This document shows, piece by piece, positions 1 through 64,000 of a stretch of DNA of 64,000 nt. The notes under the pieces were generated by a model. It saw only the letters and a program-made list of their open reading frames with translations, searched no databases and had not been told where the DNA came from. The first letter of the stretch is position 1. Each line of letters begins with the position of its first letter. The stretch spans positions 451,438 to 515,437 of the forward strand of contig CAVPHZ010000001.1 of the NCBI GenBank assembly GCA_963704905.1, in the 5' to 3' direction. The stretch is from Candidatus Chisholmbacteria bacterium. Its GTDB lineage: Bacteria; Patescibacteriota; Microgenomatia; UBA1400; Chisholmbacteraceae. Both the position numbers and the translations under genes were made by a program.

Positions 1-207
1 ATGCGTTGTGTTGCTGACTACGTCTTGATAAAAGAGAATTCCTATTGGGAATTTACCTTTCATTTATATTGCCTCTGATACTAACTATATCACTAGTCGA
101 GTACTGGTGGGAATTTATTTCCCGTGGATCGAGACGAGGGGATTTACATACCCCAAGCGTATGTGCTTGGAAAGTGGGTACGGAGCCCGTTTCTCGTATT
201 CATTCAT

Positions 208-2610
208 TTATTCGTTTTCAGGTTTTAGGGATGAAACCTTTTGAAGTGTTGTGGTATTTATTGTTGTTGTGGGGTAATTTATTTTTCCTGAAGGTTCACC
301 ATTTTCATTCACATCTTGAGGCCATGGGCAGTCCAAGCAGAAATCTTTTACCAAAGCATCGGAAATGACAGTATGTTCGCGGAGTTCGATATTTTCAAAA
401 TCTCCTTCTTCTGGAGGAAGGTTTGTGTCCTTTTTAATCCAAATCCCTCGACGGCTAAAATCAATTTGGTTCAGGTCAAATTTTTTATTGAAAAACTCAT
501 GGCGAGTTGGACAGGGGTTGTCCGGATTTGGAACAAGTCCAGATAGGCTGCAAACATCTCTTCCGACTATTCCGACTGGTCTGTCTGGCCATTCTGCTTC
601 TTTACCTTCTAGTGTTTTGTCCATGAGTGCATTCCAAATTGGTGCTGCTCCGGTAACTCCAGAAACAAGGTAGGGATGCATTGGTGTGTTGTCATTGTTT
701 CCAACCCAGGTTGCTACCAGGAAGTTTGGTGTGAAACCGATTGTCCAATTATCTCTCAGGTCATTCGTGGTGCCGGTTTTTACTGAGACAACTTGGTTTG
801 GAATCACAAGTTGTGAGGAGGAACCAAAGGCTGCGGCCCGTGCATTGTTATCTAATAGTATGTGAGAAATAAGATATGCAGTTTCTTGAGAAAGGACGCG
901 TTTTGGATCTGTTTCATTTCCTTCATACTTCTCATTATCTAGATTATTCATTTTATCTACAATGTTACTCATTTCAGTTGTGTTGTACTGCTCAAGAATA
1001 TTACCTTGTTGGTCCTCGACTTTTAAGATGGGATTGAGATCAACCCGAATGCCTTTGTTTGCAAATACTCCAAATGCTGTTGCCATGTCAACCATTCTAA
1101 TTTCTCCTCCTCCGAGAGTGAGTGATAGGCCATATTGGCTGGAGTCGTTCCAGCCCTTTATACCCATGGCACTTGCTGTTGCGATCATGCTCTCAATGGA
1201 GTTTATTGCTAGAGTTTTCACTGCTGGGATGTTATAGGAGTTGGCAAGCGCGAAGCGAGCTTGCGTGACTCCGTGAAAGGCGTTGTCATAGTTTCTTGGA
1301 CAGTACAATGGTTGACCGGCGACGAAGAAGCAGGTTGGAATGTCAAGGAGCACTGAGGCTGGATTGAGCTTTCCTAGCTCAAATGCTGTGGCGTAATTTA
1401 TTGGTTTAATGGAGCTGCCTGGTTGTCGGGGGCGGATGGTGACATTGACGTTACCATCATGCTCGGTGTCAAAATAATCACGAGAGCCTATCATTGCAAG
1501 GATCTCTCCGGTTTTTGGGCGAGTGATGAGAGCGGCGCCGTTACCAACTCGCATTTCTTCTAAATCAGCTATCTCTGCTGATACTGTTGCTTGTGCATAC
1601 TCTTGGAGTTGGAGATCTAAGGTTGTGGTTACTTTCAGCCCTCCACGCTCAACCATGCGCTCTCCGAATTTTTCCACAAGCAGTTCTTTTACCCAAAGAA
1701 CGAAGTGCGGAGCCTTTATATCCACTAGGGGAGGAGCGAAGTTTAGTACCTCATTTGAGGCATTATTTTTATCTTCCTCGGTGATATACCCGTCTTCGAC
1801 CATGCGGTCGAGGACAAATTCCTGTCTTTGTTTGGCGATTTCTGGGTTTGCTCCAAGAGGGGAATATCGAGTTGGAGCGGCGGGAAGTCCGGCAAGGAGC
1901 GCGGCCTCAGCAAGTGAAAGATCACTAGCTTTCTTGGCGAAATAGTTTTGAGCAGCGGATTCAATACCCCAAGCTGTTCCTCCATATGGAACGTGATTGA
2001 GATACATTTCTAAGATTTGCCCTTTTGTGTAGATAAGTTCAGTGAGTATGGAAAGGATGGCTTCTCTGGCTTTTCTGCGGACAGTACGTTCTGGTGTAAG
2101 CAGTGCTGTTTTAACGAGTTGCTGAGTGATGGTTGAGCCGCCTTGGAGTTTTTTACGAAACAGCGTATTGTAAACGGCCCTCAACAAACCTTCTGAGGCA
2201 AATCCATGATGTTTGTAGAAATTCTTATCTTCCGCAGCAATGTGGGCTTGACTTACATAGTCAGGGAGCTCTTCAAGTGATACTGGTGATCGGTTTCGCT
2301 CTGCGTAAATTTCAAACAGCAACGTTTCGTTGCGGTCATAGATTCGTGATGATGAGGCGTAGGCATCAGCTTGGAGAAGCTTGGTTGGGGAGGGAAGATC
2401 TCTGAAGGCGAAGAAATAGGAAAATACGGTGAAGGCTACAAGTACGAGCACTACATACCAATATTCTCTCACTTTCCCTGCAGATGTTAACAATAACCCT
2501 TTCTTTTTGAGGAGTGTCTTTAACGATGTTCTCAATTTCTTCTTTTTCTTCTTCCTGGTTTTTTTGGTGTTTTTGAAGAGTGTATTTTTTATCTTTTTCT
2601 CTTTTTTCAT
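208..2610 (-). CDS. Class A penicillin-binding protein (bifunctional transglycosylase/transpeptidase, PBP1A-type) with a lysine-rich N-terminus and one TM helix
   Basis: GT51 motif RKKLQGGSTITQQLVKT; transpeptidase SxxK (GSSIKP), SxN and KTGTT motifs; 800 aa; its start overlaps the stop of the upstream kinase gene. Confidence 0.85.
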   Translation of the reverse strand: MKKEKKIKNTLFKNTKKTRKKKKKKLRTSLKTLLKKKGLLLTSAGKVREYWYVVLVLVAFTVFSYFFAFRDLPSPTKLLQADAYASSSRIYDRNETLLFEIYAERNRSPVSLEELPDYVSQAHIAAEDKNFYKHHGFASEGLLRAVYNTLFRKKLQGGSTITQQLVKTALLTPERTVRRKAREAILSILTELIYTKGQILEMYLNHVPYGGTAWGIESAAQNYFAKKASDLSLAEAALLAGLPAAPTRYSPLGANPEIAKQRQEFVLDRMVEDGYITEEDKNNASNEVLNFAPPLVDIKAPHFVLWVKELLVEKFGERMVERGGLKVTTTLDLQLQEYAQATVSAEIADLEEMRVGNGAALITRPKTGEILAMIGSRDYFDTEHDGNVNVTIRPRQPGSSIKPINYATAFELGKLNPASVLLDIPTCFFVAGQPLYCPRNYDNAFHGVTQARFALANSYNIPAVKTLAINSIESMIATASAMGIKGWNDSSQYGLSLTLGGGEIRMVDMATAFGVFANKGIRVDLNPILKVEDQQGNILEQYNTTEMSNIVDKMNNLDNEKYEGNETDPKRVLSQETAYLISHILLDNNARAAAFGSSSQLVIPNQVVSVKTGTTNDLRDNWTIGFTPNFLVATWVGNNDNTPMHPYLVSGVTGAAPIWNALMDKTLEGKEAEWPDRPVGIVGRDVCSLSGLVPNPDNPCPTRHEFFNKKFDLNQIDFSRRGIWIKKDTNLPPEEGDFENIELREHTVISDALVKDFCLDCPWPQDVNENGEPSGKINYPTTTINTTTLQKVSSLKPENE

Positions 2611-3335
2611 TTGAAGTTACTGTGAAGCGCTGATTGTTTAGTAGTTGATACTTTTCCTTTGAATCCCAATGCATTTAGCGCCAATTTAAGAGTTTGTTCC
2701 TTGCTGTATTTGTAGGTGTCTATTGTTAAGTCGTAGAGCTCTGGATACCAGTACCAGACTGGTTTTGATGGGGAGAGTACTTTTTTTTCAATGACCCACT
2801 TTTGCCATTCCTGTTTGTACATTCTTCTCCACTTAGTTGTATTTTTTTCTTCTCTCTCAAAGATATGTTTTTTGGCCTCTCCGATTGTTAGATTATCACG
2901 GTTGACAATTCGATCGACTCTTACCGCATTGTTGTCACAGGTTGTTAAAATCTTCAAGGTGCCTCTTACGCTTTGGGCTACAAAACCAGACAACCAAGAA
3001 TCAAGTATATTTTCTCTTTTTGTTTTGAGTGTCTTACGCATTCCGTAGTCAACTTGTTTATCAAAATCATCACTATAGATAGTAGCGAGATGATGTACTT
3101 TACTATTATTATCGAATAACCCTTGTTTGATTGCGTAGGCTCTCATGAAGTCTCCTCCAGAAAAGTATTTCCATCCGAGTATTTTGGCCATCATTTTACC
3201 TAAAGTTGAAGATCCGGATCCTGGGAGTCCTGAAATAGTGATGTTTTTGTAGTTGAGTTGCTGGTTTTTTTTCATCTGGCTTGAGTTGCAAGCAGTGGAA
3301 TTTGTTTCACACGTTATTAATTTTACTATGCTCAA
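2607..3335 (-). CDS. Cytidylate-kinase-like P-loop nucleotide kinase family protein
   Basis: Walker A GLPGSGSSTLGK near N-terminus; overall resemblance to the cytidylate kinase-like (AAA kinase) family; 4-nt overlap with the PBP gene suggests an operon. Confidence 0.5.
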   Translation of the reverse strand: MSIVKLITCETNSTACNSSQMKKNQQLNYKNITISGLPGSGSSTLGKMMAKILGWKYFSGGDFMRAYAIKQGLFDNNSKVHHLATIYSDDFDKQVDYGMRKTLKTKRENILDSWLSGFVAQSVRGTLKILTTCDNNAVRVDRIVNRDNLTIGEAKKHIFEREEKNTTKWRRMYKQEWQKWVIEKKVLSPSKPVWYWYPELYDLTIDTYKYSKEQTLKLALNALGFKGKVSTTKQSALHSNFK

Positions 3336-3433
3336 ACGGTTTTTTTTATACTTTTGATTGTATTATGATACACCACGGTAGCAATGTTTCAGTGCTTCAC
3401 GTTAGTTTTTGATACGATAGAATGAGTTTTTAG

Positions 3434-4153
3434 TTGACTGCAATTACTATGCTTCGAAGAATAGTTGAGTTTACCAAACGAATCCATCCAGACAATGCTC
3501 GAATAGAGCTCATCCGAAGGACACTGGTTGTTTATGCAACTTTGTTTATTCTTTGGGGTCTGTATCGTCTTCTTTTGCGCTTACCTCTATTTATAGAGGA
3601 GATGATTATTAAGCCATTTATTTTTCTTCCACCTGCATTGTCTGTTATTGAAGGGGAAGATCGACGGCCAGGGAAACTTTTACGGGCTTTTGGATTTCAT
3701 AAATCAGGGATAGTTCTTTCCATCTATCTTGGTTTAACCCTAGGGGTTTCGTATTTTCTTGCAGTAGGTTTGGGGCGCTTGGTGTTTTCAGGGAGAGAGG
3801 TGTTCGGAATATTGCATATCTCTGGATATCAATTGATAACCGTCATTGTCATTTCAATAGCGACAGCTGTATGGGAGCAAATGATCTTTTCTGGGTTTTT
3901 TCTCTTGCGATTCCAGCGTGTACTTAATGATGAGTGGAGGAGTGTGACACTCACGGCTGTGTTGTTTACGCTTTTGCATCTCCCAATCTTAGTTCTTGAT
4001 GGGTCATTTCGACCACTGTTTGTAGTTATACAATTGGTGTTGATTTTTCTGGTTGGTTTTGGAAATGCTGTTCTGATGCTTCGAACTAAAAATGTCATTG
4101 CTCCGATCCTTTCGCATGCGTTTTGGGCAGTGGCGCTTCAGTTAGTCGTATAG
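3434..4153 (+). CDS. Polytopic membrane protein, CPBP (CAAX protease/Abi) family-like
   Basis: Multiple TM helices; motifs WEQMIFSGFF (EExxxR-like), FTLLH (FxxxH), LSHAFW (H-containing third motif). Confidence 0.4.
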   Translation: MTAITMLRRIVEFTKRIHPDNARIELIRRTLVVYATLFILWGLYRLLLRLPLFIEEMIIKPFIFLPPALSVIEGEDRRPGKLLRAFGFHKSGIVLSIYLGLTLGVSYFLAVGLGRLVFSGREVFGILHISGYQLITVIVISIATAVWEQMIFSGFFLLRFQRVLNDEWRSVTLTAVLFTLLHLPILVLDGSFRPLFVVIQLVLIFLVGFGNAVLMLRTKNVIAPILSHAFWAVALQLVV

Positions 4154-4212
4154 ATATTACCTCTGGTGAGTTTTGATATTTGCCCTAGTCGTGGTACAAT
4201 CCGCTCTAGCTT

Positions 4213-5460
4213 ATGGCTTCTTCTCGTCTTTCGAAAAACATTGCTCAACAAGTGAAAGCAAATTTTTCTGATCAAATCAGTTTTGCTTCTGCTCTGATTC
4301 GAGAAAAAAGTGAAAATCCTTTTACACCTGATGAGTCTCGTCCTAATGAGGCAATCGAGAAGAATGTGGCTGAGCTTATTTATGGTCAGCTTCAATCTTT
4401 TGGATTACAGCCCAAACGCATTGGAGCGACAAAAAATCGTCCGAATGTGGTTTGTTATTGGGGTCCACGGAGATTCCGTAAAAGTTTGATTCTCAATGGC
4501 AATATGGATACCACACCAGCGGGTGAAGATTACACACTCGAGCCTTTTTCGGGAGCAGTTCGAGATGGAAAGCTTTTTGGTGTTGGTGCTGCAGATATGA
4601 AAGGGACACTTTCTGCATATGTTTATGCGGTCAAGGCACTCCTTGATGTTGGCGTTAAACTTGATGGACGGCTGATTCTAGAATTTACTGTGGATGAGGA
4701 GCCTGGGGGTTGCAGTGAGCTTGGTACATCTTATTTGCTCAAACAAGGGATTCGAGCACGAGCGGCTATTATCGGAAAACCTGGGACGAAGAAAATTTCA
4801 ATTGGCAATAGAGGTGGATATCGGTTTAAGCTGACAACTTTTGGTGAGGCAGTGCACACCGGGAGGCGTGCTTGGGAGCGAAAGGAAGCAGGACGTAACG
4901 CGATTATGGATATGGCGAAGGCAGCTGTTTCGTTGGAAGATTTGGAGATTCCCTTTAAACCAGCTCGAGCTTTCTCTGGACGAACACCTGTATTTACTTT
5001 TCCGACAAAAATTTCAGGTGGCGTTTCGGTCAACACTGTTCCAGATAAGAGTGTGGCATATGGGGATGTTCGACTTATGCCAGGAAACAGTGATCGGCAA
5101 GTTAAGATTTGGATTCGAGAGAGGCTCGCTTCAATTCCAGGACTTCGATATGAGCTTGAAGACCTTCTCTTCGTGCCGTCGACGGAGATTGATCGCAAGG
5201 AAGAAGTCGTTGAGATTTTAGCGATTCAGGCTAAAGAAGTGTTGGGTTTTTCACCAAAAGTTGAAGGATCAGGGCCGTGGGGTGATGCGTGGATGCTGGT
5301 CACGCACGACATACCCACAGTGAGTGGCTTCGGACCAGATGGGGAAGGACATCATGGTGTGAATGAATGGGTTGATCTTGAGAGTTTACAGCAGGTGACT
5401 GAAATATATGCCCAGACTATTGTTGAATTTCTCGGACTTCGAAGTAAAGATGAATCCTAA
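4213..5460 (+). CDS. M20 family metallopeptidase (ArgE/DapE-like deacylase)
   Basis: LNGNMDTTP...GAADMKG metal-binding block typical of M20/ArgE/DapE; 415 aa. Confidence 0.7.
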   Translation: MASSRLSKNIAQQVKANFSDQISFASALIREKSENPFTPDESRPNEAIEKNVAELIYGQLQSFGLQPKRIGATKNRPNVVCYWGPRRFRKSLILNGNMDTTPAGEDYTLEPFSGAVRDGKLFGVGAADMKGTLSAYVYAVKALLDVGVKLDGRLILEFTVDEEPGGCSELGTSYLLKQGIRARAAIIGKPGTKKISIGNRGGYRFKLTTFGEAVHTGRRAWERKEAGRNAIMDMAKAAVSLEDLEIPFKPARAFSGRTPVFTFPTKISGGVSVNTVPDKSVAYGDVRLMPGNSDRQVKIWIRERLASIPGLRYELEDLLFVPSTEIDRKEEVVEILAIQAKEVLGFSPKVEGSGPWGDAWMLVTHDIPTVSGFGPDGEGHHGVNEWVDLESLQQVTEIYAQTIVEFLGLRSKDES

Positions 5461-5491
5461 TTCTCTTGTTATAGTGTAATATGATCGAACT

Positions 5492-6160
5492 ATGAAGAAT
5501 CGTACATTACATCTTATTTTTTTAAGTTTTGGTTTATCTGTTCTCACTTTTTCAGTATGGCGTTCAAATGCGACGTTTGTTTCTCTGGCTCTTGAATCTA
5601 AAAGCGAGGTGGCAGTTGAAAGCACTGCCTCCCCTATCACGATTGATGTTTCAGAGAGTGATTACTCATTGTTATATCCAGGACTGTTGCCGGATCATCC
5701 ACTCTATTTTATAAAAATGATTCGAGATCGTGTTCAGCTTTGGTTCACGAGAAATCCTCTTGCCAAAGCTCAGCTTATGCTTACTTATTCCGATAAGCGA
5801 TATGCAGCAGCGCTTGCGCTTGCCGAGAAAGGTAAATCAGGACTTGCTATTAGCACGGTGACAAAAGCAGCTCATTACACTGACCGATCATTGAATGAGG
5901 CAAAACGAGCGGAGGAGCAAGGTCAGGACGTTACACAGTATTATGAAAAATGTTTATCTGCTGTCATGAAGCACCAGGCTGTCTTAGCTGGTATTGTTTC
6001 TCGGGTGGCGAAAGACGCTCAAGGAGGTTTGAGCGATGCGATTCAACTCAACTCTCAAGATCAAGAGAAGGTTCTCGATCTTCTCGGCGGGAGTATGCAG
6101 GATCATGAGTCGACCTCAAGCGGAAACCCTTCCGAGTTAGAGGGTATGGATGAGCAGTGA
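5492..6160 (+). CDS. Secreted DUF5667-like protein
   Basis: N-terminal signal/TM; block YPGLLPDHPLYFIKMIRDRVQLWFTRNPLAKAQL...AAALALAEKGK matches the DUF5667 signature (LPGSPLYxLK...AELxLxFAEERLAEA) recalled from Patescibacteria proteins. Confidence 0.5.
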   Translation: MKNRTLHLIFLSFGLSVLTFSVWRSNATFVSLALESKSEVAVESTASPITIDVSESDYSLLYPGLLPDHPLYFIKMIRDRVQLWFTRNPLAKAQLMLTYSDKRYAAALALAEKGKSGLAISTVTKAAHYTDRSLNEAKRAEEQGQDVTQYYEKCLSAVMKHQAVLAGIVSRVAKDAQGGLSDAIQLNSQDQEKVLDLLGGSMQDHESTSSGNPSELEGMDEQ

Positions 6161-6240
6161 TTGTAGACATGTTTGTTCTTCCTTGATGCTTCTTCATTTC
6201 ATTGATACTTGTGGTATTGTAGAAACAATAACTTTTTTAC

Positions 6241-6413
6241 AGCGGAATCTTGTGTAAATCGAGAACTGTGCCGCAACTGTGACCAAGTCACATTTTGTCA
6301 TGTGACGCGGGAGTCAGGAACGCTAGTGAGAAAGTAAGATTTCCCGCGCAGGAAGAAACGTAGATGAACCTGAATTTATTTATAAATGCAACCTTCCTGT
6401 AGGAAGGTTTTTT
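6241..6413 (+). promoter_or_regulatory. Candidate cobalamin (B12) riboswitch leader with a terminator/RBS-sequestering hairpin
   Basis: Segments GCCGCAACTGTGA (resembles the conserved CCGCCACTGTAA block) and GAGTCAGGAACGC (B12-box-like, first 9 of 16 consensus positions match); GCGCGGG...CCCGCGC long-range pairing; ends in ACCTTCC-tgta-GGAAGGT + T6 hairpin that contains the GGAAGG RBS and abuts the ATG at 6414; downstream genes are a DUF4430 protein and an S-component-like membrane protein. Confidence 0.4.
6391..6413 (+). terminator. Intrinsic terminator/RBS-sequestering hairpin (expression platform of the leader)
   Basis: ACCTTCC tgta GGAAGGT followed by TTTTTT immediately before ATG 6414. 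Confidence 0.5.
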
Positions 6414-6845
6414 ATGAAGAAAAATGTTTTACTGACTTTTATTGCTTTTCTTGGATTGGCTGTTGGTTTCGTTTATTTTTACTTTACCTCTTTTCAATCT
6501 CCAACCGGTTTGGTTCCATTGAATGAAGTTACTGAAGTCGGTAATGATACGTATCTCTTGCGAGTTGATAAGGGAGATGCTCATCCAGTTACTCATGCCA
6601 GTACATATGCTGAAGGTCAGACAGCATTTGGTGTGCTGCAAGACTATGCAACACAGGAAGATATCAATCTTGTGGCAGAGCATTATGATTTTGGAGTTTT
6701 TGTAAAAGCCATTGATGGGCTTGAAGGTAATGAAGAGCGAGCGTGGATTTATTTTGTGAATGGTGAATCAGGCAGTATCGCGGCCGATCAATATCTATTA
6801 CAATCTGGAGATGTCGTGGAGTGGAGGTATGTCGAACCGAACTAA
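6414..6845 (+). CDS. DUF4430 domain protein (transcobalamin beta-domain-like, putative B12-binding) with N-terminal membrane anchor
   Basis: C-terminal block FGVFVKAIDGLEGNEERAWIYFVNGESGSIAADQYLLQSGDVVEWRY fits the DUF4430 pattern (f..I.G....yW.Y.VNG....ga..y.l..GD.i.W.y); N-terminal hydrophobic helix. Confidence 0.55.
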   Translation: MKKNVLLTFIAFLGLAVGFVYFYFTSFQSPTGLVPLNEVTEVGNDTYLLRVDKGDAHPVTHASTYAEGQTAFGVLQDYATQEDINLVAEHYDFGVFVKAIDGLEGNEERAWIYFVNGESGSIAADQYLLQSGDVVEWRYVEPN

Positions 6846-7437
6846 TACTTTTCGATGGATCTTATTTTTAAGTCTGGCATTCATTGCTTTTCTTGAGCGG
6901 GTGGTGTTTGACTTTGGACCAAATATTGAGTTAGTGACATTGAGCATGCTTCTTGCTAGCGCATATTTGGGATCATCATTTTCTATACTACTTGTGTTGA
7001 TCGTGTTATTTCTCTCTGATATTGTTCTGGGAACAACGAGTATTTTCCTGTTTACTTGGACTGGATTTCTCATACCTGCTTTTGTTTCCTCGCGTCTTTT
7101 TTCAAATATGCAACGAAGAAGGTTGCAGGGCGGATTTCCAGTGCTTTTCGGTTCGGTTCTCGGATTTAGTTCCAACTTATTTTTCTTTACTTGGACAAAT
7201 TTTGGAGTATGGCTGTTAGATGTTTGGGGGATGTATCCTCGAGATCTTTCAGGACTTCTTCTATCGTATATTCATGGATTGCCATTTTTGAAACTTCAGC
7301 TACTAAGCACATTGGTGTTTGTTCCGATTGGGTTTGCTGCTGTAGAAGTGGTACGAGCTCTCGCTCTTCAGCTGAAGGGGGATCGTGCTCTATTACGTGA
7401 ATTACTGCGACGCGCAGGGCTCTTTTCTTCATCGTAA
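6829..7437 (+). CDS. Small polytopic membrane protein, ECF S-component/BtuM-like (putative cobalamin uptake)
   Basis: About 6 TM helices over ~200 aa; ATG at 6829 preceded by GGAGG; 17-nt overlap with the DUF4430 gene; the track ORF 6760 start is probably too early. Confidence 0.35.
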   Translation: MSNRTNTFRWILFLSLAFIAFLERVVFDFGPNIELVTLSMLLASAYLGSSFSILLVLIVLFLSDIVLGTTSIFLFTWTGFLIPAFVSSRLFSNMQRRRLQGGFPVLFGSVLGFSSNLFFFTWTNFGVWLLDVWGMYPRDLSGLLLSYIHGLPFLKLQLLSTLVFVPIGFAAVEVVRALALQLKGDRALLRELLRRAGLFSSS

Positions 7438-7742
7438 ATCATTTCGATTTATCGGACCACTATTTATACCCTTACGGGTATTATTCGATAGGAAAATACT
7501 ATTTTTACTTTGGAGAAGTTTCTATTCTCTTTTTTTCTTCTCCGCTTATTTAAGATGTGTGAACATAAATGTTATGGCTGTTATAGCAAGACTATTAGTA
7601 TTAATTGAGTACAGAATATAATTTCGTTTTCTGAGCATGTTGTTTATTGTTCCTTTCTAGGTAGAAGTAAGGTATTCAATATATTCCTTTCTAACATCTC
7701 ACATCTGGATGATGTATATTGATGCTATTATTACTAGTTGAC

Positions 7743-7790
7743 AGTCTAGGACTAGTGGACTTACGCTCATATTGACACTACGGGTAGTGT
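7743..7790. promoter_or_regulatory. Candidate tandem NrdR boxes upstream of nrdR
   Basis: 16-bp palindrome ACACTACGGGTAGTGT (7775-7790) matches the NrdR-box outer consensus acaCwA....TwGtgt; weaker box AGTCTAGGACTAGTGG (7743-7758); centre-to-centre spacing 32 bp; located ~40-80 bp upstream of the nrdR ATG. Confidence 0.4.
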
Positions 7791-7825
7791 TTTTTTAATC
7801 GTAAAAATAAATACAACCATTTGAC

Positions 7826-8275
7826 ATGAAGTGCCCGTACTGCGGAAGCACAGAGAGCAGTGTACTTGAGAGTCGGCTCAATGAAGATGAGAATTCTATT
7901 CGACGTAGAAGAGAGTGTGGATCATGCGAAAAGCGATTCACTACTTATGAGCGAGTTGAAGGAATCGATTTAACAGTGGTAAAGAAAGATGGAGCACGTG
8001 AGTCTTTTGATAGAGAAAAAATAAAGAAAGGACTCATGAAAGCCACATGGAAACGGCCGGTGACGATAGAAGATATCGAGCGATTGATTGATAATGTCGA
8101 GCAGAAGCTTCGACGAAGGAGAAGCAATGAAATTAAAAGTTGGGAGATTGGCAATATGGTAATGACCAGATTAAAAAGAATTGACCCAGTTGGCTATTTA
8201 CTGTTTGCGAGTGTGTATCGTGATTTTCAGGACATTGATGATTTTATTAGGGAGTTAAAGAAGCTGGAGGATTAG
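7826..8275 (+). CDS. nrdR: Transcriptional repressor NrdR (Zn-ribbon + ATP-cone)
   Basis: MKCPYCGSTESSVLESRLNEDENSIRRRRECGSCEKRFTTYERVE is the canonical NrdR N-terminus; ATP-cone follows; 149 aa. Confidence 0.9.
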   Translation: MKCPYCGSTESSVLESRLNEDENSIRRRRECGSCEKRFTTYERVEGIDLTVVKKDGARESFDREKIKKGLMKATWKRPVTIEDIERLIDNVEQKLRRRRSNEIKSWEIGNMVMTRLKRIDPVGYLLFASVYRDFQDIDDFIRELKKLED

Positions 8276-8391
8276 ACGACTGCGGTGGCGGATCTTTGAT
8301 TGGTTTTATCAATTTAGGAGCCTGCCCTATTCGCCACCAATTCATATAGTAATTAATATGTTTCGATTTGTACTCTAGAGTAAATAACTTT

Positions 8392-10713
8392 ATGTCAGAG
8401 CTAAAACTTTTGCCCAGGACTATTCAGCGCACAGGTGTACCTCTCCGCAGGAAAACTAATGGATTTGCACCGAATGGTTTTCATCCCCAGCAGCTTAATT
8501 GGGTCATTCCCAATGGGGAAGTAAAACATATAAACGGTTTCGTTACCGAACCACATCCAGTTGTTGGTTGGGAGCAGAAGCGAATGAAAAAACGGATGCG
8601 GTTTGCATCTAGGTCTCTATCCACTGGATTGGGGCGTGCGGTTGCGAAGCGAACCATCCTGCGTGGTGAGGAAACATGGGAGGATGTTGCGGAACGGGTT
8701 GCAATTGGAAATACTTCGCTTCTTCCATCACATATGAGAACGCATGGAAAGGAAGAGTATGAGCTTCTAAAAAAACATGTTGCCAATGCGTCCTTGTTGA
8801 TGAGCGGTCGACATTTGCAACATGGAGATGCAACACAAGCAACTCGGAATATGGAGGTGTTTACCAACTGCTCGACAGCTTCAGTGACGTTTATTCTCTT
8901 CTATTTACTCTTAAACGGTTCTGGTGTTGGACGAAGCTATGATGATGATATGTGTGTAGTTGATTGGGACTATATGCCGATTGTACGGTGTGTGTTGAAT
9001 GATAAGCACCCCGATTTTGTTTGGGGTGAGAATGAATCGGTGCGCGAGGCCAGGCATAAATATAACAAGGTGTATTGGTTCGAAGTACCTGACTCGCGAG
9101 AGGGATGGGCACAAGCGATTGAGAAAATAGAGGTGATGGCGTTTGAGCGAAAGTATAAGGATGAGGTGTTGGTTTTAGATTTTTCTAAGGTTCGTGAGAA
9201 GGGTCAGCCCATCCGAGGGATGCAGAACCGGCCGGCATCGGGACCAAAACCTCTGATGCATGCAATAGATAAACTTTCAACGATAAAAAATGCCGGCATG
9301 AAACCGTGGAAGCAGGCGATATTTGCAGATCATTACCTGGCTGAATGTGTATTGGTGGGTGGTGCTCGACGAGCGGCGCGGATTGCTACGAAGACGTGGA
9401 ACGATTCTGATATTTTTGAGTTTATTAATATCAAAAAGGGTGGGTTTTTGTGGAGCGCGAACAACAGCGTGGCTGTGGATGATAAATTCTGGCAATTTAA
9501 AACCAAACATGCGAAAAAGGTGTTTGATGCGGTGATGCACGCCAGCTATCATCATGATACGGGTGAGCCAGGGTTTGTGAATCAACATCGGTTTGTCCAA
9601 AACGATGATAAGTACGATGGGTATTTGGATGGGAAGTTTGCTGTTAGTAACAAATACAAGCCAGGGAAGCAAACACAGAAGATGCTTTCATCAATTGCTA
9701 AAACAGCTTCTTCAAAGCTCTACACCCAAATTCCAAACCCCTGCGGAGAGATAACGCTAAATATGCTTGGCGGATATTGTGTGATTGGTGATGTTGTACC
9801 TTACTTTGCTCCGGACGTCGATGCAGCAGAAGAAGCATATAGAGTGATGACACGGGCACTCATGCGGGTGAATACTATGGATTCGCTTTATAACCGAGAA
9901 GTACAGCGGACGAACAGGATAGGGGTGGGAATGACCGGGATTCATGAGTTTGCCTGGAATTCATTTGGGTATGGTTTCTACGATCTTATTGATGAGGAAA
10001 AGAGTAAAGACTTTTGGAATACACTCTCACGATTCAAGCGAGCGGTGAATGATGAAGCTGAGAAGTATAGCAAGTTTTTAGGGCTTTCAGCACCTCATAC
10101 CAATACGACGATAAAACCGGCTGGAACGACATCAAAACTTTTTGGTCTGAGTGAAGGCGCTCATCTCCCTGCGATGCGTGAGTACATTCGCTGGGTGCAG
10201 TTTCGTAATGACGATCCCCTAGTAAAGCGTTATGAAAAAATGGGTTATCCCGTGAAGCGGTTGAAGACCTATGAAGGTACAACGGTAATTGGATTTCCAA
10301 CTCAACCGGAGACTTGCAGACTTAAGATGGGGAATAAGCTCGTAACTGCCGCAGAAGCAACACCGGAAGAGCAGTTTAAGTGGCTGATGCTTCTTGAAAA
10401 ATATTGGATTGTGGGAGTGGATGAAGAGGGTGTTCCACTTCCAGACACTGGGAATCAAGTATCATACACACTCAAATACAAGAAAGAAAATATCAGTTTC
10501 AGAAAATATAAAAACTTGATGCGGAAGTATCAATCACAAGTGAAATGCGTGAGTGTGATGCCACAGCAAGATGTCACGGCATATGAGTATCAGCCGGAGG
10601 AGGCGGTGACGATTGCTGATTTCATGAAGGTATTGAGCGAAGTCACTGGTGAGATGGATGAGGATATCGATTTGGAAGCGTTGCAATGTGACGCAGGTGC
10701 GTGTCCAATATGA
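8392..10713 (+). CDS. rtpR: Monomeric adenosylcobalamin-dependent ribonucleoside-triphosphate reductase (class II RNR, Lactobacillus leichmannii RTPR type)
   Basis: Blocks RTILRGEETWEDVAERVAIGN, PASGPKPLMHAID, FLWSANNSVAVDDKF, DTGEPGFVN, NPCGEITL (N-x-C-x-E thiyl radical loop) and the C-terminal CDAGACPI redox tail all align with recalled L. leichmannii RTPR; no ATP-cone; track ORF starts at TTG 8368, the ATG at 8392 (MSELK...) is the likelier start. Confidence 0.85.
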   Translation: MSELKLLPRTIQRTGVPLRRKTNGFAPNGFHPQQLNWVIPNGEVKHINGFVTEPHPVVGWEQKRMKKRMRFASRSLSTGLGRAVAKRTILRGEETWEDVAERVAIGNTSLLPSHMRTHGKEEYELLKKHVANASLLMSGRHLQHGDATQATRNMEVFTNCSTASVTFILFYLLLNGSGVGRSYDDDMCVVDWDYMPIVRCVLNDKHPDFVWGENESVREARHKYNKVYWFEVPDSREGWAQAIEKIEVMAFERKYKDEVLVLDFSKVREKGQPIRGMQNRPASGPKPLMHAIDKLSTIKNAGMKPWKQAIFADHYLAECVLVGGARRAARIATKTWNDSDIFEFINIKKGGFLWSANNSVAVDDKFWQFKTKHAKKVFDAVMHASYHHDTGEPGFVNQHRFVQNDDKYDGYLDGKFAVSNKYKPGKQTQKMLSSIAKTASSKLYTQIPNPCGEITLNMLGGYCVIGDVVPYFAPDVDAAEEAYRVMTRALMRVNTMDSLYNREVQRTNRIGVGMTGIHEFAWNSFGYGFYDLIDEEKSKDFWNTLSRFKRAVNDEAEKYSKFLGLSAPHTNTTIKPAGTTSKLFGLSEGAHLPAMREYIRWVQFRNDDPLVKRYEKMGYPVKRLKTYEGTTVIGFPTQPETCRLKMGNKLVTAAEATPEEQFKWLMLLEKYWIVGVDEEGVPLPDTGNQVSYTLKYKKENISFRKYKNLMRKYQSQVKCVSVMPQQDVTAYEYQPEEAVTIADFMKVLSEVTGEMDEDIDLEALQCDAGACPI

Positions 10714-10745
10714 TGGAAGGTAATTTAAGAGTTAGCGATCGAAGG

Positions 10746-10768
10746 CTCCGCTTGAGCGGAGTTTTTTA
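10746..10768 (+). terminator. Rho-independent terminator after the RTPR gene
   Basis: CTCCGC ttga GCGGAG followed by TTTTTTAT. Confidence 0.6.
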
Positions 10769-10799
10769 TTTGTTGTGATAAACGCGATACAATCCAGAT

Positions 10800-11222
10800 A
10801 TGAAATTTCGGTTGACGGTGAATGCAGCGATTTTCAATAAAGACGGGGAAGTGCTTCTTTGCAAAATGCCTAAGAATCAAGGTGTTTATCCTGGACAATG
10901 GGCGCTGCCGGGCGGTGGGATGGAAGAGGATGAGCAGATGCTTGATGCCTTGAAGCGGGAGATTAAGGAGGAAGTTGGTTTGGATGTTACTGATATTGTT
11001 CCCATACATTTTCAAGATGATGAGCGGATAAAATTATTGCGAAATGGCGGAGAAGAAGCAGTGTATATGATCCATCTTGTTTTTCAAGCAAAGGCGGATT
11101 CGAATAGCGTCACAATAAATGATGAGTTTGAGGATTATGCATGGGTTGGAAAAAGAGATTTAACAAAGTACGATTTAAATAGAGCAACAATAAATACATT
11201 TACACAATTAGGATGGATATGA
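10800..11222 (+). CDS. NUDIX hydrolase
   Basis: Nudix box GGGMEEDEQMLDALKREIKEEVGL (GX5EX7REUXEEXGU). Confidence 0.75.
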   Translation: MKFRLTVNAAIFNKDGEVLLCKMPKNQGVYPGQWALPGGGMEEDEQMLDALKREIKEEVGLDVTDIVPIHFQDDERIKLLRNGGEEAVYMIHLVFQAKADSNSVTINDEFEDYAWVGKRDLTKYDLNRATINTFTQLGWI

Positions 11223-11617
11223 AACGGATAAAAGTTGGTGTTTTGTTACTATTGCTGCTTCTTGTTCTCCTTTGGTTATTTTTCTACTTCCGCGAAATTT
11301 TACACAAAGAGATGTTGTCATTTGAAGAGCATCCACTCAATTTCTGCAGTGTTCATGAGGATTGTTTTATTTACTCGTACTCAAATTGTGGTTGCACTGC
11401 TCGCCATGCTATTAATATCCAATACGAGAATGATAAAGATGTGCTTGAGAAATATTACCCAATTACACCTAAGGAAGAATGTACTGCTGTTTGTGGAACT
11501 AGTGCTCCAGGTACATATCAAGCCTTTTGTAGAGATGGTTTATGCGGTTTGCGATTTTCGTCATCTCTTGAAAAAAAATCTCGCCTAGATAAATTTTTAG
11601 ATATTCTTTATTACTAA
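11213..11617 (+). CDS. Hypothetical membrane-anchored cysteine-rich small protein
   Basis: N-terminal poly-Leu TM; 10 Cys in ~100 aa of extracytoplasmic region; no recognisable family. Confidence 0.3.
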   Translation: MDMKRIKVGVLLLLLLLVLLWLFFYFREILHKEMLSFEEHPLNFCSVHEDCFIYSYSNCGCTARHAINIQYENDKDVLEKYYPITPKEECTAVCGTSAPGTYQAFCRDGLCGLRFSSSLEKKSRLDKFLDILYY

Positions 11618-11628
11618 ACTGGCTCAGC

Positions 11629-12075
11629 ATGAGAATTCAGCTCAAACACGGAGAGAAATGTGATCATTGTGGGTTACGGTATGTCCGTGATGTGGCTGCG
11701 GATGCGATTGCAGTTGCTGATGGAAAGATTGCTTTAATTAAGCGTAGTAAGGAGCCCAGTAAAGGTATGTGGGCATTGCCTGGTGGAATGTTAGATTGGG
11801 ATGAGAGCGCGGAGGAGGCGGTGGTAAGGGAGTTTGAAGAAGAGACTAGTCTCAAAGGTAAGTTGGGACGTTTTGTTGGTGTCTACTCTGATCCGAATAG
11901 AGATTCATTTCAACGGGTGGCGGTTGTGTATGAGGTTGTGGTTGTGGGTGGGAAGCTCAATGCTAGTGATGATGCAGCAGATGCCAAGTGGTTTCCGCTT
12001 GATGATTTACCGGAGTTAGCTGTGGATCATGGGAAGATGGTGGAGGATTACAAGCGAATAGTAGAGAGTGAATGA
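11629..12075 (+). CDS. NUDIX hydrolase with N-terminal Zn-ribbon-like CxxC
   Basis: Nudix box GGMLDWDESAEEAVVREFEEETSL; N-terminal CDHCG. Confidence 0.75.
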   Translation: MRIQLKHGEKCDHCGLRYVRDVAADAIAVADGKIALIKRSKEPSKGMWALPGGMLDWDESAEEAVVREFEEETSLKGKLGRFVGVYSDPNRDSFQRVAVVYEVVVVGGKLNASDDAADAKWFPLDDLPELAVDHGKMVEDYKRIVESE

Positions 12076-12401
12076 TGAAATTTGAAGAGATTGTAAAGAA
12101 AACTAAAGAGTTAGATAGCATGTTTAAACAACGGTTTGATACGCGAGATCGGGCGTTGGATTTGGTTGAAGAGGTGGGAGAACTGGCTCAGGCGATGCAG
12201 ATATTTGAAAAGCGGAAGCTAACGAATGATCCAAGCAAGAGAAGAAGCAAAAAAGATCTAGCTGACGCCCTTGCTGATATTTTGTATGATGTCATTCTGC
12301 TTGCAGGGCAATATGAGATCAATCTCGAAAAAGAGTATATTGAGATGCTTGAGCGATTGAAAGAAAGAGTTGGTAGAGGAGAATTTGATGGCAATGAATG
12401 A
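12072..12401 (+). CDS. MazG-like nucleotide pyrophosphohydrolase domain protein
   Basis: LDLVEEVGELAQAM ... LADALADILYDVILLA matches the MazG/NTP-PPase EExGE and second helix; overlaps the upstream NUDIX gene by 4 nt. Confidence 0.6.
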   Translation: MMKFEEIVKKTKELDSMFKQRFDTRDRALDLVEEVGELAQAMQIFEKRKLTNDPSKRRSKKDLADALADILYDVILLAGQYEINLEKEYIEMLERLKERVGRGEFDGNE

Positions 12402-12455
12402 CACCAAGATAACTGTTGATGACAATCAAGAAGGTTAATTTTTTAAAAACTCAAT

Positions 12456-14738
12456 TTGTTTATGGATCGTTCAAAAACCTCTCTGATTAAGAAAATTCAA
12501 AAACGGAATGGACGAGTTGTTGATTTTGATGAGTTAAAAATTACCAATGCGATAACGCTTGCTGGTGAGCGGACCGGAGAGATTGGATCATTGGAGGCGA
12601 AACGATTGACTGGGATTGTTGTCCATCTTCTCGGTAAGGCGAATGGTGATCATATTCCTACAGTTGAGTATGTTCAAGATACGGTTGAGCAAGTGCTGAT
12701 GGCAGCGTCACATTTTCAGACTGCAAAAGCGTACATTATTTTTCGAAAAGATCAGGCTCAGCTTCGTGCAGCGCGCCACGTCATTGGAGTGGAAGATGAT
12801 TTGGGAATGACTGTCAATGCCCTTAAAGCAATGGCTAGGCGGTATTTGACACAAGATGCGAAGGGTAACGTGATTGAAACGCCAAGGCAGGCAGTTGAAC
12901 GGGTTGCACGAACGGTTGCCTCTGCAGAACACACCAAGAAAAAAACCTGGGAAAAGAAGTTTGCGGAGATGATTGGCAGTTTTCGATTTGTACCGGCCGG
13001 GTGTTATTTTCGTGGTGCAGGGAGAAAACGCGGTTTACTGGCGAATTGCTTTGTGTTACCTGTCGAAGATGATATGACGAAGATTTTCGACTCGGTGAAA
13101 TGGACGGCACTTATTCATCAAGCTGGTGGCGGAACCGGATATAACTTTTCAAAGTTGCGACCGAAAGGCGATGTGGTTAGTGGAGGTGGCTTTGCTTCTG
13201 GACCAGTATCTTTCATGAAAGCGTTTGATGCGGCAACGGAAATTGTCATGCTGGGAGGCCGTCACCGTGGGGCGAATATGGGAATTCTCAATGCTGATCA
13301 TCCTGATATTTATGATTTCATTACCTGTAAGACTCAAGAGGGGCAGATTAGTAATTTCAATATTTCAATTGGAGCGAGTGATGCGTTTATGGAAGCAGTT
13401 TCAAAAGATAAAGCCTGGAAGCTTTTGAATCCCCGAACTGGTGAGGTGGTCCGTACTGTGGGAGCCAAAAGCATCTTTGATCAAGCTGTAGCGCTCGCAT
13501 GGAAGACGGGAGATCCCGGGATGATTTATCTTGATACGATTAATAAAAATAATGCACTGTATGATGCCTTGGGCCCGATTGATGCAACCAACCCTTGCGG
13601 TGAGCAGCCTCTCCATCCATTTGACGTTTGTAATTTGGGATCGATTAATCTTGCTAGCATGGTTTTGGGAGGGATGGGAAATGGTGTGGTCCGAAGGAGT
13701 GTCGATTGGAAGGGGCTTGAAGAAACTACAAGACTTGCAGTTCGGTTTTTGGATGATGGGATCGATGCAAGTGATTATCCCATTGCTCAAATTGATCAGA
13801 TGGCAAAACGGATTCGTCGAATCGGTATGGGAGTAATGGGTTGGGCGGATATGTTGCTACAGCTACGGATTCGATATGACTCTAATGAAGCTGTGAAGCT
13901 GGCAGAAAAGGTGATGCACTTCATTCAACAGGTGAGTTGGGAAGAAAGCGCAAAGCTGGCTCGCGAGAAGGGTGCATTCCCGCTATGGAAAGAGAGTCAG
14001 TATGCAAAACGACATCCAGTTTTAAGCAAGCGTGGTGCGAAGCGGGGAGTAAAAGTACGTAATGTTGCCATTACCACAATTGCTCCAACAGGAACTATCA
14101 GTATGCTTGCAGATTGTAGCTCGGGTATTGAGCCAGTGTTTGCACTGGCGTATGTTAAAAATGTGATAGACCAACACGGATTGACGTATACGAATAAGTA
14201 TTTTGTACATGAGCTACGATCTACTCTGGGAGATAGTCGAACTGCTCGAGTGGACGATGTCTTACATGATGTATCCAAAACTGGGAGTGTTTCGCATGTA
14301 ACCGGCGTACAAAAATGGATCAAGAGTGTATTTCGGACAGCCCACGATATTTCTCCAGCATGGCATGTGAAGATGCAAGCGGCTTTTCAGAAACATACTG
14401 ACAATGCGGTAAGCAAAACCATCAATTTTGCAGAGTCGGCGACTATTGAAGATATTGAAAAAGCATATTTAACTGCGTGGGAGATGGGTTGCAAAGGCAT
14501 TACTATTTATCGTGATAAGAGCAAGAGCGTTCAGATATTGCAAACTGATACTACTGAGACGACCAAAGAGACTCCAATACAGAGCAAAATTTCAATTACC
14601 CCACTGGCTCTTCAGGCAGAGGTTTCTGGAAATGAGGGACAACAAGAAGATATGTGTCCCGAGTGCGGTGGATTTATGTATTTTGCGGAAGGGTGTAGCA
14701 CTTGTCAGCAGTGCGGGTATAGCAAGTGTGAAGTGTAG
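12456..14738 (+). CDS. nrdJ: Adenosylcobalamin-dependent ribonucleotide reductase, class II NrdJ type, with N-terminal ATP-cone and C-terminal Zn-ribbon
   Basis: ATP-cone KIQKRNGRVVDFDELKITNAI; active-site loop NPCGEQPLHPFDVCNLGSINL; C-terminal CPECGG...CSTCQQCG; 760 aa. Confidence 0.85.
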   Translation: MFMDRSKTSLIKKIQKRNGRVVDFDELKITNAITLAGERTGEIGSLEAKRLTGIVVHLLGKANGDHIPTVEYVQDTVEQVLMAASHFQTAKAYIIFRKDQAQLRAARHVIGVEDDLGMTVNALKAMARRYLTQDAKGNVIETPRQAVERVARTVASAEHTKKKTWEKKFAEMIGSFRFVPAGCYFRGAGRKRGLLANCFVLPVEDDMTKIFDSVKWTALIHQAGGGTGYNFSKLRPKGDVVSGGGFASGPVSFMKAFDAATEIVMLGGRHRGANMGILNADHPDIYDFITCKTQEGQISNFNISIGASDAFMEAVSKDKAWKLLNPRTGEVVRTVGAKSIFDQAVALAWKTGDPGMIYLDTINKNNALYDALGPIDATNPCGEQPLHPFDVCNLGSINLASMVLGGMGNGVVRRSVDWKGLEETTRLAVRFLDDGIDASDYPIAQIDQMAKRIRRIGMGVMGWADMLLQLRIRYDSNEAVKLAEKVMHFIQQVSWEESAKLAREKGAFPLWKESQYAKRHPVLSKRGAKRGVKVRNVAITTIAPTGTISMLADCSSGIEPVFALAYVKNVIDQHGLTYTNKYFVHELRSTLGDSRTARVDDVLHDVSKTGSVSHVTGVQKWIKSVFRTAHDISPAWHVKMQAAFQKHTDNAVSKTINFAESATIEDIEKAYLTAWEMGCKGITIYRDKSKSVQILQTDTTETTKETPIQSKISITPLALQAEVSGNEGQQEDMCPECGGFMYFAEGCSTCQQCGYSKCEV

Positions 14739-15959
14739 TTAGGTATACAGCTGCATTAGTTCTTCGAGCACTTCATGTTTATTTCTTGGTGCGAGGATAT
14801 AGTCTTGAAGTTGCGGATCTTCTTTTACTGCTTGCATTGATTTGAATGCTACCTCTCTAGCGAAAAAGGCTAACATCTCTTCGATTTCAATGACTTCTAC
14901 ACTTATTGGTAAAAAATGTTGTTTTTCTGCTGCTTGCGGGAGTGAGTTTGTGTAGATGAGAGCTTTAATTGTTCCAACATCTCCTATGGCAGCGAGGTTC
15001 TTCATATATTCTCCGCTTAAGACTCCATGTGAGAGCACTACTATAGTTTCCGGCGATCCATAGCTATGGAGACCTTTTCCTGTCGTTAGCATTGATTGAA
15101 AACTTGCTCCGACATCATCATATACTATGGTTCTTTTTCCTTGAGGGTTTCCAAGAACAATATCCTGGGATGTAACTTTTCCGGCTTCCGGTCTATCCTT
15201 TTTTAAGACCGTTAACCCAATATTTAAGTTAGTTCTATAGTTGAGAATGTTTACGAGGTTATGGCAGGCTTGTGCAGCACCAATATCGAGTGCAACGATA
15301 TCTGTATTCCCATCTACCCAACCATACTTGATTAACCAATCTGCAGCAATCGGTGCTGTTGAGAGGCACAGTGTCTCCATGTTTTCTTCAAAGAAATCAA
15401 CGGCTTCTTTGCTGTGAGGGTGAGTAAAGATTACTTCGGAATATCCAACCGATGCCATAGTATAGGCTGCAATTTGCGCTGTCACAGCCTCTCTGGCTTC
15501 TTGTTGCCAATATTTTCTCATTCTTTTGGGGCTGTTTACATCTTCGCGAAGTTCAGCGTAGGGAAGTACAGCGATTAATCTATCTGTGAGTGTTTGCTCA
15601 TTACTGTGTCGGCTTTGAGTAAATGCGTTACCGACTTCGAATATGCTCCACATTGCCTCTGGAAATGGGGGGGCTAACCACATTGGAGCAATGACACAAT
15701 CTGAGCGAAAATTTGAATCCCGTTCGAGAGCAGCATAGAGGGGAGAATTGTCAGAAAATCTGTCAGTATGGCCAATTGGAAGTCTTCTTCCCGGTATTGT
15801 TTGATTGTTTTCGTCTGTTGCTGCAAGATTGACAATTCTCCTGTAGAAATCGTGGTGATATTTGGAGAAGTATGGATGATAAGCAACGGAAATTCTTTGT
15901 CCTTCGGGAGGATGTTGATGCTCTAAGCTTAAGTTTCTTGATCGTTCTGGGTTGGTCAT
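14739..15959 (-). CDS. Ribose-phosphate pyrophosphokinase (PRPP synthetase) family protein with divergent N-terminal ~130 aa
   Basis: Blocks VLPYAELREDVNSPKR (cf. VIPYFGYARQDRK), VIFTHPHSKEAVDFF (cf. VLTMDLHAGQIQGFF), KRTIVYDDVGASFQSML...VVLSHGVLSG (cf. ILVDDMIDTAGTL...YATHPVLSG), LIYTNSLP (cf. VVTDTIP). Confidence 0.55.
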   Translation of the reverse strand: MTNPERSRNLSLEHQHPPEGQRISVAYHPYFSKYHHDFYRRIVNLAATDENNQTIPGRRLPIGHTDRFSDNSPLYAALERDSNFRSDCVIAPMWLAPPFPEAMWSIFEVGNAFTQSRHSNEQTLTDRLIAVLPYAELREDVNSPKRMRKYWQQEAREAVTAQIAAYTMASVGYSEVIFTHPHSKEAVDFFEENMETLCLSTAPIAADWLIKYGWVDGNTDIVALDIGAAQACHNLVNILNYRTNLNIGLTVLKKDRPEAGKVTSQDIVLGNPQGKRTIVYDDVGASFQSMLTTGKGLHSYGSPETIVVLSHGVLSGEYMKNLAAIGDVGTIKALIYTNSLPQAAEKQHFLPISVEVIEIEEMLAFFAREVAFKSMQAVKEDPQLQDYILAPRNKHEVLEELMQLYT

Positions 15960-16069
15960 TCTGCAGGGCAGTTTTGTTTCTTGTAACTCTTTTAGTTGTC
16001 GACGTCAAGGTGTAATGATGGTAGATTTTTCAAGTTCTTCACTCAGTTTGATTCCTGATCTGTTAGCAT

Positions 16070-16700
16070 GTGACTATGAAACTTGTTTTAGCTTCGGGAT
16101 CGGAACGTAGGCGACACCTTCTTTCATGGCTTAAGATTCCTTTTGAGGTGGTTGTTTCTGACTTTGACGAATCTTCTGTTACGAGGATAAAATCCATCAA
16201 CATTGGTGGAGCGATTAGCAATCGAGAAGGCAAAGGTGGTTGCACGACAATTTCGGAAACATGATGCACTTATCATTGGGTCGGATACGATTGTTCATGT
16301 CGATGGAGAGATTGTTGGGAAGCCAAGGGATAAAAAGGATGCGGTGCGCATTTTGAAAAAACTATCTGGTAAAACGCATAAGGTGTATACAGGTGTTTCG
16401 GTTATCAACGCTCGGACCGGAAAGATAGTTTCAGGAGTTGATCGAACTTCAGTGACGTTTCGAAAACTTACTCGTAAACAAATTCGTGAGTATGTTGCAA
16501 CCGGGGAACCTTTAGATAAGGGTGGGGCGTATGCGATTCAGATGGGGGCGGCTGATTTTGTTGAAAAGGTCGATGGCAGTTACACTAATGTGGTTGGTTT
16601 ACCACTATTAGTATTACAACGATTGTTAGAGCAGCAAGGATTCATTATTAGAGATGATGTTTCTCGAATTATTTTTTCGCATACCGATTATTATAGCTAA
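16070..16700 (+). pseudogene. maf: Maf-like nucleoside-triphosphate pyrophosphatase, split across two frames by a frameshift near 16185-16200
   Basis: Frame A (16070-16264) gives MKLVLASGSERRRHLLSWLKIPFEVVVSDFDE (Maf N-terminus); frame B (TTG 16203-16700) gives LAIEKAKVVARQF...IGSDTIVHVDGEIVGKPRDKKDA...LSGKTHKVYTGV (rest of Maf); TAA at 16188 in frame B. Maf identity is confident; pseudogene status versus an assembly error is not. Confidence 0.5.
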
Positions 16701-16764
16701 CACCTTCGTCTTGTTGATTTTGCTATACTCAAAATACTATTAATTACGCACGAAAGAGTTTGAT

Positions 16765-17457
16765 ATGGCAAATCAAAAGAAACGTGATCCACTTTCTAAA
16801 CTTTCTTTTACTACGTTCTTTTTGATAGTTATCAGCCTTGCATTAGCAAATTGGCTACTTGATAGTCCGTTTAATTTTTCTATTTTTGCTACGAGGATTG
16901 GGAAGTTTTCAAAAGAATTAACTCCTTATACTTTTGAGTTACATCCTGGTTGGAATTTTATAGCTCTTCCAGTTCATGCGCGTCAGACTGCGAGGAAAGC
17001 CTGCCGCGAGATTTCTGGAAGCGTTTATATAGCCAAATGGACTGATCAAGATTGGGAGTACTATGATTGCTCTGAAAGACGGGCACGGAATAATTATTCA
17101 CTTGACCCTCATCGCGGATATTTTATTCAAGTTGAAGGTCCAGCAACTTGGATAGTAGAAGGCATTGAGACAGAGCCTGTTTATGCGTTGGTGGAGGGTT
17201 GGAACTCCTGGGGAGTGCCGATGGCCGGTGAGATTGAGATCAAAGCACAAAGCCTCTGTGGTCCGTTCACTGGTGGGGAGTTTGCTGTTACGGAAGTTGA
17301 ACGATGGCTCAATGGTGGTTGGGATGCGCATATTTGCACCCTATCGAATTTGAATAACTATGTTCTTGAAAAAGGAGCAGGGTATTTTATTAGAGCGGTT
17401 CTGGTTGGGGGCTCAAACACTCAACAGACTCCGGTTCCTGCCCTGAAGACTCAGTAA
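16765..17457 (+). CDS. Hypothetical membrane-anchored secreted protein
   Basis: N-terminal TM; no recognised motif. Confidence 0.3.
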   Translation: MANQKKRDPLSKLSFTTFFLIVISLALANWLLDSPFNFSIFATRIGKFSKELTPYTFELHPGWNFIALPVHARQTARKACREISGSVYIAKWTDQDWEYYDCSERRARNNYSLDPHRGYFIQVEGPATWIVEGIETEPVYALVEGWNSWGVPMAGEIEIKAQSLCGPFTGGEFAVTEVERWLNGGWDAHICTLSNLNNYVLEKGAGYFIRAVLVGGSNTQQTPVPALKTQ

Positions 17458-17498
17458 GCAGTTCTTCTATTTGTCCAGCTTTTCTTCGAGCGTTTTTC

Positions 17499-18062
17499 TT
17501 GATGTGTTACACTTGCGGCATGAAGAGATTTAGAAAGCATGTGACGACAAAAACAGGAAAAAAAATCATTTTGCGTGGACCGCGGAAGAGTGATGTTGAT
17601 GGGCTTCTTTACTACATTAACGCTTTAGTTGATGAGGATACATTTATCTCGGTAGTAGAGAAAGTAACAAGAGAACAAGAGGAAAAGTATGTTAATAAAC
17701 TTCTGAAATCTGCTAAGGAAAACAATATTGTTTGTGTACTTGCAGAATATCAGGGAACAATTATTTCCAATAGCAGTATCGAGCGAGTTGGCGGACGACA
17801 AGCTCATGTCGGAGTGTTTGGGATTGCGATTTCTAAAGGATTTCGAAATGAGGGGTTAGGCTCTATTGTTATCGAGGAGCTGATAAAACTTGCAAAAGAA
17901 CAAATGAAGCTGAAGATTGTTTATCTTCCGATGTTTGCTCATAATGAGCGAGCACGGTATGTGTATGAGAAGATGGGTTTTGCTGAATGCGGACGTATCC
18001 CTAAGGCAGTTTTACATCAGAATCAATATGTTGATTATGTCTATATGTACAGGGAGTTATAA
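17499..18062 (+). CDS. GNAT family N-acetyltransferase
   Basis: RNEGLGSIVIEELIKLAKE acetyl-CoA binding motif (R/Q-x-x-G-x-G/A). Confidence 0.7.
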   Translation: MMCYTCGMKRFRKHVTTKTGKKIILRGPRKSDVDGLLYYINALVDEDTFISVVEKVTREQEEKYVNKLLKSAKENNIVCVLAEYQGTIISNSSIERVGGRQAHVGVFGIAISKGFRNEGLGSIVIEELIKLAKEQMKLKIVYLPMFAHNERARYVYEKMGFAECGRIPKAVLHQNQYVDYVYMYREL

Positions 18063-18074
18063 GATAAGCAAAAA

Positions 18075-18569
18075 ATGGTTGAAGTAAACCTAACCGTTAC
18101 TACTCTGCTTTTTGATTTTTCGAATGTGCTGATCTTTGCAAAAGATCAAGGGTATACTGGGCTTCTGAATCCTTTACATCAACGTTTGTCTAAAGATACT
18201 GATTATGATTTTTTTGAAAGTTTTGAATTAAATGAGCGGATTTTAGACTTTTTAGCCCAACGGCAGGATCGATACGGTCTTTATATTTTTACCGCTGGCT
18301 CCCTTCATCAGCAAGTTGAAGTGAAGGCGCGAATCGATTTTATCTTTCGTCGGATTTTTACCACATATGAGTTACAGCTGCGGAAAGAAAACCCTGAGGC
18401 GTATCGCAAAATAGCCCAGATGATTCAACGTCAGCCGAGTGAGATGCTATTTATAGATGATAGTTTTGGGAATATTGAGGCTGCGAAGCAAGCTGGAATG
18501 AATACCATTCTCTTTGAGAGTACTGATCAGTTATTTGAAAAGCTTAGTGAGTTTATTACTATCGCGTAG
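18075..18569 (+). CDS. HAD superfamily hydrolase (small)
   Basis: C-terminal MLFIDDSFGNIEAAKQAGMNTILF matches HAD motifs III/IV. Confidence 0.5.
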   Translation: MVEVNLTVTTLLFDFSNVLIFAKDQGYTGLLNPLHQRLSKDTDYDFFESFELNERILDFLAQRQDRYGLYIFTAGSLHQQVEVKARIDFIFRRIFTTYELQLRKENPEAYRKIAQMIQRQPSEMLFIDDSFGNIEAAKQAGMNTILFESTDQLFEKLSEFITIA

Positions 18570-18575
18570 GTACTT

Positions 18576-19037
18576 ATGACTGTTCGGTTAGCAACGCTCG
18601 ACGATTTTGATGAGATACTACGACTCAGTCAATTGTTGTTTGAATATGAGCGGCAATATGGAGAGACTTATAACTTGGAGTGGACGTATTCAAAACGCGG
18701 CAAAGCGTATTTTAAAAAGAGACTTACCCATAAGCGAGGGCTAGCGCTGGTGTGTGAAGTTAACCAACGCGTTGTCGGATATTTGGCTGGTTGGATTGAT
18801 ACCTATTCATATCGTTCGATTAATCCCATTATTGAGATTGAGAATATGTTTGTTGAAAAAAAGCATCGACGAAAAGGTGTTGGGAGCAGACTTGTCCATG
18901 AGCTTCAAGTGCAAGCTAAGAAGAAAGGCGTGAAGCGGTTGAAGGTTGAGGCGTTGTATCCTAATGAATCTGCATCTTCCTTTTATCGTTCTCTTGGATT
19001 TGAGGGTTTTAACTTGGTATTTGAAGCCGATTTATAA
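18576..19037 (+). CDS. GNAT family N-acetyltransferase
   Basis: HRRKGVGSRLVHELQVQAKKKG motif. Confidence 0.7.
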   Translation: MTVRLATLDDFDEILRLSQLLFEYERQYGETYNLEWTYSKRGKAYFKKRLTHKRGLALVCEVNQRVVGYLAGWIDTYSYRSINPIIEIENMFVEKKHRRKGVGSRLVHELQVQAKKKGVKRLKVEALYPNESASSFYRSLGFEGFNLVFEADL

Positions 19038-19051
19038 TACTCATTCTAAGA

Positions 19052-19738
19052 ATGAAGAAGTACGCATTTTTTGACATTGCCAAGACCTTATACGACGGGT
19101 ATTCCAATTCAGGGTTTTATCTTTTTCTGGCAAAGAAAAAATTGGTGGATGAGTTTGTTGCTAAGGAAGACAAAGAGATTGATAGACTTTATTCTTCTGG
19201 AGCGATTGATTATCGTGAGGCAAGTAGGCGGGTTGTTCATCTCTTAGGCAAGGCTCTGAAAGGGAAGACGAGAACTAAGGTACGGGAGTGGCAGCAACGT
19301 TTTATGGTGGAGGATAATCGGCTTTTTTCTTGGGTTGCTCCTCTGGTTACGTATCTTCGTGAACAGGGTTTTACGATCTATATTATCTCAGCGGATGGTA
19401 CTCCAGTTGTTGAGGCAATTGGAGATTATTTAGGTGTTGATATGGCGTATGCATCTGAGCTTGAGCGAAAAAATGGAGCCTATACCGGTCGAGTTCTGCG
19501 GATGCTAAATTTTGAAGAAAAAGCACACCTTGTTCATCGCATTCTTGGCCATCTGGGGAAAAGTTTAAAGATTGGATTTGGTGATAGCGAAGGTGATGTT
19601 GACATGCTTTCGCATATGGACCATGCGTTTTTGTACCAGCCCAAGGAAAAGAAATTGATTGAGCATGCGAAAAGTGAGGGGTGGTATGTTGTTGATGAAA
19701 ATAATATTTTACTCACTGTAAAGCAAGTCCTGACATGA
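19052..19738 (+). CDS. HAD-IB subfamily phosphatase (PSP-like)
   Basis: GFGDSEGDVDMLSHMDHAF (HAD motif IV GDSxxD); cap-domain-sized insert. Confidence 0.6.
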   Translation: MKKYAFFDIAKTLYDGYSNSGFYLFLAKKKLVDEFVAKEDKEIDRLYSSGAIDYREASRRVVHLLGKALKGKTRTKVREWQQRFMVEDNRLFSWVAPLVTYLREQGFTIYIISADGTPVVEAIGDYLGVDMAYASELERKNGAYTGRVLRMLNFEEKAHLVHRILGHLGKSLKIGFGDSEGDVDMLSHMDHAFLYQPKEKKLIEHAKSEGWYVVDENNILLTVKQVLT

Positions 19739-20481
19739 TTGTTCTTTCAACGCTCCATGATCCTGAAGGACGGTTTGTACCACTTATTCAATCGAGTGAA
19801 GATTTTTTTCAAGAACATACACCTGATTTGATTGTTGCGCATACGACATCTACTTCAGCAAAAACTCTTTCTCATTTAAAGCACTTGGGCGTTGATATTT
19901 TCCCATCCGGGTTGTTCGGGGAAGCAAGGATTGCGAGCTTACAGAGAGGTCTAAAGACGAGAGAGAAAACCTTTTTGACCTGTGATTTTGACAAGATTTT
20001 GCATTGGATCCGCGTTGATCCGGGTGAGTGGGTAAAACTCCTGAAGACAATACCAAGAAAGGATTATGTGGCGTACGGGCGTAGCGAGACAACTTGGAAG
20101 ACGTATCCAATCAGTTGGTACTATCCCGAAACAGCTATTAATCACTTAGTCTCAAAAGCTGTTGGGTTTAAGGTCGATGTGCTGACATCGGTGGCGCTGT
20201 TTAAGCGAACAGCTGCTGAGGTTATTGCAAGAAAAGCCAAGGAGAAGAGCTGGGGATCAGTGGTTGAGTGGTTTCTGTTACCGTTCAAGGAGGGATTGCC
20301 GGTTGGATATACGGATGCAAATGGGTTGAGTTGGGAGGATCCTGATCGGTTTGGTGAGGAGATTAAAGCAGCTAGGGGTTTGAAAACGTGGATGAGTAAA
20401 AACTATGACACTGTTGAAGAGTGGAAAAAGCGCTTAACATCAGCGATGATGCAGGTTGAGGTAATTCAGAGAATGAGTTAA
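19735..20481 (+). CDS. Hypothetical protein translationally coupled to the HAD-IB phosphatase
   Basis: ATGA overlap with the upstream gene; no recognised motif. Confidence 0.3.
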   Translation: MIVLSTLHDPEGRFVPLIQSSEDFFQEHTPDLIVAHTTSTSAKTLSHLKHLGVDIFPSGLFGEARIASLQRGLKTREKTFLTCDFDKILHWIRVDPGEWVKLLKTIPRKDYVAYGRSETTWKTYPISWYYPETAINHLVSKAVGFKVDVLTSVALFKRTAAEVIARKAKEKSWGSVVEWFLLPFKEGLPVGYTDANGLSWEDPDRFGEEIKAARGLKTWMSKNYDTVEEWKKRLTSAMMQVEVIQRMS

Positions 20482-20500
20482 AAATCCTGAGTGAATCATT

Positions 20501-20728
20501 ATGGCTTCTGTTTTTATTCCACCAAAAACTATTCATAAGATGACCAAACTAGGAATTTCAGAGAGTCAAGTGATGGATGTTTTTAATTCAGGAGAGCATG
20601 GGAAGTTTCCATCAGGAAAGTTTAATGCAACAAAGAAATATTCCGGATCTGAAATAGGTATTTGTTATTTTCGAGATGAAACTGGACGGTATGTATTGTA
20701 TGGACCTTGGACTAGAAAGAGAAGGTAG
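20501..20728 (+). CDS. Hypothetical small protein
   Basis: 75-aa ORF immediately after the preceding gene; no motif. Confidence 0.25.
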   Translation: MASVFIPPKTIHKMTKLGISESQVMDVFNSGEHGKFPSGKFNATKKYSGSEIGICYFRDETGRYVLYGPWTRKRR

Positions 20729-20865
20729 TGTATTTTAAAAAGAATGAAGACATACAATCCTCCTAAAGGAATGGAAGAGGTGGGTGGCTACTGTTGTGGC
20801 GCAAGTTTAGTTTATTTGATGATGGTAGGAAATATCTCTATAAAAAGTAACTTTCGAGCATTACC

Positions 20866-21801
20866 ATGAAAATGATTGATCCTCATGTAGATGTTGCAGA
20901 TTTTTACCGATTGAATAATTGGGATTCAACAGATTTTTATCGAGAAGAAAGTGATGCATGGGCAACGTTGTCGAAGATGAAAGCGGCTGGAATTGATGTA
21001 GTAGGGTTGACTTTGTATTTTGATGAGAGTTTTTTAGATACCTCTTATTATGACGGTGTGAAATCATTTTATGATTTCTACCAAAGATTGTTTTCTAGCG
21101 GGAATGGATTGTATTCCATAACTAGTGGAAGAGAATTTCGGGAAAAACCTGCAGATTTAGTCGGTTATTTTTTTTCTATTGAAGGTTTTGAGTGCTTTAG
21201 AAGCCCAGCTGATTTTGAGGAGTTTTATGATTTAGGAGTTCGTAGTTTTGGCTTTACTTGGTCGCACGACAATTTGTATGCGTGCGGACGCCATACCAAG
21301 AGAGATACAGGATTAACAAGCGATGGATACACGGTAATTGAGCGAATGCGTAAGCGAGAAAAGTTGATTGTGGATATTGCCCACTTAAGTGAGAAATCGA
21401 TAGCTGATTTAGAAAAAAAGTGGTCGGGCATGATAGTTACTACCCATGGGAATGTTCGTTCAATTCATGAATCTGTCCATAATCTTACTGATAATGAAAT
21501 CAGTATTATTGTTGAGCGTGATGGTGTGGTGAGCTTATTCCCATTGACAGAAGATACTGGTCCGAACAATACGCTTGATGATTTGTATCGTCATGTGGAT
21601 TATATTGCCTCAAAGTGGGGAATTAAGTATGTAGGCTATTGTTCTGACATCTATCCACTGGACGAATATCCTTTTTTACAGAATGCTCAAGATATTCTGA
21701 TTAACAGGGATTGGTATAGATATTTGTTAACTAGAATGAAGTCTAGCGAGGTAGAGCAGATCATGTGGGGAAATTGGGCTCGAATACTGAGTACGTTATA
21801 A
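20866..21801 (+). CDS. Membrane dipeptidase (peptidase M19)-like amidohydrolase
   Basis: LIVDIAHLSEKSIADL ... VTTHGNVRSIHESVHNLTDNEISIIVERDGVVSL resembles M19 blocks (DlSHvse..., SHSN, RNvpD, GGvvgv). Confidence 0.4.
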   Translation: MKMIDPHVDVADFYRLNNWDSTDFYREESDAWATLSKMKAAGIDVVGLTLYFDESFLDTSYYDGVKSFYDFYQRLFSSGNGLYSITSGREFREKPADLVGYFFSIEGFECFRSPADFEEFYDLGVRSFGFTWSHDNLYACGRHTKRDTGLTSDGYTVIERMRKREKLIVDIAHLSEKSIADLEKKWSGMIVTTHGNVRSIHESVHNLTDNEISIIVERDGVVSLFPLTEDTGPNNTLDDLYRHVDYIASKWGIKYVGYCSDIYPLDEYPFLQNAQDILINRDWYRYLLTRMKSSEVEQIMWGNWARILSTL

Positions 21802-21880
21802 GGCGTATTGATTGTTCAGAGCAGAGTTAATTGATGAGGATTTGAGGATTTGATTGAGTTTTGTATACAATAGATAGTGC

Positions 21881-23707
21881 ATGGTTGATCTGCCCAAGGA
21901 AAATCCATCGTCTCCGTCTGTTGAATTACCACCTGTTGGTGGTGCACCTCCTGATAATCAGGGTCATCAAACTCCTAACATATCAACGCCAACACCTACT
22001 ATTACCTCGACATCACCAGCGACACCGCAAGTTTCTCAACCCTCTCTGACGCAACCGCTGGTTACCCAAGCTCCTCCACCCCCGCCAACACCGGATATGC
22101 CTCAAATTTCTACCGTTTCCGAGGAAATTTCATCAGAAGATGGCGGGAAGAAAAAGCCATGGAAGATCATTTTAATTTTATTCTTGGTGCTGTCCATCCT
22201 TGGTGGTTCACTCCTCACTGGTGCAGGTGTGATGGTAGCGTATGGAAAAATTTCACTTGAGAATGAAGAGCTGAGAAATACCATTGTAAACCTGGTATTC
22301 AGCCTTCCGTTTATTCCTAAGACTCCTGAGTATATTATCGGAAAGTCGGTCATTGCTCACAAAGATGTGTCGAGCGCAACGGTTGAGGCGTCATTGGCGT
22401 CAAGCTCGAAGTCGGTGGCTGACTTGTTTGGGAATCAAAACTTTGATCTGGCCATCAGCGGGCCGGTTGATTTTACTGACGAAAAACAACCAAAAGCCTC
22501 GATTCGGGTGCAGCTGACGAATGAATTTGACGCAGAATTTCGAGTACTGGATGAGGATCTCTATTTTAAGATTGATAAAATTCCGACGGTGGTAACCAGC
22601 ATGTTTACTGCGATGTTGGAAGGAGGGCCGGAGTTTCAAGGATTTGACTCCCTTTTGGGTGTTTGGGTTCATCATTCAATGGAAACTCTTGATACTGAAG
22701 CGAGAAAAACGCTTGAAGAAAATACAGCGGATGAAGATGCATTTGACGAGGCGTATCAAGAATTTGTCGACCGCGTGTTTCGGGCAAAAATTTTACCGAT
22801 TGTTGAAATGACATCGGCTGACGTTGATGGCCATATGACGCATGAATTGTACGTTGATCTTTCTGACCAACTCATAGATGAAGTGTTTGAAGAGATCGAG
22901 GATATCGCTCAGCAGCAGCGAGGGGCAATGCTCGATATTGAAGAAAAAGGGCCACGGCCCTCAGAATTTATAAAGAAACTTCAAATCACGCTTTGGATAG
23001 ATAAAGATTCCTATTATCTTCGCAAAGCTACTGTTGCTACACAATTTGATAACAGTGCATTTCAAGAGAGTCTGCAGGGAAGATCTTCCATGTATGGATC
23101 ATTAGTACCTTCTTTAAACGAGAAAGTGGATATGGTGTTTTCACTGAAGCTTTCTGATATTGGATTACCAGTGTTGGTTGAAGCACCAACAGATGCAATG
23201 TCGCTGGAAGAGTTTATGACAGAGGCGATGCGGTCGTTGGGGTTGGGGTCAATGATGCAGCAATCGATGGGTATGGCACTGTTTTCTAGTGCCAGATTTA
23301 GCGTAGAGCAAGTTTCGAGTGCGGCTTCCTTTTCCTACATCGATAACCAGAGGTATCCAGCGTCTGAGCAAGCCTTACTCGCGTCAGAGTATATTGATTC
23401 TAATTCTACGATTTTCAGCGAAAGTGAAATAAAGTACAAAGTTACAGGTGATGGGCAAGTGGCTGTAATTTATTCTCTTGTGCCTGATTTTAACAGTCCG
23501 GAAGAACCATACTACGGGATCGTGCTTCAGCCACAAGGTACCAACCGAAGTAAAAATTACAGTGGTGATGAGCTGGCTGAGATTCTTACTGAGCATGGAT
23601 TGGGAGTGAATCCGAAATTGCTTGCACCGGTTACGCTGCCTGTTTCACAACCACCAACTTCCGAGCTTGAACCATTTTCGGCATCTTCACAATTTGGGAT
23701 GTTTTAG
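21881..23707 (+). CDS. Pro/Thr-rich membrane-anchored surface protein, hypothetical
   Basis: Low-complexity PTPT/PPPP N-terminus, single TM (LILFLVLSILGGSLLTGAGVMVAY), large C-terminal extracytoplasmic region. Confidence 0.4.
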   Translation: MVDLPKENPSSPSVELPPVGGAPPDNQGHQTPNISTPTPTITSTSPATPQVSQPSLTQPLVTQAPPPPPTPDMPQISTVSEEISSEDGGKKKPWKIILILFLVLSILGGSLLTGAGVMVAYGKISLENEELRNTIVNLVFSLPFIPKTPEYIIGKSVIAHKDVSSATVEASLASSSKSVADLFGNQNFDLAISGPVDFTDEKQPKASIRVQLTNEFDAEFRVLDEDLYFKIDKIPTVVTSMFTAMLEGGPEFQGFDSLLGVWVHHSMETLDTEARKTLEENTADEDAFDEAYQEFVDRVFRAKILPIVEMTSADVDGHMTHELYVDLSDQLIDEVFEEIEDIAQQQRGAMLDIEEKGPRPSEFIKKLQITLWIDKDSYYLRKATVATQFDNSAFQESLQGRSSMYGSLVPSLNEKVDMVFSLKLSDIGLPVLVEAPTDAMSLEEFMTEAMRSLGLGSMMQQSMGMALFSSARFSVEQVSSAASFSYIDNQRYPASEQALLASEYIDSNSTIFSESEIKYKVTGDGQVAVIYSLVPDFNSPEEPYYGIVLQPQGTNRSKNYSGDELAEILTEHGLGVNPKLLAPVTLPVSQPPTSELEPFSASSQFGMF

Positions 23708-23737
23708 CCTCTCATTTTTCCACCATGAAACCCTTAG

Positions 23738-23872
23738 TATAGTTTGCTACACTAACTTGTATGAGTGAGGCGTATACGGAAAAAGATTTTCAAGATCATT
23801 TGGATCAAGAGCATAAAATCACACCTTTTTCAGAGAATCTGAAGAGATCGTTTATGGTGGAAATAATGCATA
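23738..23872 (+). repeat. Duplicated copy (~88% nt identity) of the promoter/5' end of the VIT-family gene at 29078-29210; encodes a truncated 56-aa VIT N-terminus remnant
   Basis: Compare 23744-23868 TTGCTACACTAACTTGTATGAGTGAGGCGTATACGGAAAAAGATTTTCAAGATCATTTGGATCAAGAGCATAAAATCACACCTTTTTCAGAGAATCT with 29081-29185 TTGTTACACTATCTTGAATATGGAATACAGCGAAAAAGATTTTCAGGATCATTTGGATCAAGAGCATAAAATCACACCTTTTTCAGAGTATCT; peptide MSEAYTEKDFQDHLDQEHKITPFSE vs MNMEYSEKDFQDHLDQEHKITPFSE. Confidence 0.6.
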
Positions 23873-23879
23873 TCGATTA

Positions 23880-25268
23880 CTATGACAACAATTTCATTCC
23901 ATTGTTTACGTACTTCTTTAATTGTTTGTAATCAACTAAGTATTTCAATATTTTCTTCGGGCGTAGATAAAATTGTTGATGCGCGTATTTTACCGAGTTA
24001 TTCAGCTTTTCTTCTGGTATTTGTTTGTGTTTTAGAATTGTCATTCGGCTGGGATCAAATACTCTTAACACTGCTTTATGATTAGCTTGTGTTTTCATAG
24101 TTTCATTGTATAAATCGGTACCGTAATCGGGAGTTAATATTGTAAAAGATGCGAAGTCTGGATTAAGTTTCAAAGCAAATTTTATTGTGTTTTGCAGCAT
24201 TGCTTCTGATTCATTTGGGAAACCGAGGATGAAATAACCAAGAGATCTAATTCCCACCTTTCGGCACAAAGCTACAGCATTGAGGATATTTGGAAGCTGT
24301 TTACTTGGAGCAAACTTGTTTAGGGTTTGTTGATTTCCAGACTCGACTCCAATCTGGAGCGTATGACATCCGGCGCGTTTCATTTTCTTTAGTTTTTCTT
24401 CGGTAAGATGAAAACTATGGACATTTGCACTCCAAGAAAAGTTGTAGTTATAGTCGATGAGAAGATCTAAGACGCTGTTGAGGTGTGTTGGATTTGCGTT
24501 GAAGGTAGAGTCTTGAAAGAATATTTCTTTGATGCCGGCTTGATGAATGGCATCGAATTCTTTTTTTAAGTCGTTTCTGTTTCTCGGATAGTAGTTTAGG
24601 ATACTGGCGACGCAAAATTTACAGGTAAAGGGACATCCAAAAGCCGTCAGAACAGTAACCATCGGTTGCTTCCGGGCAACCGGCGTTGAGTATTTGTTTA
24701 ATTTAAATAACTTGTACTGCGGATGTTTGTGAAGAGTTATCTCTGATCCTGGTTTGAGATAGTTAATTCTCCCAAGTTGAATAGATCCATCAGCCTTTCT
24801 TACTGTGAAACTTGGGCTCCACTTGTCATTTGTCATCATCAAGTCTTTTATGCCTGCGTCAAAGAAATTATGGATTATTCCATCGACGAACTTGTACTTG
24901 GTTAGGAACATTTCTGGTTCAATTGTTGGTGTATTTCCTAACACATATAGTTTGGATTTACTGTTTACTACAGCTTGTTGAAGTCCTCTCATGTCTTGAG
25001 GGAAGCTTGCTGTACCGGTCAAACAGACTATACGATCAGGGTTGAAGGAGTTGATGAATTCTTTCACGTTTTTCCAAGTTTGTTTTTCTGCTACCGCGTC
25101 AATAACTTCAAGCTGAATATTTGAGTAGTTTAAATTTCCGGATAGATATAGCAAATCGACAGGAGGCCACAGGTAATCCGTTTTTGAAGTGAAGCAGCAG
25201 TAATTATCGCGAATGATTGTCGCGTGAAATGGTGGATTGAGTAGGAGTACTTTCCGCTTTTGTTTCAT
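23880..25268 (-). CDS. B12-binding-domain radical SAM enzyme (class B, HpnJ/BchE-like)
   Basis: N-terminal Rossmann-like B12-binding region; radical SAM CxxxCxxC as GCPFTCKFC; 462 aa. Confidence 0.8.
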   Translation of the reverse strand: MKQKRKVLLLNPPFHATIIRDNYCCFTSKTDYLWPPVDLLYLSGNLNYSNIQLEVIDAVAEKQTWKNVKEFINSFNPDRIVCLTGTASFPQDMRGLQQAVVNSKSKLYVLGNTPTIEPEMFLTKYKFVDGIIHNFFDAGIKDLMMTNDKWSPSFTVRKADGSIQLGRINYLKPGSEITLHKHPQYKLFKLNKYSTPVARKQPMVTVLTAFGCPFTCKFCVASILNYYPRNRNDLKKEFDAIHQAGIKEIFFQDSTFNANPTHLNSVLDLLIDYNYNFSWSANVHSFHLTEEKLKKMKRAGCHTLQIGVESGNQQTLNKFAPSKQLPNILNAVALCRKVGIRSLGYFILGFPNESEAMLQNTIKFALKLNPDFASFTILTPDYGTDLYNETMKTQANHKAVLRVFDPSRMTILKHKQIPEEKLNNSVKYAHQQFYLRPKKILKYLVDYKQLKKYVNNGMKLLS

Positions 25269-25469
25269 GGAGAAAAGATTATCTTTTAGAATCGGCTGCT
25301 AATTGTGTGCTCTTTCGTTATCGGATAGTCTGGGCTTACATTTTTCTTTATATATTTATAATATAAAAATGCTAGTGGGTGTGCGAATATTTATTTTTAC
25401 CGGTTACTAATCAGTCTACTGCTTTATAACACCCGAAACAGTAGAAGATATCTTCTTTTGGATTAAGGT

Positions 25470-26559
25470 ATGAGATTCGTGAATTTTAGACGACTATTTA
25501 TATTAACTGTAATTTTAACCTTTGGTTTTTTTTTGAGATATAGAGCAGCTCTTTTACAAGATATATGGATTGATGAAGCGACAATTTTCGATGTAAGTCG
25601 TCTGCCAGTGTTGACTCTTCTTCGAAGAGATCATTGGGATACTGCTCATCCCCAACTTTATTATCTTTTTCTCCATTTCTGGATGAAATTGGGAACTACA
25701 CCTCTATTTCTTCGGTTCCCAACGCTGATTACATCAATGACCGCTGGAGTTGTGATATACCGTATCGGAAAACTAGTGCGGAACTCCCGATTTGGCCTAC
25801 TCAGTGTGTATCTTTATTCTATTCATCCATTTTTCGTCAATTTAGGTTTTCAACAGAAGATGTATGGATTTGTAATATTTTTTACTCTTCTTTCGTTTTA
25901 CTCACTTCTCCAGATGTTTAAGAACGAGAAAGAAAATGTGGATGTGGAGCACTATTGTTTTCCATGCTTTGGCGTTTTACTCAGACTATTCCTTTATTTG
26001 GTATTACCTTATCGTTGTGTTGATATCGAGCTTTTTGTTTTTCCAAAAACATTCTAATGAAATAGAGGTACAAAGAATTCTTGTGATTAATCTACTAACG
26101 GCAGTAATCATCGCCATCCATATTCCTAACTTTGTAAGAGGTTTAACTGGTGCACTTGGGTTGGCCAAATATATTGGTGATGTTCATATCTATTGGATAG
26201 CTGATGCACTCAAACAATTTGTATTCTTTTCGACAGATATAAATGACATTTTTGTACTTCTGGTACTTTTTATTAGTGTTCTATCCTTATGGTCGCTTGT
26301 AAAAACTGAGAAGCTAGTGTATCGACGTTTTTTCTTCAAAACTGTTTTTGGATTGCTATTGTTTCCCGTTCTTCTCTCTTTTTTAGCCTCATATATCTCA
26401 CCAATATTTAAAACACGAAATTTGTGGGTGGGAGCACTCTTTCCGATTATTGGCATTACAGCTTTTAGCGAAGTATTTGCACGGAAGTACATAGTTACAA
26501 ATCTTGCAATCTTCTTTTTTATTCTTATTGCTCATATCTGCTTCATATCAAAGAACTAA
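25470..26559 (+). pseudogene. GT-C family membrane glycosyltransferase (GT39/GT83, PMT_2/ArnT-like), apparently split between frames at ~25930-26050
   Basis: N-terminus MRFVNFRRLFILTVILTFGFFLRYRAALLQDIWIDEATIFD is typical of the ArnT/PMT_2 family; 11+ TM helices spread over ORFs 25470-26057 (frame 0) and 25936-26559 (frame 1); combined length with the next ORF (~474 aa) is that of an intact family member. Confidence 0.45.
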
Positions 26560-26893
26560 TTATGAGGGTAATGCTGATTGGAGTGGTTTACGCGATGACA
26601 TTGCAATGGGGGGAGACAAACCACTTATCATTTATGCTGGTGATCGAGCTTGGGAACTTAATTCTCTTTTTCTCTACTATTTTCCTGGATATGATGGCCA
26701 TGTGCCCGTTAGTCAATATAACTTCGTTCATATCCCGAGTAGAGAATTCATTCACAATAATCTGTTATATGATGTTGATGTTCGATCTTCAATAACGATA
26801 TTTTATGATGTGGTGGGTGTAGATCTTCTGGGAGAAATTCAAGGAACATTACGGTGTGGAATCCGAAAATGTCACGATCCGATAGAAATCTAA
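26504..26893 (+). CDS. Hypothetical soluble domain, possibly the frameshifted C-terminal extracytoplasmic domain of the preceding GT-C gene
   Basis: Third frame, overlapping the end of ORF 25936-26559 at a T6 run (CTTCTTTTTTATTC); no independent motif. Confidence 0.25.
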   Translation: MQSSFLFLLLISASYQRTNYEGNADWSGLRDDIAMGGDKPLIIYAGDRAWELNSLFLYYFPGYDGHVPVSQYNFVHIPSREFIHNNLLYDVDVRSSITIFYDVVGVDLLGEIQGTLRCGIRKCHDPIEI

Positions 26894-26933
26894 ATATTTT
26901 AATATAGGATAATCTGGAAATATATTAACCAAT

Positions 26934-27614
26934 ATGGATAACAATAAATACTTAGAAGTGTTATCAGAGCTTCAGAGTTGGATGCGCAGAGAATCGAAGT
27001 TTACTCAGCTCCATCACAAGCTTCGAATAAGGTCGTATCCGTTTCGTTCTCTACTGAACTATCTACCTACGACAGGAAACATTGCAGATATTGGTTGCGG
27101 ATACGGTACCCTAACATTTCTGCTTGCCCGATTGTATCCTGATATTTTTGTGTATGCTTTTGATCCTTCAATGAGGAAGGCAGACGTAGCACGTCGGCTG
27201 CTTGGAAAACTTTCGAATATTTACTTTAGCTCTTACAAGAAAGAATTTTTAGGCTTACCTCAATTGCTTGACGCGGTCGTGATTGTAGATGTGTTATACC
27301 TTCTTTCCTCAAAAGAACGTAAGGATTTAATTAAAAACATGGCTAACTTGCTAAAGAAGGGAGGAAGGATTTACGTCGGGTTTGTTCCACGGCAGTTTCA
27401 TTTCAGATATTTTCTTGCCTTTGTACAAGAGTGGTTTATGGTACGGATTTTTCATTTAACGCATAGCTCGGGTACCATTCTTTCTTTTCAGTCGGTACAG
27501 GAGTTGAAAGACCTGTTTAAGGTCTGTGGCATTCGTTTCTTATCATTGCATTACTTACCAACTTCATTTCCTTTTTACCATCAGCATTACCTAGCAATTG
27601 GAGAGAAATCGTGA
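26934..27614 (+). CDS. Class I SAM-dependent methyltransferase
   Basis: Motif I DIGCGYGTLTFLLA; post-I acidic loop; 226 aa. Confidence 0.7.
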   Translation: MDNNKYLEVLSELQSWMRRESKFTQLHHKLRIRSYPFRSLLNYLPTTGNIADIGCGYGTLTFLLARLYPDIFVYAFDPSMRKADVARRLLGKLSNIYFSSYKKEFLGLPQLLDAVVIVDVLYLLSSKERKDLIKNMANLLKKGGRIYVGFVPRQFHFRYFLAFVQEWFMVRIFHLTHSSGTILSFQSVQELKDLFKVCGIRFLSLHYLPTSFPFYHQHYLAIGEKS

Positions 27615-29014
27615 AAAATCTTTCAATTCTTTTTCCAGTTTATAACGAAGAGGAGGTGTTGTGCCGATCAGTGAATCGGTTGCTTAGGTATCTTAAGAGA
27701 AATAAAAGTAAAGATATTGAGATTATATTGGTCGATAATGGCAGTCATGATCGCACGCCTGAAATTCTAGAGAGATTAGAGAGTCAGTCGCCTTGGATTA
27801 GGGTGTTGTGGTTGCCGCTTCCAAGTTTTGGTGAGGCAGTCCGAATCGGGATTGAGTCAGCTGAGCGGGATTTTATTTTGTTATTAAATGTAGATTGGTG
27901 GGAAGTGAAATTTATTGAGGAGGCGTATGCTGTACGAGATACAGCTGATCTTATAGTTGCTAGCAAAGTGTTAGATCCAACTCTTGATGAGCGGCCGATT
28001 GTACGACAATATTCCACAAGACTTCTCATGTTGGTAATAAGGTTTCTCTTTCGATATCGTGGAACTGATACCCATGGCATAAAATTGGTGAATAGAAAAA
28101 AAATACTTCCGCTTCTAAAAGTGTGTCAGGCTTCTGAACTCCTTGAAACTGAGTTGTTGATACGTGCACAGAACGTCGGATTAAAAATTAAAGAGTTATC
28201 CTGTGCAATTAAAGAGTTAAGACCTCCACGAAAACCTGTGATTTTTCGGTTGAAACAAATTCTTCGAGAATTGATCTCACTTCGGATAATGTTGAAAAAT
28301 AAGTCTTCACTTAGGGAGCCTACAGCTTATCACGTCGATGATTTTGGATATAGCCAAGCGTCTTATTGGAAGACACTCAAATTGCAGAGAACAGGATTAT
28401 TAACAGGTGTGTCTTTAATGGTTACAATGCCTAAATTAGGTGAAACCATTGAACAGCAGAAATACATAAGAGCGCCAATTTTTTTGCATGTAGATCTTGT
28501 GGAAGGAAAGCCAGTCAGTAATTTATCTGCAATTCGTACTCTTGTTGATCAGCAGGGGAATTTTTATCCCTTATTTCATTTTGTGATGAGATTACTGTTA
28601 AAAATAGTAGATCCCAAGGAAGTTGAGAATGAGGTTCAAGCACAGCTTTCACTAGCACGATCAAATGGTTTGGAGATTGTTGGAATTGATACTCATCGCC
28701 ATACTCATATGTTTTCTCCAGTTGCTGAGGTAGTTGAAAAAGTGCGTTTGCAGGAAAAATTGATAAGTCATGGTCGGTACGGTTCATTTGTTACTCTGAG
28801 TTTGTTAGGCTTCTCAAAGAGGTGTCTAGTCCTACTTGCTTCTTTTTATTCTCGACTGATTTATTATTTTGATCTTTCTCTTCCCATGAGTTGGCAGGGA
28901 ACCATTGACAGGTCAGTAGTATTCTTGAGCTGGGAGAAGACCAGCTTTGAAAAGCTTTCACAGGTAGAAAATAAACTAGTAGTTGTCCATCCAGGGTTAG
29001 GATTCGACAAATGA
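27611..29014 (+). CDS. Fusion protein: N-terminal GT2 (polyprenol-phosphate sugar transferase-like) + C-terminal YdjC/ChbG-family carbohydrate deacetylase
   Basis: GT2: LSILFPVYNEEEVL ... ILVDNGSHDRT; C-terminal YHVDDFGYSQAS (cf. YdjC hADDFGls) and GIDTHRHTHMF (cf. DgHqHvH); ATGA-type overlap with the MTase gene. Confidence 0.6.
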   Translation: MKNLSILFPVYNEEEVLCRSVNRLLRYLKRNKSKDIEIILVDNGSHDRTPEILERLESQSPWIRVLWLPLPSFGEAVRIGIESAERDFILLLNVDWWEVKFIEEAYAVRDTADLIVASKVLDPTLDERPIVRQYSTRLLMLVIRFLFRYRGTDTHGIKLVNRKKILPLLKVCQASELLETELLIRAQNVGLKIKELSCAIKELRPPRKPVIFRLKQILRELISLRIMLKNKSSLREPTAYHVDDFGYSQASYWKTLKLQRTGLLTGVSLMVTMPKLGETIEQQKYIRAPIFLHVDLVEGKPVSNLSAIRTLVDQQGNFYPLFHFVMRLLLKIVDPKEVENEVQAQLSLARSNGLEIVGIDTHRHTHMFSPVAEVVEKVRLQEKLISHGRYGSFVTLSLLGFSKRCLVLLASFYSRLIYYFDLSLPMSWQGTIDRSVVFLSWEKTSFEKLSQVENKLVVVHPGLGFDK

Positions 29015-29098
29015 GTGACATTGACGGTGAATATAATGAGTTTTGGGATGATTTAGGATTGCTGTCTGCGAAATGAAGGCAGATTTTGTTACACTATC

Positions 29099-29848
29099 TT
29101 GAATATGGAATACAGCGAAAAAGATTTTCAGGATCATTTGGATCAAGAGCATAAAATCACACCTTTTTCAGAGTATCTAAAGGAAATTGTGTATGGCGGA
29201 AATGATGGGATTGTGACGACCTTTGCAGTGGTGGCTGGGTTTGCAGGAGCTTCAGCAGGTGAACATCTTTCTGGTGTGGGTATTGCCGCTGTGTTGCTGT
29301 TTGGTTTGGCGAATTTGTTTGCGGACGGGACGAGTATGGGATTAGGGAATTTTTTATCCGTTCGCAGTAATCAGGACGTATTCCGCTCTCATAAAGAAAA
29401 GGAACTCAAAGAAATCCGCGAGAATCCTAAGATGGAGGAGCAGGAAACCATTCATCTGCTTAAAAAGCGCGGGTACAGTGAAGATGATGCTAAGGAAATG
29501 GCTAATCTCTATGCAAAGAATGAGAAGTATTGGCTCGAGTTTATGATGAAGCAAGAGTTAGAGATGGCTGATCCGGAGGGAGAGAATCCACTGTCGACAG
29601 CATTGGCGACATTTGCTTCATTTATTGCTTTTGGGTTTATTCCGCTGGCGCCATATTTTATTTTGCAGAAGGTTGACCATACATTTTATTACTCTATCCT
29701 GTTTACGTTTGTGGCTCTGGTTCTTCTCGGGTTGCTGCGGTGGAAAGTGACAAAGGAAAAAATAATCCGATCGGTAGGGGAAGTGGTATTCATTGGGGGC
29801 GTTTCAGCCTTTGTTGCGTTTTTCGTCGGGACGTTTTTTAGAGGGTAA
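29099..29848 (+). CDS. VIT1/CCC1 family Fe/Mn transporter
   Basis: EIVYGGNDGIVTTFAVVAGFAGA signature; central cytoplasmic acidic metal-binding region; C-terminal TM bundle. Confidence 0.75.
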   Translation: MNMEYSEKDFQDHLDQEHKITPFSEYLKEIVYGGNDGIVTTFAVVAGFAGASAGEHLSGVGIAAVLLFGLANLFADGTSMGLGNFLSVRSNQDVFRSHKEKELKEIRENPKMEEQETIHLLKKRGYSEDDAKEMANLYAKNEKYWLEFMMKQELEMADPEGENPLSTALATFASFIAFGFIPLAPYFILQKVDHTFYYSILFTFVALVLLGLLRWKVTKEKIIRSVGEVVFIGGVSAFVAFFVGTFFRG

Positions 29849-29866
29849 TGTATTATTTGTAGATTA

Positions 29867-30685
29867 CTACTTGAATTTGGTTCCTCCGAATTTATCAAAC
29901 ACTTCAGCCTGGTTCCAGATAAACTTAAAAAGTTGCGACATGAGGTGAGCATAATCGACGCTAGCAATTTCTACACCCATGATGTCGTTTTCTCTATATC
30001 CATGGATGTGAACCATGTTGCTCAATATATAAATGTCTTGAGTGATCTCGAATTTATTTTTCGGTATAACGCGTCCTCTGAAGTGATGTCTGACATAAGT
30101 TAAATTGTCAGACCAGGATGGATTTCCATCGTTTGGTATAGGTTCTGCATCTTCTTTGTTAGCAATTTCAAAGATGTGAATATTTTTTTTCACTACTTCT
30201 TCTCTTATTGCTTCAGCAAACTCTCTCCCTAGATTTTTTATCCATAAGCTTCCAGCATCAAAGATAAAAATGTCTTCATTCTGGCGCTCGCATCGTTTCC
30301 ACTCCATTTGTTTTAGACCACGAACCTCTTTATAAAACCTAACAGACGTGTCTCTGATATTACTTGACATTAATGGTTGGAGAGATTGTTGAAGATCGTT
30401 TAATGAGTTGCGAAGTTGTTTGGCTTTTTTTTCTTTTTCCAAAACAAGAGATTCGAATTGTTTAGGATCTGCAGCATTATAGTGAGTAGTTTTGTCACCA
30501 ATTTGAACCTCCGCCAAGCCTCTTTTAGTTAAGGACTCAAGGATTCTATAAACTGTGGTGCGTTTGATAGAGGAGTGACGAGAGAGCTCAAGTGCTGTAA
30601 TCCAGTCGTGTTTAATCAGTAACAGATAAACTTCTTGTTCTTTTTCATTTAAACCAAATAGTTTGAGTGATTGATGTAGATCCAT
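29867..30685 (-). CDS. TrmB-family sugar-responsive transcriptional regulator
   Basis: N-terminal wHTH LNEKEQEVYLLLIKHDWITALELSRHSSIKRTTVYRILESLTKRGLAEV; C-terminal TrmB-type effector domain; divergent from the dehydrogenase gene. Confidence 0.6.
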   Translation of the reverse strand: MDLHQSLKLFGLNEKEQEVYLLLIKHDWITALELSRHSSIKRTTVYRILESLTKRGLAEVQIGDKTTHYNAADPKQFESLVLEKEKKAKQLRNSLNDLQQSLQPLMSSNIRDTSVRFYKEVRGLKQMEWKRCERQNEDIFIFDAGSLWIKNLGREFAEAIREEVVKKNIHIFEIANKEDAEPIPNDGNPSWSDNLTYVRHHFRGRVIPKNKFEITQDIYILSNMVHIHGYRENDIMGVEIASVDYAHLMSQLFKFIWNQAEVFDKFGGTKFK

Positions 30686-30783
30686 ATTACTCTCTGTCTA
30701 CTATTATGGACAACAGTTTGTGCTTTGTCAATGCCTAGTGTAGAATTCATCGAATTAATTAGTGTTATCAATAATGGACACTT

Positions 30784-31728
30784 ATGAAGATTTTTGTACT
30801 AAGTCCAAAGTCAGAGTTCACACAGAGCCAGCTGAGAAGATTGAGTGGTCTTGGTGAGGTTATTTATACCAAGAATCGAGATGAGTATCCTTTGAATAAG
30901 TTAATCAACTTTGCGAGGGATTCGGATATATTGGCGTTTGATCCTGATAATATTGGTGGTTTTGAAAAATCACCAAAGAGACTTGTGAAGCTCATAGATT
31001 CTATGCCAAATATTAAAGGTCTGGCATTAAGCACAACCTCATTTGGCTATGTAGATTTAGACTACTGCAGGCGAAGAAAGATTAGTGTTTCGAATGTACC
31101 TTACTATTCTACTGAGTCTGTGGCTGAGCATGTCGTAGCTTTTATGCTTGGGGCTGCAAAAAGAATCTTTCTAACAGATAGGAGAACGCAGAGAGGTACA
31201 TATCTTTTGATGGAAGGATTTGAGCTTAAGGGTAAAACTTTGGGTGTCATTGGCTTAGGTCATATTGGCGAGCGATTAGCCGAGTTGGGACTGGCTCTGG
31301 GGATGAAGGTTATTGCTTGGAATAGGACTCCTAAGAAGGTAAAAGGAGTCAAGATGGTGTCTTTAGATAAGGTATTGTCTGGTTCCGACGCGATTTCAAT
31401 TAATTTAGCCGAGAATGAGGATACAAAAAGAATTATTTCGAAGCAGAGAATTGCGAAGTTGAAAAAAGGAGTAGTTGTTGTCAATACTGCCGACCGGTCG
31501 CTAGTGGATGAAGAAGCCATGGCGAAAGCTTTAAAGTCAAGGAAAGTTGATACATATGTATTGGAGGCTGAGGATTTGACTTCTCCTCCCCTAGGAGGGG
31601 TTGAAAATGCAGTCCTTTTTAAAGGGTTTGGTTGGTATACAAAAGAAGCATTGGAAAAAAATAAAGAGATTTGGATTGAGAATATTGAGGCGATAGTGGA
31701 AGGGAAGTTGAAGAATTCGGTTAATTGA
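30784..31728 (+). CDS. D-isomer-specific 2-hydroxyacid dehydrogenase (NAD-binding)
   Basis: GKTLGVIGLGHIGERLAELGLALGMKVIAWNR (GxGxxG Rossmann), catalytic domain architecture. Confidence 0.75.
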   Translation: MKIFVLSPKSEFTQSQLRRLSGLGEVIYTKNRDEYPLNKLINFARDSDILAFDPDNIGGFEKSPKRLVKLIDSMPNIKGLALSTTSFGYVDLDYCRRRKISVSNVPYYSTESVAEHVVAFMLGAAKRIFLTDRRTQRGTYLLMEGFELKGKTLGVIGLGHIGERLAELGLALGMKVIAWNRTPKKVKGVKMVSLDKVLSGSDAISINLAENEDTKRIISKQRIAKLKKGVVVVNTADRSLVDEEAMAKALKSRKVDTYVLEAEDLTSPPLGGVENAVLFKGFGWYTKEALEKNKEIWIENIEAIVEGKLKNSVN

Positions 31729-31737
31729 TTGGAGATG

Positions 31738-32922
31738 TTAGGCTAGGTTGTACTTTTTAGCAAAGTCATCTAGTCTATCAAATGTTTTGTGGATTATGGT
31801 TGGATCGGCGGCAAATGACATGCGAATGTGTCCCTCGCCGCTTGGGCCCATTGTGCTTCCTGGGATGGTGATGACCTTGGCTTCATCGACAAGTTTTTTA
31901 GCAAATTCAAATGAGTTGATGTTAAAGTATAAATATTTGGGGAAGGTGTAATATGCCCCATCTGGTTTGTGATACGAGAAGAGTTGAGGTAGGTTGTCTA
32001 ACCTCTCACAGATTGCTTCTCGGCTTTTCGTGAATTTTTTCTTAAAGTATTTCATCGCTTGTATTCCGCGTTTATCAGAAAGAGCTATGGTTGCGGCGAC
32101 GATTGAAGTTGTTGCTGGCCCGATGCTGAAGTACACATGGATATCGTTTATTTTTGAGATAATTTGTTTGTTGGCATAAGCATAGCCTATTCTCCAGCCG
32201 GTCATTGCGAACTCTTTACTGAAACTCTTGCATAGCACCACATTATTTCGAAGCTCTGGAATTTTCATTGGGCTGAAAAGTTTTTTCTCATAGGTTAGGA
32301 ATTCGTAGGCCTCATCGAGGATGAGAATGAGGTTTCTCTCTAATACTATTTGTGATATCGTGCGTGCTTCGTTTTCTGATAAGACAGAACCAGTCGGATT
32401 GTTGGGATTGGTGAGGAGAATTGCTCTTGTGTTTTTTGTGATTGAACTTTTCAGTTTTTCTAAGTCAATGGTCCACCCTTTTTCCTCTTTATATGGGACG
32501 AATATTGGTGTTGCTTGGGCAATGTGAATTTGTGAGAGATGGAGCGGGTAGCTCGGGTCGAAGTAGATTATTTCATCTTCCTTTTGCAGGAGCGCCATCA
32601 TGGAAGAGAACAGCGCACCAATTCCACCGGTCGTGATATAGATCTCTTCCATATCTGGATTAAAGCCATAGAGATGCTTCATTTGATTTATGATTTGTTC
32701 TTTCAGATCGTTGTCAATTTTTGCACTAGAGTACATGCCCAATTCATTGTCTGTTTTTGATCGCTCGTAGAGCTCGTCGTAAATGAATGGAGGTGTAGGG
32801 AATAGCGGGGTTCCTTGGCCGAGGGAAGCGACGTCATCGTATTTTGAGGCATAGCGCATCATGAATCCGATACCGGAGTTGGGGACGTTGGTGGCGCGTT
32901 TGCTGAATGGATAGGTGGTCAT
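31738..32922 (-). CDS. PLP-dependent aminotransferase class I/II
   Basis: CKSFSKEFAMTGWRIGYAY with SFSK lysine motif; 394 aa. Confidence 0.75.
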   Translation of the reverse strand: MTTYPFSKRATNVPNSGIGFMMRYASKYDDVASLGQGTPLFPTPPFIYDELYERSKTDNELGMYSSAKIDNDLKEQIINQMKHLYGFNPDMEEIYITTGGIGALFSSMMALLQKEDEIIYFDPSYPLHLSQIHIAQATPIFVPYKEEKGWTIDLEKLKSSITKNTRAILLTNPNNPTGSVLSENEARTISQIVLERNLILILDEAYEFLTYEKKLFSPMKIPELRNNVVLCKSFSKEFAMTGWRIGYAYANKQIISKINDIHVYFSIGPATTSIVAATIALSDKRGIQAMKYFKKKFTKSREAICERLDNLPQLFSYHKPDGAYYTFPKYLYFNINSFEFAKKLVDEAKVITIPGSTMGPSGEGHIRMSFAADPTIIHKTFDRLDDFAKKYNLA

Positions 32923-33037
32923 TTTTCTTGCGATATTGTATCAGTTTAGTTAGATAACAGTTTGTTAATATATTAGCTAGAAATTAGTCTGACATAGATT
33001 TCCAGGGGTGGCAATTTTTTTATGATAAACTAGAAAC

Positions 33038-33490
33038 ATGAAGAAGCTTGTAACTGATGTCATGATTGAACTTCATGTCCCAAGCTTTGAAGTGGTGAAG
33101 AAGTTTTATGGTGACCTGGGATTTGAGAGGGTTTGGGAAAAGAAGCCGATAGAGAGGAAGGGATACATGGTGATGCGGAGAGGAGGCTCTATTTTGAACT
33201 TCTACTGTGGAAATGAACATGTATACGAGCAAGATTACTTCAAGAATTTTCCAAGAGACAGTAAACGAGGTTACGCGGTTGAGGTGATAATACCAGTTGA
33301 TAATTTGAAATCACTTTACGAAGAGGTTTTAAAGAAATATAAAGAGAAAATTACTAGACCTTATAACTCGAAGTTTGAAAAGCCTGATTTTCGTATGGAA
33401 GACCCGTTTGGTTTCTATCTTCGGTTTGTTGAGCGGTATGACTGGGTAAACAACAGAGATGAATTTGGAGAAGTAAGAAATGAATCATAA
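33038..33490 (+). CDS. VOC (glyoxalase/bleomycin-resistance fold)-like small protein
   Basis: Size and beta-alpha-beta-beta-beta-like pattern at the N-terminus; weak. Confidence 0.3.
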   Translation: MKKLVTDVMIELHVPSFEVVKKFYGDLGFERVWEKKPIERKGYMVMRRGGSILNFYCGNEHVYEQDYFKNFPRDSKRGYAVEVIIPVDNLKSLYEEVLKKYKEKITRPYNSKFEKPDFRMEDPFGFYLRFVERYDWVNNRDEFGEVRNES

Positions 33491-34460
33491 AAATCGAGTA
33501 GGGCTGGGGACATTTCCGTTATCGGGAGTGTTTCGTGAGATTGGCAAGGATGAGGCGAAGCTGGTGGTTCGCCGATTTTTAGAATTGGGTGGGTATTATA
33601 TTGATACTGCTCCGCTTTATGGATTTGGTGAAGTGGAAGAGTTGTTGGGTGAGGTATTTACTGACTTTTCCCGCGATGATTATTTTTTGATGACCAAGTG
33701 CGGGATCGTTGGAATTGAAGAAAAAGAGAAAAGAAAAAGCAGCAAATACGATGATGTCATCCTCGAGTGTTATAAATCGTTGAAGCGACTGGGTGCTGAT
33801 TATTTTGATCTCTATTTTGTGCACTCACCTGACCCTGAAACGCCGTATGACGAGACAATCACGGCACTTAAAGAGCTCAAAGATGAAGGGAAAATTAAAC
33901 ATATTGGTGTTTCAAATGTCTCTTTGGAAGAGTTGGAGAGATACAACACAACGGAATTGGTTGAGTATGTGCAGAATCGATTTAGTTTAATCAATCGAAG
34001 TATTAATTCTGCGATGCAAATATATTTTATGAAGCACAACATTCAACTCGTTCCATATAATGTGTTGGAGCTTGGACAGTTAACTGAGGATATTCTCCAT
34101 GATCCTTCATTACGAGAAGGTGATTTGAGAAAAGAACTTCCTGAGTGGGAGAAGCACCGATTGGATGTGATTGTGGAATGGGCGGAACAAGAACTTAAGC
34201 CAGTTGCTAATGAATTGGGAATCGACCTTGAACTCCTTGCGATTGCTTGGACGCTTCATCAACCGCAGGTTTGCTGTCCAATTGTCGGGATGACTACAGT
34301 AGATCAGGTTGAGGAGAATTTACGAGCAGGAGATATTAAACTTAGTGATCGGCAATTAGCTGCAGTTGATCGGGCGTTTGAGAATTTGCGGAAGAATACA
34401 ATAGCACTGCAAAATCTGGATGTGCATGAGTTTCGTGGTTTGAATGAGAAGTATAGTTAA
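33480..34460 (+). CDS. Aldo/keto reductase
   Basis: GTFPLSG ... YIDTAPLYGFGEVEELLGE ... HSPDPETP blocks. Confidence 0.75.
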   Translation: MNHKNRVGLGTFPLSGVFREIGKDEAKLVVRRFLELGGYYIDTAPLYGFGEVEELLGEVFTDFSRDDYFLMTKCGIVGIEEKEKRKSSKYDDVILECYKSLKRLGADYFDLYFVHSPDPETPYDETITALKELKDEGKIKHIGVSNVSLEELERYNTTELVEYVQNRFSLINRSINSAMQIYFMKHNIQLVPYNVLELGQLTEDILHDPSLREGDLRKELPEWEKHRLDVIVEWAEQELKPVANELGIDLELLAIAWTLHQPQVCCPIVGMTTVDQVEENLRAGDIKLSDRQLAAVDRAFENLRKNTIALQNLDVHEFRGLNEKYS

Positions 34461-34519
34461 CTAAGCGGAACTTTAAGATATTGATATAATCTCAGCACAT
34501 TATTCTCAGAAAGGAATTT

Positions 34520-35893
34520 ATGGCAAAACTTGTGTCTACAAATCCTGCGAGAAATTATAAGAAGGTAGGAGAGGTTGATGTTTCTACGTCGCTTGAGATA
34601 AAGGAAAAGGTTGAATTGGCAAATGAGGTGAAGAAAGAGTGGAAAGAGTTGGGTGTGAGCAAGAGAACAGAGTTGTTGAGACCCCTGCTTAAAGATCTTA
34701 AGGAAAGAAAAGAAGAGATTGCTCTATTGACTACAAGAGAAATTGGGAAGCCGATAAAGGAGGCTCGAGGCGATATTGATTGGGATGTCGATTATCTGAA
34801 AGAATTTTTAAAAGATGGAAAGAACTATTTGAGTGACGAGGTCACCTATAAAGGGGATGGTGAGGTGCATCGGTTGGTGTTTGAGCCGATTGGTTCGGCA
34901 GCAGTTATAGTACCTTGGAATTTTCCCTTTGCTAACTTTCTGTGGGGTGTGATTCCTAACTTGATTGCGGGTAATACCGTTGTATTCAAACACTCGGAAG
35001 AATGTCCATTAGTTGGAAGGCTTTGCGAGAAGATGATCGAAGAGCTTAATTTACCTGAGGGTGTGTTTAATGAAGTCTATGGCGGGGGGGCGGTTGGAGA
35101 GATGCTAGCCCGGCAAGATGTTGATCTGATTTGGTTTACCGGGAGCTCGGCAGTTGGGAAAAGGCTCTATCAAATTGCAGGAGAGAAGCAGATCAAAGCA
35201 GTTCTGGAGATGGGAGGCTCAAATCCAGCTGTAATTTTTGATGATGTAAGTATTGATAGTTTGGTTGACCGACTTTATGAAGGTCGTTTTCTAAATAATG
35301 GACAAGTATGTGATGCTATAAAGCGTATTATTGTTCAGAAATCTGTTGCTCAGCAACTGGTAGAAAAACTGAAGAAGAAAGTCTCATTAGCCGTTGTGGG
35401 TGATCCTGAGGAAGAAAAGACTGATATTGGTAGTTTGGTGGCAAAAAGACAGCTTGAGCTGTTGAAGGCTCAAGTTGCTGATGCAGCTGCGAAAGGCGCA
35501 AAGATAGAGATTGGAGGAGAGGAGTCAGCTGGAATGGCGGGCGCTTATTATCTGCCAACTATTGTTACTCATGTTGATCGGAGCATGAAGATATGGAATG
35601 AGGAAGTTTTCGGTCCTGTTTTGCCAGTGGTTGAATTTTCGACAGAAGATGAAGCAGTTGAGTTGGCGAACGATACGATCTACGGTTTAGGTGCAATGGT
35701 CTTTTCAAAAGATAAAAAACGTGCCAAGCGTGTAGCTTCTCAAATTGATGCGGGATGCATTGATATCAATGATGGAAATCATTGGAAGGCTTGCAATCCG
35801 TTTGGGGGATATAAGGCAAGTGGAATGGGGAGAGAACATGGGAGGGTCGGTTTCCGAGAACTTTGTCAAATTAAAGTGATTGCGGAAGGGTAG
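34520..35893 (+). CDS. NAD(P)-dependent aldehyde dehydrogenase
   Basis: FTGSSAVGKRL ... EMGGSNPAVIFDD ... catalytic Cys in GQVCDAIKR. Confidence 0.8.
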   Translation: MAKLVSTNPARNYKKVGEVDVSTSLEIKEKVELANEVKKEWKELGVSKRTELLRPLLKDLKERKEEIALLTTREIGKPIKEARGDIDWDVDYLKEFLKDGKNYLSDEVTYKGDGEVHRLVFEPIGSAAVIVPWNFPFANFLWGVIPNLIAGNTVVFKHSEECPLVGRLCEKMIEELNLPEGVFNEVYGGGAVGEMLARQDVDLIWFTGSSAVGKRLYQIAGEKQIKAVLEMGGSNPAVIFDDVSIDSLVDRLYEGRFLNNGQVCDAIKRIIVQKSVAQQLVEKLKKKVSLAVVGDPEEEKTDIGSLVAKRQLELLKAQVADAAAKGAKIEIGGEESAGMAGAYYLPTIVTHVDRSMKIWNEEVFGPVLPVVEFSTEDEAVELANDTIYGLGAMVFSKDKKRAKRVASQIDAGCIDINDGNHWKACNPFGGYKASGMGREHGRVGFRELCQIKVIAEG

Positions 35894-35895
35894 AT

Positions 35896-36600
35896 ATGAA
35901 ACTGAAAGGTAAAAAGATTCTTATTACAGGTGCCTCGAGTGGTTTGGGGTTCTCTCTAGCTAAGCTATTGGTTAGCAAGGGTTGCAAGGTATATGGAATT
36001 GGTAGAAGTGAGAGTGGTGTAAAACAGGCTAAGAAAGCGCTTAATAAAAAAAGTTTTATCTGTGAGGTTTGTGATGTCACCGATGCTAAGCAAGTGGAGC
36101 AGTTAGTTGGGAAGGTTGGAGTTGTTGACGTTTTGATAAATAACGCAGGTGTGTGGCTTGAAGGCCTATTGCAGGACAATCCTGCTGAGGATATTTCAAG
36201 GACAATTGACGTCAATCTTAAGGGTGTTATTTATATGACTAAACAAATGTTGCCTTTGATGGTAAGGAGAAATAACGGAATCATTGTTAATGTTTCATCT
36301 ACAAGTGGAACGAGCCCAAAAATTAGTCAGTCAGTATATGTTGCAAGTAAATGGGGTGTGACTGGGTTTACAAAATCGCTCCAAATGGATTTGAAGGATA
36401 CAAATATTAAAGTGGTTGGATTTTATCCAGGTGGGATGAGAACCAAGATGTTTGCTAAAGCAGGTAATCCGAAAGAAAACCAGGATTGGATGGATACAGA
36501 TACGGTTGCAGAAATTGTTGTTTCTATTTTAGAGCAGGATGATTCAATGGTCTCTGATCATGTGGTGTTGAATAAGCGTCTTACAAAAACTTCAAACTAA
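35896..36600 (+). CDS. Short-chain dehydrogenase/reductase (SDR)
   Basis: TGASSGLGFSLA (TGxxxGxG) and YVASKWG (YxxxK). Confidence 0.8.
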   Translation: MKLKGKKILITGASSGLGFSLAKLLVSKGCKVYGIGRSESGVKQAKKALNKKSFICEVCDVTDAKQVEQLVGKVGVVDVLINNAGVWLEGLLQDNPAEDISRTIDVNLKGVIYMTKQMLPLMVRRNNGIIVNVSSTSGTSPKISQSVYVASKWGVTGFTKSLQMDLKDTNIKVVGFYPGGMRTKMFAKAGNPKENQDWMDTDTVAEIVVSILEQDDSMVSDHVVLNKRLTKTSN

Positions 36601-36602
36601 AA

Positions 36603-36956
36603 ATGAAACCGCAGAAGTTATCTAAAAAGCAGATTGAATTGGTTGATTTGGGTTCGAAAAAAATTCAGAAGTACCCATTAGATACGAAACTAATGAGTGT
36701 TGCTTATATGGTGGTGGATGGACGACATCCAAAGGGAAAGAAGAAGTTTCTGTTGGAGCATGATTGTGCGTTTGTTGTCTACCTCATTAAAGGTAAGGGA
36801 AAAGTTTATGCTGGAGATGAAGTATTTGATGTTCGGGTTGGAGATGTGGTTTTTGTTCCAACAGAGCATAGGTTTGCGGTTGAGGGGAAGATGGAGTATG
36901 TGACGGTAGATACTCCAGCTTTTTATTTAGAGCAATCAGAGGAAGTTACAGTCTAA
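36603..36956 (+). CDS. Cupin-domain small protein
   Basis: Small barrel-sized protein with GDEVFDVRVGDVVFVP strand pattern; weak. Confidence 0.35.
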   Translation: MKPQKLSKKQIELVDLGSKKIQKYPLDTKLMSVAYMVVDGRHPKGKKKFLLEHDCAFVVYLIKGKGKVYAGDEVFDVRVGDVVFVPTEHRFAVEGKMEYVTVDTPAFYLEQSEEVTV

Positions 36957-37297
36957 TGAAACTTCGAAATGTCATTTTCTATGTAAAAGATCTTGAAAAA
37001 TCTAAGGATTTTTATCACAAACTCGGATTTGAGATGACTCAGGATTTTGGTAGCTTTATCTCGTACAAAACAGATGATGATGAAATCTATTTTTCCTTAA
37101 ACTCAACTCTTACTGAAGATAGAGTACCAGGAAGGCAAGTCTGTGTTTTTTGGACGGAAGATATTGAGGCTGGATTTGAGAAAATGAAAGAATTAGGTGT
37201 TGAGTTTGTTGAAGAGTTGTACGAAGCACCGTTTGGACGAACATTTTCAATTCGAGATATTGATGGGAATAAAATTGAGTATGTGGAGAAGAAATGA
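36956..37297 (+). CDS. VOC family (glyoxalase-like) protein
   Basis: LRNVIFYVKDLEKSKDFYHKLGFEM N-terminal VOC block; 113 aa. Confidence 0.55.
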   Translation: MKLRNVIFYVKDLEKSKDFYHKLGFEMTQDFGSFISYKTDDDEIYFSLNSTLTEDRVPGRQVCVFWTEDIEAGFEKMKELGVEFVEELYEAPFGRTFSIRDIDGNKIEYVEKK

Positions 37298-37782
37298 GAC
37301 TGACATCGAAACAAATTGAAACTTTGAAAAAGTTGATGGTTAATTCTGCAAAAAAAGGGAATTTGGCCAATTCCGGGATTGTTTTGGAAAAAGGGAAAAT
37401 GATTGCTTCAGCAGAGAGCTGGGTCGTGACTAACAATGATCAAACATCACATTCTGAAAGAATGCTAGTAGAGGAAGTTTGTAAGCGTAAGAAGAATTGT
37501 CTCACTCCCAAGTTAGATATGGTATCTGTAGTTGAGCCTTGTTTAATGTGCTTGAGTGCATGTTCTCAAGCTCTTTACGATCGAATCGGTTTTATTATTC
37601 CTGCTGGGAAATACGTAAAGAAGATTCCTTGGATCACTGATACCAACAGCATTGATAAAGAGAAAATTGCTTCACAGTTTTCTCATCAAGTTGAATATCT
37701 TCATCTATCTGAATATGAAGAAGAGTTTAGTAAAATATTTGAAAAAGAGATGGCTATTTTGTATAAGATCGAACTACCATGA
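37294..37782 (+). CDS. CDA-fold nucleoside/nucleotide deaminase-like protein
   Basis: HSERMLVEE (H-x-E) and EPCLMCLSAC (PCxxC) zinc-binding motifs. Confidence 0.5.
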   Translation: MRLTSKQIETLKKLMVNSAKKGNLANSGIVLEKGKMIASAESWVVTNNDQTSHSERMLVEEVCKRKKNCLTPKLDMVSVVEPCLMCLSACSQALYDRIGFIIPAGKYVKKIPWITDTNSIDKEKIASQFSHQVEYLHLSEYEEEFSKIFEKEMAILYKIELP

Positions 37783-38210
37783 CGAAGAAAGAACAGAAGA
37801 GGAAAGTATTGGAATTTATTAAGAGGAAGCAGGTTGGTGCTCTTGCCACTACAACCTCTGATGAAAAGCCTGAGGTTGCGGTAATGATTATTTCCCAAAA
37901 GGATAACCTCAAACTAATTTTTCAGACACCAAATACATATCGAAAGTACGAGAATTTAAAGGAGAATCCAAATGTCGCCATAGCGTTTGGATTTGATCTT
38001 GATGAGTTTACAACGGTTCAGTACGAGGGAGTTGCGAGGGAAGCTACTGAGAAAGAAATCGATGAGTGTAGAAAGATTCATATAGAAAAGAATCCAAAAT
38101 CTACTGACTATGCCTACTTACCTGATAATAAATACTTTATCGTAGAACCAAAGTGGATTCGATACTGGGATTTCAAGACTGATGTTAAGTTTGAATTAGA
38201 TTTCAAGTGA
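37779..38210 (+). CDS. Pyridoxamine 5'-phosphate oxidase-like FMN-binding split-barrel protein
   Basis: LEFIKRKQVGALATTTSDEKPEVAVM N-terminal signature. Confidence 0.5.
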   Translation: MTKKEQKRKVLEFIKRKQVGALATTTSDEKPEVAVMIISQKDNLKLIFQTPNTYRKYENLKENPNVAIAFGFDLDEFTTVQYEGVAREATEKEIDECRKIHIEKNPKSTDYAYLPDNKYFIVEPKWIRYWDFKTDVKFELDFK

Positions 38211-38275
38211 GTTTTGTGAGGTGTTTGAGGGAGAGATGAGGCGTCATTTGAAGTAGTTATAATATTGGAGAAGGA

Positions 38276-38659
38276 GTGCTAAATATGGGAAGTTTTATTG
38301 AACTTAATGATACGCTTCAAATAACTAAAGAGCAGGGATTTCCTGAGGAACTTGATTATGAGAAACATGTGAAGAAGCCATTTACAGCTAAGAATTTTGA
38401 GGGGAAGGAATTTTCATTTTCTGATAAGAAGGATATTCGTGTTTATCAGCAACCGCCGGTGAGGAATCTTTTGGTGGAGAATGTTGATGGCGAATGGATT
38501 TATTGGGGACTGATTATGATTACGGAGATTAAACATGATTATGTAAAGAAGATGACGTCTGGTAAATTTGAGATTGTTCAGCTATATACTCCAGATGAAA
38601 TGATAAAAATGAAAGCATTGATCGAGATAAAATACTCAGCCATGAAGGAAGTAAAATGA
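38276..38659 (+). CDS. Hypothetical protein
   Basis: 127-aa ORF in operon context; no motif. Confidence 0.25.
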   Translation: MLNMGSFIELNDTLQITKEQGFPEELDYEKHVKKPFTAKNFEGKEFSFSDKKDIRVYQQPPVRNLLVENVDGEWIYWGLIMITEIKHDYVKKMTSGKFEIVQLYTPDEMIKMKALIEIKYSAMKEVK

Positions 38660-39204
38660 AAAATGCATTGATACTTCATGGGACAAATGCTACTTCGGAG
38701 GATAACTGGTTTCCATGGTTGCAACAGCAGCTTGAGGAGCGAGGTTGGAAGGTTTGGGTCCCAGATCTCCCAAATGCTGATAAACCAAGCATGAAACGGT
38801 ATAACAAGTTTATACTTTCAAATGAGGGGTGGGTTTTTGATCAGAACTCTGTAATCATCGGACATTCGTCTGGAGCGGTTGAGATACTAGGTTTGTTACA
38901 AGCATTGCCAAAAGAGACTGTTATTGATACGTGTATCTTTGTAGGTGTTTTTAAAGGTGATTTGGGTTGGGAACCACTTCAAGAGCTTTGGGATGTTGAT
39001 GTTCGATATGAAGAAATTCGACGGAAGGCGAAGCAATTTGTTTTTTTGCATTCGAATGATGATCCTTATTGTCCTTTGGATCATGCAAAGGATCTTTCTA
39101 ACAAGCTCGGCGGAGAGCTAATTATTAAAGAAGGGGCACAGCACTTCAGTATTGATCCCGGAGGACCACAGTTTAAGAGGCTCCCTAGTGTTTTGAGATT
39201 TTAG
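38656..39204 (+). CDS. RBBP9/YdeN-like alpha/beta serine hydrolase
   Basis: ALILHGTNATSEDNWFPWL ... VIIGHSSGA (GxSxG) ... HSNDD. Confidence 0.6.
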   Translation: MKNALILHGTNATSEDNWFPWLQQQLEERGWKVWVPDLPNADKPSMKRYNKFILSNEGWVFDQNSVIIGHSSGAVEILGLLQALPKETVIDTCIFVGVFKGDLGWEPLQELWDVDVRYEEIRRKAKQFVFLHSNDDPYCPLDHAKDLSNKLGGELIIKEGAQHFSIDPGGPQFKRLPSVLRF

Positions 39205-39295
39205 GAGAGAAATAAGTGTTTTGTTTATTTTCAGCTTGATTCGCTACTAGTGGAGGTACTATCATTGATAGTGTACATAGCTTAAAAAGAGAGGA

Positions 39296-39742
39296 GTGAC
39301 TATGGAAGATGTGACCATTCGAGAGGCAGAGGATCGTGATTATGATCAATTGATGAAGTTGTATAACTTTTTTGTTGACGATGATCGATATGACAGTAAG
39401 CAAGAGGATTCATTTTCTGAGGTATTACAGACTGGTGCGAATTATGTTTATGTAGCTGAGGACGAAGAGAAGAAGCAACTTGTCGGATTTGCGGCTTTTT
39501 CCGTGAGGAGAGTCATTCGCTATCCAAAACCTATTGCTGAACTTGATGAATTGTTTATTGCTCCAGCTTACAGAAGAAAGCAATTGGGCAAGAAACTAGT
39601 TGATACCTGTTTGAAAAAAGCGGCTGAAATTGGATGCTACCGTATGTTCATAGAGACGCATTATCAGCACGACATTGCACATAAACTCTATGAAAAAATG
39701 GAGTTTACCAACTACGGATATCATTTTATTAAGGATTTGTAG
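39296..39742 (+). CDS. GNAT family N-acetyltransferase
   Basis: RRKQLGKKLVDTCLKKAAEIG motif. Confidence 0.65.
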   Translation: MTMEDVTIREAEDRDYDQLMKLYNFFVDDDRYDSKQEDSFSEVLQTGANYVYVAEDEEKKQLVGFAAFSVRRVIRYPKPIAELDELFIAPAYRRKQLGKKLVDTCLKKAAEIGCYRMFIETHYQHDIAHKLYEKMEFTNYGYHFIKDL

Positions 39743-39790
39743 ATTAACATCCGCTTCTCGTTTACGACCTCTTCTGTTATAATATAGGTT

Positions 39791-40372
39791 ATGGTTGAAA
39801 TTCCTATCGATTCCACAACAAGAAGACTTTCAAGTTTGGATCGGGAACATGATGTTGGTCAGTTTGCTCGAGAACATCCTCAGCGAGTTGAAGCTGGCGT
39901 TCAGGCTTTTGGAGTACTTATTGATACCTTCAATAATATTTCTGTTGATGACCCTGTAATGGAGATTATGCCGAAGGCGGCTGGTTTGAAAAAACTTCTT
40001 GGAGGATTGAAACTACCCACGATAGAAGAGATGCGCAGTTCACGAGAGTGGACGGTACGCTTTAAGCATGGGCTTGAAGAGGCAAGCGAAGCGATGCTCA
40101 AGGGTCAAAAAGATAAAGGGAGAAAGGATCCACTTTTCAGCAATGAGGAAAAGATAGGATCTGCTTCAATGGATACGCGAAGCGAAGCACTTCTGGTAGG
40201 TGTCATTGGACATCTTATTGAACGTACGATATTTCAGGGCGTCGACATCGAAGGGCATGAGTGGAAAAAGGACGAGATCCTTCATCCACTGGACGATGGT
40301 GCGTTCTTTTACAAGAAGCCAAAGGAGTGGAAAATCCTTTATTCAGGTTCTTTACCTCACCCCCAAAAATGA
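39791..40372 (+). CDS. Hypothetical protein
   Basis: ORF with ATGA overlap to the next gene; no motif. Confidence 0.3.
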   Translation: MVEIPIDSTTRRLSSLDREHDVGQFAREHPQRVEAGVQAFGVLIDTFNNISVDDPVMEIMPKAAGLKKLLGGLKLPTIEEMRSSREWTVRFKHGLEEASEAMLKGQKDKGRKDPLFSNEEKIGSASMDTRSEALLVGVIGHLIERTIFQGVDIEGHEWKKDEILHPLDDGAFFYKKPKEWKILYSGSLPHPQK

Positions 40373-41091
40373 ATGAAACTGGAGGATTGGGATGGCTTTC
40401 TGATGAGCGCCGAGAGAAGTTTTTCTCAGCGTATCGGGAGCGGCATTTTCCAATTTTAGATTTTGCACGGAGATATCTTTCAGATAGAGAAAACGTTGGG
40501 AACATGCTTGATGAACTGGAGGATAGCCCAGATATCTTCTCAGGTTTGATAGTAGAGATGGACGGAGCGGTGGAGGGGTTACAATTACTTCTTCAAGGGG
40601 AAGAATTGTCGGCCGAGGACCGGGAATTACTGCCAAATGTTGCTCTGCTTCGGGAACAATTGGATGGGAAAAGACTCAGGACGATATCGGACATGGAGAA
40701 AGATCCTGATTTTTTGGGCATTCTCCGAACACATCGGACGTTCCGGGAGGCGAGGAAACGGATGAGACGGGGGGAGGAGGCGCGAAAAGGAATGGATGTC
40801 GAGGGAAAACAACAATGGCAGTTTCATCAGGATGTTTCAGATCCTGAGGAGCTTGCGGCAGATCTCCTTTTAGAGATGTATGGTGTCTATTCGGAGAAGG
40901 CAATTCCTGATATCGCAAAAGCAGAGTTGGGAGGATTCGGTGTTGTTCTGGCGCTTGAGGAAATCTTATCGAAACAAGCTTTGGAAGGAAAACCTACAAA
41001 GTTGTTTAATGCATTTAAGTTGTGGGTTGAGGAAGGTGAAGGTTTTTCAAAAACATTGGAAGAGCGCGTGAAGGTATATCTAGCAAGATAA
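40369..41091 (+). CDS. Hypothetical protein (acidic, helical)
   Basis: ATG at 40369 overlaps the upstream stop; the track ORF start at 40261 is probably too early. Confidence 0.3.
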   Translation: MNETGGLGWLSDERREKFFSAYRERHFPILDFARRYLSDRENVGNMLDELEDSPDIFSGLIVEMDGAVEGLQLLLQGEELSAEDRELLPNVALLREQLDGKRLRTISDMEKDPDFLGILRTHRTFREARKRMRRGEEARKGMDVEGKQQWQFHQDVSDPEELAADLLLEMYGVYSEKAIPDIAKAELGGFGVVLALEEILSKQALEGKPTKLFNAFKLWVEEGEGFSKTLEERVKVYLAR

Positions 41092-41119
41092 TAGTCGTAT
41101 TTTCAGTTTTGATATCATA

Positions 41120-41145
41120 AGAGCCTGTCTGGGGCTCTTTTTTTG
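41120..41145 (+). terminator. Rho-independent terminator
   Basis: AGAGCC tgtctg GGGCTCT followed by TTTTTTT; a TATATAAT -10 box follows. Confidence 0.55.
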
Positions 41146-41164
41146 TATATAATCGAGACTGGTT

Positions 41165-41944
41165 ATGGATTTGTTCATTCCGAATAACAGTGGAAAAAAG
41201 ATTGCGGCGAGTTTGCATCAGCCGAAAGGTGAAGATGTGCATAGCTTGGCTGTGCTATTGCCCGGATTTTTAGACAGTAAAGATTATGCCCATTTAGTGA
41301 GATTGGGTGAGGATTTAGCAGGAGTTGGATTTACTGCAATTCGGTTTGATCCAACCGGGACTTGGATGAGTGAAGGGAAGATTGAGGAATATTCTCCACG
41401 GCAATATCTCCGAGATTTAAAGACAATTCTTTTATATATGAAGGAGAAGGGGGAGTATGTTCAGATTCTGCTGGTTGGACATAGTTTAGGCGGAATGATC
41501 GCCCTGTTGCATGCTGCTAAAGAAAATGATGTGGATGCTGTTGTTGCAGTGATGTTTCCATCATCACTCACTCGTCCAAAACAGAAACAGGAGTGGCTTG
41601 CTGGATGGGAGCGTGATGGCTCGATTACTTCGAGAAGAGATGATCCAAGTAATTTAACTAATCAACGAGAATATACCGTGTCACATTCATTTGCTGGTGA
41701 ATCAACAGACCTTGATGTATTGAAGGTGATTGATCAATTACGCATGCCATTACTTTTCTTAGCTGCTGAGAAGGATGACGGACTGCTAGTAGAGGAAATT
41801 AAAGAAGTTTACGACAAGGCAAATGAGCCGAAGAAGTTTTTGGAAATAAAGAACGTAAACCATCAATATTGGAATAGTAAAGCGCAGGTAAAGAAAGTGA
41901 ATAAGAAGGTAATTCAGTTTTTGGAAGAGTATAGTCTTGTGTGA
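41165..41944 (+). CDS. Alpha/beta hydrolase
   Basis: LLVGHSLGGMIAL nucleophile elbow; 259 aa. Confidence 0.65.
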   Translation: MDLFIPNNSGKKIAASLHQPKGEDVHSLAVLLPGFLDSKDYAHLVRLGEDLAGVGFTAIRFDPTGTWMSEGKIEEYSPRQYLRDLKTILLYMKEKGEYVQILLVGHSLGGMIALLHAAKENDVDAVVAVMFPSSLTRPKQKQEWLAGWERDGSITSRRDDPSNLTNQREYTVSHSFAGESTDLDVLKVIDQLRMPLLFLAAEKDDGLLVEEIKEVYDKANEPKKFLEIKNVNHQYWNSKAQVKKVNKKVIQFLEEYSLV

Positions 41945-42134
41945 TACTTTCTTTGCGTCTCCAAAGAAAGTATCCAAAGAAAGGAGACCCTAGCGGCAGT
42001 TCTTTCAGGAGAACAATTTACTCAAGCTATACGATCAAACTCCTCGCCGTAAAGGCTCGTCGGACAGTCGATCGTTTCTAGATGAATTTGTTCATTGTTC
42101 TTTTGAATAGCTCCTGCCGAAAGGGATATGTCAG

Positions 42135-43001
42135 ATGAAAGGAATGCAGTGGACAGTTGGGGATGTGACCATTTCACAGATTGTTGAGATTGAGGCTGGG
42201 GAAGTTATTCAGAAAGTCATTCGTGGTGCTTCTACGGAAAATATTTTAAAGATTGATTGGTTGTATCCGCATTTTACTGATGAAGAAGGTAACCTTAAAG
42301 CATTGGTTCAAGGTTTTCTGGTTCAGTCAGCTGGAAAGAATATTCTTATTGATACTTGTAATGGGAATCAAAAAACTAGAGTTGATGTACCTGAGTGGGG
42401 AGGTTTGCAGACGGATTTTCTTGAGAGACTCTCTGCGTTTGGTTTGAGTGAGGATCATATTGATATCGTGGCGTGCACCCATTTGCATTTTGATCATGTT
42501 GGGTGGAATACACGACCCGAAAATAGTGAATGGGTGCCCACGTTTCCAAAGGCGCAGTATTACTTTTCCAAGGAAGAGTATACATATTGGAAATCAAAAC
42601 CAAATATAGAAATTGTCGATGATAAGGCAGCGTTTGATGATTCTGTTGCTCCTATCATGAAAGCTGGTTTGGCAGAGCTTGTTAGTACTGATCATGTTAT
42701 TGATGATAATCTTCAATTCATTCCGACACCTGGTCATACGCCAGCACATGTTGCTGTTGTTATCGAATCAAAAGGAGAGAAAGCTATTATTTCAGGGGAT
42801 TTTCTTCATCATCCTTGTCAAATTGCTCATCCTGAGTGGGCAACTCATGCGGATACGTTTCCAGACAAGGCTGTTGAGACAAGAAAGAGGATATTAAAGG
42901 AGATTGCAGATACCGAAACTAAACTTTTTGGTTCACACTTTGCAAATCCAGTGGTTGGGAGAGTGGTTCGTAAGGAGAGAGGATTAGAATTTCGTGTCTG
43001 A
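42135..43001 (+). CDS. Metallo-beta-lactamase-fold hydrolase (N-acyl homoserine lactonase-like)
   Basis: CTHLHFDHVGW (HxHxDH) plus downstream His/Asp ligands. Confidence 0.65.
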   Translation: MKGMQWTVGDVTISQIVEIEAGEVIQKVIRGASTENILKIDWLYPHFTDEEGNLKALVQGFLVQSAGKNILIDTCNGNQKTRVDVPEWGGLQTDFLERLSAFGLSEDHIDIVACTHLHFDHVGWNTRPENSEWVPTFPKAQYYFSKEEYTYWKSKPNIEIVDDKAAFDDSVAPIMKAGLAELVSTDHVIDDNLQFIPTPGHTPAHVAVVIESKGEKAIISGDFLHHPCQIAHPEWATHADTFPDKAVETRKRILKEIADTETKLFGSHFANPVVGRVVRKERGLEFRV

Positions 43002-43074
43002 GGAATATGCTTTTTTCCTCTGGATGCGATAATAATGCAACAAATATGCAACAAATAATTACACTTACGGAGCA

Positions 43075-43590
43075 TTGAGTATGAAGAGAAAACGGAAAGG
43101 AATGGTTTATGTTTTTACTGGGGATGGAAAGGGGAAGACAAGCGCTGCGATTGGAGTTGGGGTGCGTGCGGCTTTGATCGGAAAGAAAGTCGCAATGGTT
43201 TGTTGGTATAAGAGCAAAGATTGGGATGTAAGTGAGTATTTGTTACCTGAGAAACTTCGCAATTTTACGATTTACAATCTTGGTAAGGGATTTTTTATTA
43301 AGGACGCCCAATATCGACTTGGTGATTCGGAGATTAAGATCACACCACTCACAGGTGGCGGAAACGTTGTTGACCGTGCGAGCAAAGATCAGCATGTTCT
43401 TGCAGCTCAGGAAGCACTGAAAAAAGCTGAAAAACTCATAAAGAAAGTCGATGTGCTTATATTGGATGAGGTGAATACTGCCTGTTTTGACCGATTGGTT
43501 TCTGTTGGTGAAGTTCTGGATCTACTCAAGCAACGTGGTTCGACGCATGTGATTTTGACCGGGAGAAATGCACCGAGAGATGATCTTTAG
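43075..43590 (+). CDS. cobO: ATP:cob(I)alamin adenosyltransferase, CobA/CobO/BtuR family
   Basis: P-loop GMVYVFTGDGKGKTSAAIG ... LILDEVN; 171 aa. Confidence 0.7.
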   Translation: MSMKRKRKGMVYVFTGDGKGKTSAAIGVGVRAALIGKKVAMVCWYKSKDWDVSEYLLPEKLRNFTIYNLGKGFFIKDAQYRLGDSEIKITPLTGGGNVVDRASKDQHVLAAQEALKKAEKLIKKVDVLILDEVNTACFDRLVSVGEVLDLLKQRGSTHVILTGRNAPRDDL

Positions 43591-43834
43591 CAATTCTGCT
43601 GATCTTAGTGACGGAGATGAAGAAAGTGAAACATCCATATGATAAAGGGGTGAAGGCGGTTCGGGGATTGGATTTTTAGTTCAGGCTATTTCTATATTTT
43701 TCTCCAGTGTTCATTCGACCATTTGTCTGTGTTATCATGAATAGGTATGGATACATCTGGTGGAGGAGATCCACAAACATCACAACCTAATGATTCGGCT
43801 CAGGGTGAGCACTTTGATTGACTCAGGATAGGGA

Positions 43835-44689
43835 ATGTTTCAGCACAGCCATCTGCGCAACATCTCAGCTTGTTCAAGCCACTCCCGCGCCAGCACAAAT
43901 GCCGCAACCACAAGTTTCTCCACCACTGTCACAACGCAAGTACCCCAGTGCAAGGATCTCTTCGATCAATCTCAGGGCAAGCAAGCTGATCCACCTCAGC
44001 CATCGCAGCCTTTCGTCGCTTCAACTCCTCATCCTCAGGGTAAACCATTCGCAGAATCAGCTCCTGAGGGTAAACAACCTCAGGATGTACAAGTTCAGGC
44101 ACAACCAACAGCTCAAGTACAAGAACCAGCATCACCTGCAATGCCATCAACTACTCCTGCTCAGCCGACCGTTCCTCCAGCTCCGCCTGAACCTCAAGTT
44201 ACATCTCCACCTCAATCTGAGCCTACTACTCAGCCAGTTGCACAACCTCCACCTCAACTTGAACCTGAAATAGGAAGACCTGCTGGAGCGAAGGAAGGGG
44301 AGTTTTTGAGCGGCGGAGATGTGACGCCGGTCGAGCATGTGCCAGTGGTTGAACTGCGAGAACCTGGTGAATTACCAACCGAAGTTGAGGGGTGGATTGA
44401 GCGGGCTGAGCATGATGATGTTGAGGAGATGAAGCCGATTAAAGTTGACGGACAAACAGTAGTTTCATCAGCTACTCCGCAAAATGTTAAGGTTACTTTA
44501 CCTCTGGAGAAGTCCGAGATCAAACAAGGTTTGCAATATAAGGTGGCAGACAGTGTTCGTTGGCTGGCGCAATGGTGTATTCGGCTGGTGGATAAATACA
44601 AAGGGCAAGTCGGATACAAACAACCACAACCTAAAGATATGCCGACTCCCGCAGTTAATCACGAGGAACGTAGTACTCAGCAACAATAA
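43835..44689 (+). CDS. Pro/Gln-rich low-complexity protein, hypothetical; the true start is uncertain (a short ORF at 43749 in another frame has a similar composition)
   Basis: PQPSQP/QVQAQP/PPAPPEP tracts followed by an ordered C-terminal ~130 aa; immediately upstream of the VirD4-like ATPase gene. Confidence 0.4.
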   Translation: MFQHSHLRNISACSSHSRASTNAATTSFSTTVTTQVPQCKDLFDQSQGKQADPPQPSQPFVASTPHPQGKPFAESAPEGKQPQDVQVQAQPTAQVQEPASPAMPSTTPAQPTVPPAPPEPQVTSPPQSEPTTQPVAQPPPQLEPEIGRPAGAKEGEFLSGGDVTPVEHVPVVELREPGELPTEVEGWIERAEHDDVEEMKPIKVDGQTVVSSATPQNVKVTLPLEKSEIKQGLQYKVADSVRWLAQWCIRLVDKYKGQVGYKQPQPKDMPTPAVNHEERSTQQQ

Positions 44690-44701
44690 ACTTATCTTAA
44701 T

Positions 44702-47032
44702 ATGGATTTTCAATCTGATCCTACTGGAACAATATTTTACTTTGTCAGCCTCATGGTTCTTGCGGGAGTTGGGATTCTTGGGTTGGTGTTTCTCGGTTAT
44801 CTATTTATTCAATGGTTCCGATACCGAAAGCGGGAAGAGTATTCGCTCGGTTCAGTTGTCTTGCAAGTTGCGGTTCCCCGTGATAATGAACTGAAGATTG
44901 ACGTTGCGGAGCAGATGTTTGCTAGTTTGTTCTCAGTAAAGAAGTCAGGTATATTTTCGAGACTTTGGGCGGAGGATCATTTTAGTTTTGAGATTGTCGC
45001 GCGAAAGGAAGATATTCGGTTCATGGTTGTATGCCCAAATCACCTGCGAGATATGGTTGAGAAGCAAATCCACGGGGCTTATCCGGGTGCCGAGATCAAA
45101 GAAATAGATGAGTACAATATATTCTCTGATAATGGTAAAGTAGCTTATACACAGCTTAAATTACGTACGTCTTCTTTTTACCCATTAAAGGTTTACAAGG
45201 ATTTACCTACTGATCCACTAAGTTCGCTTACTTCAGCGTTAGGAAAGATGGGAGATGGAGAAGGAGCGGTGGTGCAATTTCTGGTAAGCCCAGCTACAAA
45301 GGGTTGGCAACAGGCTGGTTCATCGTATGTAAGTAAGATCAGAGCACAAGAAGCTGATCCGGAAAAAGCAAAGTATCAAGTTGATGCGAAAACCTTCGAA
45401 GCGGTTGAAAATAAAATCTCAAAATCTGGATTTGAGACGACGATTCGAGCGGTCGTATCTTCGACGACCAAGCAAAGTGCTGACGCACATCTGCGAAATA
45501 TTGCAGGTACGTTTGCCCAGTTTTCATCTGAACTCAATGGTTTGGTTCCACTCAAACGCATCTGGTTTAAACGGTTTTTTATGATCAATTTCATTTATCG
45601 ATATCAACCACTGTTCGGGCGCAACACTATTCTTTCTAGTGAAGAGCTTGCAACGATCATGCACTTTCCTAATAAACAAGTTGAGACACCTCACATCTTT
45701 TTCCTGCGGGCTAAACGAGCGCCGGCACCAGCTGAGATTCCATCTCAAGGTTTGTTCCTAGGGAAAAGCACCTATCGTGGAATTGTGCGTGATGCTCACA
45801 TTTCTGAGAAAGATAGGCAACGACACATGTATATTATTGGGAAAACAGGGACGGGAAAATCGGTGTTTCTTAAGGACATGATTTTGCAAGACATACGTGC
45901 AGGAAGGGGCGTGTGTTTTATTGATCCTCATGATACGGTCGAGCAAATCATGGAGCTTATTCCTCCCGAACGGGCGGAGGATGTGATTTACTTTAATCCT
46001 TCAGACACCGAGCGGCCAATGGGATTAAATATGCTTGAGGCTAGAACGGAGGAGCAGAAGCACTTTGTGGTGAGTTCGATTATTGGGCTCATGTATAAGC
46101 TGTATGATCCGCACAAGACAGGAATTATCGGACCGCGATTCGAGCATGCGATTCGGAACGCGATGCTTACCGTGATGAGTGAACCCGGAAGTACGTTTAT
46201 TGAAGTGGTTCGGGTGCTCACGGACTCAAAATATGTTCAAGAGCTTTTGCCTAAGGTAAAGGATCCGATTGTTCGGCGATATTGGACGGATCAGATTGCC
46301 CAGACGAGCGATTTTCATAAATCTGAAGTGTTGGATTACATTGTTTCAAAGTTTGGGAGATTTGTGACGGATAAAATGATGCGCAACATCATTGGACAAA
46401 GTAAGAGTGCGTTTAATTTCCGTCAAGTGATGGATGAGGGAAAGATTCTACTGATCAACCTTGCAAAGGGGAGGATTGGTGAAGAGAATAGCAATTTCTT
46501 GGGACTTATTCTGGTTCCGAAGATCTTGGTTGCAGCGATGAGTCGACAAGATATTCCTGAGGAAAAGCGACGAGACTTTTATTTGTATGTTGATGAGTTT
46601 CAGAATTTTGCTACACCTGACTTTGCGACGATTTTATCTGAGGCTCGAAAGTATCGCTTAAACCTTACTGTAGCAAATCAGTTTGTCGGGCAAGTAGAAG
46701 AGGAAGTGAAGCAGGCGGTGTTTGGAAATGTTGGCACACTTATTTCATTTCGTGTTGGAGTTTCTGATGCAAATTTCCTGCAACATGAGTTCGCTCCGAC
46801 ATTTACTGAAGCTGATTTGGTAAACGTTGAGCGATTCAATGTGTATATTAAAACGATTGTGGATAACGAGCCGATGAATCCCTTCTCGATGGATTTGACG
46901 AAAGATATGTCGGAGGAAGAGAAGCTTCGTAACCAGAAAGTTGGGGAGATGATTCGGCAGCTGTCTCGATTGAAATATGGGTCAGATCGAGCTGAAATGG
47001 AGGCAGATATCAATCAACGGGCGAGATTGTAG
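44702..47032 (+). CDS. VirD4/TraG/TrwB-like (FtsK-HerA superfamily) membrane-anchored ATPase (T4SS DNA-binding domain family)
   Basis: N-terminal TM; Walker A IIGKTGTGKSV; Walker B LYVDEFQNF; 776 aa. Confidence 0.5.
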   Translation: MDFQSDPTGTIFYFVSLMVLAGVGILGLVFLGYLFIQWFRYRKREEYSLGSVVLQVAVPRDNELKIDVAEQMFASLFSVKKSGIFSRLWAEDHFSFEIVARKEDIRFMVVCPNHLRDMVEKQIHGAYPGAEIKEIDEYNIFSDNGKVAYTQLKLRTSSFYPLKVYKDLPTDPLSSLTSALGKMGDGEGAVVQFLVSPATKGWQQAGSSYVSKIRAQEADPEKAKYQVDAKTFEAVENKISKSGFETTIRAVVSSTTKQSADAHLRNIAGTFAQFSSELNGLVPLKRIWFKRFFMINFIYRYQPLFGRNTILSSEELATIMHFPNKQVETPHIFFLRAKRAPAPAEIPSQGLFLGKSTYRGIVRDAHISEKDRQRHMYIIGKTGTGKSVFLKDMILQDIRAGRGVCFIDPHDTVEQIMELIPPERAEDVIYFNPSDTERPMGLNMLEARTEEQKHFVVSSIIGLMYKLYDPHKTGIIGPRFEHAIRNAMLTVMSEPGSTFIEVVRVLTDSKYVQELLPKVKDPIVRRYWTDQIAQTSDFHKSEVLDYIVSKFGRFVTDKMMRNIIGQSKSAFNFRQVMDEGKILLINLAKGRIGEENSNFLGLILVPKILVAAMSRQDIPEEKRRDFYLYVDEFQNFATPDFATILSEARKYRLNLTVANQFVGQVEEEVKQAVFGNVGTLISFRVGVSDANFLQHEFAPTFTEADLVNVERFNVYIKTIVDNEPMNPFSMDLTKDMSEEEKLRNQKVGEMIRQLSRLKYGSDRAEMEADINQRARL

Positions 47033-47090
47033 CTTTGATGTGCAACAGCGTCATCAGCCAGACTATCGTGGTATAATTTCCTCTGGTTAT

Positions 47091-47162
47091 GCGCCCGTAG
47101 CTCAGGGGTAGAGCACCATGCTTATAACATGGGGGTCGATGGTTCGAAACCATCCGGGCGCA
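47091..47162 (+). tRNA. tRNA-Ile (anticodon UAU)
   Basis: Manual cloverleaf: acceptor GCGCCCG/CGGGCGC, D-stem GCTC/GAGC, anticodon stem CCATG/CATGG with loop CTTATAA, T-arm GATGG TTCGAAA CCATC; GGTATAAT -10 box just upstream. Confidence 0.6.
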
Positions 47163-47188
47163 CTGTAAATTTCTTAAGAAATTTACAG
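47163..47188. other. Perfect 26-bp palindrome CTGTAAATTTCTTAAGAAATTTACAG immediately 3' of the tRNA; candidate dif-like/recombination site or tRNA terminator hairpin
   Basis: 10-bp arms around a 6-bp CTTAAG centre; the Xer-type recombinase gene lies 340 bp away. Confidence 0.35.
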
Positions 47189-47277
47189 TATAAACACCCG
47201 GCTTTGCTCGGTGCGAGCACTTCATACTTTTAAGGTTATTTTTAGAGCTCTTTTCGTTCTCCGCAATCTGTGTTATA

Positions 47278-47523
47278 GTGATCAACATCATGTCCAAGCG
47301 TCGATTTGATAAATTCAATTTTAAAGAAGATGATCAAGAATTTCTGCCTGTTGATGCAGCTGATCAAGCATTTTGGGATGAGTTTTGGACACAAGAATTT
47401 TCCAGGAATGAAGAGACTCCTTTGGTGACAATCACCATTAAGAATGAAGAGACTGGGGAAGAGAAAGTGCTTGAGAATGTGAGACTTCGGTTTAAAAGTT
47501 TAGAACGGTTGAAAGATAACTAA
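47278..47523 (+). CDS. Hypothetical small acidic protein
   Basis: 81-aa ORF between the tRNA and the recombinase; no motif. Confidence 0.3.
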   Translation: MINIMSKRRFDKFNFKEDDQEFLPVDAADQAFWDEFWTQEFSRNEETPLVTITIKNEETGEEKVLENVRLRFKSLERLKDN

Positions 47524-47526
47524 ACT

Positions 47527-48405
47527 CTAGAGTTCTTCGAGTTTGACATCTTCTTTTTCCATTTTTTCGTTGATGATTTTGAGGTATTTTTCGGTGGTGC
47601 TGAGGCGTTTGTGTCCAGCGAGTTTGCTGATGTAGACGAGGGGAGTACCTGCCATGAGTTGTTGAGTGATAAACGTGTGTCTAAGATCATTTACCTTGGC
47701 ATTGACAATACCAGCAATCTTGAAGTAACGATCGATTGCGGCTCTGATATTTCGAACTAAGAACGGCCGGCCAGTTTTGGTGAGGAAGAGAGTTCTCTCT
47801 CTACTTTTTGGTCGTTCGGTAATGTATTCTTCCAACGCTTCTTTGGCAGCTTTGGTGAGTGGAACATTTCTTTCGTCGTGTGATTCGTAGGCCTGAATTG
47901 TGAGTTGATTATTGTTGAGGTTGAGATCGTCAAGTTTCAGATTTGCGAGTTCTCCAATACGAATACCTGTTTGTAGGAGAAGCTCCACTACACCTGAGAT
48001 GCGCGTGTCAGAGCGACAAGCATCGCGAAGTGCTCGATATTCCATTTTTGATAATACTCTTGGAGGTTTAACCTCATAGCGTGGGTGGGAAACGTTTGAT
48101 GCAGGATTTGTCTCAATGTATTGCTTGGATCTTAGAAATCGGAAAAAGGACTTGATGGAGTTAATTTTTCGGCTGATGGACTTGGCGGTGTAATTCTGTT
48201 TTTTGAGCTGTTCGGTGAACGCCTTGATGTGTTGAGGAGTGATTTCTTTTACCGATGTAACACTAACTTTCTCGAGGAATTCTCCGAGCTGCTCGATGTC
48301 TTTCCCATATGCTAGAATTGTCGCGGTAGCGCGATTATTCGCGCGTAGGTCTTGGATAAATTCTTCCCGCGCATCTGAAAGTGGGAGGTTGTCTGAGTTG
48401 TTCAT
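47527..48405 (-). CDS. Tyrosine site-specific recombinase, XerC/XerD family
   Basis: N-terminal core-binding (SAM-like) domain; C-terminal LRHTFITQQL and LAGHKRLSTTEKYLKI (cf. XerD LRHSFATHLL, LGHSDLSTTQIYTHV); 292 aa. Confidence 0.8.
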   Translation of the reverse strand: MNNSDNLPLSDAREEFIQDLRANNRATATILAYGKDIEQLGEFLEKVSVTSVKEITPQHIKAFTEQLKKQNYTAKSISRKINSIKSFFRFLRSKQYIETNPASNVSHPRYEVKPPRVLSKMEYRALRDACRSDTRISGVVELLLQTGIRIGELANLKLDDLNLNNNQLTIQAYESHDERNVPLTKAAKEALEEYITERPKSRERTLFLTKTGRPFLVRNIRAAIDRYFKIAGIVNAKVNDLRHTFITQQLMAGTPLVYISKLAGHKRLSTTEKYLKIINEKMEKEDVKLEEL

Positions 48406-48460
48406 AATACTTGATAGTATCCTGTAATATTATACCTTATAATACCAGCGTCGGGGATGT

Positions 48461-48826
48461 ATGTCAATGCGTCGGCAAGCAATTAGTGTTATTGGGATTT
48501 TGATTGGAATTGTGCTGATTGTATCTCTTTCACGAGATGTTCAACGGCTTCTTTCAACCCGAGATCGAATGGTGAAGGAATATTCTGATGTGCTGCAGCT
48601 TGAACAGGAGCAGCAGGATTTGGCAATAGAACTTAACTATGTGGTGAGTGATGAATTTGTTGAGCAAGAGGCACGAGATAAGCTACTTTTAGCCAAGCCT
48701 GGTGAGGTAGTAATAATACTTCCTCCGTATGAAGAAAGTACCGCTACAAGTGATCTGGTATTTGAGCCGTTGGAGCGGAATCAAGACCGATCGAATTGGC
48801 GGAAGTGGGTAGAGTTGTTTTTTTAA
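48461..48826 (+). CDS. FtsB/DivIC-like septum formation initiator family protein
   Basis: N-terminal TM, coiled-coil, then DEFVEQEARDKLLLAKPGEVVI resembling the FtsB/DivIC C-terminal block. Confidence 0.5.
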   Translation: MSMRRQAISVIGILIGIVLIVSLSRDVQRLLSTRDRMVKEYSDVLQLEQEQQDLAIELNYVVSDEFVEQEARDKLLLAKPGEVVIILPPYEESTATSDLVFEPLERNQDRSNWRKWVELFF

Positions 48827-48993
48827 TTCGTTTACCATTCGCGTACATTGATCTTTCCAGAGGTGTTTGGTACAATACTACCTCTGTGCGCGGAGTAGTG
48901 CCCTACAAAGTTTTCACTTTTCTGGGCGAGCTGATATAGCAACTCAGAATAATACCGAAGAAGATAGTATAAGTAGGTTAGATTCACCATACG

Positions 48994-49063
48994 CGCGGGG
49001 TAGTGTACGGTAGCACGTGAGGCTCATAATCTCGCAGACCAGGTTCAACTCCTGGCCCCGCAA
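48994..49063 (+). tRNA. Initiator tRNA-fMet (anticodon CAU)
   Basis: 5' CGCGGGG ... CCCCGCA A 3' with C1xA72 mismatch as in bacterial initiator tRNA; anticodon loop CTCATAA; T-arm CCAGG TTCAACT CCTGG. Confidence 0.6.
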
Positions 49064-49159
49064 CATAAAGTTAGGCCACCATCTGGTGGCCTTTTACTCA
49101 CTGAAAGTCTGCTTTAGTTTGTTCTCTGGGCTTTTTGTTTGATAGAATATCTGAAGTTC

Positions 49160-49232
49160 GCCAGCGTAGCTCAGTGGTTAGAGCGGTGTCTTCATAAGGC
49201 ATAGGTCGGTGGTTCGAATCCACCCGCTGGCA
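49160..49232 (+). tRNA. tRNA with CAU anticodon (elongator Met, or Ile2 if lysidinylated)
   Basis: Acceptor GCCAGCG/CGCTGGC; D-arm GCTC AGTGGTTA GAGC; anticodon loop TTCATAA; T-arm GGTGG TTCGAAT CCACC. Confidence 0.7.
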
Positions 49233-49281
49233 CATTTACTAAGATTGGGAGTCTCCAATTTGTGAAATATTAATAAGGAAC

Positions 49282-50274
49282 ATGATGAGTAAACAACGAG
49301 TGTTATCCGGTATTCGAGCGACAGGACGGTTGCATTTGGGGAATTATCTTGGTGCGGTGAAGGGAATGCTAGCACTTCAAGATGATCCGAAGTACGAGAC
49401 GCTGTATATGATAGCGGATCTTCATACTATGACGACACCGTATGATAAAGAGTCGCTCTCAGAAACTACTCGTGACGTTTTTCTCGATTATCTTGCATGC
49501 GGACTGGATCCCGAAAAGAGCATTGTGTTCGTACAGTCGGATCTGGCTAATCTCCATGCGCAGTTTATGCTTTACCTTTCCACTGTAGTTTCAGTGGCTC
49601 GGATGCAACATCTGCCTACCTTCAAGGAAAAGGTCAAGCAGTATCCCAGCCATGTAACGATGGCACTTTTAAACTATCCGATTCTTATGGCGGCTGATAT
49701 TTTGATTTATAAAGCGAGCAAAGTACCAGTGGGTATTGATCAGGAACCTCACTTGGAAGTTACGCGTGAGATCGCGCGAAAGATGAATACTGTCTATGCG
49801 ACTGCACTTCCAGAGCCGAGTCGGTTTGCAACTGACGGAGGGTATGTTCCCAGTCTTCTCGGGGAAGGGAAGATGAGCAAATCGGTGGAAGGAAGCTACA
49901 TTAATCTTACTGATGATTTAAATGCTATTCGTAGTCGATTGGCTGCAGCTCCAACTGATAGTGGTCAGGGGTCTGTAATACCAACCAGTGGTGGAGTGGT
50001 GAATCTTCTGATCTTGGTTGAGTTATTTCAAGGAAAGAAGCGGAGGCTTGCGTATGAACAGCAGTATGCTGAACGCGGAATTCGGTATCAAGATTTAAAA
50101 GAAGCGCTGGCAGAAGCTATTTATCGAGAACTTAAACCGATTCAAGAACGTCGAAAGAAGTTGGAAGCTGATCCTAAATATATCAATCAGGTTGTTTCTT
50201 CAGGAGCAAAGAAGGCAAAGGCCATTGCTCGAAAAACTACGGATGAGGTGAAGATAAAGATGGGGCTTGCCTAA
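49282..50274 (+). CDS. trpS: Tryptophan--tRNA ligase
   Basis: HLGNYLG (HIGH-type) and KMSKS motifs; 330 aa. Confidence 0.9.
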   Translation: MMSKQRVLSGIRATGRLHLGNYLGAVKGMLALQDDPKYETLYMIADLHTMTTPYDKESLSETTRDVFLDYLACGLDPEKSIVFVQSDLANLHAQFMLYLSTVVSVARMQHLPTFKEKVKQYPSHVTMALLNYPILMAADILIYKASKVPVGIDQEPHLEVTREIARKMNTVYATALPEPSRFATDGGYVPSLLGEGKMSKSVEGSYINLTDDLNAIRSRLAAAPTDSGQGSVIPTSGGVVNLLILVELFQGKKRRLAYEQQYAERGIRYQDLKEALAEAIYRELKPIQERRKKLEADPKYINQVVSSGAKKAKAIARKTTDEVKIKMGLA

Positions 50275-50318
50275 TGTTTCTCTTCGCGTTCTGATCTGGT
50301 TGTGGTATACTTCCTTCC

Positions 50319-50651
50319 GTGAAACCGACGATTCCGTTTTCCGATTTTTCAAAACTTGAACTTTTAGTTGGGACTATTAAAGGTGCACAGTCGATGGAGG
50401 GGACAGAGAAGTTGTTACTGATTGACGTTACTATCGGGGAGAAGAAGACGAGAAAGTTGGTTGCTGGTATTGCACAAACTCACGATATTGACCAGCTGAT
50501 AGGCAAGCAGATTGTGGTGATCTCGAATTTAGAGCAGAAAGAAATTCGCGGGCATCGCTCGGAAGGCATGTTACTTGCGGCTGATATCAATGGCACTCCA
50601 GTTCTTCTGACTCCAGAGAAAGAAGTTCCCGATGGGTCCAATGTGAGATAA
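50319..50651 (+). CDS. tRNA-binding (CsaA/Trbp111/EMAP-like OB-fold) domain protein
   Basis: LLVGTIKGAQSMEGTEKLLLIDVTIGEKKTRKLVAGIAQ matches the MetRS C-terminal/CsaA tRNA-binding domain. Confidence 0.6.
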   Translation: MKPTIPFSDFSKLELLVGTIKGAQSMEGTEKLLLIDVTIGEKKTRKLVAGIAQTHDIDQLIGKQIVVISNLEQKEIRGHRSEGMLLAADINGTPVLLTPEKEVPDGSNVR

Positions 50652-50661
50652 CATATTATTT

Positions 50662-52569
50662 ATGGAAGGTAAACAACAACGAAAGCAGAGTCGCCTACCA
50701 AAGCGCGTGAAGAAATTTGAATTAAAGATGAATCTTAATCCAAAGAGATTGTTGTTGTGGTTCATTATCTTTCTTTTGTTTGCGCCATTTATTCTCTCAT
50801 TACTGGCTACAGGATCACTCGAAGAGGATGTCCCATTGTCACAAGTTGTAACCGATATCGATGCTGGTCGGATCACCAAGGTTGAGATTGATAGCGAGCA
50901 ACTCTTTTTAACCTACACGGATGGTGAAGAGCGCATTTCCCGAAAAGAGGGGAATGAGACTCTGATCGAAATATTGAATGCATCTGGTGTTGATCCACAG
51001 TCTGTGGAAATTACCGTTCGGGATCAGAGCATAACTCGTTTATGGTGGGATATTGCAGGTACGGTGTTGCCATTGGTACTGATGGCATTCTTTTTCCTGT
51101 TTCTGATCCGCCAAGCTCGAGGCGCTCAGGATAGTTTATTCTCCTTTGGCAGGAGTAAAGCGAAGCTATTTAGTAAAGGCAAACAGAGTGTAAAGTTCTC
51201 TGATGTTGGGGGTGTCGGAGAGGCGAAAAAGGAACTTGAAGAGATTGTTGATTTTTTAAAGAACCCGAAAAAGTATAGTCGATTGGGCGCGCGCACCCCA
51301 AAAGGTGTATTGCTGGTTGGTCCGAGCGGAACTGGAAAAACACTTCTTGCACGAGCAATTGCCGGTGAAGCTGGTGTGACGTTCTTTTCGATGGCAGGGT
51401 CAGAGTTTATGGAGATGTTAGTTGGGGTTGGTGCTTCGAGAGTTCGAGATCTTTTTGATACTGCAAAACGGAATGCTCCTTCGATTATTTTCATTGATGA
51501 AATTGATGCGATAGGACGTATGCGGGGAATGGGTGTGGCTGGCGGGCATGATGAGCGGGAACAGACCCTAAACCAAATATTAGTTGAGATGGATGGATTT
51601 ACTCAAAACGATAATGTGGTGGTATTGGCTGCAACAAATCGCGGCGATCTTCTTGACTCGGCCCTTCTTCGCCCCGGGCGGTTTGACCGTCGGATAACGC
51701 TTGTCTTACCAGATCTTGAGGAACGAGAGAGCATTCTCAAAATACACTCGAAAGGTAAGCCATTTATTAAAGGAGTGAATTGGGAGAAAGTGGCGAAGCG
51801 GACAGTTGGTTTTTCTGGAGCAGATCTTGAAAACATGCTTAATGAGGCGGCAATTCTCGCAGCTCGAGATGAGAAAAAAGCAATCGATCTTATTGATATT
51901 GAGGAAGCAGCGACGAAGGTAAAACTCGGTCCTGAAAAACGACGACTGCAAAGCAACTATGAGCGAAAGATGACTGCGTATCATGAAGCTGGTCATGCTG
52001 TGGTTGGGCACTTGCTTGCACACACCGATCCGGTACATCGAGTTAGTATCGTGTCTCGCGGATTGGCACTAGGATTTACTCTTATGTCTCCTGACAAAGA
52101 TAAGTACACACAGACGAAGAGTGAGTTACTCGATACGATGGCGGCACTTCTCGGTGGTCGAGCTGCAGAGGAGTTGATTTTTAAGGAGTTTACTGGGGGG
52201 GCAGCCAGCGATATTGACAAAGTCACGCGCATAGCACGGCGGATGGTCATTGATTATGGAATGAGTGATTTGGGTCCAGTTAATTTAGGACCACAATGGG
52301 ATACCACTGAATGGGGTCGTTCGGTTTTTGAGCCGAGTAAGCTGGGAAATGAGATGCAAGCAAAAGTTGATATGGAGATTAAACGGTTTGTTGATGATGC
52401 ATACGGCGTTGCACTTACAATGCTTACTAAACACAAAGATCAGTTGGATGCAGTTGCTAACAAATTAGTTGAAGTGGAATCGATTGATAGGGAAGATTTT
52501 GAGAAACTCATGGGTCAGCAGAAAGTACGGCCTGATCTGGATGGAGAAGAGAAGCCAGTGGAATTGTAG
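50662..52569 (+). CDS. ftsH: ATP-dependent zinc metalloprotease FtsH
   Basis: Two N-terminal TMs; AAA module [20 protein letters not shown], second region of homology; HEAGHAVVG zinc motif. Confidence 0.9.
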
Positions 52570-52712
52570 ATGTTACTTCTGGGCTTTCTCAAAGAAGTAA
52601 CTAAGAAAGAGCAACCTTTGACATTCGATCACGATTTCGCTTCGCTCATTTTTTATCATAGTTACCTTCTTGCTTGTCCAAGAAAGCAACCAAAGAGAGA
52701 CCCCCTTGCTTT

Positions 52713-52743
52713 GCTGGTACAGCTACCAGCACTTTTCTTTTCG
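52713..52743 (+). terminator. Rho-independent terminator downstream of ftsH
   Basis: GCTGGTA cagc TACCAGC followed by ACTTTTCTTTTC. Confidence 0.5.
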
Positions 52744-52900
52744 GGAAGTCCTTTCGAAATTCTTTACTCCTTCGGCAATCTCAGGATAAAGGTCAGTTTC
52801 GGCTTTCCTCTCAAGAAAAGTAGGTGCACGGTTACCAGCTTTGCAAAAGTTATCATCACTCATTTCAGTCTTATCCTCTGGTCTGTGATAGAATTTCGGC

Positions 52901-53839
52901 ATGGTTAATGAACGAAAACTGAAAAACCGATTGGTGCTCATTGATGGGCATTCTGTGCTGTATCGCGCGTATCATGCCTATCCGGCTTTGACAACAAAGA
53001 CCGGAGAGCTGATTCATGCTGTGTATGGGTTTACCAGTATTCTTCTGGGTGTGATTCATGATCTTAAACCAACGCATCTTGCAGTGACGTTTGACCGAGG
53101 AGAACCTACATTCCGGCATGAGGAATTTGATGGATACAAAGCCAGTCGACCAGAAGCTCCGGAAGAGTTGATTACACAACAAGGTCGCTTGGCTGAGGTA
53201 ATCGACGTGCTTAACATTCCAGTCTTTTCCGTTTCAGGGTTTGAAGCGGACGATGTTATTGGGACTCTTTCAAAACAAGCTGCTAACAAGAAAGACGTTG
53301 AAGTCGTGATTGTGACTGGAGATCAGGACGCTTTTCAACTTGTTGATGACGAGCGAGTGTTTGTCTATACCCCACCAAGAGGCAAGAAGCCTGCGATACT
53401 TTGGGGAGCTCGTGAAGTGAGTGAGAAGTACAGTCTTAAACCTGAGCAACTTATTGACTACAAAGCATTAGCTGGTGATTCTTCTGATGAGATTCCAGGA
53501 GTTAAAGGTATCGGACCAAAAACTGCTACTTTGTTGCTAAAAAAGTATACAACCCTAAATGATGTCTATGACAATATTGACCGCATTAAAGGAGAGGCTT
53601 CGCCTTCCGTGTATCAAAAGCTTGTTGACGGGAAAGAGTTGGCCTATCAATCGAGAAAATTGGCTGAAATTGTGGTAACTGTTCCCATCAAACTTAAAAT
53701 GAAGGCGTGTGTTATCTATGATTATGAGAAGCAGAAAGCAATTGAGAAATTTCAGGAGCTCGAGTTTACTTCGTTGATTCAGAAACTTCCGAAAGACAAG
53801 TTTGAGCAGATGATCCAGGAAGAACTATTCAGTGAATAG
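52901..53839 (+). CDS. 5'-3' exonuclease (stand-alone Pol I N-terminal/FEN-like domain)
   Basis: LVLIDGHSVLYRAYHA, TGDQDAFQL, H3TH GVKGIGPKTA; preceded by extended -10 TGTGATAGAAT. Confidence 0.85.
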   Translation: MVNERKLKNRLVLIDGHSVLYRAYHAYPALTTKTGELIHAVYGFTSILLGVIHDLKPTHLAVTFDRGEPTFRHEEFDGYKASRPEAPEELITQQGRLAEVIDVLNIPVFSVSGFEADDVIGTLSKQAANKKDVEVVIVTGDQDAFQLVDDERVFVYTPPRGKKPAILWGAREVSEKYSLKPEQLIDYKALAGDSSDEIPGVKGIGPKTATLLLKKYTTLNDVYDNIDRIKGEASPSVYQKLVDGKELAYQSRKLAEIVVTVPIKLKMKACVIYDYEKQKAIEKFQELEFTSLIQKLPKDKFEQMIQEELFSE

Positions 53840-53847
53840 GGTACAGT

Positions 53848-55083
53848 ATGTCGCGTAGTGATATGAACATTGCGTTAGTGCATGACTATCTTCATGAATT
53901 TGGTGGAGCGGAGCGGGTGCTTCTCGCTCTTTCAGAAATATGGCCGAGGGCGCCGATTTATACTGCTTTTGCCACGAGAGGGTCATCAGCATGGGAGCGG
54001 TTTAAGGATAAAGATATCCGAACTTCTTGGTTTCAATACCTTCCATATGCATCGAAGCTCTCGAGTCCACTCCGATTTCTAGCTCCAGTGGTTTGGAATA
54101 GCATTGATTTTTCTGAGTTTGACGTGGTGATTACAAGTGCAAACTGGTTCATCACTAAAGGTATTCGGAAAGGTTCCCGTTTGACAGACTCAGGGCAGGC
54201 GAAGACTATAGAGATTTGTTATTGCCATACCCCACCGCGATATTTATATGGATACCCTACGTCGATCGTGTGGCGAAAGTATTGGCCAGTGAGAATGTAT
54301 GGTCAACTTGTGAGCCATTTTTTACGACAGTATGATTATCAGGCAGCTCAGCGAGTAGACTACTTTGTTGCGAATTCGAAGAATGTTGCGAAGAGAATAG
54401 AGAAGTTTTATAGACGTGAGTCAACAGTGATATACCCGCCGGTGGATGTGGATGCTCTCCCGCAACATTCTGGTTCCTCGCATTTCACCAGAAATGTGCG
54501 GGATGACAAAGCCGGATCAAACAGCGTACCGGTTTTGTCAAGGAGGGGACTACGAGATGATTATTATCTTATCGTATCGAGGATTGTGGGGGGGAAAGGT
54601 TTGGAATTGGCGGTTCGGGCAGCGAATCAGCTTAGCATTCCACTTAAAATTGTTGGGAAGGCTGCTGGGTGGGGATCAGCAGGAAATCGTTTACACGAGC
54701 TTGCAGGAGATACCGTCGAGTTTGTTGGTGAAGTGACTGATGATGAACTTTACCGCCTTTATACTTATGCAAGAGCGTTTTTAGCAATTGCAGAGGATGA
54801 GGATTTTGGAATAACTCCAGTGGAAGCTATGGCACATGGTACTCCGGTAATTGCATACAAAGGTGGAGGTTATCTGGAGAGTGTAGTTGCTGGGAAAACG
54901 GGAGTGTTTTTTGAGCAGTATACTGTTGAGGGTTTGATGCAGGCCATACGTAGGTTTGAAAAAGAGGAATCAGGTTTTCAGACTACTATTATCCGAAAGT
55001 ATGCACAACGTTTTTCTAAGAAACGATTCCAGAGAGAGATGAAAGCCTTTGTTGAGGAATCGGTGAAAACGATACATAATTGA
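53848..55083 (+). CDS. Glycosyltransferase family 4 (GT-B, retaining)
   Basis: EDFGITPVEAMAHGTPVIAYKGGG (E-x7-E region); 411 aa. Confidence 0.75.
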   Translation: MSRSDMNIALVHDYLHEFGGAERVLLALSEIWPRAPIYTAFATRGSSAWERFKDKDIRTSWFQYLPYASKLSSPLRFLAPVVWNSIDFSEFDVVITSANWFITKGIRKGSRLTDSGQAKTIEICYCHTPPRYLYGYPTSIVWRKYWPVRMYGQLVSHFLRQYDYQAAQRVDYFVANSKNVAKRIEKFYRRESTVIYPPVDVDALPQHSGSSHFTRNVRDDKAGSNSVPVLSRRGLRDDYYLIVSRIVGGKGLELAVRAANQLSIPLKIVGKAAGWGSAGNRLHELAGDTVEFVGEVTDDELYRLYTYARAFLAIAEDEDFGITPVEAMAHGTPVIAYKGGGYLESVVAGKTGVFFEQYTVEGLMQAIRRFEKEESGFQTTIIRKYAQRFSKKRFQREMKAFVEESVKTIHN

Positions 55084-55128
55084 CACCATTTTAATTATTA
55101 TCCGCTTTTTAAGGTATACTTAGGTTGT

Positions 55129-55569
55129 ATGCACGTTAAACAACATGTCGCTGTTAATACTATTGTTGGTTCGATTGCACTCAAGATTGTAGATTTGCCT
55201 TTGATTTTTTCTACCCTCTCTCCAGCGGTTATCTCCGGAGTCTTAATTGACGCAGATCATTTGTTGTACGAGATATGGAAGCAGAGGACATTGTCAGCAC
55301 GAAAATTGCTTCGTGGTGTTCTTAAGGACTATCATGAGCATCATTATCGTTTCTATCTTTTTCATACCATCGAGTTTGCAATTATCTTCACCCTGGTTGT
55401 CTATCGCTCTCCGTCGCTTACCTGGCCATGGGCGTTTGGATACTGGGTGCATCTGACTTCAGATGTTTATTACAACTACAAGTTGCGCAGGAATATTCAT
55501 TGGATGTCAAATTGGCTTGGAACACTTCAGGGTTGGAGAGCTATAAAGGCGCGGAGATCACAGAAATAA
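55129..55569 (+). CDS. Hypothetical membrane protein
   Basis: 3-4 TM helices; His-rich segments; no assigned family. Confidence 0.3.
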   Translation: MHVKQHVAVNTIVGSIALKIVDLPLIFSTLSPAVISGVLIDADHLLYEIWKQRTLSARKLLRGVLKDYHEHHYRFYLFHTIEFAIIFTLVVYRSPSLTWPWAFGYWVHLTSDVYYNYKLRRNIHWMSNWLGTLQGWRAIKARRSQK

Positions 55570-55584
55570 TTTACTGGGGTTTCT

Positions 55585-56433
55585 ATGCCGGAACTTCCTG
55601 AGGTTGAACTTCTTCGAATAGGACTTCATACGTACATTCATGGTTTGACGATTCATGCTGTTGAAGTCCGGCAGCCTACGGTATTTTCTGGTCATACGAC
55701 AAGTGTTGTAGGTGGTACAGTTCAAGTAATTCGACGCTACGGTAAGATGCTTTCAATTGATCTTTCAAATGGTAATAGTTTGGCAATTCATGTCAAGATG
55801 ACTGGGCGATTGATCTATCGAGGGAGGAAACAGCCGAAGAAGCTTGATGTTGATCCAGATTTGAGTGATCTACCAGGTAAGCATACCCATGTGATTTTTA
55901 GGTTCACAAATGGTGATGTACTTTATTTTAACGATGTTCGACGTTTTGGGTGGGTAAAAGTTGTTCCGTCGAAGTTGGTTGAGTCTTTGGCATTCGTTGC
56001 CAAGCTTGGACCGGAACCATTTCGTGATCTGAACTTATCAAGGTTTACTGTGATTCTTTCAGCTTCTAAGCGCTCAATAAAGACACTATTGATGGATCAA
56101 AGTCGTATTTCCGGTGTGGGAAACATTTATGCTAATGAGGCGCTTCATTGTGCAAAGATTTTGCCAGAGCGAACATCGAGTACGATCACATCAGGAGAAG
56201 CAAAGAAACTTTTTACTTGCATTGAACGTGTTCTTGAGGATGGGTTGAAACATGGAGGTTCGAGCACAGATTCGTTTCGAGACGTACTCGGACGTAGAGG
56301 CAGTTTTCAAACTCGTTACATGGTGTATGATCGGGAGGATCAGAAATGTCGGCGGCGAGGTTGTTCTGGAAGAATTAAGAAAGTTAAACTTTCAGGACGA
56401 GGGACTTATTTTTGTATAGTTTGTCAGCATTGA
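55585..56433 (+). CDS. mutM: Formamidopyrimidine-DNA glycosylase
   Basis: N-terminal MPELPEVE with catalytic Pro2/Glu3; H2TH; C-terminal zinc finger CRRRGCSG...CIVCQ. Confidence 0.85.
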   Translation: MPELPEVELLRIGLHTYIHGLTIHAVEVRQPTVFSGHTTSVVGGTVQVIRRYGKMLSIDLSNGNSLAIHVKMTGRLIYRGRKQPKKLDVDPDLSDLPGKHTHVIFRFTNGDVLYFNDVRRFGWVKVVPSKLVESLAFVAKLGPEPFRDLNLSRFTVILSASKRSIKTLLMDQSRISGVGNIYANEALHCAKILPERTSSTITSGEAKKLFTCIERVLEDGLKHGGSSTDSFRDVLGRRGSFQTRYMVYDREDQKCRRRGCSGRIKKVKLSGRGTYFCIVCQH

Positions 56434-56445
56434 TCGATCTCATAC

Positions 56446-57579
56446 ATGCAATTAACATCTCTTTCACTTCAGTATTATCGAAATTATCACCAGCGTTCTT
56501 TTTCTTTCTTTCATGAAACCACGATGATTGTAGGTGGAAATGGGGTTGGGAAAACAAATATTTTAGAAGCAAGTTATCTGCTGGCTACAGGAAAGAGCTT
56601 TCGGGCGCATCGAATTGAAGAGATGATCATGTTTGAAAAGGAGCTGGGGAGAGTAAAAGGGGTCATTGTGAGTGATGTACCGAAACGGTTTGAATCCACT
56701 CAGGAAACCAGTTCTGCACGAGATGACATAGTTGATTTAAAACGTGTATCAACTGCGTCAAAAGCGGGGGAAAAAGAGTTAGAGGTGATGTTGACTAGAG
56801 GAGAGATTCAAGGAAAGCGGGTTGCAAAGCGACGTTTTCAGGTTGATGGTGTGTTTAAGCGGTCAACAGATTTTGTTGGAAATCTGGTAGTTGTTCTCTT
56901 TCGTCCTGAAGATTTGCAGCTCATATTAGGTAGTCCACAGCTCAGGAGAGGTTTTGTTGATGACGTCCTTTCGCAAGTTGATCGTGAGTATCGAAGGAGT
57001 CTGATTTCTTATGAGAAAGCACTCTATCGAAGAAATAGACTTCTTGATAGTATACGAGATCAGGGTGCTTCTCGGACTCAATTAACATTTTGGGATCAGC
57101 TCCTTATTAAGCATGGGCAAGTGTTGACGGAGAAGCGTGCTGATTTTCTTTCTTTTGTAGATGCGTATGAGGCTGAGATTGATTCATTTCAACTTGTGTA
57201 CCTTTCTTCACCAATTACTCAAAGTCGATTACAACAGTATGCTGAAAAAGAACTTGCAGCAGGTTACACGCTTATTGGTCCTCATAAAGATGATTTTGTT
57301 CTTTCGTTTGAAACTGGGAAGGCACTGGCTGAATTTGGATCGAGAGGAGAGCAGCGATTGGCGGTGTTGTGGATGAAGCTAGCAGAGCTGTCATTCGTGT
57401 CTAAACAGATTAGCGAAAAACCATTGTTGCTGCTCGATGATATTTTTTCGGAACTAGATCAAGAACATCGTGAGATGGTACTTCGGGTAATTCCGCATCA
57501 ACAAACTTTGATTTCAACTACAGATCCCGACTTCGTAAAAAATGGAAAGGGTATTGATATCTTGTCTTTAGAAAAATAA
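56446..57579 (+). CDS. recF: DNA replication and repair protein RecF
   Basis: Walker A GGNGVGKTNILEA; signature/Walker B region LLLDDIFSELD; 377 aa. Confidence 0.85.
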   Translation: MQLTSLSLQYYRNYHQRSFSFFHETTMIVGGNGVGKTNILEASYLLATGKSFRAHRIEEMIMFEKELGRVKGVIVSDVPKRFESTQETSSARDDIVDLKRVSTASKAGEKELEVMLTRGEIQGKRVAKRRFQVDGVFKRSTDFVGNLVVVLFRPEDLQLILGSPQLRRGFVDDVLSQVDREYRRSLISYEKALYRRNRLLDSIRDQGASRTQLTFWDQLLIKHGQVLTEKRADFLSFVDAYEAEIDSFQLVYLSSPITQSRLQQYAEKELAAGYTLIGPHKDDFVLSFETGKALAEFGSRGEQRLAVLWMKLAELSFVSKQISEKPLLLLDDIFSELDQEHREMVLRVIPHQQTLISTTDPDFVKNGKGIDILSLEK

Positions 57580-57627
57580 GTACTAAGTTTAAACACTCAA
57601 GTATAATCGGAATAGCTAACTACTGTT

Positions 57628-58461
57628 ATGAAAACTAGACAATTTCTAGAAGCTGAACTGCACACTCTTTATCGACCTGCGCGTGATTCCCACAAAGGTC
57701 AAAATGGACGGTTGTTAGTTATAGGTGGGAGTGAGTTGTTTCATGCATCGATTTTTTGGACTGCGGATGTAGCTAGCCGAATAGTTGATCTGGTCCATTT
57801 TTCTTCACCGGCAATGGAGAACAATGAATTAGTGGCAAAGAGAGCAAAGGAAAAGTTTTGGAATGGGATTGTAGTGCCGTGGGCTAAAGTTGATGAATAT
57901 ATTGAGGAAGATGATTGTGTAGTGATTGGCCCAGGTATGCCGAGAAAAGAAGGGCTGGAGAAAGGAGAGCAGCCAACTGGGAAGATTGTTAACGCTCTTT
58001 TTCGAAAATATCCGAAGAAGCGATGGGTGGTGGATGGTGGAGCTCTACAAGAGATGGATGTAAATCTTTTAACTCAAGAGATGATCATCACCCCGCATAC
58101 CAAGGAATTTGAACGATTGTTTCAACTTAAACCTACAACAGAGAATGCCGTTGCAATGAGTAAGAAGCATGGATGTATCATTGTACTGAAAGGTGTCGAG
58201 GACGTGGTGTGTAATAGTCAGAAATTCGTAATGGTGCAGGGTGGAAATGAAGGAATGACTAAAGGTGGAACGGGTGATGTATTAGCTGGTTTAGTAGGAG
58301 CTCTTTATTGTAAGAATGATGCGTTTCTGGCAGCTAGTGTTGGGAGCTATCTTAACAAGAAAGCGGGAGATAGACTTTATGAGCGAGTTGGTCCGTATTT
58401 TAATGCTAGCGATTTAGTTCATGAAATACCGATAGTTATGAATGAACTTGTTACTCACTAA
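57628..58461 (+). CDS. nnrD: NAD(P)H-hydrate dehydratase (YjeF C-terminal domain, carbohydrate-kinase fold)
   Basis: GGTGDVLAGLVGAL motif; 277 aa. Confidence 0.7.
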   Translation: MKTRQFLEAELHTLYRPARDSHKGQNGRLLVIGGSELFHASIFWTADVASRIVDLVHFSSPAMENNELVAKRAKEKFWNGIVVPWAKVDEYIEEDDCVVIGPGMPRKEGLEKGEQPTGKIVNALFRKYPKKRWVVDGGALQEMDVNLLTQEMIITPHTKEFERLFQLKPTTENAVAMSKKHGCIIVLKGVEDVVCNSQKFVMVQGGNEGMTKGGTGDVLAGLVGALYCKNDAFLAASVGSYLNKKAGDRLYERVGPYFNASDLVHEIPIVMNELVTH

Positions 58462-59036
58462 TGCCTCGAACGTTTATTGCAATTGATCTCAGTGAGGCTT
58501 GCAGGAAAGAGCTTCGACGATTTGTTTCAGCGCTGTCATCAAAGCGTTGGCCAGTTCGATGGGAAGTGTTTTCAAAGCTTCATCTTACACTGTTTTTTCT
58601 AGGGTCTATTCAACAAAGCCAGGTGAAATCTGTCTCCGGTGTTTTAGCAGAGATCACTACGGATATTAAGCCATTTACGATTAGAGTAGGAAAGCTGGGA
58701 GTTTTTCCAGACTTCATTCAGCCGAGAGCTGTTTGGCTAGGCATAAAAGGGGATCAACCAAGGTTGGTGAGTTTACAAAAACTTATTTCCCAACAGCTCG
58801 TTTCTCTCGGTTTTGAAAAAGAGACTCGGATTTGGATACCTCACCTGACAATTGGAAGAGTTCGAAATGATAGCACTTTTCGATCCCGAAAGGAACTTGG
58901 GAGACAGCTAGGGAAGCTAGAAATTGATTCGTTTATTGCTGAAACTTATGTTGATAAGGTTGTTCTCTATCAAAGTACATTAAAGCCGACTGGATCGGAG
59001 TACACGAAACTTTTTGAAGCTAGTCTTTCTTTGTAA
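58461..59036 (+). CDS. thpR: RNA 2',3'-cyclic phosphodiesterase (2H phosphoesterase LigT/ThpR)
   Basis: Two H-x-T/S-x motifs: HLTLFFLG and HLTIGR; 191 aa; ATGA overlap with the preceding gene. Confidence 0.7.
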   Translation: MPRTFIAIDLSEACRKELRRFVSALSSKRWPVRWEVFSKLHLTLFFLGSIQQSQVKSVSGVLAEITTDIKPFTIRVGKLGVFPDFIQPRAVWLGIKGDQPRLVSLQKLISQQLVSLGFEKETRIWIPHLTIGRVRNDSTFRSRKELGRQLGKLEIDSFIAETYVDKVVLYQSTLKPTGSEYTKLFEASLSL

Positions 59037-59334
59037 TATCTTCTGACTCACTGTATTTTAAGCGTTTCTCTAATGTCTGTTGAAGTTTGGTTAATTGAAG
59101 CGTCGAGACAACAGCTAATGTAGTAACGATGACGGCGTACACTAAAAGTGATATGACTTTTGACCCTTCAGGTAGATATGGCTTGACATAGATTTCAATT
59201 GTTTCCTTTACAACTTCATTCCAGGCTAGTGCTGCAACAAGACCAAAACCAGAGGTTACGAGTGAAAGCATTTGTTTTACGATCGCAATCGGTAGATCCT
59301 TGGTGTTTTCCGGGATATCAATTTTTTTTGCCAT
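59020..59334 (-). CDS. Hypothetical small membrane protein
   Basis: Two predicted TM helices; 104 aa. Confidence 0.3.
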   Translation of the reverse strand: MAKKIDIPENTKDLPIAIVKQMLSLVTSGFGLVAALAWNEVVKETIEIYVKPYLPEGSKVISLLVYAVIVTTLAVVSTLQLTKLQQTLEKRLKYSESEDITKKD

Positions 59335-59405
59335 TTACCGATTCTCCTATTAGTTGTAGATTGTCTAGCTACTTGTTCATTGTCGCATAATATGCAACAA
59401 TATTA

Positions 59406-60503
59406 TTGATGTATTCTCCAAAGTATACCATTACAACGAAACTACTCTCTAATATTGGAAAGGTCGAAGCATCCAAAGAGGTTATTGAACATGCGGCACT
59501 TGTACCAGCATGGGAAGCGAGGTTTCGTGCCGATGCACTTGTAAGAACCGTTCATCATGGCACTCATATCGAAGGAAATCCGTTGACCCGTGATGAAGCA
59601 CAACGGTTGGTTGAGGCATATTCACCTGTTGATGAGCCGTGGATGGTTGCTTCGAAAGCAGAGGTTGTTGGTCGGGATCGGGACATTCAAGAAGTAATTA
59701 ACTATCGGAGTGTCGTTTCCTATCTTGATGAAGCTCGGAAAACCGTTGAAAAGAAAGGATATAGTGAAGATATTCTCAAGACAATTCATGCGCTTACCGT
59801 AGATCGTATCTTACCAGTGGAAGCAAGTGGTGTGTATCGAACTACACAGGTGGTGATTAAAGATTCGGCAACTGGGAGCATTACATTTCGTCCACCTCCT
59901 GCGGTTGAAGTACCCTATCAAATCGAAGAGTTGTTTTCTTGGTTGAAAGAACAACAGAATGAGGAACATCATTCTGTTATTCGAGCCGGTATTGTTCACT
60001 ACGGATTAGTTCGTATTCACCCTTTTACAGATGGAAATGGACGAGTGGCTCGTGCTATGGCACTATTGGTGCTGGTCTGTGAAGGATATGATATTAAACG
60101 TTTTTTTTCACTTGAAGAGTATTTTGATAAGCAGAGTGAAGCATATTACACGGCACTTCAGAATGTGAAGGAAAACGGATATGATCTTACACCATGGCTT
60201 GAGTATTTTACGTTTGGGCTGGCGACGGAGTTAAATATCGTAAAAAACCAGGTTCATAAGTTATCAAGAGATTTGAAGCTAAAAGGAGAACTTGGTGGGA
60301 AACAAATAGCTCTTTCTGAACGTCAAATTGCTTTGCTTGAGGCGATGCAGGCAAACGAGGGAAGATTGGCGGTACGAGAGGCTCGCAAGATTTTACCGAG
60401 GGTATCACGAGATACGATCATTCGTGATTTCAATGATCTTATTCGGAAGAAAGTTGCTAAACGACGAGGCGTTACTAAGGGTTCATTTTATATTTTAGCT
60501 TAA
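59406..60503 (+). CDS. Fic/DOC family protein (putative AMPylase) with C-terminal wHTH
   Basis: Canonical Fic motif HPFTDGNGRVARAM; N-terminal HGTHIEGNPLT inhibitory-helix-like segment. Confidence 0.8.
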   Translation: MMYSPKYTITTKLLSNIGKVEASKEVIEHAALVPAWEARFRADALVRTVHHGTHIEGNPLTRDEAQRLVEAYSPVDEPWMVASKAEVVGRDRDIQEVINYRSVVSYLDEARKTVEKKGYSEDILKTIHALTVDRILPVEASGVYRTTQVVIKDSATGSITFRPPPAVEVPYQIEELFSWLKEQQNEEHHSVIRAGIVHYGLVRIHPFTDGNGRVARAMALLVLVCEGYDIKRFFSLEEYFDKQSEAYYTALQNVKENGYDLTPWLEYFTFGLATELNIVKNQVHKLSRDLKLKGELGGKQIALSERQIALLEAMQANEGRLAVREARKILPRVSRDTIIRDFNDLIRKKVAKRRGVTKGSFYILA

Positions 60504-60522
60504 CAAATTTGTTACGACGAGC

Positions 60523-60726
60523 TTGTCAAACATGTTGTATACGGATCCTGAAATCATTGCGATTATGGTTCTTTTACCAGGCATATTTGGTTTGGCTCTG
60601 ATTGCACAAGGCATTAATGACTTGAAAGAACGAAATCGCGGTTGGTTTCCATTACTTACCGGGCTTATTTTTCTTATCGCAATTATCTTCATTTATCTTT
60701 ATTTCAATGTAATTCAAGAGGTGTAA
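60523..60726 (+). CDS. Hypothetical small membrane protein
   Basis: Two hydrophobic helices; 67 aa. Confidence 0.25.
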   Translation: MSNMLYTDPEIIAIMVLLPGIFGLALIAQGINDLKERNRGWFPLLTGLIFLIAIIFIYLYFNVIQEV

Positions 60727-60731
60727 ACCAC

Positions 60732-62450
60732 GTGAAGTTTGCAACATTTTCTTCCTATCTTTCTCGGCTTGAAATGACTGCTTCCCGTTTAGATATGACT
60801 GAGATATTAGCTGAGCTCTTGAATTATTCATCTGAGTTAGACATTCACTATGTCGTTAATCTTCTTCTCGGACGTTTAGCGCCGCAATATGAAGGGATAA
60901 TTTTCAATGTTGCCGAAAAGATGATGCTTCAGGTGATTGCTGAGGCGTACGGTCTACCTTTAACTGAAGTTCAATCTCAATATAAACAGGTTGGTGATCT
61001 TGGTGAGGTGGCGCATATCCTGGCTGGTGAGCAAACTCAGTCAACTAAACAAAAACAACTGACTGTTGTTCAAGTCTTTAATCAATTAAAGGAGGTTGCA
61101 CTTGATGATGGGGAAGGGAGTCAAGAGCGTAAAGTATCGAGTCTAGCACGTCTTCTTTCAAGTCTGGATCCGATGAGCTCGAGATATGTTGTGAGAATAC
61201 CTCTTGGAAAACTACGGCTCGGATTTTCGGATAAGACAGTTCTAGACGGGCTGAGTTGGATGGAGAGAGGGGATAAAAGTGGAAAGAAGTTATTGGACCG
61301 TGTCTATGAAGTTCATCCGGATGTTGGTGAGTTAGCCAAGCAAGTTAAAATCTATGGTATTGAGAAAGCGACGCAACGTCCGACCCCTATCGTTGGGGTT
61401 CCAGTTTTACCGATGTTGGCGCAACGTTTGAAAAGTCCGAAAGAGATGATTGAAAAGATGGGAGAAGTTGTTGTGGAACCGAAGCTTGATGGACTTCGGA
61501 TTTTAATTCACTATGTGCGTGGCCAAAAAGGATTTGTAAAGGCGTTCACTCGGAATTTAAATGAGACAAGCTGGATGTTCCCTGAGCTGGCCTCAATAGG
61601 TGATGAGCTAAAAGCAAATAAGGTTATTATTGATTGCGAAGCGGTCGGTGTTGATGAGAAGCGTAAGACTTTAGCGAATTTTCAACAAACAATGACGCGC
61701 AGAAGAAAGCATCAGATTGCTAAGGCAGCTACCGCTATTCCGATTCAATTTTTCGCTTTTGACCTTATCTATAAAGATGGAAAGAGTTATATGAATGAGT
61801 CGTATATCAATCGGCGACGTGTTCTGGAAAATACTATTCATCCTAAACAGGTGATGCGGATTGTGGATGCCACCATTACTGCTCAATCAGGAAGAATTCG
61901 CGAATTGAACAAGGAAAAACAAGAAGAGGGTTTGGAGGGAATTATTGTTAAACAGACTGGTAGTACGTATGTTTCTGGGAGAACTGGTTGGCGATGGGTT
62001 AAGATGAAAGAATCTGAGACATCGGTTGCAAAACTAGCTGATACTTTGGACTGTGTGGTCATGGGTTATACTCAAGGAAAAGGTAAACGGACGCAGTTTG
62101 GTATTGGACAGTTCTTAGCTGGTGTTGTAGATCATAATCGCATTGTAACCGTGACAAAAGTTGGAACAGGTTTAACTGACGATCAACTTGCGGATATGAA
62201 AAAGCGACTAAAAAAACTTGAGGTTACTCAAAAACCTCAAGAATATGAGGTTGTTAAAGGCTTAATTCCAGATTTTTGGGTCACTCCTGATTTAGTTGTT
62301 GAGCTTGCGGCAGATGAAGTGACAAAGAGCCCGAAACATACAAGTGGATATGCACTTCGGTTTCCTCGGCTTGTGAAATTTCGAGATGACAAGTTATTTT
62401 CACAAGCAACAACACTGCAAGAGTTGAAGCAGCTTTTTACTTTACAGTAA
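60732..62450 (+). CDS. ATP-dependent DNA ligase
   Basis: N-terminal DNA-binding domain (KFATFSSYLSRLEMTASRLDMTEILAELL); adenylation motif I VEPKLDGLRIL (KxDG); OB domain; the GTG at 60732 just after the upstream stop is the likely start. Confidence 0.8.
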   Translation: MKFATFSSYLSRLEMTASRLDMTEILAELLNYSSELDIHYVVNLLLGRLAPQYEGIIFNVAEKMMLQVIAEAYGLPLTEVQSQYKQVGDLGEVAHILAGEQTQSTKQKQLTVVQVFNQLKEVALDDGEGSQERKVSSLARLLSSLDPMSSRYVVRIPLGKLRLGFSDKTVLDGLSWMERGDKSGKKLLDRVYEVHPDVGELAKQVKIYGIEKATQRPTPIVGVPVLPMLAQRLKSPKEMIEKMGEVVVEPKLDGLRILIHYVRGQKGFVKAFTRNLNETSWMFPELASIGDELKANKVIIDCEAVGVDEKRKTLANFQQTMTRRRKHQIAKAATAIPIQFFAFDLIYKDGKSYMNESYINRRRVLENTIHPKQVMRIVDATITAQSGRIRELNKEKQEEGLEGIIVKQTGSTYVSGRTGWRWVKMKESETSVAKLADTLDCVVMGYTQGKGKRTQFGIGQFLAGVVDHNRIVTVTKVGTGLTDDQLADMKKRLKKLEVTQKPQEYEVVKGLIPDFWVTPDLVVELAADEVTKSPKHTSGYALRFPRLVKFRDDKLFSQATTLQELKQLFTLQ

Positions 62451-62520
62451 TATTTATTTTTTTAGGAATTCGAATATTTAGCACTCTTTAGTAGTCATTC
62501 AACATATTTGGAGTGTTACA

Positions 62521-64000
62521 ATGAGCCGTATGTCAGTGTCGGCTGGTCGGAATCAAGTTACAAAGGAAGAAATTGGATCACAAGATTCTCATTCCTCGTA
62601 TTTGCATCAAGGGCTTGAGGAATATGAAATTGGAAAGCGTCAACGTACGTTTGGATTAAATACGATTCAGCAAACCAGGGAGATTCAGGTACTGTCTATC
62701 GTTCTTGAGCAATTCAAATCACCGCTTATCTATATTCTTGTCATTGCAGCAGGGGTCACCATGCTTTTGCAAGATTATGTTGATACGGCGATCATCGGAT
62801 TGGCTGTCGTAGTAAATACCATCCTCGGTTTTTATCAGGAATATAAGGCTCAAAAAGCATTGGCTGCTTTGCGAAGTTTACTTAGTCCAAAGGCGACGGT
62901 AATGCGAAATGGCAGCCGACAGGTAGTTGATGCCTCAGACATTGTTCCGGGGGATGTTTGTTATGTTGGACTGGGCGAACATATTCCTGCTGATAGTATG
63001 GTTGTTTTTAGTGAGGATTTTTCGGTCAATGAGGCAATTTTAACTGGAGAGTCAGTTCCAGTTCGTAAGAAAGCGTTTCGTGAGAGGGAGGTTGTTTTTT
63101 CTGACCTTGACCAGTTGACCGAGAAATGGGATACGATTGACCGGTCAGTAAAAGTTTTTGCAGGAACCACGGTGAGTTCTGGAGAGGCTACTGTAATTAT
63201 AACTATCACTGGTCTGCGTACTGAAGTTGGCAAAATTGCGAAAAGTCTTCAAGAGACGGTTGAAGGCCCTACGCCTCTACAAAAGAGGATCTCAAAACTC
63301 TCTAACCAATTGGCGATTATCGTCGGAATTGCGGCTACCGTAATATTCATAACCGGGTTAGTTTTTAATACAGGTGATGCAGCGATTCGTGACCGTTTTG
63401 AGGAAATGTTTACCACATCTGTTGCCGTGGCTGTTTCGGCTATTCCTGAGGGTCTTGCCGTTTCGCTCACTGCTATTCTTGCTCTTGGTATGCAGCGGAT
63501 CCTACGAAGAAAGGCGCTGGTTCGAAAGTTAGTAGCAGCAGAGACCCTTGGAAGTGTTACCACTATCTGCGCGGATAAAACTGGAACACTGACAGAGGGT
63601 GTGATGAGAGTGACTGAAGCGGATTTTGTTGATGAGAGCGAGGGCGTTAAGGCTGCTGTGCTAACCAATGACCGGCGTGATTCGCTGGAAATAGCAATGT
63701 GGAATTGGGTTGTCGATGTTCAGAAACATGATGCTCAGCGAGAGGTGGATGCCAACAATCGCATTGATTCGATTCCCTTTTCACCCCAACATAAATACTC
63801 AGCAAAACTTTATGAGGATGGCGCGTACATGATTGGAGCACCTGAATTGGTGTTATCGTTCTGTTCCACTTCCGGATCGTCAAAGCAACGATGGATCAAG
63901 AAATTTGACGAATACGGATTGAAAGGGATGCGTCTTGTTGGTTTTGCTCGGAGGAAACGGAAACGCGGAGAACGGCGATTATCCCGAAAGAGTGTCCAAG
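62521..64000 (+). CDS. P-type cation-transporting ATPase (P2/P3-like), 5' partial; it continues beyond the window end
   Basis: TGES actuator motif (ILTGESVPV), phosphorylation motif ICADKTGTLTEG in frame from ATG 62521; not in the ORF track because there is no stop within the window. Confidence 0.8.
   Translation, partial: MSRMSVSAGRNQVTKEEIGSQDSHSSYLHQGLEEYEIGKRQRTFGLNTIQQTREIQVLSIVLEQFKSPLIYILVIAAGVTMLLQDYVDTAIIGLAVVVNTILGFYQEYKAQKALAALRSLLSPKATVMRNGSRQVVDASDIVPGDVCYVGLGEHIPADSMVVFSEDFSVNEAILTGESVPVRKKAFREREVVFSDLDQLTEKWDTIDRSVKVFAGTTVSSGEATVIITITGLRTEVGKIAKSLQETVEGPTPLQKRISKLSNQLAIIVGIAATVIFITGLVFNTGDAAIRDRFEEMFTTSVAVAVSAIPEGLAVSLTAILALGMQRILRRKALVRKLVAAETLGSVTTICADKTGTLTEGVMRVTEADFVDESEGVKAAVLTNDRRDSLEIAMWNWVVDVQKHDAQREVDANNRIDSIPFSPQHKYSAKLYEDGAYMIGAPELVLSFCSTSGSSKQRWIKKFDEYGLKGMRLVGFARRKRKRGERRLSRKSVQ

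Follow-up and report, generated by a model that had tools for sequence, protein, structure and literature searches.

We analysed a 64-kb stretch of DNA from a Microgenomates-like bacterium with a small genome, hereafter the window, which contains a discrete cassette of 5.3 kb. The ORF calls place all genes at the positions given in the initial annotation. The radical SAM (rSAM) gene lies on the minus strand (23880–25268) and encodes 462 residues. Across a 201-nt spacer and in the opposite orientation, the plus strand carries a frameshifted gene for a polytopic GT-C transferase of the PMT_2/ArnT-like type (25470–26893), a gene for a class I SAM-dependent methyltransferase of 226 residues (26934–27614), and a gene for a 467-residue GT2-YdjC fusion protein (27611–29014), which starts with GTG. 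The end of the methyltransferase gene overlaps this GTG by 4 nt, in agreement with the coupling described earlier. The rSAM, methyltransferase, and fusion genes are intact (1389, 681, and 1404 nt, respectively) and encode conserved catalytic residues. The spacer (25269–25469) is AT-rich, and a consensus scan located promoter-like hexamers on its plus strand (25335–25362, 10 of 12 matches) and minus strand (25387–25358). They are weak evidence of a promoter, because shuffled controls contain more such sites.

The cassette is flanked on both sides by a direct repeat of about 180 nt, whose copies share 81–87% identity. The repeat search returned the core (23762–23844 versus 29100–29182, 87% identity, spacing 5338), and the full length comes from an alignment extending this match. 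The left copy (23693–23870, plus strand) consists of the 3′ end of a gene encoding 608 residues, an intergenic stretch, and a piece of the 5′ part of VIT1 that has decayed and lost 1 nt. In the right copy (29042–29207, plus strand), a remnant of the same 3′ end and the intergenic stretch are followed by the 5′ end of VIT1, here intact (gene 29099–29848; PF01988, 211 bits). The GC content of the cassette is 0.376, compared with 0.40–0.43 in its flanks. Given the bracketing repeat and the lower GC content, the cassette is a discrete insertion, and within the window it adjoins no glycan cluster.

The initial annotation recognized the PMT_2/ArnT-like gene but missed two +1 frameshifts in it. The gene is not one ORF but is spread over three frames (25470–26057, 25936–26559, and 26504–26893), and only the first piece matches PMT_2 (40.2 bits, gathering threshold 26.1). 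At this gene the source annotation has only a 195-residue product. The frame would be restored by deleting a single base in each of two runs, A4 at 25931–25934 and T6 at 26515–26520. The conceptual product of 472 residues aligns end to end with intact orthologs of 479–516 residues and shares with them the motifs W(R/I)DE and HWDTxHP..FLHFW; in tblastn, intact orthologs span the first frame change. These orthologs gave no Pfam match and no PDB sequence match, and the putative GT-C assignment rests on the one above-threshold PMT_2 match, the conserved motifs, and the fusions described below. The two frameshifts, together with the repeat borders, the deviating GC content, and the distance from any glycan cluster, would also suit a horizontally acquired island that is decaying and non-functional in this genome. 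We regard this as possible but doubtful: the other three genes are intact, and both frameshifts fall in homopolymer runs and can be repaired by one base each, so that errors in the assembly or reversible on/off variation could account for them. In an ortholog, the only difference between two assemblies is a run of T7 or T8 within this gene.

The fusion protein matches PF00535 (63.5 bits, residues 5–111) and PF04794 (YdjC, 96.1 bits, residues 241–386) in a single polypeptide, which bears out the reported fusion and its C-terminal YdjC/ChbG domain; the sequences YHVDDFGYSQAS and GIDTHRHTHMF are both present. The GT2 domain comprises residues 1–235 (27611–28315, plus strand). Its profile matches DPMS (5mlz, 130.7 bits), GtrB (104 bits), and ArnC (99 bits) in the PDB over the whole catalytic domain, and the top 20 Foldseek matches of the fusion model are nearly all ArnC, GtrB, or DPMS. 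By profile and by fold, the domain thus matches the polyprenyl-phosphate glycosyltransferase type. The canonical DxD motif is represented by N-V-D, which is typical of the subfamily. Residues 241–467 (28331–29014, plus strand) form the predicted YdjC-type carbohydrate de-N-acetylase domain. It scores 59 bits with HpnK (cutoff 232.6) and 54 bits with ChbG in NCBIfam, both below the cutoffs, and its fold matches ChbG (7vi8, Foldseek). The residues of its catalytic Asp and His motifs, Asp243/Asp244, His293, and His364/His366, align to the HpnK motifs and are invariant in nine fusion proteins. The fusion is not as unusual as had been supposed. An exhaustive search yielded about 40 fusion clusters in its top 150 representatives, and the operon with separate GT2 and YdjC genes is the more common arrangement. 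The methyltransferase matches Methyltransf_25 with 47.9 bits, and other class I models as well.

The rSAM enzyme matches PF04055 with 79.6 bits and contains GCPFTCKFC. Its proposed B12-binding domain stands in part. A Rossmann-like N-terminal domain is present in the AlphaFold2 model (pLDDT 88.8), but the PF02310 score of 17.7 bits is below the Pfam gathering threshold of 32.1, and the closest solved structure, AprD4 (TM-score 0.79, E = 1e-23, similar length), does not bind cobalamin (PMC12931638). AprD4 is also the only PDB sequence match of note (58 bits). Among named NCBIfam families, HpnJ scores best and over the full length (TIGR03471, 154.4 bits, cutoff 577.6), followed by BchE (115 bits), PhpK (113 bits), and AprD4 (68 bits, cutoff 500). 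A true HpnJ scores 843.9 bits on TIGR03471, and generic B12-rSAM paralogs score 150–282 bits, equal to or above the cassette enzyme, which is 23–25% identical to HpnJ, BchE, and the generic paralogs alike. In a tree its clade stands apart with 100% bootstrap support, and the sister link to HpnJ has only 27%. It has more than 400 homologs; its family, which is uncurated, differs from those of HpnJ, BchE, and AprD4. The expectation of an HpnJ-like enzyme is therefore half refuted, as the enzyme is far from HpnJ yet does not group with BchE.

These scores bear on the initial annotation, which modelled the cassette on HpnI/HpnK/HpnJ: GlcNAc would be placed on a membrane-lipid hydroxyl, deacetylated by YdjC, and ring-contracted by the rSAM enzyme to an aminocyclitol ether. 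Such a contraction has been proposed both for the cyclitol ether of bacteriohopanetetrol and for calditol, where Cds is involved. In favour of this reading, the rSAM enzyme and the YdjC domain have HpnJ and HpnK as their top NCBIfam matches, a true HpnJ likewise has a sub-threshold B12-binding signature (22 bits), and the order of steps agrees with the proposed HpnJ substrate, a glucosamine produced by GlcNAc transfer and deacetylation (PMC13459092). We nevertheless consider this reading highly improbable, and the claimed homology is not supported. All three hopanoid scores are far under the family cutoffs, paralogs do as well or better on the HpnJ model, and the clade is separate. The GT2 domain is of the polyprenyl-phosphate type, whereas a true HpnI is of the GT21 type (PF13506, 144 bits), and BLAST detected no similarity between HpnI and the cassette GT2. 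HpnJ-model matches are confined to genomes that have SHC and HpnH (10.1101/2025.07.29.667474), and no hopanoid context was seen in the window. Moreover, the always-present GT-C protein would be left without a role, and we infer that a ring-contracted carbocycle on a phosphate ester is not a normal GT-C donor.

We compared six independent Microgenomates-type contexts, namely the window, L006, L169–171, L172/173, L174, and L177. GT2, YdjC, an orthologous rSAM enzyme (about 50% identity), and a GT-C-like protein of about 500 residues are clustered in all six, while gene order, fusion state, and presence of the methyltransferase vary. L006 has the fusion, the rSAM enzyme, and a 516-residue protein; L169–171 has GT2, YdjC, methyltransferase, rSAM, and a 506-residue protein; L172/173 has GT2, YdjC, rSAM, methyltransferase, and a 500-residue protein; L174 has GT2, YdjC, rSAM, and a 479-residue protein. 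In L177, the fusion is separated by a gap of about 4 kb from the rSAM enzyme and a 730-residue protein of the same GT-C family (358 bits). The cassette methyltransferase matches those of L172 (29.6% identity, E = 1e-29) and L169 (23%, E = 2.5e-19) over about 200 residues, almost its entire length. Since the four functions recur together in six of six contexts, their co-occurrence is real and more than chance, which upholds the co-occurrence expected in orthologous cassettes. Homologous GT2 domains are also fused to PMT_2 (P0190 and P0283), DUF6057, and class I methyltransferases (P0207 and P0238), and such Rosetta-stone fusions link the functions. The fusion and GT-C pair occurs without the rSAM enzyme in L001–L003, which fits the rSAM enzyme as a tailoring step. 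The orthologous operons are embedded in glycan clusters, together with genes for GT4, Wzy_C, Bac_transf, WecG, and SDR epimerases. In a set of 160 distant rSAM loci, GT2 genes adjoin the rSAM gene in just 25 and lie within 3 kb in 49; the rSAM-GT2 link is hence tight only in the CPR clade. Related uncultured bacteria share the conserved gene set; our literature search found no paper describing it, in line with the earlier remark that the system is not a described one.

On balance, we lean towards a carrier-lipid pathway whose product, a tailored amino sugar, is attached to the cell envelope. The central proposal made earlier, an N-deacetylated and possibly further tailored amino sugar built on polyprenyl phosphate for surface transfer, fits the GT2 type, the YdjC motifs, the GT-C partner, and the clustering. 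We infer the acceptor lipid of the GT2 domain, the sugar identity, and the final acceptor by analogy, as follows. Judged by its family, the soluble DPMS/GtrB/ArnC-like GT2 domain would use a nucleotide sugar to load polyprenyl phosphate with an N-acetyl-hexosamine on the cytoplasmic side of the membrane. Judged by its family and by the fusion, the YdjC domain would then strip the N-acetyl group to give polyprenyl-phosphate-hexosamine, as NaxD and LgmC do. The rSAM enzyme may perform radical chemistry on the ring of the still lipid-linked amino sugar. Deoxygenation/dehydration, epimerisation, or C-methylation with retention of the anomeric phosphate is favoured at this step, and ring contraction is disfavoured because the GT-C transferase always follows. 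The methyltransferase could N- or O-methylate the sugar, an accessory step, as its gene is absent from some orthologous operons. After flipping by a flippase, for which no candidate emerged among the small ORFs tested, the PMT_2/ArnT-like transferase would hand the sugar over to an acceptor outside the cytoplasm; in relatives this acceptor is probably a glycopolymer of the wall or a protein at the surface. Most likely, the cassette yields an amino sugar on polyprenyl phosphate that is deacetylated, tailored by radical SAM chemistry and methylation, and destined for cell-surface transfer. With two frameshifts in the GT-C gene, the final transfer probably does not take place in the genome as assembled, and the pathway as written may not be running here.

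A variant keeps the same carrier-lipid logic but makes the rSAM enzyme a cobalamin-dependent (class B) C-methyltransferase, so that the amino sugar would carry a C-methyl group, to which the class I methyltransferase would add an N- or O-methyl group. C-methyl and N- or O-methyl amino sugars are known from gentamicin biosynthesis, which involves GenK, GenD1, and GenN. GenK acts on and methylates a glucosamine-derived ring (PMC4039129). The Rossmann-like domain ahead of the rSAM barrel is compatible with this variant, and the structural neighbours behind AprD4 are TsrM, MgmA, OxsB, CysS, and TokK. The window holds a cobalamin riboswitch and transporter genes; genes for DUF4430 and DUF6580 follow the riboswitch, and a B12-dependent RNR is encoded as well. 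B12 is accordingly available to the cell, which suits the broader pathway as well as this variant. In related loci, arrays of clear B12-rSAM paralogs stand beside GT2 genes. These paralogs, however, score 57–82 bits for the B12-binding domain, above the sub-threshold score of the cassette enzyme, whose best structure match is cobalamin-independent. PhpK-family and other methyltransferase models match only the rSAM core. Class B C-methylation is rather unlikely.

The closest known logic appears to be that of Francisella NaxD and Bordetella LgmABC. FlmF2/NaxD/FlmK and LgmA/LgmC/LgmB, which modify lipid A with amino sugars by way of undecaprenyl phosphate, form the same trio of a GT2 polyprenyl-phosphate-HexNAc synthase (FlmF2, LgmA), a YdjC de-N-acetylase working on the lipid-linked sugar, and an ArnT-like GT-C (FlmK, LgmB) that transfers the free amino sugar on the outside of the membrane. 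NaxD is a YdjC-superfamily deacetylase of Und-P-GalNAc, needed before sugar transfer to lipid A (PMC11279074), and Bordetella needs lgmA, lgmB, and lgmC to have GlcN on its lipid A (PMC4993483). The likeness, compared by description, lies in logic and domain family. The cassette differs in that GT2 and YdjC are fused in one soluble polypeptide and that the set is enlarged by an rSAM enzyme and a class I methyltransferase; in a Microgenomates-type CPR host, lipid A is an unlikely acceptor. A GT2 polyprenyl-phosphate-sugar synthase paired with a GT-C is also found in ArnC/ArnD/ArnT, GtrA/GtrB/GtrV, CsbB/YfhO, and GacI/GacL, which glycosylate side chains by way of polyprenyl-phosphate sugars, and ArnC and GtrB are top structural matches of the cassette GT2 domain. 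The Arn precedent named in the initial annotation keeps its value for the GT2 and GT-C logic; ArnD belongs to a different deacylase family from YdjC, and NaxD/LgmC, whose deacetylase acts on Und-P-HexNAc, is the closer one. To our knowledge, none of these four systems contains an rSAM enzyme. With HpnI/HpnK/HpnJ the cassette shares the sequence of GlcNAc transfer, YdjC deacetylation, and action of an rSAM enzyme whose N-domain is weakly B12-like, but that system has no GT-C, its GT2 is unrelated, and its rSAM enzyme lies in another clade. AprD4 and AprD3, a radical SAM diol dehydratase and a reductase, carry out C3′ deoxygenation of paromamine, in whose route the glucosamine is installed as GlcNAc and then deacetylated. 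That AprD4 acts on the glucosamine ring of paromamine (PMC5461906) fits the role suggested for the modelled rSAM enzyme. The two enzymes share 17% identity, the cassette substrate would be lipid-linked, and the cassette has no dedicated reductase, although SDR genes adjoin some orthologous operons. The cassette would thus extend the logic of polyprenyl-phosphate-HexNAc synthase, YdjC deacetylase, and GT-C transferase by an rSAM enzyme and a methyltransferase.

The cassette at 23880-29014 of the window opens with a minus-strand gene (23880-25268) for a radical SAM (rSAM) enzyme of 462 aa, which scores 79.6 bits against PF04055 (gathering threshold 29.5 bits) and carries the motif GCPFTCKFC. An AT-rich spacer of 201 nt separates this gene from the gene of a GT-C-type membrane protein (25470-26893, plus strand), which is broken over three frames. 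The same strand then carries the gene of a class I SAM methyltransferase (26934-27614), which has Pfam matches to several class I models, and that of a 467-aa GT2-YdjC fusion protein (27611-29014); the stop of the former gene and the GTG start of the latter overlap over 4 nt. In the fusion protein, Pfam locates Glycos_transf_2 at residues 5-111 (63.5 bits) and YdjC at residues 241-386 (96.1 bits). The initial annotation, which was made from the sequence alone and described GT2 and YdjC in one polypeptide, an rSAM gene divergent from the others, and a methyltransferase coupled to the fusion, was largely right in these observations.

An imperfect direct repeat of ca. 180 nt flanks the cassette on both sides. 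The left copy lies at 23693-23870 and the right copy at 29042-29207, with 87% identity between them over a core of 83 nt. Both consist of the 3' end of the left-hand neighbour gene (608 aa), the intergenic region, and the first ca. 110 nt of VIT1, the gene to the right (29099-29848); the VIT1 fragment in the left copy is frameshifted. The GC content of the cassette is 0.376, compared with 0.40-0.43 in the flanks. The bracketing repeat and the lower GC content together indicate that the cassette arrived as a discrete unit of ca. 5.2 kb, possibly by single-crossover integration. The 608-aa gene (21881-23707) adjoins the cassette as a consequence of this insertion. Its product, which has no Pfam match, begins with a region rich in Pro/Ser/Thr, after which comes a single hydrophobic segment; it may be a surface protein.

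Two other regions of the window are recorded here. A tRNA-Ile gene with the anticodon TAT (UAU), an uncommon one among bacteria, is located at 47091-47163 near two CAT-anticodon tRNA genes at 48994 and 49160. The segment 44702-47032 encodes a 776-aa protein with weak TraG/VirD4/TrwB-type coupling-protein domains and is preceded by overlapping ORFs (43818-44894) having no Pfam matches. This coupling-protein-like region may be type IV secretion-like or conjugative.

The two halves of the fusion protein can each be placed in a family. When the GT2 subfamily profile was compared with solved structures, the best full-domain matches were dolichyl-phosphate mannose synthase (DPMS, 130.7 bits), GtrB (104 bits), and ArnC (99 bits). 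An AF2 model of the fusion protein (pLDDT 83) retrieved ArnC, GtrB, and DPMS as the top Foldseek matches, and its C-terminal domain retrieved ChbG (7vi8). DPMS, GtrB, and ArnC all glycosylate polyprenyl monophosphate. Judged from profile and model, the GT2 domain is predicted to be of the DPMS/GtrB/ArnC type. No transmembrane segments are predicted in the fusion protein. The score of the YdjC domain is well over the PF04794 gathering threshold of 29.7 bits, the matched part being profile positions 5-146 of 266, and the C-terminal third is family-specific. Nine fusion proteins all keep the motifs DDFG, LH(V/I)xL, and HxH (364/366), together with His293, without variation. With the PF04794 match, the active-site Asp/His motifs, and the ChbG fold in agreement, the earlier assignment of the C-terminal domain to YdjC/ChbG holds.

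The initial annotation further read the rSAM enzyme, the YdjC domain, and the GT2 domain as HpnJ-, HpnK-, and HpnI-like, respectively. Using the true hpnI, hpnJ, and hpnK of the Mycetohabitans rhizoxinica megaplasmid as controls, we found that hopanoid homology is not supported for any of them. On the HpnJ model TIGR03471 (cutoff 577.6 bits), the window rSAM scores 154.4 bits and a CPR ortholog 168 bits, whereas true HpnJ scores 843.9 bits. The same model gives 150-282 bits for unrelated B12-rSAM paralogs that lie beside GT2 genes of other phyla. As these generic paralogs match equally well or better, HpnJ as the top match of the rSAM reflects superfamily membership only, and a specific HpnJ-like relationship was rejected. 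In a neighbour-joining tree, the window protein falls in its own clade of 26 sequences with 100% bootstrap, HpnJ and a Lawsonia plasmid protein form a separate clade with 89%, and the sister link between the two clades has 27%. Sequence identity of the window rSAM is 23.2% to HpnJ, 23.2% to BchE, and 25.3% to a generic paralog; family motifs of the window rSAM, such as RDxYC(C/S)xxSK and AGCHT, are missing from HpnJ. The YdjC domain scores 59.3 bits on the HpnK model TIGR03473, far below the cutoff of 232.6 bits, and BLAST aligns it with true HpnK over the N-terminal 134 residues only, at 26.9% identity. True HpnI is of GT21 type (PF13506, 144 bits), whereas the window GT2 matches only PF00535 in Pfam, and BLAST found no similarity between the two. 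HpnJ occurs in genomes with squalene-hopene cyclase and HpnH (10.1101/2025.07.29.667474); no squalene-hopene cyclase gene was noticed among the ORFs examined within the 64-kb window.

We then inspected the rSAM enzyme itself. The cysteines of its CX3CX2C motif, Cys212, Cys216, and Cys219, are invariant. The initial annotation had called it a B12-binding rSAM; the rSAM part of this label stands, but the B12-binding part is weak, since PF02310 scores 17.7 bits against a gathering threshold of 32.1 bits. A Rossmann-like N-domain is modelled with confidence. The closest structure to the AF2 model (pLDDT 88.8) is AprD4 (TM 0.79, E 1e-23, 17% identity), followed by the cobalamin enzymes TsrM, MgmA, OxsB, CysS, and TokK. 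The likeness to AprD4 is structural only, as the score on the AprD4 family model NF033070 is 68.2 bits against a cutoff of 500. The glucosamine of paromamine is made by GlcNAc transfer and subsequent deacetylation. AprD4 is an rSAM diol dehydratase acting on this glucosamine ring (PMC5461906) and does not bind cobalamin (PMC12931638), and the substrate of HpnJ is likewise a glucosamine made by GlcNAc transfer and then deacetylation (PMC13459092). That AprD4 and HpnJ both act on glucosamine supports an attack of the CPR rSAM on the de-acetylated sugar ring; which reaction it performs is not revealed by either likeness.

The organism clearly imports and uses B12. At 6192-10713 of the window, a cobalamin riboswitch (Rfam, 37.5 bits) is followed by DUF4430 and DUF6580 genes, which likely serve B12 uptake. 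They are followed by genes for a repressor resembling NrdR and for a class II ribonucleotide reductase that depends on B12. The window encodes another large subunit of ribonucleotide reductase, with an ATP-cone, at 12456-14738.

More than 400 homologs of the rSAM are detectable. They are spread over CPR bacteria (the candidate phyla group including Microgenomates), Omnitrophota, Aminicenantes, Planctomycetota, and DPANN archaea, and those at 44-54% identity are largely from Microgenomates and Roizmanbacteria. The named homologs are the basis on which the window is assigned to Microgenomates. Scans of public genome and metagenome contigs with the rSAM alignment yielded, among the matches listed, only distant homologs (≤40% identity), with no close relative and no contig of the window's genome among them. 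Independent genomic contexts were obtained by exact-protein look-ups of five rSAM relatives, and all five keep the functions together. The Roizmanbacteria loci L169-171 contain GT2 (252 aa), YdjC (242 aa), methyltransferase (221 aa), rSAM (465 aa), and a 506-aa membrane protein. Loci L172/173 have GT2, YdjC, rSAM, methyltransferase, and a 500-aa protein, and L174 has GT2, YdjC, rSAM, and a 479-aa protein without the methyltransferase. The other two encode GT2-YdjC fusions: in L006 the fusion (489 aa) is accompanied by rSAM (461 aa), a 516-aa protein, and an SDR, and in L177 the fusion (467 aa) is followed, after a gap of ca. 4 kb, by rSAM (465 aa) and a 730-aa protein. The large membrane proteins of these relatives belong to the same family as the broken GT-C of the window (phmmer E 1e-18 to 1e-23), and the 730-aa protein of L177 reaches 358 bits on the GT-C family HMM. 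Hence, the combination of GT2, YdjC-family, and GT-C proteins is conserved in six of six contexts, the window included, and so is the co-occurrence of GT2, YdjC, and rSAM that the initial annotation expected in orthologous cassettes. As the gene set is kept irrespective of changes in order, orientation, fusion state, and spacing, it provides strong evidence for functional linkage.

Not all members of the set are equally constant. The methyltransferase is orthologous wherever it is present in the related operons, and it is dispensable. In loci L001-L003, the fusion is followed by the GT-C and the rSAM is missing; therefore, the core consists of GT2, YdjC, and GT-C, to which the rSAM is an addition. 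The GT2-YdjC fusion is uncommon, yet not unique: in an exhaustive HMMER search, about 40 of the 150 best-scoring representatives, with lengths of 430-490 aa, span both domains. Other GT2 homologs from this search (35-40% identity; P0190, P0283, P0231, P0207, and P0238) are fused to PMT_2-type GT-C, DUF6057, or class I methyltransferases, and these fusions are Rosetta-stone links between exactly these functions.

The GT-C gene is present as the initial annotation had it, but not as one ORF. Its pieces at 25470-26057, 25936-26559, and 26504-26893 are related by two +1 frameshifts, and the source annotation contains only a 195-aa product. Intact orthologs cross the first frame change in tblastn. 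Both shifts are at homopolymer runs, and the frame is restored by removing one A from A4 (25931-25934) and one T from T6 (26515-26520). The conceptually repaired protein of 472 aa aligns end to end with the orthologs of 479-516 aa and keeps the motifs W(R/I)DE and HWDTxHP..FLHFW. The former, which all GT-C orthologs keep, corresponds to the acidic DE-type motif of the first extracytoplasmic loop. The N-terminal piece scores 40.2 bits against PF13231 (PMT_2; gathering threshold 26.1 bits), so that by score and motif the protein is a predicted PMT_2/ArnT-like GT-C. In Pfam, only the window copy has a match and the intact orthologs have none; the ortholog profile found nothing among PDB sequences, and the sole match in a word-indexed search with the N-terminal part of the GT-C was the protein itself.

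The frameshifts may represent decay, assembly error, or reversible switching. A Roizmanbacteria ortholog has a comparable difference: near position 10523, L169 differs from L170/L171 by T7 versus T8, the sole difference across 1.7 kb between two assemblies from one and the same population, which splits the gene into 438 + 81 aa in one assembly. Either phase variation or a sequencing error in the homopolymer could account for this. Logan short-read contigs of ERR12037370 with identical rSAM and methyltransferase-plus-fusion proteins break off to the left and right of the GT-C gene, spanning ca. 23806-25864 and ca. 26930-29146 as estimated from gene positions. These ends hint at sequence heterogeneity or low coverage exactly at the GT-C. 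Among three overlapping ORF sets checked in the window, no other split gene was confirmed: ORFs 6414/6760 differ in their Pfam domains and are separate genes, and the sets 39791/40261 and 43835/44484 have no Pfam match.

In phyla at greater distance, the association of the rSAM family with GT2 genes is only loose: of 160 loci, 25 have a GT2 as the direct neighbour and 49 have one within 3 kb. Several such loci have their own arrangements. A Saccharibacteria locus (L013, CAZHQQ010000006.1, 4559-11795) encodes B12-rSAM, PMT_2, GT2, rSAM, and PMT_2; an Aminicenantes contig has YdjC, methyltransferase, rSAM, and GT2 together; and in other phyla, three B12-rSAM genes are arrayed about a single small GT2 (L021, L148, and L092 are among the other loci). 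The Lawsonia intracellularis plasmid NC_008012.1 (L176, 9169-24515) carries GT2 genes, two DUF2304 genes, a SIS-domain gene, and a DUF2142 membrane protein gene, together with an rSAM scoring 376 bits on the HpnJ model (below cutoff), a second rSAM, and five class I methyltransferases. This, too, is a polyprenyl-P-sugar-type cluster with rSAM tailoring, here outside a hopanoid context. From the Saccharibacteria, Aminicenantes, and Lawsonia loci, radical tailoring beside polyprenyl-P-sugar synthases may be a broader theme; the Saccharibacteria locus and the B12-rSAM arrays suggest that, in several lineages, lipid-linked sugars undergo repeated radical tailoring.

From gene content, domain families, conservation, and fusions, all of which are observed directly, we infer every chemical step of the following pathway. 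The GT2 domain would make polyprenyl-P-HexNAc, which the fused YdjC domain would deacetylate. Tailoring of the amino sugar, by the rSAM and, where present, by the class I methyltransferase, would take place on the cytoplasmic side of the membrane. A flippase would move the lipid-linked sugar across the membrane, and the GT-C would transfer the sugar to an extracytoplasmic acceptor. No GtrA-like flippase was found among the small ORFs examined. Because the operons of relatives lie within glycan clusters that also contain genes for GT4, Wzy_C, Bac_transf, WecG, and SDR proteins, a wall glycopolymer or surface protein is the likely acceptor. A reaction that keeps the anomeric phosphate linkage is favoured over an HpnJ-type ring contraction, since the GT-C always follows the rSAM. 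The proposal of the initial annotation that an amino sugar is built on a carrier lipid is, as an interpretation, well supported by the context.

We know of no rSAM enzyme shown to act on a polyprenyl-phosphate-linked monosaccharide. CPR organisms live attached to hosts, and their surface chemistry is essentially unknown. A far-reaching reading, to which we give distinctly less than an even chance, is that CPR bacteria of Microgenomates type, and many phyla via the wider rSAM family, edit a polyprenyl-P-linked sugar by radical SAM chemistry, yielding a previously unknown deoxy, C-methyl, or carbocyclic surface amino sugar, with GT-C expression switched on and off by homopolymer-tract length. 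If the rSAM of the cassette does act on such a lipid-linked sugar, this would extend the widespread GT2 + GT-C scheme of side-chain glycosylation by a new kind of tailoring and offer a function that can be tested for an uncurated rSAM family, of which more than 400 homologs were detected. For CPR biology, it would point to a specific, portable envelope decoration.

No description of this combination was found in the searchable literature. The known system with the same GT2, YdjC, and GT-C combination is the lipid A amino-sugar pathway of NaxD/LgmC type. [quoted passage not shown] The likeness rests on functions and does not imply lipid A as the acceptor. What is added to the NaxD/LgmC-type core here is the rSAM, which makes the cassette a new form within a known kind of system.
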